From an uncultured Candidatus Saccharibacteria bacterium (GTDB taxonomy: Bacteria > Patescibacteriota > UBA1384 > XYA2-FULL-43-10 > 1-14-0-10-43-13): a stretch of DNA of 32,000 nt. Of the stretch, positions 1 to 32,000 are shown in pieces (the first letter of the stretch is position 1; every line of letters starts with the position of its first letter). The translations under genes and the position numbers were made by a program. The stretch lies in assembly GCA_964543385.1 (NCBI GenBank), contig CAZIYE010000001.1:600001-632000 (forward strand). Direction: 5' to 3'. Under the pieces are notes generated by a model. The model worked only from the letters and a program-made list of their open reading frames with translations. It ran no database searches and was not told where the DNA came from.

Positions 1-276
1 AAGCCGAAATTGATCATTGCCCTTGGGCGACATGCAGCAGCTTCCCTATTACCAGGCCAGCCGAGCATCTCTAAAATTCATGGCAAGGCACTGCAAAGGC
101 CAAATGGAATAGTTTATTTGCCTTTATATCATCCAGCTGCTGCGCTGCATAACGGCGGGCTAAGGCAAACACTAATGGATGATTTCTCCAAGATTCCAGT
201 CATCCTCAAAAAAATAGAAGAAAAAGAGTCAAATAATTATACAGAAGAAGAATTAAAACAAGAAAAATTAATATAA
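1..276 (+). CDS. Uracil-DNA glycosylase family 4-like protein, C-terminal fragment (5' end outside window)
   Basis: Frame 1 is open from nt 1; the track starts it at an internal TTG at nt 10. The stretch GKALQRPNGIVYLPLYHPAAALHNGGLRQ resembles the C-terminal HPAA/HPS motif region of family-4 UDGs. Confidence 0.65.
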   Translation, partial: KPKLIIALGRHAAASLLPGQPSISKIHGKALQRPNGIVYLPLYHPAAALHNGGLRQTLMDDFSKIPVILKKIEEKESNNYTEEELKQEKLI

Positions 277-300
277 AGAAAACAAACTATAAGGAAATTA

Positions 301-2259
301 ATGCAAAATGAAATTAAGACCACTGCTAGTGGTGAAAAGAAACAAATTGTACCAGAGAGAAATAATGTTCTCGATAAAGTACTAAAGGATGACGGGGTTA
401 GCTCCCGCTATCAAAATAATAATAATGGTCAGAAAAGACCGGCTAATGCTAATAGAAATATGGAACCTCGCTATACAGCGCAGGTTGCCCCTAACTCGGC
501 ACAGAAGAAAAGTGAAGAGCCACGTTTTACTGCTCAACAAGTTGATCCAAATGCTTACAAGTCAAAGTTTTTTTACGAACCAAAACTAAAAATTATTCCA
601 CTTGGTGGCGTAGAGGAAACGGGTGGCAAGAACTGTACTGTTATTGAATATAAAGATGATATTCTAGTTATAGATATGGGCTTTATGTTCCCAGACGAGA
701 GTATGCCAGGTGTTGATTATGTAATCCCTGATGTTACTTATTTGGAACAAAATAAGAAAAAAATCAGAGGTTTGATCATAACTCATGGTCATTTGGATCA
801 TATTGGCGCTATCCCTTATGTCTATGAGAAAATAGGCTCCCCAACTATCTATTCAGCACCATTAACGCTAGGTTTGATTAAAAGCAAGCTCGAAGAGTTT
901 GGTCTTGATAAAGTAGTCAAAGTTGCTTCAATTAACTGTGGAGTCGATATTCTTCAGCTTGGTTGTTTCAAAGTTGAGAGTTTTAAGGTAAATCATAGTA
1001 TCCCTCAAGCAATGGGTTTCGCTATCACGACCCCAGAGGGCGTTATCGTTAACACTGGCGACTTCAAATTTGATCATACCCCTGCTGATGGTAAATCTGT
1101 TGATTTTTCTGCCATCGCTAAAATTGGCGACAAAAAGCCGATCCTTTTGATGTCGGATTCGACAAACATAGAAAAACCAGGAGTATCTATATCTGAAAAA
1201 GTTTTGGAAGATTCCTTGATGTCTGTCATGGAAAATGCACAAAACAGACTCATTGTCTCCACATTCTCGACCCTTATTGGTCGTATTCAACAAATTCTAA
1301 ATGTGTCCAAGAAGATTGATAGAAAAGTATGTTTTGTTGGTAGAAGTATGGCTACAACTGTGGAGATTGCAATATCTCTGGAAGCCCTTATAATTCCCAA
1401 GGACACTATCATCGATGTTAAGGATTTGAATAAGTATCCTGATAACAGAGTTGTTATCGTCTGTACCGGCTCTCAGGGTGAGGATAATGCTGCTCTGACT
1501 CGTATTGCAACTGGCGAGCATCGTCAAGTAAAGATGAAAAAAGGTGATCTTGTGATCCTTTCATCATCTCCAATTCCAGGTAACGAGCGTGCAGTTTCCG
1601 GTCTTATGGACAATCTTTTCCGTGCTGGTGCGCAGGTTGTCTACCAAAAATTAATGGATGTTCATACCTCTGGTCATGCAAATCAGGAGGACTTGAAGTT
1701 AATGCTTGCCTTAATCAAGCCTAAATATTTTATGCCTGTTCACGGTGAACGTTTCAGGCTTATGTTGCATAGTCAGATTGCTCAAAGCATGGGCGTAGTA
1801 GACGAAGAGCATTGTCTTGTCGCTGATGACGGCCAAACTATTGAATTCAGTAAAGGTAAGGGAGAAGTTACTAATAAACGTGTTCCAGCCTCATATGTCA
1901 TGGTTGACGGTTTGGGTGTTGGTGATGTCGGTAATATAGTACTTCGTGATCGTAAGGCAATGGCCCAAGATGGTATCTTTGTGGTTATTGTTACCGTTGA
2001 TCATTCTACAAATCAGATTGTGACTTCGCCTGATATTATTTCTCGCGGATTTATTTATATGAGGGAGAGCGAAGATCTTGTTCACAAAGCTCGTGCTGAG
2101 GTCAAGAAAATCTTCCTAAAATATGTTGCTAAAGAAAAAGGTGGAGCGAAGGCTGATTATGGTGTTTCTAAGCAAAAACTTCGTGACGAACTTAGCGAGT
2201 TTCTTTTCAAGGAAACCGAGCGAAGACCAATGGTAATCCCGGTAATAATCGAGGTCTAA
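301..2259 (+). CDS. rnj: Ribonuclease J (metallo-beta-lactamase/beta-CASP) with a ~95-aa low-complexity N-terminal extension
   Basis: IIPLGGVEETGGKNCTVIEY core start, HGHLDHIG metal motif, and beta-CASP/C-terminal region (HTSGHANQEDL, MPVHGE). 652 aa. The start could be internal. Confidence 0.9.
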   Translation: MQNEIKTTASGEKKQIVPERNNVLDKVLKDDGVSSRYQNNNNGQKRPANANRNMEPRYTAQVAPNSAQKKSEEPRFTAQQVDPNAYKSKFFYEPKLKIIPLGGVEETGGKNCTVIEYKDDILVIDMGFMFPDESMPGVDYVIPDVTYLEQNKKKIRGLIITHGHLDHIGAIPYVYEKIGSPTIYSAPLTLGLIKSKLEEFGLDKVVKVASINCGVDILQLGCFKVESFKVNHSIPQAMGFAITTPEGVIVNTGDFKFDHTPADGKSVDFSAIAKIGDKKPILLMSDSTNIEKPGVSISEKVLEDSLMSVMENAQNRLIVSTFSTLIGRIQQILNVSKKIDRKVCFVGRSMATTVEIAISLEALIIPKDTIIDVKDLNKYPDNRVVIVCTGSQGEDNAALTRIATGEHRQVKMKKGDLVILSSSPIPGNERAVSGLMDNLFRAGAQVVYQKLMDVHTSGHANQEDLKLMLALIKPKYFMPVHGERFRLMLHSQIAQSMGVVDEEHCLVADDGQTIEFSKGKGEVTNKRVPASYVMVDGLGVGDVGNIVLRDRKAMAQDGIFVVIVTVDHSTNQIVTSPDIISRGFIYMRESEDLVHKARAEVKKIFLKYVAKEKGGAKADYGVSKQKLRDELSEFLFKETERRPMVIPVIIEV

Positions 2260-2284
2260 TAACTAGAAAGTGAATACGGAATAT

Positions 2285-2321
2285 AAAAAAACACCACCTA
2301 CTAATTAGGTGGTGTTTTTTA
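2285..2321 (+). terminator. Rho-independent terminator after rnj
   Basis: Perfect 9-bp stem ACACCACCT (2291-2299) / AGGTGGTGT (2307-2315) with a 7-nt loop. An A-run lies 5' and a T6 run 3'. Confidence 0.85.
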
Positions 2322-2332
2322 TTCTTATTTTG

Positions 2333-2361
2333 TTGCAACTTGCCTTGTATTGGCCTATAAT
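2333..2361 (+). promoter_or_regulatory. Sigma70-type promoter for ftsK
   Basis: TTGCAA (2333-2338), 17-nt spacer, TATAAT (2356-2361). It lies about 60 nt upstream of the AGGAGGG SD (2411-2417) and the ATG at 2424. Confidence 0.5.
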
Positions 2362-2423
2362 TAAATCCAAGAAGTGCTCTTTTGCACAATTATTGTTAAT
2401 GGACTCCTCCAGGAGGGAAAACA

Positions 2424-4673
2424 ATGGGAAGAAGAAGAATACATTCTAAAATAAAACCTGAACAGAAGTGGTACCAAAAGGATAATGGATTTGGAAAATA
2501 TGTTTTTGACTGGTCTCTTGGTTTATCATCAGAAACCTGGCGTACCATCTTTTCGATCTTCATTATAATTCTCGGCGTGATCATATTCTTGGGCTTTCTT
2601 GGTACGGCAGGTTCACTAGGCGAAGCGATTTCTGAACTTGTCCGGAATACTTTTGGCTCGTTTGGTGCATATGTATTTGATATGATATTCCTATATCTTG
2701 GCGTTATCCTTATCTGGCCAAAAAGAAAATACAGAGTATCAGAATTTCTTGGCCTACTTATACTTATACTAGCGCTTCCTACATTTTTGCACTTATTCAT
2801 TCCGGAGGAAGTAGCTCTTGAAGCAGCTGATTATGGCCGAAATGGTGGGAAAATTGGATACCTGATATCTACTCCGCTTAGAGAAGCCATTGGCTTATTT
2901 CCAACATTTTTGTTATCCGTAGCGATGGTTGCAATCTCGCTAGTCATGATTTTTGATTTCTCGTTGTTAGAGTTCCTGGGTATCTCTAAAAAAGAGGTTG
3001 AAGATGATGATTCTAAGGTTAATATAAATAATCGTAGCGAGGCAAGAGTTTCCGTTTTTGAATCAGTCAAAAAGAAATTTGGCTCTTTCGGAAAACCTAA
3101 GACAGTGGAGAATAAGGCTCAAGTAATAGAGGTCGCTGCAAGTGAAAATCATCAGCCATCAGTACGAAAAGATGTTGCTTGGCAATATCCGCCACTAGAT
3201 TTATTAAAGGAGTTAGACGAAGTTGCTAATCCTGGCAATATTTATAAAAATGCGGAGATAATTCAAAAGTGTCTCGAGACATTTGGCATAGAGGTTAGTC
3301 TCGGTGATGCCAATGTTGGCCCGACTGTCACTCAATATACTATCAAACCAAAACAGGGAGTTAAATTGAATCAGATAGTTGCTAGACAAAATGATCTTGC
3401 GCTAGCTCTTTCTGCTAAATCAATAAGAATTGAAGCTCCTATCCCTGGAAAAGACGCTGTTGGTATCGAAATTCCAAACAAAGTCGGGGCAAAAGTGACC
3501 CAAAAAGAGATCTTGCTCGAACCACAATTTAAGGCAGTCAAGAGTAAACTTGCGCTTGCGCTCGGTCGCGATGTTGCCGGCGAGCCGGTAGCGATTGATT
3601 TGGAAAAAATGCCTCATATGCTGATTGCCGGCTCAACTGGATCTGGTAAATCTGTCTGCATAAATTCAATCATTGTTTCGCTATTATTCAATAATTCGCC
3701 AGCCGATCTTCGGATTCTTTTAGTTGATCCAAAAAGAGTAGAGCTTACTGGCTACAATGATATACCACATTTGTTGACTCCTGTCGTAATCGAAGTTGAC
3801 AAGACGGTTTCTGCTTTAAAATGGGCTGTTTGGGAAATGGAACGACGTTACAAAATGTTCTCAGAACTTGGTAAAAGAAATATTGTTGCTTACAATCAGG
3901 CGCCAGGTCCAGAAGGTAAACTTCCTTATATAGTAATAATCATCGATGAGTTAGCCGACCTTATGGCAACTTCTTCAAAAGAAGTTGAAGGCTCCATTGT
4001 AAGACTCGCCCAGATGGCTAGAGCAACCGGAATGCATTTAATTATAGCAACGCAACGTCCATCTGTAGATGTCTTGACTGGTCTTATCAAAGCTAATATC
4101 GCTTCTCGTATTGCTTTTGCTACTGCTTCTCAAGTTGATTCTCGTACGATCTTAGATATGTCTGGTGCTGAGAAGCTACTTGGTTTTGGAGACATGCTTT
4201 TCATGGCAGCAGGTATAAAACCAAAACGTGTTCAGGGCTGTTTTGTCTCTGACCCCGAAATTGAGAAAGTAACCGAATTTTTAAAACATGAAGAAGCTCC
4301 TCGTTACGATGAATCAATTCTATCTTTTGGCGCCAGTCGAGGTGGAGGTATGGGCGGCGGGAATGGCAGTAGCGAAGATGATCTTTATAATGAAGCCATT
4401 GATACAGTTGTCGCTGCCGGAAAAGCATCTGCTTCTTTACTGCAAAGACGCCTAAAAGTTGGCTATGCCAGGGCTGCTAGACTACTTGATCTAATGGAAG
4501 AGAATGGAGCAATAGGTCCTGCAGATGGGGCTAGGCCTAGAGATGTTTTAGTTTCTGGTGCCGATCTTGGTTCTTATAGCAATAGCGGCGGCGGAAACTA
4601 TGTTAGCTCATATGATAATACTGCAGATTATGTTGACGAGAATGAGATAAAAAAAGACAATGGATCTTATTAA
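2424..4673 (+). CDS. ftsK: DNA translocase FtsK/SpoIIIE
   Basis: N-terminal TM helices. Walker A GSTGSGKSVCIN, Walker B IVIIIDELADL, ATQRPSVDV. C-terminal gamma winged-helix (ASASLLQRRLKVGYARAARLLDLMEENG). Confidence 0.93.
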   Translation: MGRRRIHSKIKPEQKWYQKDNGFGKYVFDWSLGLSSETWRTIFSIFIIILGVIIFLGFLGTAGSLGEAISELVRNTFGSFGAYVFDMIFLYLGVILIWPKRKYRVSEFLGLLILILALPTFLHLFIPEEVALEAADYGRNGGKIGYLISTPLREAIGLFPTFLLSVAMVAISLVMIFDFSLLEFLGISKKEVEDDDSKVNINNRSEARVSVFESVKKKFGSFGKPKTVENKAQVIEVAASENHQPSVRKDVAWQYPPLDLLKELDEVANPGNIYKNAEIIQKCLETFGIEVSLGDANVGPTVTQYTIKPKQGVKLNQIVARQNDLALALSAKSIRIEAPIPGKDAVGIEIPNKVGAKVTQKEILLEPQFKAVKSKLALALGRDVAGEPVAIDLEKMPHMLIAGSTGSGKSVCINSIIVSLLFNNSPADLRILLVDPKRVELTGYNDIPHLLTPVVIEVDKTVSALKWAVWEMERRYKMFSELGKRNIVAYNQAPGPEGKLPYIVIIIDELADLMATSSKEVEGSIVRLAQMARATGMHLIIATQRPSVDVLTGLIKANIASRIAFATASQVDSRTILDMSGAEKLLGFGDMLFMAAGIKPKRVQGCFVSDPEIEKVTEFLKHEEAPRYDESILSFGASRGGGMGGGNGSSEDDLYNEAIDTVVAAGKASASLLQRRLKVGYARAARLLDLMEENGAIGPADGARPRDVLVSGADLGSYSNSGGGNYVSSYDNTADYVDENEIKKDNGSY

Positions 4674-5379
4674 TATGATAAGAGGATTTTCAACAAGAAA
4701 AATTGAAGGCCAAAAAACGTTAGGAGAGAGACTCAGGTCTGTCCGACAGTCTTTGAATTTATCTATTCAAGACGCTGAAAATGGTTCTAAAGTAAGGGCT
4801 AAATTTCTAGTTGGGTTAGAGAACGGAGATTGGAATAACTTACCGACCCCTGTCTACGTTCGAGGTTTTGTTTTGGCATATGCCAAATTTTTAGACATCA
4901 GCAGAGAAGAAATAATCCGTCTATATGAAGCCGAATTGTCTCTCAAAAAGACGCAGAACCCGAGTGAATTTAGCTATAAAAACAGTATCAAAGATGTAAA
5001 AGTTATACTTACACCAAAAGTTTTGGGTTATTCATTGTTAGCCACTTTTGTTTTAGTTATGTTTGGCTACATCTTTTATCAAGTCATGAATTTTGCAGGT
5101 AGCCCCAATCTGCAAGTATCTGCTCCGGGAAATAATTTAGTTCTCGAAACAGATTCAACGGATATCCGTGGTGTGACTGACAGTGATACTGTTATAAGCG
5201 TTAATAATGAGACAATCCCTGTTACTAATGATGGACGTTTCTCAGCTTCTTTAAAACTTCATCGTGGCGTAAATGTTATTAAGGTCAAGGCTCTAAACAA
5301 GGCAAAGAAAGAGACGACCAATGTGCTTACGATAGAGTATAAGCCAAAGACCGCACTAATTGATCTGGAAAGAAATTAA
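4660..5379 (+). CDS. rodZ: RodZ-like protein: N-terminal XRE-type HTH, single TM helix, beta-rich C-terminal domain
   Basis: GERLRSVRQSLNLSIQDAENGSKVRAKFLVGLENGDW...VYVRGFVLAYAKFLD is the RodZ/HTH_25 pattern, followed by the TM helix LGYSLLATFVLVMFGYIFYQV. It overlaps the ftsK end; the ATG at 4675 is an alternative start. Confidence 0.55.
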   Translation: MDLINMIRGFSTRKIEGQKTLGERLRSVRQSLNLSIQDAENGSKVRAKFLVGLENGDWNNLPTPVYVRGFVLAYAKFLDISREEIIRLYEAELSLKKTQNPSEFSYKNSIKDVKVILTPKVLGYSLLATFVLVMFGYIFYQVMNFAGSPNLQVSAPGNNLVLETDSTDIRGVTDSDTVISVNNETIPVTNDGRFSASLKLHRGVNVIKVKALNKAKKETTNVLTIEYKPKTALIDLERN

Positions 5380-5413
5380 TCAAAAAGTTAGAAATTAATA
5401 GTTAGGGTAAATT

Positions 5414-6457
5414 ATGGTCAAGAAAGAATCTGCTGAAGAAATAAAAATAGATGGTAAAAATGAGGCCCTAAAGGCCGCACTCATGTCGATAGAAAAACAG
5501 TTTGGCAAGGGTGCAATTATGACCCTTTCTGATAGCAGTTCCATGAAAGTCGATGCTATATCAACAGGCTCATTTTCTCTAGATTTGGCTCTTGGAATAG
5601 GTGGTTTGCCAAGGGGGAGAGTCATCGAGATATTTGGCCCAGAGTCATCTGGCAAAACTACTTTAGCTATTTCAACGGTTGCAGAAGCACAGAAAAATGG
5701 CGGCAATTGTGCCTTTATTGATGCTGAACATGCTTTTGATCCAGAATATGCCAAAAATTTGGGTGTTGATTTGGACAATTTATTGATATCTCAGCCAGAC
5801 AATGGCGAACAAGCTCTAGAGATCTGTGAGACCCTGGTCCGTTCAAATGCTCTCGATGTCGTAGTAGTTGATTCAGTCGCTGCTCTTGTTCCGCGTGCTG
5901 AAATTGAAGGCGAGATGGGCGATTCAATGATGGGTGTCCAAGCTAGATTGATGTCACAGGCCCTAAGAAAATTAACCGGAGCAGTCTCTAAATCAAAAAC
6001 AATATTAATATTCATTAATCAGATAAGAATGAAAATTGGTGTTATGTTTGGAAATCCGGAAACTACTACTGGCGGAAATGCTCTGAAATTTTATTCGTCG
6101 GTTCGTTTAGATATTCGTCGCAAAGCTGCATTGAAAAAAGGAGAAGATACTGTTGGCAACAATGTCACAGTTAAGGTTGTTAAAAACAAAGTTGCGCCAC
6201 CATTTAAGACTGCTGAATTCGATATTATGTATGGTACTGGCATAGACTATGCAGGGGAAATTCTTGATTCCGGTGTGAAATATGGAATTGTAGATAGAGC
6301 AGGGTCATGGCTTTCATATAACGATGAAAAGCTTGGCCAAGGCAAAGAGGGCGCTAGAAGTTTCCTGAAGAAGAACCCCAAAATTATTGAGGAAATAAAG
6401 AAAAAGATTCTAGACAAAGTTGTGTCCGATAAACTTGAGGCGGACAAGCAAGATTAA
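5414..6457 (+). CDS. recA: Recombinase RecA
   Basis: [11 protein letters not shown] Walker [10 protein letters not shown], and [38 protein letters not shown]. Confidence 0.98.
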
Positions 6458-6479
6458 GTTTGTAGACTTATAGATAAAA

Positions 6480-6923
6480 ATGAAAAAATCTCCGCTTCAA
6501 TATGCATTAGACCTAGTTGCTCTTAGAGACAGAACCGAGTTCGAGATAAAAAATAAAATGACTGAGAAGCAGTATCTGGGAGAGGAAATCATCAAAACAA
6601 TAGAATGGTTGAAGGACAAAAAGTTTATCAACGATGAAAGGTTCGTCGACAATTATGTCAAAGATCAGTGCTCCCTCGGACGAAATGGATTTTACAAAAT
6701 TAAATTTAAGCTATATTCATTGGGTATTAGTAAAGAATTAATAGAAAAATATTGCAACGAGATCGATTTGGATAATGAACAAAATAGAGCAAAAGAGCTG
6801 GCTGATAAGTGGCTAATCAAAAATGAGAGCAAAGATAATAAGTATGATAAACTGGGACGTTTTCTGGTCGGTAGAGGGTTTGAGATAAATATCGTCAGAG
6901 AAGTTTTAAAACAGGTCATTTAA
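6480..6923 (+). CDS. recX: RecA regulator RecX
   Basis: 147-aa helical-repeat protein immediately downstream of recA. N-terminal ALDLVALRDRTEFEIKNKM and repeated ...ERFVDNYV... match the RecX pattern. Confidence 0.8.
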   Translation: MKKSPLQYALDLVALRDRTEFEIKNKMTEKQYLGEEIIKTIEWLKDKKFINDERFVDNYVKDQCSLGRNGFYKIKFKLYSLGISKELIEKYCNEIDLDNEQNRAKELADKWLIKNESKDNKYDKLGRFLVGRGFEINIVREVLKQVI

Positions 6924-6954
6924 TAATTTTAAATTGAAAATATAAGGAGGGGTA

Positions 6955-9291
6955 GTGTTTGGAAAAAAGACGAAAAAGAAGTCAAAGTATATTTTATGGT
7001 TTGAGGAAATCCATAAGGAGGACATACCCCATGTCGGAGGCAAGGGTGCTAACCTTGGAGAACTAACCAATCACAAAATTCCAGTTCCAAATGGTTTTTG
7101 TGTCACGGCCGAGGCCTTTTTTTATTATCTTGAAAAAACTGGTGCAAAAGCTCAGATAACAAAATTGCTTAGCGGTTTAAATCCTGAAGATAACAAAAAA
7201 TTAAACCAAGTCTCAAGGACAATAAAGAAACTTATTCTTAATACCAGACTGCCAAAAGACCTAGCAGATGAGATAAGAGTCGCTTATCGTAATCTTGGCG
7301 GTTTCCCAGTGGCCGTAAGATCATCTGCGACTGCCGAAGATCTCCCAGAGGCTTCATTTGCAGGGCAACAAGCGACTTTTCTAAATACTATTGGTGCTGA
7401 CAATGTAGTAGAGTCAACTATTCAATGTTATGCCTCTTTATTTGAAGCAAGAGCAATCTACTATAGGATTATCAATAAATTCGACCATATGAAGGTAGGG
7501 CTGTCAGCCGTTGTCCAAAATATGGTTCAGTCTGATAAATCAGGAATTTTATTTACTGTAGACCCTGTCACTGAGAATAAAGACAATATCGTTATCGAGG
7601 CCGGCTATGGTCTCGGCGAAGCGATAGTTTCTGGGTCGGTCACCCCTGACCGTTATATCGTGGACAAAAACACTTTTGAAATTATCGAAAAGGAGATCAA
7701 CAAACAGACTTGGAAGATTGTTCATGCAAAGAATGGCGGAGATCGCCATGCATCCGTAGAAGCAAAGCTCCAAAAAAGTCAAAAGATTACCGACATTGAA
7801 ATAATAAAATTAGCCAAAATAGCCAAAAATATTGAGGATCATTATGGCAAACCACAAGATACAGAGTGGGCAATTGAAAATGGCTCTGTTTATTTTGTTC
7901 AATCCAGACCAATAACAACACTAGGAAACCAATTAGCGGAGAATAATAATCAGAAAGACGAAGATCCGCAGGTTGAGACAGAACAAAACAAAGAAGAAAT
8001 TTTGCTCAAAGGCGCAGCGGCTTCTCTGGGTAGTGCATATGGCCCGGTAAAAATAATTCATAAACCAACAGAAATAGATAAGATCAATCAGGGTGATGTA
8101 TTGGTTACTGAGATGACAACACCTGATTTTGTGCCAGCGATGAGAAAGGCAACTGCAATTGTTACTGATACTGGGGGCAGAACTTGCCATGCTGCTATTG
8201 TTTCCCGCGAGCTCGGAATTCCTTGTGTCGTTGGAACAGGTACTGCCACTAATGTACTTAAAAATGGCCAGGTTATTACTGTTGATGGCGCAAGAGGTCT
8301 TGTTTACAAAGGAAAAATCAAGACTAAATCAGCAGCTAAAGTATCAAATAGCGGTTTGTCGGGATCAGCTATCAGCGAAGAAATTCCAGTTACTGGTACA
8401 AAAGTTTATGTGAATCTTGGCGAGCCCCAATTAGCCGAAGAAGTTGCTAAGATGCCTGTCGATGGAGTTGGGTTATTGAGAGCTGAATTTATGGTCGCAA
8501 ATTTAGGAGAGCATCCTAAGGCTATGGTGGCTGATGGCAGAGGAGATGACTATGTCAAAGCTTTAGTCGATGGTTTAAAAACTATTGCCGGAGCTTTCGC
8601 TCCAAGGCCTGTAGTTTATAGAGCAACTGACTTTAAAACAAATGAGTATAAAGGACTCAAAGGTGGAGAGCAGTATGAACCAGCCGAGGATAATCCAATG
8701 ATTGGCTATCGTGGTGCTTCACGTTACATCGCCGAGCCAGATATGTTTGCTTTAGAACTAAAGGCAATCAAGAAAGTCAGAGAAGAACACGATCTAAAAA
8801 ATCTTTGGATGATGGTGCCATTTGTCAGAACTCTTTCTGAGATGGAGCAGTGTTTGGCATTGATCGAAAAAGGTGGATTAAAACAAGGTCCTGATTTCAA
8901 AATATGGATGATGTGTGAAATACCTTCAAACGTGATATTGCTTGATAAATTTATTGATCTTGGGATCGACGGAGTTTCTATCGGCTCAAATGATCTAACC
9001 CAGTTAACATTGGGTGTAGATAGGGACAATCAGACTTTAGCTAAGTTGTTTGACGAAAGAGATGAAGCCGTCCGACTTTCAATAGAGTATGTGATCAAAA
9101 CTTGTCGCAAGAGAAGTATTACCTGTTCAATTTGCGGTCAAGCTCCTAGTACATATCCAGAAATCACGGAAATGATGGTAAAGGCGGGAACAACCAGCGT
9201 TTCTGTCACTCCTGATGTTATTATCCAAACAAAAAAATTGATTGCTTCAGTTGAAAAAAGACTATTACTCTCAAATATTATTGATAGATAA
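6955..9291 (+). CDS. ppsA: Phosphoenolpyruvate synthase (pyruvate, water dikinase)
   Basis: GTG start 4 nt after AAGGAGG (6944-6950). N-terminal GGKGANLGEL, phospho-His swivel TGGRTCHAAIVSRELGIPCVVG, and C-terminal PEP-utilising barrel GVSIGSNDLTQLTLGVDRDN. Confidence 0.88.
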   Translation: MFGKKTKKKSKYILWFEEIHKEDIPHVGGKGANLGELTNHKIPVPNGFCVTAEAFFYYLEKTGAKAQITKLLSGLNPEDNKKLNQVSRTIKKLILNTRLPKDLADEIRVAYRNLGGFPVAVRSSATAEDLPEASFAGQQATFLNTIGADNVVESTIQCYASLFEARAIYYRIINKFDHMKVGLSAVVQNMVQSDKSGILFTVDPVTENKDNIVIEAGYGLGEAIVSGSVTPDRYIVDKNTFEIIEKEINKQTWKIVHAKNGGDRHASVEAKLQKSQKITDIEIIKLAKIAKNIEDHYGKPQDTEWAIENGSVYFVQSRPITTLGNQLAENNNQKDEDPQVETEQNKEEILLKGAAASLGSAYGPVKIIHKPTEIDKINQGDVLVTEMTTPDFVPAMRKATAIVTDTGGRTCHAAIVSRELGIPCVVGTGTATNVLKNGQVITVDGARGLVYKGKIKTKSAAKVSNSGLSGSAISEEIPVTGTKVYVNLGEPQLAEEVAKMPVDGVGLLRAEFMVANLGEHPKAMVADGRGDDYVKALVDGLKTIAGAFAPRPVVYRATDFKTNEYKGLKGGEQYEPAEDNPMIGYRGASRYIAEPDMFALELKAIKKVREEHDLKNLWMMVPFVRTLSEMEQCLALIEKGGLKQGPDFKIWMMCEIPSNVILLDKFIDLGIDGVSIGSNDLTQLTLGVDRDNQTLAKLFDERDEAVRLSIEYVIKTCRKRSITCSICGQAPSTYPEITEMMVKAGTTSVSVTPDVIIQTKKLIASVEKRLLLSNIIDR

Positions 9292-9306
9292 TCAAAAAGG
9301 ATTTTA

Positions 9307-10647
9307 ATGGACGGACTTCAAGATGATATCCCGCTTGAAAATGATGCTAAGAGGAGCAAAGGCTTAAGACCATTTTGGTTTTGGACAGCCATAATCTGTT
9401 TTACTGTTGCTAATTATGTTCTATTCTATTTTTTCGCAAAATATCTCGTTCTATGGTTAATCGAAAAAATAGGATTAGTAGGCATTCTGTATATTGGTTA
9501 CTATGGAATATATCCTCTTTTAATTATATCCGCATTAACTGCATTTGCTACCTGGATTACCCTTAAAAAAAACTTTGTGGGTAAAAGGGCTGCCTATCTG
9601 TTGTTAGTTATCTATCTATCCATCTCATGCTATGCCATTTCTTACGCACATATTGCATTGGCCAATTATCACAACCGTTTAATTGTGAAGCAAAAAGTAT
9701 CTAAGTCTGTGCAGACCTATGGAGAGCACAAGATTACTAGTAATAGACAAGTTGTGAATACGGGCAACGCCAGTATTCAATCTTCATTATCGTCAAGTGG
9801 TATTTTTTCATGGGTTGGCCATGATGACACCGAACTAGAGAAAGGAAATGTAGATAACTTAGTCACTCTTACTATTGACGGTGACAAATATAATAAAGAG
9901 AAAATCATACAAAATGCTTCATCTGCAGTTATGTCTACGCAAAATAAGGTTTATTTTGTTAAAAATGATTTATTTGAGTATGATCTTAGAGCTAAAATCC
10001 AAAAGACTATTCTCTCAAATGTAGGGGACATCAAAAGTGAATATCAAGGAAGAATAGTATTGACTTATGGGGGCGTACTTTCTGTTTATGACACTGAGAC
10101 GGGGAGACTGAATGATATTTCAGCAGCTACGGCAGATCTCCTATCCGACAATGTCTTCTATGCTGGAAAGTATATTCACACAAAGGAACCGATTGGTCTA
10201 GACATAAGGCTAAGAAGATTTGACATTATCAGCCAAGTCAAAAAAGATGTTATAACAATTGAGAATGGCAAGCATCTTAATATGATAGCCTCAAATGATG
10301 ATTATAGTGTATATACTATTACCGATATAAATGGGACAAAATCAACATTTACTATAATCAGTAATGGTGATAACGCAGTAACATTTTCCGAAGAAGTTTC
10401 CGGCACTCCTAACTATCATGCGAAGGCTAAATTTATCGATAATATTTTGTATGTGACTGTCAGGGATGATAGTGACGGCAATAAATATAATATTGTAAAA
10501 ATTGATCCAAAAACATCGCAAAAGGATATGGTATTTCACCTGTCTGACAATGGGGCAGGAAGAGAAGACTGGGATACAGATGGCCAATACCTAATTTATT
10601 CTACTGGACTTTACGGAGATCTGATTCTAAGTCCAATCGATAAATAA
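9307..10647 (+). CDS. Hypothetical membrane-anchored protein (about 4 N-terminal TM helices plus ~300-aa beta-rich, propeller-like C-terminal domain)
   Basis: Long ORF with an AAGGA RBS. The N-terminus is hydrophobic. The C-terminal half has recurring beta-strand-like motifs (KVYFVKNDLFEYDL, LSVYDTETGRL, NILYVTVRDDSDGNKYNIVKIDPKT). I recognise no catalytic motif. Confidence 0.6.
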   Translation: MDGLQDDIPLENDAKRSKGLRPFWFWTAIICFTVANYVLFYFFAKYLVLWLIEKIGLVGILYIGYYGIYPLLIISALTAFATWITLKKNFVGKRAAYLLLVIYLSISCYAISYAHIALANYHNRLIVKQKVSKSVQTYGEHKITSNRQVVNTGNASIQSSLSSSGIFSWVGHDDTELEKGNVDNLVTLTIDGDKYNKEKIIQNASSAVMSTQNKVYFVKNDLFEYDLRAKIQKTILSNVGDIKSEYQGRIVLTYGGVLSVYDTETGRLNDISAATADLLSDNVFYAGKYIHTKEPIGLDIRLRRFDIISQVKKDVITIENGKHLNMIASNDDYSVYTITDINGTKSTFTIISNGDNAVTFSEEVSGTPNYHAKAKFIDNILYVTVRDDSDGNKYNIVKIDPKTSQKDMVFHLSDNGAGREDWDTDGQYLIYSTGLYGDLILSPIDK

Positions 10648-10704
10648 CAATTTATTTTCCATAAGTTAAATATTGATCTACGGCCAGAACACTCTTTGTC
10701 AGAG

Positions 10705-10746
10705 AAAAAAATAACTCCCTGCTGTAATTGCGGAGAGTTATTTTTA
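10705..10746. terminator. Bidirectional hairpin terminator between convergent genes
   Basis: ATAACTCCCTGC (10711-10722) pairs with GCGGAGAGTTAT (10730-10741), with 1 mismatch and 1 G-U. It is flanked by an A-run 5' and a T5 run 3'. Confidence 0.6.
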
Positions 10747-10762
10747 TATAGAAGCTAGTAGG

Positions 10763-11305
10763 TTAGGATTTTCTCATAAACCTATTTTTCAATCCCTGAA
10801 TAGACAGAGCAAGAACACCGCCTGCAAGTGCAGTATAGAGCTGAATCATACCCATCGAAATGGCAAATGGCTTTGGTAGTACATGAAGCTTGATCAATAT
10901 TATGGCTATTGAATATAGAAAAGCCATTTTTAATACAGCGCCGATTATCAATCCCAGCCATTTATATTTTGCACCACGGATAGAATAACCGAGGATAAGA
11001 TTTCCGAGCCAAATAAAGGGGACCATGTAAACAAGGAATATCGAGAGTGGGCCGAAAACTAATCCCCTAGAAAGGACTCCAATGCTTGGCAGTAATAGGA
11101 TTGGCAGTATCTGCCAATTTTTCAAATTTAATGCAGCAAGAACTATAGTGGCATTAACTAATATGCCGACAAGAAGCTGTGGGTGACCAAGTGAGAAGGG
11201 AATCATCAGGGCGGCAACTGATATAATCAGGAACTCTGCTATCTCTCTTGTTTTTACAATTTTCTGACTCTGTGTTTCTAACGCTACTGCTTTTATTTTT
11301 TCCAT
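10763..11305 (-). CDS. Integral membrane protein (5-6 TM), function unknown
   Basis: Hydrophobic throughout. The track starts it at the TTG at 11317. The ATG at 11305 is preceded by GGAG with a 6-nt spacer, so it is preferred. Confidence 0.6.
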   Translation of the reverse strand: MEKIKAVALETQSQKIVKTREIAEFLIISVAALMIPFSLGHPQLLVGILVNATIVLAALNLKNWQILPILLLPSIGVLSRGLVFGPLSIFLVYMVPFIWLGNLILGYSIRGAKYKWLGLIIGAVLKMAFLYSIAIILIKLHVLPKPFAISMGMIQLYTALAGGVLALSIQGLKNRFMRKS

Positions 11306-11328
11306 CGAATACTCCAATTAAATATTTC

Positions 11329-11943
11329 TTATCCTTTTAATTTCTTATAAATGAGAGCATCCGCCACCATGGATGTTGGTATTGTTGCAAAAAGGCCAAT
11401 GCCTAGCGCCAAGGCTCCCAAAAGGTTCATTCCGATCAAAGTGAGACCGAAAAGAAAGAGTTGCCACTTTTTCCCTTTAGTTATCCGGCTGCTCTCTTTC
11501 ATGGCGTCTATTGGATTCATTTGTTTATCAATAACTAAATATGGAGCCATAGAAAATTGAATAGCCCAGATGACACCTGGCACTACGAGTAGAACAAGCC
11601 CCGCCATAACTATTAAACTTATTAGAATAGAAAGAACTAAAAAGCTTAGATAATGAGTTGTAGTACCCTTTAAGCTATCCAATGAGAGCTTTTTGTTGTT
11701 AGCAGCGTCTAATGATATCTTTGCCGATGCTAATGTTACAAGTGTAGAGAGAAGCAACCCTATAATCACAAAAATACTTGTTGCAGGGTCCCCAATAGGC
11801 ATCTTTCTTGCAGAGGGATCTATGCCTTGAAGTATGGCAGCTACAATCATGAAGATAACAAAAAACCAAAAATTTTTCTTCATGATTCCCCAACCTGAAG
11901 AAATTACCTCTTTTATAGAAAAACTTTTCTCGCCCATAAACAT
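11329..11943 (-). CDS. Integral membrane protein (multi-TM, DUF975/UPF0259-like appearance)
   Basis: Opens with FSIKEVISSGWGIMKKNFWFFVIFMIV followed by several TM segments. The second ATG at 11937 has better SD spacing (AAAGG plus 6 nt). Confidence 0.6.
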   Translation of the reverse strand: MFMGEKSFSIKEVISSGWGIMKKNFWFFVIFMIVAAILQGIDPSARKMPIGDPATSIFVIIGLLLSTLVTLASAKISLDAANNKKLSLDSLKGTTTHYLSFLVLSILISLIVMAGLVLLVVPGVIWAIQFSMAPYLVIDKQMNPIDAMKESSRITKGKKWQLFLFGLTLIGMNLLGALALGIGLFATIPTSMVADALIYKKLKG

Positions 11944-12004
11944 CCTTTTTTATTTTAATTTATTATATTTTAATAATATTATAATTTAATTAACAATACT
12001 ATCT

Positions 12005-12871
12005 CTATTTAAGAGATAGTAGGATAATACCTGCCACGATAAGTGCGATAGCAAAATATTGTTTTGGCGACAATTTTTCCTTGTATACAAACCAGCCATA
12101 GATACAAACTACCAAAGGACTTGCAGCTGCTATTGCTGTCATAACGCTGAGAGAATATATCTTTATTCCCTGGTAGTATGATAATACTCCCAGAACAGAC
12201 AAAACAGCGATTATTAACACTGGTTTAATATTATTGTATGACGGTTTATCAACTTTCTCCTTACCTATTAGCATAATAATAAAAACTATTATAAGCATGA
12301 TCGTCTCTTCTAAATACGTTGTAAGTACGGCTCCCATTTCCATTACTGGTATTCTGATAAGAAAAAAATAAATTCCCCAGCCAATTGCTGCCAATATCGC
12401 GTAATAAATCCCGCTGGATTTTTGAAAAAGATGCGAATTTTTAAAATCTCTAAAATTTATTGATATCAAAAATATACCGCAGATGATGATTGTGATAGAG
12501 ATAATTTCAACCATTGAAAGACGGTCCTTGTAAACAGCCATAGCCAGGAAGGTTGTAAATATTGTGTAAATAGATGAAACAGGGCTGACTATACCAACTT
12601 TCCCTAAATCCATTCCTTTATAAAAAAAGTATAGAGGCCAGTAGCCAATAAACGAGATGGCAACAGTGATGAGAGTATATTTGAGGGAAAAGTTTGTAAA
12701 TTGCCCAGTGAACATAACAACAAAAAATAGAATAATAGACATGAAAACGCCGCGCCAAAACATAAGTTTATTTGGTCCAAAACTCTTTATGGGAACCTTT
12801 GAAATTGCGTTTCCAATGCCCATGAATATCAGGGAAGATATTCCGAGCAATAATCCTAGCTGACTATTCAT
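12005..12871 (-). CDS. DMT-superfamily (EamA-type) transporter
   Basis: About 10 TM helices arranged as two EamA-like halves. Its ATG abuts the stop of the upstream HD gene (TAA then ATG, no gap). Confidence 0.8.
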   Translation of the reverse strand: MNSQLGLLLGISSLIFMGIGNAISKVPIKSFGPNKLMFWRGVFMSIILFFVVMFTGQFTNFSLKYTLITVAISFIGYWPLYFFYKGMDLGKVGIVSPVSSIYTIFTTFLAMAVYKDRLSMVEIISITIIICGIFLISINFRDFKNSHLFQKSSGIYYAILAAIGWGIYFFLIRIPVMEMGAVLTTYLEETIMLIIVFIIMLIGKEKVDKPSYNNIKPVLIIAVLSVLGVLSYYQGIKIYSLSVMTAIAAASPLVVCIYGWFVYKEKLSPKQYFAIALIVAGIILLSLK

Positions 12872-13504
12872 TTATTTCTTGTTATCGATATTAATGTCAT
12901 ATTCTTTTTTCCATTCCCAGCCATGCTTTGCAAATTCTGGTTTCAGGCGTTCCTGCAGCTCTTGTAACATTGGGATTAACTCTGGAAATTTTTGTACTGC
13001 TTTATTAGGGTATGGAGCGATCAGTTCCGGATGGTCGAAACATTTATGACCTTTGCACAACATATGGTTTATACCTTCAATTTTATCTAGAGCTTTGACG
13101 AACCTAGCCTCTTTAGTCTTTGCTTCATCATATTCACGCCAGAGTTCGGCTAATTCTTGACCGCTTGATGCTGGAGCGATTTCTCTAATTTTTGTTATTG
13201 CATCAACCTCTAGGTCATGTTTTTCTTCTGGCGACTTAATACCAAAGGCAATCAAGGAGTAATCAGTATCACCGGCTAATGCTTCAACCAAGTCATGAAC
13301 AAGGGCTATTTTAACAGACTTTAGGACGTCGACGTTGAGCTTCATCTCATTGGCTGTAATAAAGGTTAGAAGGGCCAAATTCCAAGAGTGGTCGGCGCTG
13401 GACTCTTTCTTTTTCATCTCCTTGGTATGTAAAAAACGTTTTGTGGTCTTTAGTTTTTCAGATATTTCCAGAAGATCAAATAATTGTTTTATTTCCTGTG
13501 TCAT
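12872..13504 (-). CDS. HD-domain phosphohydrolase, YfbR-type (5'-deoxynucleotidase-like)
   Basis: ESSADHSWNLALL ... ALVHDLVEALAGD ... EYDEAKTKEARFVKALDKIE is the H...HD...D pattern of the HD_3/YfbR family. Confidence 0.8.
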   Translation of the reverse strand: MTQEIKQLFDLLEISEKLKTTKRFLHTKEMKKKESSADHSWNLALLTFITANEMKLNVDVLKSVKIALVHDLVEALAGDTDYSLIAFGIKSPEEKHDLEVDAITKIREIAPASSGQELAELWREYDEAKTKEARFVKALDKIEGINHMLCKGHKCFDHPELIAPYPNKAVQKFPELIPMLQELQERLKPEFAKHGWEWKKEYDINIDNKK

Positions 13505-13571
13505 TTGTTCTTAATATAACACAAAAATAGAGGAGTAAAAATAAAACTCTATTTTTCTTAGAACAAAAATG

Positions 13572-13603
13572 AAAAAAACGAAACCTTCCGCAGAAGCGGT
13601 TCT
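13572..13603 (-). terminator. Putative intrinsic terminator closing the long operon
   Basis: The minus strand reads GAACCGCTTCTGCGGAAGGTTTCG followed by T7. GAACC/GGTT(T)C and CCGC/GCGG pairings are possible. Stem quality is moderate. Confidence 0.45.
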
Positions 13604-13627
13604 GGTGTTTGCTGTTATGCTAGATGG

Positions 13628-13662
13628 CGGCGATGGGGGAGCATGATTGCCCTCCCATCGCC
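13628..13662 (-). other. GC-rich inverted repeat (stable RNA hairpin) in the 3' region of the zinc-ribbon gene transcript
   Basis: GGCGATGGG (13628-13636) and CCCATCGCC (13654-13662) form a perfect 9-bp pairing, with partial extension. No T-run follows on either strand. Confidence 0.5.
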
Positions 13663-13670
13663 TGATAGAA

Positions 13671-13847
13671 TCATGCAGTCACCTGCAGTGGCACATTCTG
13701 CGAGTAGGTCTTTGGAAGACCATGACCATCGCATATTGGGCAAGTGATGTCTCTTGCATCGAATACGTTCCCGCATTCTTCGCAGAGCTTATCGCCAGTC
13801 CCAACAGTTTGCTGACGGTTGTCAGCATCGGTGTCCATATTAGGCAT
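13671..13847 (-). CDS. Small zinc-ribbon protein, 58 aa (not in the supplied ORF track)
   Basis: GGAGG (13853-13857) lies 5 nt upstream of the ATG at 13847. My translation is MPNMDTDADNRQQTVGTGDKLCEECGNVFDARDITCPICDGHGLPKTYSQNVPLQVTA, with a TGA stop at 13671-13673. It carries CxxC-x10-CxxC. TATAAT lies on the minus strand at 13896-13901. The antisense track ORF 13647..13907 has a TTG start and no motif. Confidence 0.6.
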   Translation of the reverse strand: MPNMDTDADNRQQTVGTGDKLCEECGNVFDARDITCPICDGHGLPKTYSQNVPLQVTA

Positions 13848-13945
13848 GATGACCTCCTTCTGGTCTTCTCAAGCGCAACAGCTCAAATTCTCAAAATTAT
13901 AACGTAAAAAAGACTACCAGTATACAGTCAAAACTGTGGATAATG

Positions 13946-14263
13946 CTAAGAGTGCTTCTCGTTTATATTTTCCCAGTTCCAGTCTCTATTTTTATTCAAT
14001 TCCATCTTTTGTAATATTGCTTTTTCAACATCAATATTGAGAGCTGTGGCCAGATGGAGAGTCCGCTGAATTACATCACCTAATTCCTCTGCAAAACCAT
14101 CCTTGCCGTCAATGTTATTATGTCGGTATGCCTCATAAGCCTCTGAAACTTCCGAGTGGATCAAGGCAATCTTTTCAGCCACATTAATATCTTTTGGGTT
14201 TGTACCGAACCCCTTTTCTTTTGCTTGAATTAAAATTTTATTTTGCAACTCTTTAATTTCCAT
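13946..14263 (-). CDS. MazG-like nucleoside triphosphate pyrophosphohydrolase (single-domain, 105 aa)
   Basis: IHSEVSEAYEA (ExxE) and EELGDVIQRTLHLA (ExxD) match the all-alpha NTP-PPase metal motifs. Its ATG shares one base with the upstream stop (TAATG). Confidence 0.8.
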   Translation of the reverse strand: MEIKELQNKILIQAKEKGFGTNPKDINVAEKIALIHSEVSEAYEAYRHNNIDGKDGFAEELGDVIQRTLHLATALNIDVEKAILQKMELNKNRDWNWENINEKHS

Positions 14264-14805
14264 TAGAACCTTAACTCCTTAAATGAATGTAGATCGATCC
14301 CATAGCGTTTATAGATTGCGATCGTGCCTATATGGCCGGCATCCTTATTTTCTAACCCTAAGATCTTTAAGCCATTTTTTACTTCGGCTTCACTTTTTCC
14401 TTCGATCTCCATAATTGGCGGAATTTTGGGCCAAGTGTCAAAGACAAATTCCATATTGAGATATCTAAATTTGTGCCTTCTATTTTCCTGATAATATTTG
14501 CCTTTAAACGGCACCTTGGAGAGTATTTGTGCAGTCCTGTCAAAGTCATCAACCTCGACCTCTATCTCCGAAGTATCACTCATGCCTTTACCAACTTTAT
14601 TTTTATAGGTAATAATTGGTTTTTTGTCTCCGGCTTGACGTAGACGAATCCATTCACCCATATGGATATCATTACACGGATCGATATCAAAAATCCAACG
14701 ATGCTGGAAAACCTCTGGTTCCTCAACAGCTCCCAATTTTCGTAATTTATCTTTTATTTCCTCGACATCAAGATCGAGGATCTGAGTTTCAAATTCTTTT
14801 TCCAT
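14263..14805 (-). CDS. CYTH-domain protein (triphosphate tunnel metalloenzyme / CyaB-like)
   Basis: N-terminal EFETQIL is an ExExK-like motif with Q in place of K. Also WIRLRQAGDKKPIITYK, EIEVEVDD, and FVFDTWPKIPPIMEIEG. Confidence 0.72.
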   Translation of the reverse strand: MEKEFETQILDLDVEEIKDKLRKLGAVEEPEVFQHRWIFDIDPCNDIHMGEWIRLRQAGDKKPIITYKNKVGKGMSDTSEIEVEVDDFDRTAQILSKVPFKGKYYQENRRHKFRYLNMEFVFDTWPKIPPIMEIEGKSEAEVKNGLKILGLENKDAGHIGTIAIYKRYGIDLHSFKELRF

Positions 14806-14808
14806 AAT

Positions 14809-15450
14809 TCATAAATATTCTTTTAGCTCTTCTAGTCTATCAATAATTATATCAGGCTCGTAAGGCAAGAACTCTTCTCTAGAGGCAAAACCGGTTGTTA
14901 CTGCACAAGATGAGACACCTGATTCTTTTGCTGCCAGTACATCGTTTACATGATCACCTATATACATGGCCTCTGATTTATTAACTCCAAGTTCATTAAT
15001 ACATTGGATAATTCTTTGAGCTTTGCTGTGTCCAGAATTTGTCTCATAAACAGCAGAGAATTGGATGTCACAATTATTTTTATTTTTTATGACATCATCA
15101 ATAATTTCTTTTGTGTTGCCAGAAACTATACAGAGTTTAATATTGTTTTCTTGCCATTCTTTTAGGAGATTACGGCTCTCCAAGGAGACATCTTTATAAT
15201 GTCTGGTGCAATTGTCAATCAATAAATATTCAATTTCTTCTGCTGACAGGGGCGTCTCATTTATCTTCTTTGCTTTATGGGAATTTATCTTAAATGTTGC
15301 TCCCCAAAGTTCACTTTCTGGAATATCGCCAAAGGAGATATTATGGAGATCGCGCAGTTCTTTTCTCGCTTTCCTTGAAATATCTTTTGAATCAATTAAT
15401 GTCAGATCGAAATCAAATATTAATGCTTTGATACAACTCTTGTTTAGCAT
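14809..15450 (-). CDS. HAD-superfamily phosphatase
   Basis: IFDFDLTLIDS (DxDxT), a later VSGN motif, and GDHVNDVLAAK (GDxxxD). I prefer the internal ATG at 15450 (MLNKSCIKALIFDFD) over the track start at 15534. It still overlaps the upstream gene by 38 nt. Confidence 0.8.
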   Translation of the reverse strand: MLNKSCIKALIFDFDLTLIDSKDISRKARKELRDLHNISFGDIPESELWGATFKINSHKAKKINETPLSAEEIEYLLIDNCTRHYKDVSLESRNLLKEWQENNIKLCIVSGNTKEIIDDVIKNKNNCDIQFSAVYETNSGHSKAQRIIQCINELGVNKSEAMYIGDHVNDVLAAKESGVSSCAVTTGFASREEFLPYEPDIIIDRLEELKEYL

Positions 15451-16486
15451 GGTTTGTCCCAAATTCTTTGATAAATAATATCCTATTATTTGCCAGTTGG
15501 TCAGATGGTGATGTTTCAATAATATCATAACCATTACTTATTAAGTAAGCGAGCATGGCACGGCGATTGTTCCTCGTTTTGATTTTGAGACTCTTGTAAC
15601 CTTGTCTTTTTGCATATGCTTCCAAGTGCCCCATTAAAAGTTTGAGCATCCCTAACCGTCGGTATTTTGGTATTACCCCTGCCATCCAGCAGTAATAAGA
15701 ACCGTCTTTATCACGGTCATAGGCTACGATGTATCCAGCCGGCTGGCTATCTTTATGGGCAACCAATATAATCTCGTTTTTGCCTACAAATCTATCTTCA
15801 AAGTAGCTGGAATTAAATTTATGATCAAGGTCTGGTATCTGATTTGAGAGTTTTACAATCTCGTCTACTGTGCCAATTTCAATTCTTCCTGGCATACCGT
15901 ACATTCCATTAGCTTCCTTCTCTGCTCTCTCATTCATCAGAATATCCATTATTTCTTTCATAACAGGCTCTATTTCCAGATGGGGTTTCGCATACTCAAT
16001 AGTCTCAGGAATAGTATCTCCTTCGCGAAACCAATGAACTTTCTCTGCAACATTATACTGTAGGGAATAAATAAGTTTATCCAATCCTTTCACTATCTTA
16101 GCCTCAATCGTTTTTCCATCCTCATACTCCTCCCATATCTCTCGCATTTCCTCCGATAAATCATTGGGCAATATCGGGAATATTTTGTCGGCAGATGCAA
16201 TTTCATTTCGCCTTTTTTGAGCTTTTTCTTCTGCTGTAGTAACCCAGTCATCGCCAGTGTATATCTCTACAAGATCATGGACCAGAGCTAATTTTATGGC
16301 TCTATTAATATCAAACTTATTTTGAAATTCCTTTTCTAGAACCAAAACCATCATGGCTAAATGCCAAGAGTGTTGAGTATCATCCTCAATGGTTTTCTTG
16401 TCTGAGAGGTAGGGAACCCGCTGGATCAATTTCAGTTTCTCAATCTCTCTGACAAAGTCCAAGATTTTATTCAGTCTTTTATTCAT
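15413..16486 (-). CDS. Fusion protein: N-terminal YfbR-type HD phosphohydrolase plus C-terminal GNAT acetyltransferase
   Basis: HD half: DDTQHSWHLAMMV ... ALVHDLVEIYTGD ... EYEDGKTIEAKIVKGLDKL. GNAT half: AGYIVAYDRD...WMAGVIPKYRRLGMLKLLMGHLEAYAKRQGYKSLKIKTRNNRRAMLAYLISNGYDI. I prefer the ATG at 16486; the track uses the TTG at 16495. Confidence 0.8.
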   Translation of the reverse strand: MNKRLNKILDFVREIEKLKLIQRVPYLSDKKTIEDDTQHSWHLAMMVLVLEKEFQNKFDINRAIKLALVHDLVEIYTGDDWVTTAEEKAQKRRNEIASADKIFPILPNDLSEEMREIWEEYEDGKTIEAKIVKGLDKLIYSLQYNVAEKVHWFREGDTIPETIEYAKPHLEIEPVMKEIMDILMNERAEKEANGMYGMPGRIEIGTVDEIVKLSNQIPDLDHKFNSSYFEDRFVGKNEIILVAHKDSQPAGYIVAYDRDKDGSYYCWMAGVIPKYRRLGMLKLLMGHLEAYAKRQGYKSLKIKTRNNRRAMLAYLISNGYDIIETSPSDQLANNRILFIKEFGTNHAKQELYQSINI

Positions 16487-16491
16487 TTTAT

Positions 16492-16905
16492 TCAAATTAT
16501 TTTCTCATCAATAAGCATCTGTTTGTGATCAAAAGCCAAATTCATATTTCTAATTTCAGACGGAAGAAACCAAACAAGCTCAGAAACTTCCCTCGGTTCT
16601 AGTATGAAATTATAATCTCTCAATTTGCATCGGTGGGGGAGGCATATTACAGTTTTTGTCGGATGACGTCCGATAGCGTCGTAATATTTACCAGTATATT
16701 CTATATCATATATTTCCTGACCGATCTCTTCTTGTACTTCACGTTTTAGAGCGTCTTCGACACTTTCGCCCCATTCTACCATGCCTGAAACAAGGCCCCA
16801 CATGTTCGGGTATGCTTTCGATGTTTCACTTCTTTTTATTAACAGAATCTTATCATCATCATTTTGGATAATTGCATCTACACCAATATAGGGGTGATCA
16901 TTCAT
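16492..16905 (-). CDS. NUDIX hydrolase
   Basis: Complete Nudix box GMVEWGESVEDALKREVQEEIGQ (Gx5Ex7REUxEExGU). TGA stop. It overlaps the upstream DMT gene by 8 nt. Confidence 0.87.
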   Translation of the reverse strand: MNDHPYIGVDAIIQNDDDKILLIKRSETSKAYPNMWGLVSGMVEWGESVEDALKREVQEEIGQEIYDIEYTGKYYDAIGRHPTKTVICLPHRCKLRDYNFILEPREVSELVWFLPSEIRNMNLAFDHKQMLIDEKII

Positions 16906-17821
16906 ATCGTTCCTTTAATTTATTACCTGTCTTCATACTCTCTTTTATAACCAGATAGTTAGCAATAAGGATAAGTGCTCCGCCTATTACTATGCTTGTA
17001 GTAATTAATTGGTGAAAAAAGATAGCAGCAAGCACAGTCCCTACTACTGGCTCTATCAACATAATAACTCCTGCATCGGCAGTCGGCACTTTTTTTGTGC
17101 CTTGAAGGTAACAGAAATGGTTAATAATAAAGGCGATAATGCCAAACGAGAAGATAACAATCCAAGCAATGGTACTTTTATCGAGACTAAAGCCAGTCAA
17201 TGCTGGGTTGGCAACGAAATTTTTTGCGATTGGAAAAGTTATTAAAATAATTATAATCATTATCCAGCTGCCTAAAACCATTGTTTCTATCGGTTTTACA
17301 CCTTTCTTCGAGAGATAGCTGCCAACAGAGACCCAACCTGATAAGAATATACCGCCAAGAAGTGCAACTAAAATCCCAATCAGACTTCCAACGCTTGTAA
17401 TATTCAAAGGATTCACTATTAAGACTACACCAGCAAGCACCATCACGCATGAAATGATATCTATCTTAGTAATCTTTTCTTTGAGAAATAACCAACTCGT
17501 CAAAGTTGTCCAAAGGGGCTGGACATAGAGGAGCAAGACAGTGATCGCAATAGAAGCACCGAGAATAGGAGCAGCAAATTGACAAAAATTTATCCCAGCT
17601 TCCACAAAACCATAAAGCAGCAATATAGGCAGAAGAGATTTAAGATTTTTCGACCGCTTTATAATAAAAAATAGTGGAGTGATAAATATCAAACTGAAGA
17701 GATAGGGGAAAGTGGAGATCTGGAAGAGAGAAAATCCCATATTAGCCAATATCTGTCCGCCGAAGACGATCATGCCGGAAATGATTCCTGAAATAATTAC
17801 AAATATGTAGCTACTAGTCAT
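16898..17821 (-). CDS. DMT-superfamily (EamA-type) transporter
   Basis: About 10 TM helices with a two-EamA-repeat layout and an ATG start. Confidence 0.8.
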   Translation of the reverse strand: MTSSYIFVIISGIISGMIVFGGQILANMGFSLFQISTFPYLFSLIFITPLFFIIKRSKNLKSLLPILLLYGFVEAGINFCQFAAPILGASIAITVLLLYVQPLWTTLTSWLFLKEKITKIDIISCVMVLAGVVLIVNPLNITSVGSLIGILVALLGGIFLSGWVSVGSYLSKKGVKPIETMVLGSWIMIIIILITFPIAKNFVANPALTGFSLDKSTIAWIVIFSFGIIAFIINHFCYLQGTKKVPTADAGVIMLIEPVVGTVLAAIFFHQLITTSIVIGGALILIANYLVIKESMKTGNKLKERYE

Positions 17822-17858
17822 TTTTGCCTATTATTAAATTAATTTTTTCTCTTTAGAT

Positions 17859-18791
17859 CTATAATGTCTCGTAAGTTTCTAGCTTTTTCTTTAGATCTCT
17901 ATTTTTTTCTGATCTAGTTACAAGCAATATACCAATAAATGCCAAGAGCGTGCCAATAATAAATCCAAAGGTTAGTTTTTCTCCCAACAAACTCATTGCC
18001 CAGATAATTGTAAATGTTGGCTGGAGGTAGAGGACTGTAGATGCTATTGATGGCGAGGAGTGTTTTATCGAATATTGATACATCAGATAATATCCGCCTG
18101 TCCCAATAATACCAACATAGAGAAGTGACAAGATTGAAGGTAAAGAGGGGAGATGGAAAAGATCAAAATTCTTGCCGATGGTGAATGGCAGTAGTAACAA
18201 CTGGATTAAAAATGTTGTTACTACAAAATAAACTGTGATGGCAATCGGTGAAAATTCATCATGTTGTTTCTTCGAGAGGACAGAGTATAAAGAATGAGAA
18301 CATACTGATACAAGAACTAGCAAATTACCAACAATATTTCCGTTTAGTGAAGATTTCCCGATTATCACCGGGAGCATAATTATCAAAAGTGCACCGATAA
18401 AACCAATTACAATTCCTATTTTTGCTCTCGTCTCAAGCCTTTCTTTTAGCAGAAAATAGGAAATAAGTCCTGCCAAAAGCGGTGAAAGCGTGTATATTAT
18501 TTGGGCTGAAGATGCCGTCGTTAATTTAACGCCAAAGATAAAAACAATAATATTAGCAGCCCCAAAGATAGATACAGGCAGGAGCTTTTTAAAATTCTTA
18601 AAAATTAGCTTTTCTTTTTGCATGTAGAAAACGGGCAGGAGAACAGCTAGGGCCAGAACAAGTCTAAAGAAAACAAAGGTAATCGGTTCAATCTCTCGGA
18701 GGCCAAATTTTGACAGAACAGAAACGCCCGCGCCGGCAATAGCGGTGATCAAGATAAGCAGAAATGATTTGTAATTTCCAAAAATTTTCAT
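17859..18791 (-). CDS. DMT-superfamily (EamA-type) transporter
   Basis: About 10 TM helices with a two-EamA-repeat layout. It lies 37 nt upstream of the next DMT gene. Confidence 0.8.
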   Translation of the reverse strand: MKIFGNYKSFLLILITAIAGAGVSVLSKFGLREIEPITFVFFRLVLALAVLLPVFYMQKEKLIFKNFKKLLPVSIFGAANIIVFIFGVKLTTASSAQIIYTLSPLLAGLISYFLLKERLETRAKIGIVIGFIGALLIIMLPVIIGKSSLNGNIVGNLLVLVSVCSHSLYSVLSKKQHDEFSPIAITVYFVVTTFLIQLLLLPFTIGKNFDLFHLPSLPSILSLLYVGIIGTGGYYLMYQYSIKHSSPSIASTVLYLQPTFTIIWAMSLLGEKLTFGFIIGTLLAFIGILLVTRSEKNRDLKKKLETYETL

Positions 18792-18825
18792 TTGATACCA
18801 ATAAATTGATCAGTTTTTAAATTAT

Positions 18826-19848
18826 TTAGTGCTTCATTATTTCTAATGACAATTTGTTATTTCTTACTTCAATTTTTGCAGTGCCACCGATAGGAAATGT
18901 GATCTTTGGATGGGTATGGCCAAAATCGGCATTACCAATGATTGGCAAGGTGCTTAATCCTCTGATATTTCTCAATATTTTTGTTAATTTCTTTATGTCA
19001 GGAGATCCTAGTTTTTGGAATCTCCCAATTAACAGACCTCTTGCCCTAGAGAAGTCCGGTAATTGCGTTAAGGATACCAAATTTCTTTCGAATTCAACAT
19101 CAGTATATTCTCCAGCTGTGGCATCCTCTTCTATGAATAGTATAGTGTTCTTGAGCCTTGGCATGTATTTTGTGCCTTGCAGCAGATTTAGCGAACATAA
19201 ATTTCCACCAATGATGGTTCCCGTAGCAGAGCCTCCCTGTATGGCCCACAATCCATCGTTTGTCAGCCATTTGCGATCTTCTACTCTTTCCCACATTCTT
19301 TTGTCATCCCATTCTTTGCTCGCAATTATCTCAAATGGTTCTTCACTGAATAAACATTTTTTGAAATAATCGGCGTCGTATTTGTTATCAATTCCACTGC
19401 CCATCGAAGAAAACGAAGGGCTAGAATAAGTAACTAGACCGGTCATTTTAAAAATCGCATTGGACAAAACGGTGATATCTGAAAAACCCCCAAAAATCTT
19501 TGGGTTATTTCTGATGATTTTCCAATTAATATAAGGTAAAAGCTGATTAGAATTATATCCTCCGGTTGCAGTAATTATTGCTTTTACATTCGGATCGAGA
19601 AAAGCCTGATGTAGATCCTCAAGTCGATGCTCTATAGTAGAACTTCGAAATTCGTCCATTTCCCTTGAATGTTTGCCAAAACTGACCTTAAGGCCCATTT
19701 CCTCAAAACGTCTTAAAGATTCAGTAATTTCTTTATCCTTCATTTTTGACAAAGAAACAGCTGGGGCAATGATTCTTATTTCATCACCCGTATTCAATTT
19801 TTTGGGTAATATTGTTTTCATTTTTTTAAAATAACTAAGCATAACCAT
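18826..19848 (-). CDS. Peptidase S66 family: LD-carboxypeptidase LdcA / microcin-C immunity MccF-like
   Basis: ITATGGYNSNQLLPYINW, nucleophile region GGFSDITVLSNAI, and C-terminal NADFGHTHPKITFPIGG. The start is uncertain: ATGs at 19848, 19842 and 19821. Confidence 0.8.
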   Translation of the reverse strand: MVMLSYFKKMKTILPKKLNTGDEIRIIAPAVSLSKMKDKEITESLRRFEEMGLKVSFGKHSREMDEFRSSTIEHRLEDLHQAFLDPNVKAIITATGGYNSNQLLPYINWKIIRNNPKIFGGFSDITVLSNAIFKMTGLVTYSSPSFSSMGSGIDNKYDADYFKKCLFSEEPFEIIASKEWDDKRMWERVEDRKWLTNDGLWAIQGGSATGTIIGGNLCSLNLLQGTKYMPRLKNTILFIEEDATAGEYTDVEFERNLVSLTQLPDFSRARGLLIGRFQKLGSPDIKKLTKILRNIRGLSTLPIIGNADFGHTHPKITFPIGGTAKIEVRNNKLSLEIMKH

Positions 19849-20029
19849 CTATATGATCACCTTTACCGGGTTCATCCGGGCCTTTTTGTAGTTCTGTTTG
19901 GTCTTCGTTCTCTTTTCTTTTTTGATCTGGCGACGGCTGATCTCTGTCTTTATCTCTAGGTATCGCTGGAATAGGTACAATAGGTGGCACTGGACCTATG
20001 CCCTAACCGCCGAAACTAAATGGTTCCAT
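19835..20029 (-). pseudogene. Small ORF with strong SD, interrupted by an in-frame TAG after 8 codons (MEPFSFGG*), continuing as a Pro-rich/charged 55-codon frame
   Basis: AAAGGAGAAAT then ATG at 20029. TAG at 20003-20005. The same frame stays open to the TAG at 19835-19837: GIGPVPPIVPIPAIPRDKDRDQPSPDQKRKENEDQTELQKGPDEPGKGDHIDGYA. The region is about 45% GC by hand count. It is not in the ORF track. Confidence 0.35.
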
Positions 20030-20055
20030 ATTTCTCCTTTTTAACTGCTAATTTT

Positions 20056-20084
20056 AGATTAACGTTAATGGGACGCCAATTCAA
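20056..20084 (-). promoter_or_regulatory. Putative promoter with overlapping 12-bp perfect palindrome (operator-like)
   Basis: On the minus strand: TTGAAT (20079-20084), 17-nt spacer, TAATCT (20056-20061). The palindrome ATTAACGTTAAT at 20058-20069 covers the -10 and spacer. Confidence 0.35.
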
Positions 20085-20124
20085 TATTTAGTATGTTCAG
20101 AAAGAAAATATCTCTCTCCTCACA

Positions 20125-20940
20125 TTAACTTTTATCTAAAAAGTTATAAATTTTCTCGCTTAATATGTCAGAATTATTGATGACTATTATATGATTTGCC
20201 TGAGGTATTATATCTAGGATAGATTTATCAACTAAACCATTTATTTCTACAGCTTTGTGGATGCCGAATACTTTATCGTCCTCACCGTGAATTATCAGGA
20301 CGGGGACATTAATATTTTTGAGTGCTTCTCTTCCATCAAACTGAGCAATGTGTTGATATGTAAAAAGCCAGGAACGGAACGTCGTATGAGATATATCAGA
20401 ATAAATCCTTTCCACATTCAGGTCTCCTGTTCCTATAAATTTATCAAAATCCACATGATTAAAATTTGTCCTGTCTAAGAATCTTGTTTGCAATAGAAAA
20501 TTAAAAATTGGCAGTATTGGAGATCCGAGTAGTCGGACCGCTTTTAACCTTTGTGGTGCCTTTGAGGTAGTGTCTATTAAAATATATTTTGCGGCAATAT
20601 TGGGGTAAAGTTTCTGAAATTCCATTGTCACCATTCCACCAAAACAATGTGCAATTATTACAAAGTCAGTTACTTTTTCCTTATCTAGTACTGCTTTGAT
20701 ATCTCTGGCAAAATTATCTAGATGGTAATCATCTAGTCTGGATGGTCTATCTGACAAACCATGGCCACGTAAATCTATGGCTAATGTTGAATACCCCTTA
20801 TCTTGGAAGAAATTAACTTCACTGTTCCAAGCTGTTAGATCACCACCAGCACCATGGATGAATACTAAAAATTGTTCGCTTTTTAGACGTTTTATTGAAT
20901 AGTTAATATGAGCGCCGTCAAAACTTTTTATTTTTCTCAT
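20125..20940 (-). CDS. Alpha/beta-fold hydrolase with Cys at the nucleophile elbow
   Basis: HGAGGDLTAWN oxyanion region. Elbow IIAHCFGGMV (Cys where Ser is usual). IIHGEDDKVF (acid) and QANHIIV (His). Confidence 0.8.
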   Translation of the reverse strand: MRKIKSFDGAHINYSIKRLKSEQFLVFIHGAGGDLTAWNSEVNFFQDKGYSTLAIDLRGHGLSDRPSRLDDYHLDNFARDIKAVLDKEKVTDFVIIAHCFGGMVTMEFQKLYPNIAAKYILIDTTSKAPQRLKAVRLLGSPILPIFNFLLQTRFLDRTNFNHVDFDKFIGTGDLNVERIYSDISHTTFRSWLFTYQHIAQFDGREALKNINVPVLIIHGEDDKVFGIHKAVEINGLVDKSILDIIPQANHIIVINNSDILSEKIYNFLDKS

Positions 20941-20946
20941 TAGAGT

Positions 20947-23307
20947 TTAATATCCTTTATTTTCGATTATAATCTCGAGCAGTTCTCGTGGATAAATGGA
21001 TGGTTTTTCTGCCAATCCTTGATGGTAGAGGACAGTAGATGGTGTAAGACCGGGCAAAGTATTCACCTCTATTACCATAATATCACCAGTTTTTGTATCA
21101 ACGAAAAGGTCTATTCGGGCATAGCCTTCGATGCCAATCTTCTCGGCAAATTTGCCGACTATTTTCTTTACTTTATTCAACTCTTTTTGCGAAATAATAG
21201 TTTCTGGCGGAGGAGTAATATTTACGCCTGTGCCACCCTGGAACTTTTCTTCGACTGTTAGGAATTCTCCTTCGGCCACTGTCAGACTTGGATTTAGCAC
21301 CCTTATCTTCCTTTTTTCGCCGATAACCCCCACAGTTGTTTCTATTTTACCGCCCTTATCTTTATGGATGAGCTGATTGCCTTTGACGGAGACTGCATCA
21401 GTTTGGATAAATTCTTCAAGCAAAAAATGTTTTGTTTCCTCTTGTGGCAGGTCAATAACCTCTTTTTGATTCTTGAAAGTGTTTTTAGGAATTACTGCCA
21501 ATCCTAATTTATTTAGTTCGAGATATTTCTCCAGGTCTTTTGCTGAGTATAGTCTGGCGACCCCTGATGAACAACCATCGCCAAGAGGCTTTATTATCAG
21601 AGAACTTGTTCCAAATTCCCGACAAGTCTCGATCCAAGATTTTTGAATATCTTTTTTCTGGATTAATTTAGCTGGTTCGATAACTCTTTTCTTAGCTGTA
21701 TTGAGACCATCTATCTTTAGTTTCTTGATAAATTCTCCGGTAGCAAATTTGTCCATACAGAGATTAGACACTTTCGATCCTGAGCCATTATATTTTACTT
21801 TTAAGCCATCTAGTAATTTTTGTATTGTGCCATTTTCACCGATCCCACCATGCAGAGCGAGGAAGATAAATTTTGAATTTTTGATAAATTCATTCAAAGT
21901 GGCTTTTTTGGGAATGAAGAACTGCTCGGTCATTATGTCTTCGTCTATAGAGAGTCTTGCTTGTACTTTTTTCTCCAACATTCTTAATCTTTCCTCGTCA
22001 GCAGGAGCTTTCTCACAATTTTCTATAATTTCCTCAACTGTATGGTTGAGAGTTAGTGCATAAGGCAATTCCCAAACATTTCCTTCTCCGTCTAACAGAA
22101 ATGGTTTAGGGTTATATTTTTCAGATTTCTTTAACTTCAGCCATACATTCGTGCCACTCATCAGAGAAACCTGACGCTCAGAGGTTGACCCTCCAAAAAT
22201 AATGTTAACTTCTTTACGGTTTTTTATTTCCTTTATTTTCAGAGAAGGAGCGGAGATATTGTAATTACTGCAGGCATGTTTCAGGATGTAATTTAAGACG
22301 CTTTGATGGGAAAGGCCGACTCGTGATGATTGTTGAAAAAGAAAACTATTTTGCTCCATGCCGCTTATCGGATTGAAATCAGAGAACCAAATTTTCCCGT
22401 CAGGGAAAACCCAGCCATCAAAACGAGCGAAGTCTCTCATCCCAAGGGCTGAGAAAAGTTGTTCTGCCTGGACCTGAATTGTTTCTATCATCTGATTATC
22501 AAAACGTGGAGGGCAATGATATGTTACTTGACGAGTTGGCAAATACTTTTTACGGAAGTCAAATATTTGGTGTTCGGCATAATCAGTCTCAATTTCAGTT
22601 GGTAATATTGCTACGGGAAGATCATATTTATTTTGTAAAATTATGACCGTAAATTCACGACCTGTTGCAAATTGTTCTATAACTACTCGTGTATCCATTC
22701 GCTTTGAAAAAAGCATCTCTACTTTTTCTAGCGCTTCTTCGGGTGTAGACACAGAGAATACGCCGATACTTGATCCTCCTGTTGCAGGTTTTACTACCGC
22801 TCTCTTTATATCATGTTGTTTGAAAAATTTCTGGATAATTTCTTTATGATCTTTGTGATAGATCTTTAGAACTGTCGAAGGCAGGACATAGAAGCCAAGT
22901 TTTTTAATAAATTCGTTTGCCTTAAATTTGTCAAAACAGCGTTTGCATGCCCCAGAACCAGTGCCAATAAAAGGGATTTTGTTTTTTTCGAGAAATGACT
23001 GTACTTGGCCATCCTCGCCAAATTTACCGTGCATTGCTGGGAAGGCGATATCACACTTCTTCAATTCTTCTATAAGCTCTGATTCGCTGAGGGTGGTTGC
23101 AGTTTGCTGCAATTTAAAATCAAAGTCTGAGGGGGTATTAGAATAGAGCTGAGCCTTCGAAATCTTGTAGGCTTTTCCCTTATAATCATAATAAAAGGGG
23201 ACGACCTCTATCTGATCGCTTTCCAAATGATCCATAACAGATCGGGAAGAATTTAGGGAAATTCCTCTTTCTAATGAAGGACCGCCACAAAGTAATGCTA
23301 TTTTCAT
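20947..23307 (-). CDS. ddl: Tandem double D-alanine--D-alanine ligase-family protein (two ATP-grasp Ddl modules, 786 aa)
   Basis: Module 1: MKIALLCGGPSLERGISLNSS, HGKFGEDGQVQSFLE, VVKPATGGSSIGV, FARFDGWV...SDFNPISGM. Module 2: VNIIFGGSTSERQVSLMSG, LHGGIGENGTIQKLLD, IIKPLGDGCSSGV, YARIDLFVD...IEVNTLPGLTPSTV. I prefer the ATG at 23307; the track uses the TTG at 23316. Confidence 0.82.
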   Translation of the reverse strand: MKIALLCGGPSLERGISLNSSRSVMDHLESDQIEVVPFYYDYKGKAYKISKAQLYSNTPSDFDFKLQQTATTLSESELIEELKKCDIAFPAMHGKFGEDGQVQSFLEKNKIPFIGTGSGACKRCFDKFKANEFIKKLGFYVLPSTVLKIYHKDHKEIIQKFFKQHDIKRAVVKPATGGSSIGVFSVSTPEEALEKVEMLFSKRMDTRVVIEQFATGREFTVIILQNKYDLPVAILPTEIETDYAEHQIFDFRKKYLPTRQVTYHCPPRFDNQMIETIQVQAEQLFSALGMRDFARFDGWVFPDGKIWFSDFNPISGMEQNSFLFQQSSRVGLSHQSVLNYILKHACSNYNISAPSLKIKEIKNRKEVNIIFGGSTSERQVSLMSGTNVWLKLKKSEKYNPKPFLLDGEGNVWELPYALTLNHTVEEIIENCEKAPADEERLRMLEKKVQARLSIDEDIMTEQFFIPKKATLNEFIKNSKFIFLALHGGIGENGTIQKLLDGLKVKYNGSGSKVSNLCMDKFATGEFIKKLKIDGLNTAKKRVIEPAKLIQKKDIQKSWIETCREFGTSSLIIKPLGDGCSSGVARLYSAKDLEKYLELNKLGLAVIPKNTFKNQKEVIDLPQEETKHFLLEEFIQTDAVSVKGNQLIHKDKGGKIETTVGVIGEKRKIRVLNPSLTVAEGEFLTVEEKFQGGTGVNITPPPETIISQKELNKVKKIVGKFAEKIGIEGYARIDLFVDTKTGDIMVIEVNTLPGLTPSTVLYHQGLAEKPSIYPRELLEIIIENKGY

Positions 23308-23339
23308 TTTTTGCAAATTTATTACTAATAAGTAGCAAA

Positions 23340-23368
23340 ATTATAGCATTTTTTGCAAAAACGATCAA
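23340..23368 (-). promoter_or_regulatory. Putative sigma70-type promoter for the ddl-hydrolase unit
   Basis: On the minus strand: TTGATC (23363-23368), 17-nt spacer, TATAAT (23340-23345). It lies about 33 nt upstream of the ATG at 23307. Confidence 0.4.
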
Positions 23369-23391
23369 TAAATATGTGGATAAGTGCTATT

Positions 23392-23970
23392 TTATTCTAG
23401 TTCGAGACCATCTGCGCTAATAATCATATATTTACCGTCCTTGCATTCTAGCTCGATCAGAGTGCAATCGCTGAGAGTCTTTCTTTCTCTGCCAATTATT
23501 TCTCTAAGGAAGCAGCTTATTACTCCGCCGTGGGTGACAATGCCAATCTTTTCAAATGGTTTGCCAATCAGCTCATCAAAAGTGCCAAGTACTCTTCCTT
23601 TGAAATCATCGTAATCCTCGGCTCCATCAATAGTTGCCATCGGATCTTTCAAGGTGTCGATTAGTTCTGGATGGCTGGCCTTGGCTTCACTTCTTAATTT
23701 GCCAGTCAAAACTCCATAAGAGTTACGTTCTCGAAGATCATTTACTAATTCTATTGGAATATGAGTATCTACTGATAAAATCTTAGCTGTTTGGACGGCC
23801 CTAATCCTTGGACTATAGTAAGTTTTTTCGATGCCCAGATCTTTAATTTTATCTGCAAGATCATGAGCTTGGGATTGACCAGCTGCAGTTAAATGGTCAT
23901 CATAATCGCCGCCAAAACGGTCTTCAATATCTCCTGTTGTTTGCCCGTGTCGCATTAAATATATTTTCAT
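23392..23970 (-). CDS. Histidine phosphatase superfamily protein (phosphoglycerate-mutase-like)
   Basis: N-terminal YLMRHGQTTGD (RHG catalytic motif) and a later VTHGGVI second His motif. Confidence 0.8.
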   Translation of the reverse strand: MKIYLMRHGQTTGDIEDRFGGDYDDHLTAAGQSQAHDLADKIKDLGIEKTYYSPRIRAVQTAKILSVDTHIPIELVNDLRERNSYGVLTGKLRSEAKASHPELIDTLKDPMATIDGAEDYDDFKGRVLGTFDELIGKPFEKIGIVTHGGVISCFLREIIGRERKTLSDCTLIELECKDGKYMIISADGLELE

Positions 23971-23981
23971 TTTTTTATAGA

Positions 23982-24782
23982 TTAAATATTTAAATCTCTT
24001 TTTTTATAAAACACGTATGTCGAGGCAATAGCTATTCCGATAATTAGAACAGACAGGACTGTATACGCAAGATCAAATCTTCCATCATTCATTAGATTCT
24101 TCGCATCAAAATATTTAAAGGGAGTGAACCATCTTAGACTTTCCAATTTATCATTAATATCTATCGCGACCGAGAGGATAAAGGTAGAAAGCAAGATGCC
24201 TGTTGTGATAGAAGTAGGTACTTTGGGATTTTTGGATATGGCTGCAATAGCGCTGCCGATAAACAAGAACATGACTTGTAGCACAAACATCCCAGCCATC
24301 AGTATCATTATATTGCCTACAAAAGGCTCGCCTTTACTGTATTTACTAACCATTATCAGCGAAAAGACAATTGTTACAATATTAAACACAACAATGTTCA
24401 CAAGTGCCGCAAGTAGTTTCTGAGTGATGATTTGGTTTCTGGATTTTGGTTTTACGAACAAAAATTCTGATGTTTTATCTGCTTCTTCTTTGGATATAAT
24501 ATCAGCGCCAAGCATTGCAGCGTGGATTGTTGCCATCATGACAAGATATAAGAAAAGCATCCCATAATACCCAACTGCTATAGTCAGGTCAAAGTCTCCA
24601 GCGCCCACAATTGACTGCACTGCCTTTGGCATAGTCTTCATCAAATCATTGATACTTTTATCTCCACCGCCTATGGCAGCAGAGTACTTTGCCATACCGG
24701 AAGCGACCATAAAAAATATACCCACTGACCAAAAAATCAGCGAATTTCTGTATGCCTTCATTTCTCTTTTAAATATATTCAT
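23982..24782 (-). CDS. ABC-2 type transporter permease
   Basis: MNIFKREMKAYRNSLIFWSVGIFFMV is followed by a loop and about 5 further TM helices. AAGGAG RBS. It is a paralogue of the adjacent permease. Confidence 0.75.
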   Translation of the reverse strand: MNIFKREMKAYRNSLIFWSVGIFFMVASGMAKYSAAIGGGDKSINDLMKTMPKAVQSIVGAGDFDLTIAVGYYGMLFLYLVMMATIHAAMLGADIISKEEADKTSEFLFVKPKSRNQIITQKLLAALVNIVVFNIVTIVFSLIMVSKYSKGEPFVGNIMILMAGMFVLQVMFLFIGSAIAAISKNPKVPTSITTGILLSTFILSVAIDINDKLESLRWFTPFKYFDAKNLMNDGRFDLAYTVLSVLIIGIAIASTYVFYKKRDLNI

Positions 24783-24808
24783 TATCTCCTTTTCAAAATC
24801 CTAACCTT

Positions 24809-25603
24809 CTAAACGGTGTCTATGTCTTTCTTCCGATATATCCAGTAGCTTGCAATGACGGCAACAATAATGAAGACAAATTCGATAATCAAAAATATGC
24901 TTTCATAGCTGCCATTCTTATTAATATATTTTGGGTCGAAATATTGAAAAGGAGTAAAATATCTCAATCCCTTTTCTTCTGTGGTCGCTGCAAAAGCATT
25001 GATAACAAAGAAACTAAATACAGTACTGAGTGAAACAGCAATCACTGATTTTATCTTGGGAAAATTAACAGCAAATAGAACTCCTATCGTCAAGAATATC
25101 AGCTGCACAAAAAACAGTGAAAGAGATGTCAGTATGAAGTTTTTCATATCAAATCCGGAGCTGACAGCCTGCGCCATGACGATTGCAACTGTGAGATAAA
25201 CAATGTTAGTAATTATTAAAGAAGTTAGTGTTGCTAAAAGTTTCATCGACAGAATCTTGGTTCTGCTGACAGGCTTTGTCAGTAGAAAGTCAGCTGTTTT
25301 CTCCCGCATTTCTTTTGAGATAGCAGAAGTGCCAAGATTCATTGCTTGAATTCCGCCACAGAGCAGAATATAGAGGAAAAAGTAGGCATAAAATCCGGGG
25401 ATTGTAGCGATATTGTCGATCGAAATACCAACCGCTTTTCTTAGGGTTTCGGGATAACCTGCGAGCAAATCTTTAATCACTTCAGCATTATGGGCGAAGG
25501 AGGGGAAAAGTGAAAGAAAAAAGATAGCCAGCAAAGCAAGGGAGCAAGACCAAATAATTGTTGATTTTCTATTCGATCTTAATTCATGCCAAAAAATATT
25601 CAT
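24809..25603 (-). CDS. ABC-2 type transporter permease
   Basis: MNIFWHELRSNRKSTIIWSCSLALLAIFF plus further TM helices. Its start lies 1 nt after the ATPase stop. Confidence 0.75.
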   Translation of the reverse strand: MNIFWHELRSNRKSTIIWSCSLALLAIFFLSLFPSFAHNAEVIKDLLAGYPETLRKAVGISIDNIATIPGFYAYFFLYILLCGGIQAMNLGTSAISKEMREKTADFLLTKPVSRTKILSMKLLATLTSLIITNIVYLTVAIVMAQAVSSGFDMKNFILTSLSLFFVQLIFLTIGVLFAVNFPKIKSVIAVSLSTVFSFFVINAFAATTEEKGLRYFTPFQYFDPKYINKNGSYESIFLIIEFVFIIVAVIASYWIYRKKDIDTV

Positions 25604-25604
25604 C

Positions 25605-26492
25605 TCATTCTCCTTTTTGGTAATAATGCATGAATATCTCCTCTAAGTCTGGTTCCTCAATCAGAATATTGAGGATGTTTATACCTGAAATTTTCTTGAG
25701 AATAGTATTTATATTGCCGCTAAAAACAAAAGTTACAGATTTGCCTTTAATATCTAGGTCTTTTAGGCCATGAATCTTGAAGAAGCTATGGTCGATATCA
25801 TCAGCCAATTCGATTCTAAATCGTTTGAAATTATTTTCCATCAAAGTAGAGATTTTCTCTATCTTTACTATCTTTCCTTCTTTGATGATTGCCACTCTAC
25901 CACAAAGCCGCTGGACTTCTCCCAAGATATGGGATGAGAATAAAATTGTAGCGCCCCTCTTATTTTCTTCTCTCAGTAGTTCAAAAAACTTTTGTTGCAT
26001 CAGGGGATCAAGTCCGCTGGTCGGCTCATCAAGAATAATAAGCCTTGGCTCATGTAAGAGGCCTTGGACGATCCCGACTTTCTTCTTATTACCGAGAGAG
26101 AGATCATCAATCTTTTTATTTAGATCCAGGTCCATGATTTCAGCGAGCTCTTTTATCCTTTTACTGCAATCCTTTTTGTAAAAACTTGCGGAATAATTTA
26201 ATAGGTCAATTACTTTCATGCCATCATAATAAAAAACTTCAGAGGGAAGATAGCCGATCTCTTTTTTGACCTCCGGGCCAAAATCAATTATATCCTTCCC
26301 AAAAATATTTGCGCTACCACTAGTTGGGTAAATCAAGGATAGGAGAGTCCTGATGGTAGTTGATTTTCCTGCCCCATTTGGGCCGATAAAGCCAAAAATC
26401 TCACCCTCTTCGATGCTTAGATTAACATCAACAATACCACGTGACTTTCCATAGCTCTTTGTAAGATTCTTTGTCTCAATAGCATTCATCAT
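25605..26492 (-). CDS. ABC transporter ATP-binding protein (ABC-2/drug-exporter type with C-terminal accessory domain)
   Basis: Walker A GPNGAGKSTT, signature LSLGNKKKV, Walker B LIILDEPTSGLD, H-loop SSHIL. GGAGG (26496-26500) precedes tandem ATGs at 26492 and 26489. The track's longer N-terminus looks spurious. Confidence 0.9.
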   Translation of the reverse strand: MMNAIETKNLTKSYGKSRGIVDVNLSIEEGEIFGFIGPNGAGKSTTIRTLLSLIYPTSGSANIFGKDIIDFGPEVKKEIGYLPSEVFYYDGMKVIDLLNYSASFYKKDCSKRIKELAEIMDLDLNKKIDDLSLGNKKKVGIVQGLLHEPRLIILDEPTSGLDPLMQQKFFELLREENKRGATILFSSHILGEVQRLCGRVAIIKEGKIVKIEKISTLMENNFKRFRIELADDIDHSFFKIHGLKDLDIKGKSVTFVFSGNINTILKKISGINILNILIEEPDLEEIFMHYYQKGE

Positions 26493-26573
26493 CCGCCTCC
26501 GATTCAATATTTTAGTATAGATACATTCTATTATCAATTGGCAATAATTTTCAATCATTCGTTTTACAGTAAT

Positions 26574-26599
26574 AAAAAAACCATAAATAATTTTTACGG
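26574..26599 (-). terminator. Weak AT-rich hairpin terminator after the CYTH gene
   Basis: The minus strand reads CCGTAAA-AATTA-TTTATGG followed by T7 (7-bp stem including one G-U). Confidence 0.35.
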
Positions 26600-26662
26600 C
26601 CTTTCTTTATATACGAACTAGTTTCAGAATTTTTTTTATGGCGGGGACGTTCCAGTCTAGAA

Positions 26663-27214
26663 CTATCTGATATTTGCCTTATTGTTTAATTCATAAATCA
26701 GTGTGGCATAACCCTTGGATATCTGATCATCCTTTTTTATACCCAAAGTCTCCAAAAATTCAAACAATTCATTTTTAATTCTTCCCGTGTCTTTCTCGGT
26801 GGTCATTCTTTCTACTTCAACAAAGAAACCCAATCCTTCTATGTCATCAAGGCAGATTTCCATGTTATTATGTTTACCCTTGATTCTTTTTTTGGACACA
26901 CATAAAACTTCATGAAAGCCTAATAATTTCAGCATTTCATTTGCTTGGTCGGGGCTATCGATGACAAGCTCGTGTTCAATATTTTCAAATTCGGTATCCA
27001 ATTGTTCTTTGATTGTAAAAATATGCTTACCATTGGAATTTCTGATTCTAGCAAAAAGTGTTCCTTTTGTTTTGTCTGGAAATTCTACTCCAATAGGAAG
27101 ATATATTCTGTCTTTTTGAATTAATGGTTCAGAAAAAACACAACCTAACTTAGTTAAATTGGATTGAATTTCTGCAAAACCCGAAACCTTTGCTTTAATC
27201 TCTACTTCTGTCAT
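26663..27214 (-). CDS. CYTH-domain protein (CyaB-like class IV adenylyl cyclase / triphosphatase family)
   Basis: Starts MTEVEIKAKV (canonical ExExK), then ARIRNSNGKHIFTIK and GFFVEVE. The first 34 codons of the track ORF are the translated tRNA gene and are excluded. Confidence 0.75.
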   Translation of the reverse strand: MTEVEIKAKVSGFAEIQSNLTKLGCVFSEPLIQKDRIYLPIGVEFPDKTKGTLFARIRNSNGKHIFTIKEQLDTEFENIEHELVIDSPDQANEMLKLLGFHEVLCVSKKRIKGKHNNMEICLDDIEGLGFFVEVERMTTEKDTGRIKNELFEFLETLGIKKDDQISKGYATLIYELNNKANIR

Positions 27215-27250
27215 AAAATAAAGTCTTAATAACAAAATTCCTTTTCTAAC

Positions 27251-27338
<88 letters not shown>

Positions 27339-27355
27339 GTATCAAGTAAATCAAG

Positions 27356-27388
27356 TTGAATAATATCATTTTAAGCGTTATTATTCAA
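27356..27388. promoter_or_regulatory. Palindromic divergent promoter pair (tRNA-Ser leftward, alr rightward)
   Basis: TTGAATAATA (27356-27365), 13 nt, TATTATTCAA (27379-27388). Because of the 10-bp inverted repeat, each strand reads TTGAAT-17 nt-TATTAT. Confidence 0.4.
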
Positions 27389-27420
27389 TTGACATACGAA
27401 TTAACATAAATAGGAACAAA

Positions 27421-28557
27421 ATGAGGGAAGTTGACCATAAGGGTATTAGGACTTGGATTGAAGTCGATAAAAAATCATTAGAGGCAAATTATAAGGTTTT
27501 CAGAAATTTAATTGGCAAAGATTGTAAGCTAATGACGGTTGCCAAATCAAACGCATATGGTCATGGTTTTGTAGACTATGCTCATCATTTTGAAAATCTT
27601 GGCACGGATTGGATCGGAATCGACTCAATCGTCGAGGGCATGAAATTACGCAAAAATGGCATAAAAACTCCGATGTTGGTGCTTGGGTACACTCTACCCG
27701 AAGTTTTCGTCGAGGCTGCGGAAAACAATATCAGTATCACAGTCTCAAATTTTGAATGTCTAGAAAGTCTTGCAAGATTCGAAAGTGATCATAAACCGAA
27801 AGTGCATATAAAGGTTGATACTGGTATGCATCGCCAAGGTTTCTTCCTGGAGGAGATGGAAAAAGTATTAGAACTACTAAAGAGGAATAGCAGTATTAAA
27901 TTTGAGGGTCTATATACTCATTTTGCAGCTGCCAAAAACCCAGCCTTTCCTGGCGATACAAAGAAACAAATAGAAGAATTTGATAAAGTAATAAAAATTG
28001 TTCAAGAGGCTGGATTTAATCCAATCAAGCATGCCGCTGCTACATCTGGCACAATTATCTTCCCGGAATCTCGTTATGACATGGTAAGAATTGGTATAGG
28101 CTTGATGGGTCTATGGTCCTCTCCCGAGACCAGATCAGCTTTTGAAGATCATATCAGTCTATCACCAGCCTTATCTTGGAAAACGATAATTTCGGAGATA
28201 AAGTTAGTTAAAAAAGGTGAGAGAATCGGCTATGGTTTCACAGAGCTCTTAAGAAGAGACTCAAAAATAGCTATTTTACCTGTTGGTTACTGGCATGGCT
28301 TTAAGTGGTCATTATCGAGCATCGGACACGTGATTATCAGGGGGAAAAAGGCTCGCGTTTCAGGTAAGGTATCTATGGATATGATTACTATCGATATTAC
28401 CGATATTAAAGATGCAAAAGTCGGGGACGTTGTTACTCTAATCGGTAGCGATGGCAAATCAGAAATTGATGTCGATGAAATGGCTTTGTTATCTAGCTCA
28501 TATAACTATGAAGTTATTACCCAATTAAATCCATTGATGAAACGCATATATAAATAA
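27421..28557 (+). CDS. alr: Alanine racemase
   Basis: PLP-lysine motif VAKSNAYGHG, plus ILPVGYWHGF and VSMDMITIDIT. Confidence 0.92.
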   Translation: MREVDHKGIRTWIEVDKKSLEANYKVFRNLIGKDCKLMTVAKSNAYGHGFVDYAHHFENLGTDWIGIDSIVEGMKLRKNGIKTPMLVLGYTLPEVFVEAAENNISITVSNFECLESLARFESDHKPKVHIKVDTGMHRQGFFLEEMEKVLELLKRNSSIKFEGLYTHFAAAKNPAFPGDTKKQIEEFDKVIKIVQEAGFNPIKHAAATSGTIIFPESRYDMVRIGIGLMGLWSSPETRSAFEDHISLSPALSWKTIISEIKLVKKGERIGYGFTELLRRDSKIAILPVGYWHGFKWSLSSIGHVIIRGKKARVSGKVSMDMITIDITDIKDAKVGDVVTLIGSDGKSEIDVDEMALLSSSYNYEVITQLNPLMKRIYK

Positions 28558-30287
28558 TGATTGATCAAGTCGCTGAAGTTAAAGAGAGGGTGGACATAAT
28601 AGAGATTATCTCTACCTATTTAACGTTGAAAAAAGCAGGTGCCAATTTCAAAGCAGCTTGTCCATTTCATAATGAAAAGACGCCATCCATGATGATCTCT
28701 CCAGAAAGACAAACTTTCAAATGTTTTGGTTGTGGCGAGGGGGGAGATGTTATTACATTTGTCGAAAAAATAGAGGGTCTCGACTTTTACAATGCATTAA
28801 AACTTTTAGCTGAAAGAGCTGGTGTCGAATTAAAAACCCAATCAGTAAAGTTTGGCAATAAGGAGTATAAGGCTGATAAAAAAACTAGAACATTCGAAAT
28901 AAATGAATGGGCTAAAAAAGTCTATCATTATATTTTATTGAGTGATAAAAATGCTGAAAATGCTCGAAAATATCTTGAGAAAAGGGGATTAACACTAGAA
29001 ACAATCAAGAATTTTGAGATCGGTTATGCTCCTGATTCATGGGATTTTACTATCAAATATCTGAACAAAAAGGGATATACAGATGAGGAGATATTGGAAG
29101 CTGGCATCGCCACCAAGAGTGAGAGAGGCAAAATATTTGACCGTTTTCGAGGACGGATTATGTTCCCTATCAATAATATAATGGGAAATACAATCGCGTT
29201 CACTTCTAGAGTTTTAAGTGACGACGGCAAGCAGGCAAAATATATTAACTCTGCCGAGTCCTCAATCTATGTAAAAGGTAAGACTATATATGGTCTTGAT
29301 AAAGCCAAATTGGCAATCAGGGAAAAGGACTTAGCTATTATGGTTGAAGGCAATATGGATGTAATATCTTGTCATCAGGCCAATTTCAATAATGTTGTCG
29401 CTACTTCTGGTACGGCATTGACGATCGATCAATTAAAGATACTATCAAGATACGCCGGAGAGATCGCCTTTTGTTTTGATAGCGATAATGCAGGCCAGAC
29501 TGCAATGAAACGAGCTATTCGGATGGCAATGCAAAATGATGTTGCGATAAAGATTATCTCGACTGTTCCTTACAAGGATGCTGATGAAGCGATAAAGGTT
29601 GATCCGAAAAATTGGGAAAAGGCAGTCAAAAGTGCTCGTCCGGCTTTAGAATATTGGATTGACGCTCTTGCCGGTGTCAATCCAGCGTTAGAGGTGAACG
29701 ATAAGAAAAAAATTGCCAAGGAGATCTTGCCGATAATTAAAATAATTTTTTCTGATATCGAGAAAGAGCACTATATCAAATACCTGGCAGATAAATTGGC
29801 CACATCCGAGAGTTCCTTAATTGACGCGTTAGATAAATCAAAGCGCGATTCGGAATTTACTAAATTAGATAAGTCTGTAATCCCCGACAAAGAGGGATTG
29901 AGCATTCCTGAAAGGATCCTTGGGTTTTTGTGGGCAGAGCCAAGTTTATTGGATAAAGTTACAAATCAACTAGAGAATATTGCGATTGATGACAAATATG
30001 CTCCATTGTTGGAGATGGTAAAAAGTGGCAATATTGACCGCGACAAGATAAAACCGGAGTTTTCATCCGTGTATGATCAGCTCTCTCTTCAGGTAATTGC
30101 CGATATAGATCCATCCGCTGATCTTGCGATACAAGAAGAGCTATTATATTTATTGGGGAGGCAAAAATCAGAGAAAAAGGAAAACATCAAAGAAGAGTTC
30201 GCTAGGAAAATCAAAGTAGCCGAACGTGCGGGAGACAAAGAGAAGTTAAGGGAGCTTCTAGTCGAGTTCTCTGCCTTGATAAAGTAG
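28557..30287 (+). CDS. dnaG: DNA primase
   Basis: Zinc finger CPFHNEKTPSMMISPERQTFKCFGCGEGGDVITF, RNA-polymerase core, and TOPRIM MVEGNMDVIS ... FDSDNAGQTA. Its ATG overlaps the alr stop (TAATG). Confidence 0.93.
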   Translation: MIDQVAEVKERVDIIEIISTYLTLKKAGANFKAACPFHNEKTPSMMISPERQTFKCFGCGEGGDVITFVEKIEGLDFYNALKLLAERAGVELKTQSVKFGNKEYKADKKTRTFEINEWAKKVYHYILLSDKNAENARKYLEKRGLTLETIKNFEIGYAPDSWDFTIKYLNKKGYTDEEILEAGIATKSERGKIFDRFRGRIMFPINNIMGNTIAFTSRVLSDDGKQAKYINSAESSIYVKGKTIYGLDKAKLAIREKDLAIMVEGNMDVISCHQANFNNVVATSGTALTIDQLKILSRYAGEIAFCFDSDNAGQTAMKRAIRMAMQNDVAIKIISTVPYKDADEAIKVDPKNWEKAVKSARPALEYWIDALAGVNPALEVNDKKKIAKEILPIIKIIFSDIEKEHYIKYLADKLATSESSLIDALDKSKRDSEFTKLDKSVIPDKEGLSIPERILGFLWAEPSLLDKVTNQLENIAIDDKYAPLLEMVKSGNIDRDKIKPEFSSVYDQLSLQVIADIDPSADLAIQEELLYLLGRQKSEKKENIKEEFARKIKVAERAGDKEKLRELLVEFSALIK

Positions 30288-30350
30288 CACTAAAATGGTA
30301 AAGTCAATACTAACTAATAAATAAGAGGGATACTGCGGATCTACGATCTG

Positions 30351-30419
30351 TTGTCATTCCGGACATGATCCGGAATCTTCAAGTTGTTGCTAGATCTTGA
30401 ATCAAGTTCAAGATGACAA
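30351..30419 (+). other. Nested inverted repeats in the dnaG-rpoD spacer (possible processing or attenuation structure)
   Basis: TTCCGGA (30357-30363) pairs with TCCGGAA (30369-30375). ATCTTGAA (30394-30401) pairs with TTCAAGAT (30407-30414). Both are enclosed by TTGTCA (30351-30356) / TGACAA (30414-30419). No T-run follows. Confidence 0.35.
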
Positions 30420-30453
30420 TGTTTTAGGTCGGAACCTGCGGTTTAGGAGTTTA

Positions 30454-31575
30454 ATGGCAAAAAAAATTTTTGTTCCCAAGAAGGAAGAAATTCTTACTTT
30501 TTCCGAGGCAGTTAATGATCTCTTAATGAAAGGCCGTGCTCACGGCTATATTTCTATGCAAGAGATGATCCAGGCAATATCAGAACCCGAAGAAAATGTC
30601 GAAGAGTTGGATATGATTTTCGATTACATGTACCGCAAGGGTATAGAGTTCAAAGAAGAAGTAGAAAAACCAAAAGGAATTTTAGCTTCTGTTATGCAAG
30701 CCAAGAAAGAAAAAGGTTTGTTGGAAGAGCTGGGTTTAGGGGATATTGCAGACGACTCGGTCCGAATGTATTTGCGTGAAATTGGCAAGATTAATCTCTT
30801 GACGAATGAAGAAGAAGTCAAGCTTGCAAAGAGAGTCGAAAGAGGAGACATCTGGGCTAAAAAAAGATTGGCTGAAGCAAATTTGCGCTTAGTAGTATCA
30901 ATTGCGAAAAAATATATTGGTAGAGGACTCTCTCTGCTTGATCTAATCCAAGAAGGGAATACTGGTTTGATGAGGGCGGTGGATAAATTTGACTATCGAA
31001 AAGGGTTTAAGTTTTCGACTTACGCTACCTGGTGGATCAGACAGGCTATTACTCGCGCTATTGCTGATCAAGCTAGAACAATTCGCATTCCTGTACACAT
31101 GATTGAAACTATTAATAAGCTCATTCGAGTTGAAAGACAGCTCGTCCAAGATCTTGGTCGTGAACCTACTCCGGAAGAAATCGCTCAGGAAATGGGTCTT
31201 GATGTAGATAAAGTTGAACATATTATAAAAATCTCTCAAGAAACAGTCTCACTAGAGGCACCGGTTGGCGAAGAAGAAGATTCTAGGCTTGGTGATTTCA
31301 TCGAGGATACTAAACATGTTTCACCTGAAGAGCAGACCTCTCAGACATTGTTAAAAGACAAAATTCAAGAATTCCTAAATGGCTTGCAGCCACGTGAGCA
31401 AAAAATATTGAAAATGCGTTTTGGCCTAGAAGACGGCAGAACTCACACTCTCGAAGAAGTAGGTCAAGAATTCGGAGTTACTCGTGAACGTATTCGACAA
31501 ATTGAGGCGAAAGCTTTGTCGAAATTAAAAAAAGCTGAACGTTCAGCTGATCTCGAAGAATATTTACAGGGGTAA
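30454..31575 (+). CDS. rpoD: Primary-type RNA polymerase sigma factor (sigma70 family)
   Basis: Region 2 [54 protein letters not shown], region 3, and region 4 [25 protein letters not shown] prefer the ATG at 30454 (TAGGAG RBS) over the track's TTG at 30397. Confidence 0.93.
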
Positions 31576-31624
31576 TATAGAATATTATAAATTATAGCCA
31601 GAGAAATTAGGTTAATATCTTTTC

Positions 31625-32000
31625 ATGTCTATTAACGATATTAGGGGCAAAAAAGTTTTAATCACTGGCGGCACTACTGGTATCGGTCGTGCAACGGCTG
31701 TGTTGTTGGCAAAAAATGGCGCCGATGTATTTATATTTGGTCGTCATCAGAATTTTCTGGATGAAGCTCTTTTTGATATTAGAAGAATTGCAAAGAGAGA
31801 AGTATCCGGTATGGTTGCGGATGTGGCTGACCATGAATCGATAAAAAGAGTTTTTACAAATATAAAAGAACTCTGGGGCAAGATTGATGTTCTGGTAAAT
31901 AACGCTGCTCTTCCAGCCGAAAGCGTTAATAATTCTGATTACGAATATGTCCAATATGTAATCAAAGTAAATATTGCAGGATATCTTCTCTGCTCAAAAT
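31625..32000 (+). CDS. Short-chain dehydrogenase/reductase (SDR), N-terminal part (3' end outside window)
   Basis: My translation from the ATG at 31625 is MSINDIRGKKVLITGGTTGIGRATAVLLAKNGADVFIFGR...IDVLVNNAAL (TGxxxGIG and NNAA motifs). The frame stays open to the window edge. It is absent from the track because no stop is reached. Confidence 0.78.
   Translation, partial: MSINDIRGKKVLITGGTTGIGRATAVLLAKNGADVFIFGRHQNFLDEALFDIRRIAKREVSGMVADVADHESIKRVFTNIKELWGKIDVLVNNAALPAESVNNSDYEYVQYVIKVNIAGYLLCSK

Follow-up and report, generated by a model that had tools for sequence, protein, structure and literature searches.

Given that one strand of this Saccharibacteria genome carries NUDIX, HD_3, HAD, CYTH and MazG phosphohydrolase genes beside an MccF-like peptidase, a GNAT domain and DMT transporters, we asked whether these genes form a functional unit and what such a unit would do. 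The window, the whole 32,000-nucleotide stretch analysed, comes from a Patescibacteria (CPR)-type chromosome and represents a housekeeping part of it. All ten minus-strand ORFs of the preliminary description are present where it placed them, and profile-HMM (Pfam) searches returned its families above cut-offs, save for the zinc ribbon, whose Zn_ribbon_3 match falls below the cut-off and whose CxxC...CxxC pattern is present. The junctions were also as described: neighbouring genes overlap by 8 nt at 16898/16905, by 38 nt at 15413/15450 (the HAD gene with the HD-GNAT gene; an independent gene call also gives a 213-aa HAD protein) and by 1 nt (TAATG) at 14263, and are separated by 5 nt at 16486/16492 and by 3 nt at 14805/14809.

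Table 1. Features of the co-directional array, in order of transcription on the minus strand.
Feature	Position	Strand	Length	Pfam match or content
Alpha/beta-hydrolase	20125..20940	-	271 aa	Abhydrolase_1, 101 bits
Spacer	19849..20124	-	276 bp	sigma-70-like site, palindrome, mini-ORF, 51-aa open stretch
S66 serine peptidase, MccF-like clade	18826..19821	-	331 aa (340 aa from alternative start at 19848)	Peptidase_S66, 124 bits; S66C, 92 bits
DMT/EamA transporter 1 (DMT1)	17859..18791	-	310 aa	EamA, 163 bits
DMT/EamA transporter 2 (DMT2)	16898..17821	-	307 aa	EamA, 93 bits
NUDIX hydrolase, small, MutT-type	16492..16905	-	137 aa	NUDIX, 79 bits
HD_3 (YfbR/HDDC2-type 5'-nucleotidase-like) with C-terminal GNAT	15413..16486	-	357 aa, one protein	HD_3, 132 bits; Acetyltransf_1, 41 bits
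HAD-IA phosphatase	14809..15450	-	213 aa	HAD_2, 71 bits
CYTH/triphosphate-tunnel metalloenzyme	14263..14805	-	180 aa	CYTH, 28.8 (cut-off 23.2)
MazG-like NTP pyrophosphohydrolase, small	13946..14263	-	105 aa	MazG, 22.8 (cut-off 22; borderline)
Zn-ribbon unit	13505..13945	-	58-aa ORF (13671-13847)	TATAAT block, SD, ORF, terminator
Second HD_3 (YfbR-like) phosphohydrolase	12872-13504	-	210 aa	HD_3, 119 bits
DMT/EamA transporter 3 (DMT3)	12005-12871	-	288 aa	EamA, 131 bits
DUF975 membrane protein	11329-11943	-		DUF975
Hypothetical protein; with the DUF975 gene closes the array (10763..11943)	10763-11317	-	184 aa	

These tight junctions are a trait of the whole window, where intergenic gaps are mostly 0 to ~35 nt and genes are tightly packed and co-directional over ~17 kb, and are nothing particular to the 6.5-kb stretch first described as an operon. 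Its proposed limits, 13572-20084, are wrong: the same-strand array, which may be co-transcribed, runs past both ends, upstream into the alpha/beta-hydrolase and tandem Ddl genes and downstream into the second HD_3 gene, DMT3 (which starts directly after it), DUF975 and one hypothetical. In L006 and L007 orthologues of the alpha/beta-hydrolase (59-64% identity) directly precede the cluster, making this gene a conserved upstream neighbour that in relatives abuts the hydrolase cluster directly, and both the DUF975 gene and the hypothetical are conserved in L005, L006 and L089. Ahead of the Zn-ribbon gene stands a block with TATAAT that three genomes have in common, so the gene is probably a separate unit. 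The GC content of this unit is 46-53% versus ~36% nearby; its L089 orthologue (78% identity) keeps the CxxC core, and alignment of the corresponding gap in L005 and L007 shows the 5' block and terminator conserved around a hypervariable Cys-rich ORF. The terminator described here does have a hairpin and a T7 run (13598-13572), kept in L005, but the hairpin, at -9.3 kcal/mol (z = -0.4), is weak.

The putative promoter with palindrome proposed at 20056-20084, in the spacer, does not rise above chance: the sigma-70-like site (20079-20051) scores 9/12, with 39 such sites in the region versus 35.3 in shuffles, and the 12-nt palindrome ATTAACGTTAAT (20058-20069) is unique and one of 14 in the window versus 11.3 expected. 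The strong-SD mini-ORF was correctly described and encodes the 8-aa peptide MEPFSFGG (20029-20003), with GGAG 5 nt upstream. Its stop codon TAG, also found in independent assemblies, is a normal stop in this genome, and beyond it an in-frame stretch of 51 aa is open (19990-19835). The RNA structure of the spacer is unremarkable (z = +0.56), and an Rfam search of it gave no match.

Comparison with relatives separates a conserved core from variable members. The chromosomal frame of the array (RNase J, FtsK, RecA, RecX, PpsA ... Ddl-Ddl, Alr, DnaG, RpoD) holds no mobility genes, and L089, L005, L006 and L007 have the same frame with the same core, despite a changed gene order in L007. The 6.5-kb operon does not stand as a conserved unit. 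Across five related loci, recurrence is limited to DMT2, HD_3, HAD, CYTH, the second HD_3 and DMT3; homologues of HD_3, HAD, CYTH, the second HD_3 and DMT are syntenic rather than scattered, but the full combination of S66, HD-GNAT, NUDIX, CYTH and MazG is not conserved. The second HD_3, which falls outside the limits first drawn and shares 35% identity with the first HD, is the most conserved member, having an orthologue in each of the four close relatives (65-93% identity) and in CPR2 (40%); next along the array, DMT3 is conserved too (39-76% in L005, L006 and L007, with a 35%-identical paralogue in its place in L089). Orthologues of CYTH are 51-89% identical in L089, L005 and L007 and 63% in CPR2, those of HAD 38-66%, and DMT2, with orthologues in L005 (75%) and L006 (45%), belongs to the conserved array. 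Among the six loci compared, GNAT occurs in three, NUDIX in two and MazG in one, with S66 and DMT1 in this genome only. NUDIX has an orthologue in L089 alone (84% identity) and CutA1+SDR takes its place in L005; MazG, elsewhere or absent in relatives, is missing from the cluster of L089, L005 and L007, and L006 encodes a 33%-identical MazG between recX and recA. S66 is not at the equivalent position in L006 or L007, and tblastn found no DMT1 match in L005, L006, L007 or L175; the S66-DMT1 pair looks like an insertion, a lineage-specific addition.

The partner of HD_3 also differs among relatives, being HAD in some and GNAT in others. The HD-GNAT fusion is limited to P0001-P0005 (all at least 73% identical), the next relatives being HD-HAD fusions (P0006, P0008) or HD alone, and the linker 'ERAEKEA.G' is common to those HD-HAD fusions and the HD-GNAT protein of the window. 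GNAT-HD fusions of reversed order, independently arisen, occur in Actinoallomurus.

Such fast turnover (NUDIX versus CutA1+SDR, MazG present or absent, DMT3 replaced in L089), together with a window that is packed and co-directional throughout, the uniqueness of S66 and DMT1 to this genome and the variable neighbours of S66, could mean that genome compaction has merely packed unrelated small housekeeping genes onto one strand at an insertion-tolerant spot, with no functional unit, and that the thematic similarity reflects how common small hydrolases are in CPR genomes generally. We consider this unlikely, given the HD-HAD and HD-GNAT fusions, the continued adjacency of CYTH, HAD and HD in L007 despite its rearrangement, and the recurrence in CPR2, near pyrimidine-biosynthesis genes, of the order DMT - CYTH ... 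HD_3 - DMT. Phosphohydrolase density is also far above background. Among 150 genes sampled well away from S66 in CPR-like loci there is no more than one each of NUDIX, HD_3, CYTH and MazG, and there are two of HAD (≤4% of genes), and the array has 6 phosphohydrolases in 13 genes where fewer than 0.6 are expected by our rough estimate; the clustering is above chance.

The reading that we favour, with moderate confidence, is a vertically inherited house-cleaning/salvage array of phosphohydrolases and DMT transporters at a gene-turnover spot of an ultra-small CPR genome. Synteny of the sub-core and the HD-HAD/HD-GNAT fusions favour a common role in nucleotide/phosphate metabolism, and among the three functions put forward in the preliminary description scavenging fits best on these grounds, although the full set is not conserved. 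The families are confirmed and their catalytic motifs intact, the closest characterised homologues are all nucleotide/polyphosphate hydrolases (NudI/NudG, YfbR/HDDC2, SaTTM, MazG-like proteins), and the 671-kb source contig, the longest carrying these proteins, is consistent with a host-dependent small genome. Against this, NCBIfam equivalog scores of the array proteins are all far below cut-offs, and substrate roles are predicted; the neighbours of HD_3 in 60 non-CPR loci include none of these families, so the association is clade-specific; and the high variability among close relatives could mean that there is no common pathway.

The order of reactions that we infer would begin with NUDIX and MazG, converting (d)NTPs, intact or damaged, to (d)NMP and PPi. 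The Nudix box GMVEWGESVEDALKREVQEEIGQ can be read directly in the NUDIX protein, whose closest structures, NudI and NudG, are both (d)NTP pyrophosphohydrolases; MazG has weak PDB matches to SSO3215 and MazZ. The CYTH tunnel enzyme, of a subfamily common to CPR and DPANN and closest in structure to SaTTM Saci_0718, would take phosphate off a triphosphate; judging by its WxRxR motif, the substrate may be an organic triphosphate with an aromatic ring. Among 120 homologues WxRxR is found in 116, ExExQ in 65 and the HF motif in none. The protein in the window has ExExQ in place of ExExK and is without the Lys of that hallmark. CYTH-HD fusions and a role for CYTH at the nucleotide/phosphate interface have already been published (PMC8233210). 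The two YfbR/HDDC2-type HD_3 enzymes (H39, H70, D71, E74 and D136 of the first are invariant in 23 relatives) and the HAD phosphatase, with its DxDxT motif visible as FDFDLT, would then strip the remaining phosphomonoester or PPi, though HAD might just as well act on sugar phosphates, phosphoglycolate or PPi. Membrane transport of the uncharged products or precursors would fall to the DMT carriers, its direction being predicted. A simple dephosphorylation chain offers no evident step for S66, GNAT or the alpha/beta-hydrolase. Nucleotide degradation seems counter-productive for a nucleotide scavenger, unless it serves sanitation or inter-conversion.

The S66 peptidase is the member that points to detoxification of toxic nucleotide analogues, among them aminoacyl-nucleotide 'Trojan-horse' antibiotics. 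In this scheme S66 would cut the amide bond of the aminoacyl-nucleotide and GNAT would acetylate the amino group, while breakdown of the nucleotide would fall to the hydrolases and export of the products to DMT. By PDB comparison it belongs to the MccF clade and not to the LdcA clade (BA_5613, 332 bits; Lmo1638, 309 bits; Bacillus anthracis MccF, 153 bits; Escherichia coli MccF, 122 bits; LdcA, ≤86 bits), and its central loop, with a Trp conserved within the subfamily, aligns with the adenine-stacking Trp of MccF (W186; PMC8323819). The subfamily also has rare fusions to NUDIX (P0122), HD (P0384) and a glyoxalase/bleomycin-resistance domain (P0418), and its ±1 neighbours include NUDIX (5), HIT (2) and Ham1 (2) among 124. 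We nevertheless regard such a multi-layer island as doubtful. No similarity to MccE could be detected for the GNAT domain even at E ≤ 10, the proteins nearest to it being YqjY, a polyamine acetyltransferase, Naa50 and RimI, and no MccA- or MccB-like gene is present. S66 and DMT1 appear to be a late insertion outside the conserved core, the subfamily has no fixed neighbour across 80 loci, NUDIX enrichment beside it is weak (5/124 versus ≤1/150 in the background) and GNAT enrichment nil (4 versus 3), and there is no second NUDIX-S66 fusion among the top 150 representatives. The literature searched held no published activity for the BA_5613/Lmo1638 clade, and the near-ubiquity and abundance of the subfamily in CPR genomes (5278 matches) suggest a housekeeping role.

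It is less probable still that the left part, with S66, works in the recycling of cell-wall precursors or muropeptides rather than in nucleotide metabolism, with S66 acting LD-carboxypeptidase-like on (UDP-)MurNAc-peptides, NUDIX splitting the UDP-sugar pyrophosphate and DMT importing muropeptides. The tandem D-Ala-D-Ala ligase adjoining the locus, the alanine racemase near it, the LdcA annotation of the S66 subfamily in source records, a YkuD L,D-transpeptidase nearby in L093 and the fact that E. coli LdcA also takes UDP-MurNAc-tetrapeptide would suit such a role, but S66 scores far higher against MccF-type proteins than against LdcA, with which its central loop does not align at all, and relatives with the same Ddl neighbourhood lack it. 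An anti-phage module depleting the nucleotide pool on infection, also proposed earlier, is highly improbable: NUDIX, HD and MazG folds are known from systems of defence and counter-defence, genes turn over at this hotspot and NUDIX matches the PADLOC candidate family PDC-S07 (E = 1e-15), but the other nine of ten proteins have no PADLOC match, HD belongs with the small YfbR/HDDC2-type nucleotidases rather than with the dNTP triphosphohydrolases, the locus has no sensor, effector, toxin or mobility gene, and the core is conserved and vertically inherited in its housekeeping frame.

Returning to the house-cleaning/salvage array, its ancestral core would have comprised the alpha/beta-hydrolase, DMT2, HD_3, HAD, CYTH, possibly the small Cys-rich gene, the second HD_3 and DMT3. 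The GNAT domain between HD and HAD, the NUDIX gene and the MazG gene would be lineage additions, and S66 and DMT1, with the 276-bp spacer, the most recent. This would be a spot where small genes are often gained, lost and fused, and the locus is most likely a hotspot of nucleotide or organic-polyphosphate clean-up/salvage, not a new defence or antibiotic-immunity system.

The array occupies the minus strand as an uninterrupted series of co-directional genes, and each protein family named in the preliminary description was recovered by Pfam: an S66 peptidase matched over both its N- and C-terminal domains, two EamA-type transporters (DMT1 and DMT2), a NUDIX protein, an HD_3-GNAT fusion, HAD_2, CYTH and MazG, the last with a borderline match of 22.8 bits against a cut-off of 22. 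A 58-aa protein with a CxxC...CxxC pattern (Zn58) is also encoded. The junctions stand as described (an 8-nt overlap, a 5-nt gap, a 38-nt overlap, a 3-nt gap and a TAATG overlap), and identical coordinates emerge from a gene call made independently on Logan assemblies of this organism. The proposed end points of a 6.5-kb operon, a promoter with a palindrome on one side and a T7 terminator on the other, are not borne out, and same-strand genes continue beyond both. Upstream, Pfam identifies an alpha/beta-hydrolase (Abh) and a tandem D-Ala-D-Ala ligase; downstream are a second HD_3 gene (HD2), a third transporter gene (DMT3) that begins immediately after it and, as the last genes of the array, a DUF975 gene and one hypothetical. 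The tandem ligase (Ddl-Ddl, 789 aa) consists of two complete modules, is conserved in relatives (762–786 aa) and has an alanine racemase gene nearby.

The regulatory signals fared no better than the boundaries. The sigma-70-like promoter is at chance level, with 39 such sites in the region and 35.3 expected, as is the 12-nt palindrome, with 14 in the window, 11.3 expected and no recurrence of this one. The hairpin of the T7 terminator is weak (z = −0.4), although hairpin and T run are kept in a relative. In a simple scan with shuffles, 20 terminator-like hairpin-plus-T sites were counted between positions 11000 and 21500 of the window against 6.5 expected, the majority within coding regions. 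Tight junctions are the rule across the whole window and thus do not single out an operon. The remaining genes of the window encode RNase J, FtsK, RecA, RecX, PEP synthase, an ABC-2 transporter and a histidine phosphatase, as well as a second CYTH protein, alanine racemase, DnaG and RpoD, with no mobility genes among them. The window is ordinary chromosome, and the homologues of the array genes carry Patescibacteria or CPR annotation; the longest contig found to bear these proteins measures 671 kb.

Coordinates of the array and associated features (window positions unless another locus is named)
Feature	Locus	Position	Strand
Co-directional gene array	window	20940-10763	minus
Ddl-Ddl, 789 aa	window	20947-23316	minus
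Sigma-70-like promoter	window	20079-20051	
Mini-ORF MEPFSFGG	window	20029-20003	minus
Mini-ORF plus open stretch	window	19835-20029	
Zn-ribbon mini-unit	window	13505-13945	minus
Zn-ribbon mini-unit	L005	4767-5243	
Zn-ribbon mini-unit	L007	10607-11042	
Zn-ribbon mini-unit	L089	3286-3738	
HD2	window	12872-13504	minus
DMT3	window	12005-12871	minus
DUF975 gene and one hypothetical	window	after DMT3	minus
DMT3 counterpart	L089	4364-5233	
446-aa protein	window	9307-10647	plus
Second CYTH gene	window	26663-27316	minus
tRNA-Ser(GGA)	window	27251-27338	
CYTH/HD_3/DMT group	L175	1-3380	

Homologous loci were found in other assemblies through the HD-GNAT, CYTH and S66 proteins, and orthology was mapped by tblastn. 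HD_3 and DMT genes are present in all the bacterial loci compared, and CYTH and HAD each in five of six; GNAT (three of six), NUDIX (two) and MazG (one) are variable members. In a DPANN archaeon (L176) the CYTH gene stands alone. Syntenic co-occurrence of S66, HD-GNAT, NUDIX, CYTH and MazG therefore holds only in part: an HD_3/HAD/CYTH/HD_3/DMT core recurs, but the full combination is confined to the window.

Gene order at the compared bacterial loci (percentages compare the first HD of each locus with that of the window by identity; for L175, CYTH identity)
Locus	Identity	Gene order
Window		Abh; S66, DMT1, DMT2, NUDIX, HD-GNAT, HAD, CYTH, MazG; Zn58; HD2, DMT3, DUF975, hypothetical
L089	85%	NUDIX, HD-GNAT, HAD, low-complexity ORF, CYTH; Zn57; HD2, DMT3 (paralogue), DUF975, hypothetical
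L005	74%	DMT2, CutA1, SDR, HD-GNAT, HAD, CYTH, second CYTH; Cys-rich ORF; HD2, DMT3, DUF975, hypothetical
L006	64%	Abh, DMT2, HD-HAD fusion, HD2, DMT3; MazG gene elsewhere, between recX and recA
L007	61%	Abh, CYTH, HAD, small ORF, HD; Cys-rich ORF; HD-HD, DMT3
L175 (CPR2)	63% (CYTH)	DMT, CYTH, HD_3 (opposite strand), DMT

S66 and DMT1, together with a 276-bp spacer, are best read as a late insertion into the array, because among the six bacterial loci they occur in the window only, DMT1 has no tblastn orthologue in any related locus, and the alpha/beta-hydrolase gene directly abuts the hydrolase genes in L006 and L007. No repeats flank the segment. The 446-aa protein encoded between the array and PEP synthase, which has no Pfam match, is missing from the corresponding site in L005, L006 and L007 and is therefore another lineage-specific insertion. 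At L089, the third DMT gene is 35% identical to that of the window while its flanking genes are 70–93% identical, which indicates that a paralogue or xenologue has taken its place there. The CPR2 group at L175 lies 4–8 kb from genes of pyrimidine de novo synthesis (dihydroorotase, OMP decarboxylase, DHODH and its Fe-S subunit), a loose contextual tie to nucleotide metabolism.

Four genomes share a syntenic mini-unit immediately in front of the second HD gene. Its parts are a conserved, TATAAT-containing block (ATCCACAG ... TATAATTTTGAGAATTTGAGC), an SD, a small Cys-rich ORF and a hairpin plus T-run, and its GC content is 46–53% against about 36% for the genome. Across genera (58, 82 and 72 aa) the ORF sequence is hypervariable, but it is 78% conserved in the closest relative. 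A non-coding RNA was considered for this GC-rich gap in the window and gave no Rfam match; since the CxxC core is conserved in L089, the gap encodes a small protein.

Domain fusions tie some of the core members to each other. The HD-GNAT fusion occurs in close relatives only (at least 73% identity), and two HD-HAD fusion proteins, P0006 (72%) and P0008 (64%), are as close to the HD-GNAT protein of the window as its HD-GNAT relatives are. All share the linker ERAEKEA.G, which in P0006 and P0008 is followed by HAD instead of GNAT, and HD, GNAT and HAD therefore form one tightly coupled module. Independent fusions in the reversed order, GNAT-HD, are found in Actinoallomurus. Three domain-fusion links were observed in all: HD-HAD, HD-GNAT and, rarely, S66-NUDIX/HD. 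It is plausible that the accessory genes are merely packed together, but the fusions and the adjacency that survives rearrangement are hard to fit with packing. The association of HD_3 with the other array families is not general. In 60 usable loci from other phyla, distant and non-CPR, among the matches listed in a profile search of genome contigs (20 high-GC loci were lost to the simple gene caller and hence fall outside this count), the ±1 neighbors of HD_3 were Peptidase_M29 (14), DUF6142 (8) and similar genes, with no HAD, NUDIX, CYTH, MazG or GNAT.

The two HD_3 domains score 132 and 119 bits in Pfam and keep their metal and catalytic residues (H39, H70, D71, E74 and D136 are invariant). 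Their PDB matches are 3KH1, HDDC2, YGL101W and YfbR, and the YfbR equivalog gives 39.7 bits against a cut-off of 122; by similarity they are assigned to the YfbR/HDDC2 type at family level only. The NUDIX protein (Pfam, 79 bits) is closest to NudI and NudG, and its translation carries the box GX5EX7REUXEEXGU as G-MVEWG-E-SVEDALK-RE-V-Q-EE-I-G-Q. The HAD protein is a COG0546-type phosphatase, and MazG weakly resembles SSO3215 and MazZ. In E. coli and its relatives, the house-cleaning nucleotide hydrolases include MutT, NudI and NudG (NUDIX), MazG, the HD 5'-deoxynucleotidase YfbR and HAD nucleotidases such as YjjG. The array draws on the same five superfamilies with catalytic motifs intact, and its closest solved homologues are NudI/NudG, YfbR/HDDC2 and MazG-like proteins. 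Whereas these genes are scattered in model bacteria, the array gathers six within 13 consecutive genes along with three DMT carriers, has its HD fused to GNAT or HAD, and reaches no NCBIfam equivalog cut-off. The array resembles the phage Z-genome system MazZ/DatZ/PurZ in weak sequence matches of MazG to MazZ (7ody, E = 0.007) and of HD to DatZ (6zpa, E = 0.007), but these are marginal, PurZ is lacking, and the context is chromosomal and non-viral.

The closest structure to the array CYTH protein, which scores above the Pfam cut-off, is the triphosphatase SaTTM. Class IV (CyaB-type) adenylate cyclases are marked by an HF motif four residues before ExExK (PMC8233210). This motif is found in none of 120 CYTH homologues, and the protein of the window, which starts MEKEFETQ, has no room for it; the adenylate cyclase assignment was rejected on its absence, and the TIGR00318 score was 39.7 bits against a cut-off of 57.95. 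In thiamine-triphosphatase-like CYTH proteins the Trp of a WxRxR motif stacks on the substrate ring (PMC8233210), and W52-I-R54-L-R56 of the window protein matches this type at the motif level, as do 116 of the 120 homologues. At the N-terminus both Glu residues of ExExK are present; the Lys position is taken by Gln in the window protein and 65 of the 120 homologues, and 31 homologues have Lys. The array protein is like SaTTM in its predicted triphosphate-tunnel fold, and its adjacency to HD matches the CYTH-HD fusions reported previously (PMC8233210, citing Iyer & Aravind 2002); it differs in having ExExQ for ExExK, in its ThTPase-type WxRxR, and in being a separate gene beside HAD and HD_3.

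A CYTH subfamily of about 180 aa with WxRxR and mostly ExExQ (P0241–P0360; L176) is common to CPR bacteria (CPR2, Howlettbacteria, Parcubacteria) and DPANN archaea (Micrarchaeota, Diapherotrites, Woesearchaeota) at 50–63% identity. This is unusually high between bacteria and archaea and suggests inter-domain transfer among ultra-small symbionts. The second CYTH protein of the window has a classical ExExK (TEVEIKAK); its listed GTG start overlaps the tRNA-Ser gene, and translation probably begins at the Met at 27214 instead. In L005 its orthologue (45% identity) directly adjoins the first CYTH gene, which makes it probable that the pair originally lay side by side.

The S66 peptidase contains GFSDIT, GHTHP and FIEED segments that align with the Ser-His-Glu catalytic motifs of MccF. 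Against PDB entries it scores 332 bits with B. anthracis BA_5613 and 309 with Listeria Lmo1638, 153 with B. anthracis MccF and 122 with E. coli MccF. Like LdcA, it belongs to the S66 Pfam family, lies near Ddl and Alr genes and bears the LdcA label usual in databases, but LdcA entries reach only 69–86 bits in a partial alignment that leaves out a central loop of about 55 residues (~150–207), and the LdcA equivalog NF008424 (NCBIfam) gives 102 bits against a cut-off of 378. The LdcA assignment was rejected on these grounds. Sequence similarity places the protein in the MccF clade, in a BA_5613/Lmo1638 subclade separate from the proven MccF enzymes, for which no published activity was found in the literature searched. 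In E. coli MccF, W186 in the central loop stacks on adenine (PMC8323819), a feature absent from LdcA. The Trp in the KRMWER segment of the array protein aligns with that in SINWEE of B. anthracis MccF, the position is at least 90% conserved among 27 subfamily members, and the alignment and published role of W186 together present it as the putative equivalent of that residue. CPR genomes contain this subfamily in great abundance (5278 matches at E<1e-30), mostly under the LdcA label.

The gene neighborhood of S66 was sampled at 80 metagenomic loci (47–54% identity, median GC 37%) by comparing ±1 genes with genes at least six positions away. NUDIX was found in 5/124 near and at most 1/150 far positions, GNAT in 4/124 and 3/150, and HAD in 2/124 and 2/150; other ±1 neighbors were aaRS (6 of 124), ASCH (4), Peptidase_C39 (3), HIT (2) and Ham1 (2). 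Any tendency to neighbor nucleotide house-cleaning genes is at most faint. One protein, P0122, is a NUDIX-S66 fusion with an S66 domain 72% identical to that of the window, and S66 and NUDIX are adjacent in L092 and L093. An S66-NUDIX linkage was not upheld across the 80 loci, and P0122 is isolated: no second such fusion occurs among the best 150 representatives, its NUDIX domain belongs to another subfamily than that of the window, and its contig shows no synteny with the window. Single S66 fusions with an HD domain (P0384), a glyoxalase/bleomycin-resistance domain (P0418) and a C39-like peptidase (P0477) were also observed; P0384 was discarded as a link to the array, its HD being of a different subfamily. 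These fusions and the Peptidase_C39 neighbors may hint at the substrate of S66.

Upstream of S66, the mini-ORF with its good SD is confirmed. After a single TAG, also found in independent assemblies, its frame continues as a 51-aa low-complexity open stretch rich in Pro, Asp, Lys and Glu, which at its end overlaps the longer S66 start. Shuffled versions of the 236-nt leader fold at least as well as the leader itself (z = +0.56), for which Rfam gives no match. Recoding of TAG was rejected, as TAG is the stop of 6/30 genes; a decayed NUDIX domain was likewise rejected, and a likeness to the small ORF L007_hyp66 was unconvincing. Mini-ORF and open stretch may belong to a small gene that has been disrupted, encode a leader peptide or have arisen by chance.

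Of the three functions proposed for the locus, a nucleotide-depleting defence module has no support, nine of ten array proteins being without a match in PADLOC-DB 2.0 and NUDIX alone matching a candidate family (PDC-S07). Detoxification of aminoacyl-nucleotide antibiotics retains the MccF-clade S66 and loses its analogy to MccE and any conserved linkage. In mcc clusters the MccA peptide ends in Asn and MccB is a ThiF-like adenylyltransferase; MccF homologues are known to occur on their own as well. The GNAT domain matches Acetyltransf_1, _7 and _10 in Pfam, and a PDB search at E<=10 with a profile of five such domains recovered no MccE entry and only weak relatives (YqjY, DpA, 3pp9, Naa50, RimI), among them a polyamine and a streptothricin acetyltransferase; an MccE2-type assignment was rejected for want of a detectable relation to the MccE C-terminal domain. 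The array resembles E. coli mcc (PMC8323819) in its MccF-clade S66 with Ser/His/Glu motifs and aligned loop Trp, in a GNAT domain encoded nearby and in a strong-SD mini-ORF upstream, but it lacks MccC and MccD, no ThiF/MccB-like protein is encoded in the window, the mini-ORF ends in Gly-Gly and not in an MccA-like Asn, the GNAT is unrelated to MccE2, and S66 appears to be a late insertion.

The best-supported reading is a vertically inherited array for house-cleaning and salvage of nucleotides or organic polyphosphates, in which a stable HD_3/HAD/CYTH/HD_3/DMT core would have received lineage-specific additions. This is closest to the scavenging function first proposed, and we infer substrates, reaction order and direction of transport from family membership only. 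The preliminary observations are largely upheld and their interpretation in part. House-cleaning phosphohydrolases are of a known kind, and the CYTH-HD link is already in the literature; the literature searched yielded nothing on CPR nucleotide-hydrolase clusters. A more specific proposal, which we regard as improbable, is that the HD_3-[GNAT]-HAD-CYTH(WxRxR) core, MccF-clade S66 and DMT constitute a CPR-specific, undescribed pathway dismantling host-derived conjugated or modified nucleotides, which could be aminoacyl- or peptidyl-nucleotides, amino-nucleosides or damaged (d)NTPs. Removal of the amino-acid part would fall to the peptidase, capping of the free amine to GNAT, removal of the phosphates to the hydrolases and movement of the nucleoside to DMT. 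If this were true, the same CYTH subfamily in DPANN would be a shared adaptation of ultra-small episymbionts.

The locus overturns no current ideas; what it offers is a refinement of annotation and starting points for experiments. CPR/Patescibacteria are generally considered reliant on scavenged nucleotides, and to our knowledge the enzymes that sanitise and inter-convert their nucleotide pools are uncharacterised. Of most use, as by-products, are the corrected annotations (S66 not LdcA, CYTH not adenylate cyclase) and a small set of candidate enzymes for CPR nucleotide metabolism. The locus offers a compact, testable candidate set of two YfbR-like HD enzymes, a HAD phosphatase and a CYTH enzyme, together with a CYTH subfamily with a ThTPase-like motif in CPR and DPANN and an abundant MccF-clade S66 subfamily routinely mis-annotated as LdcA.
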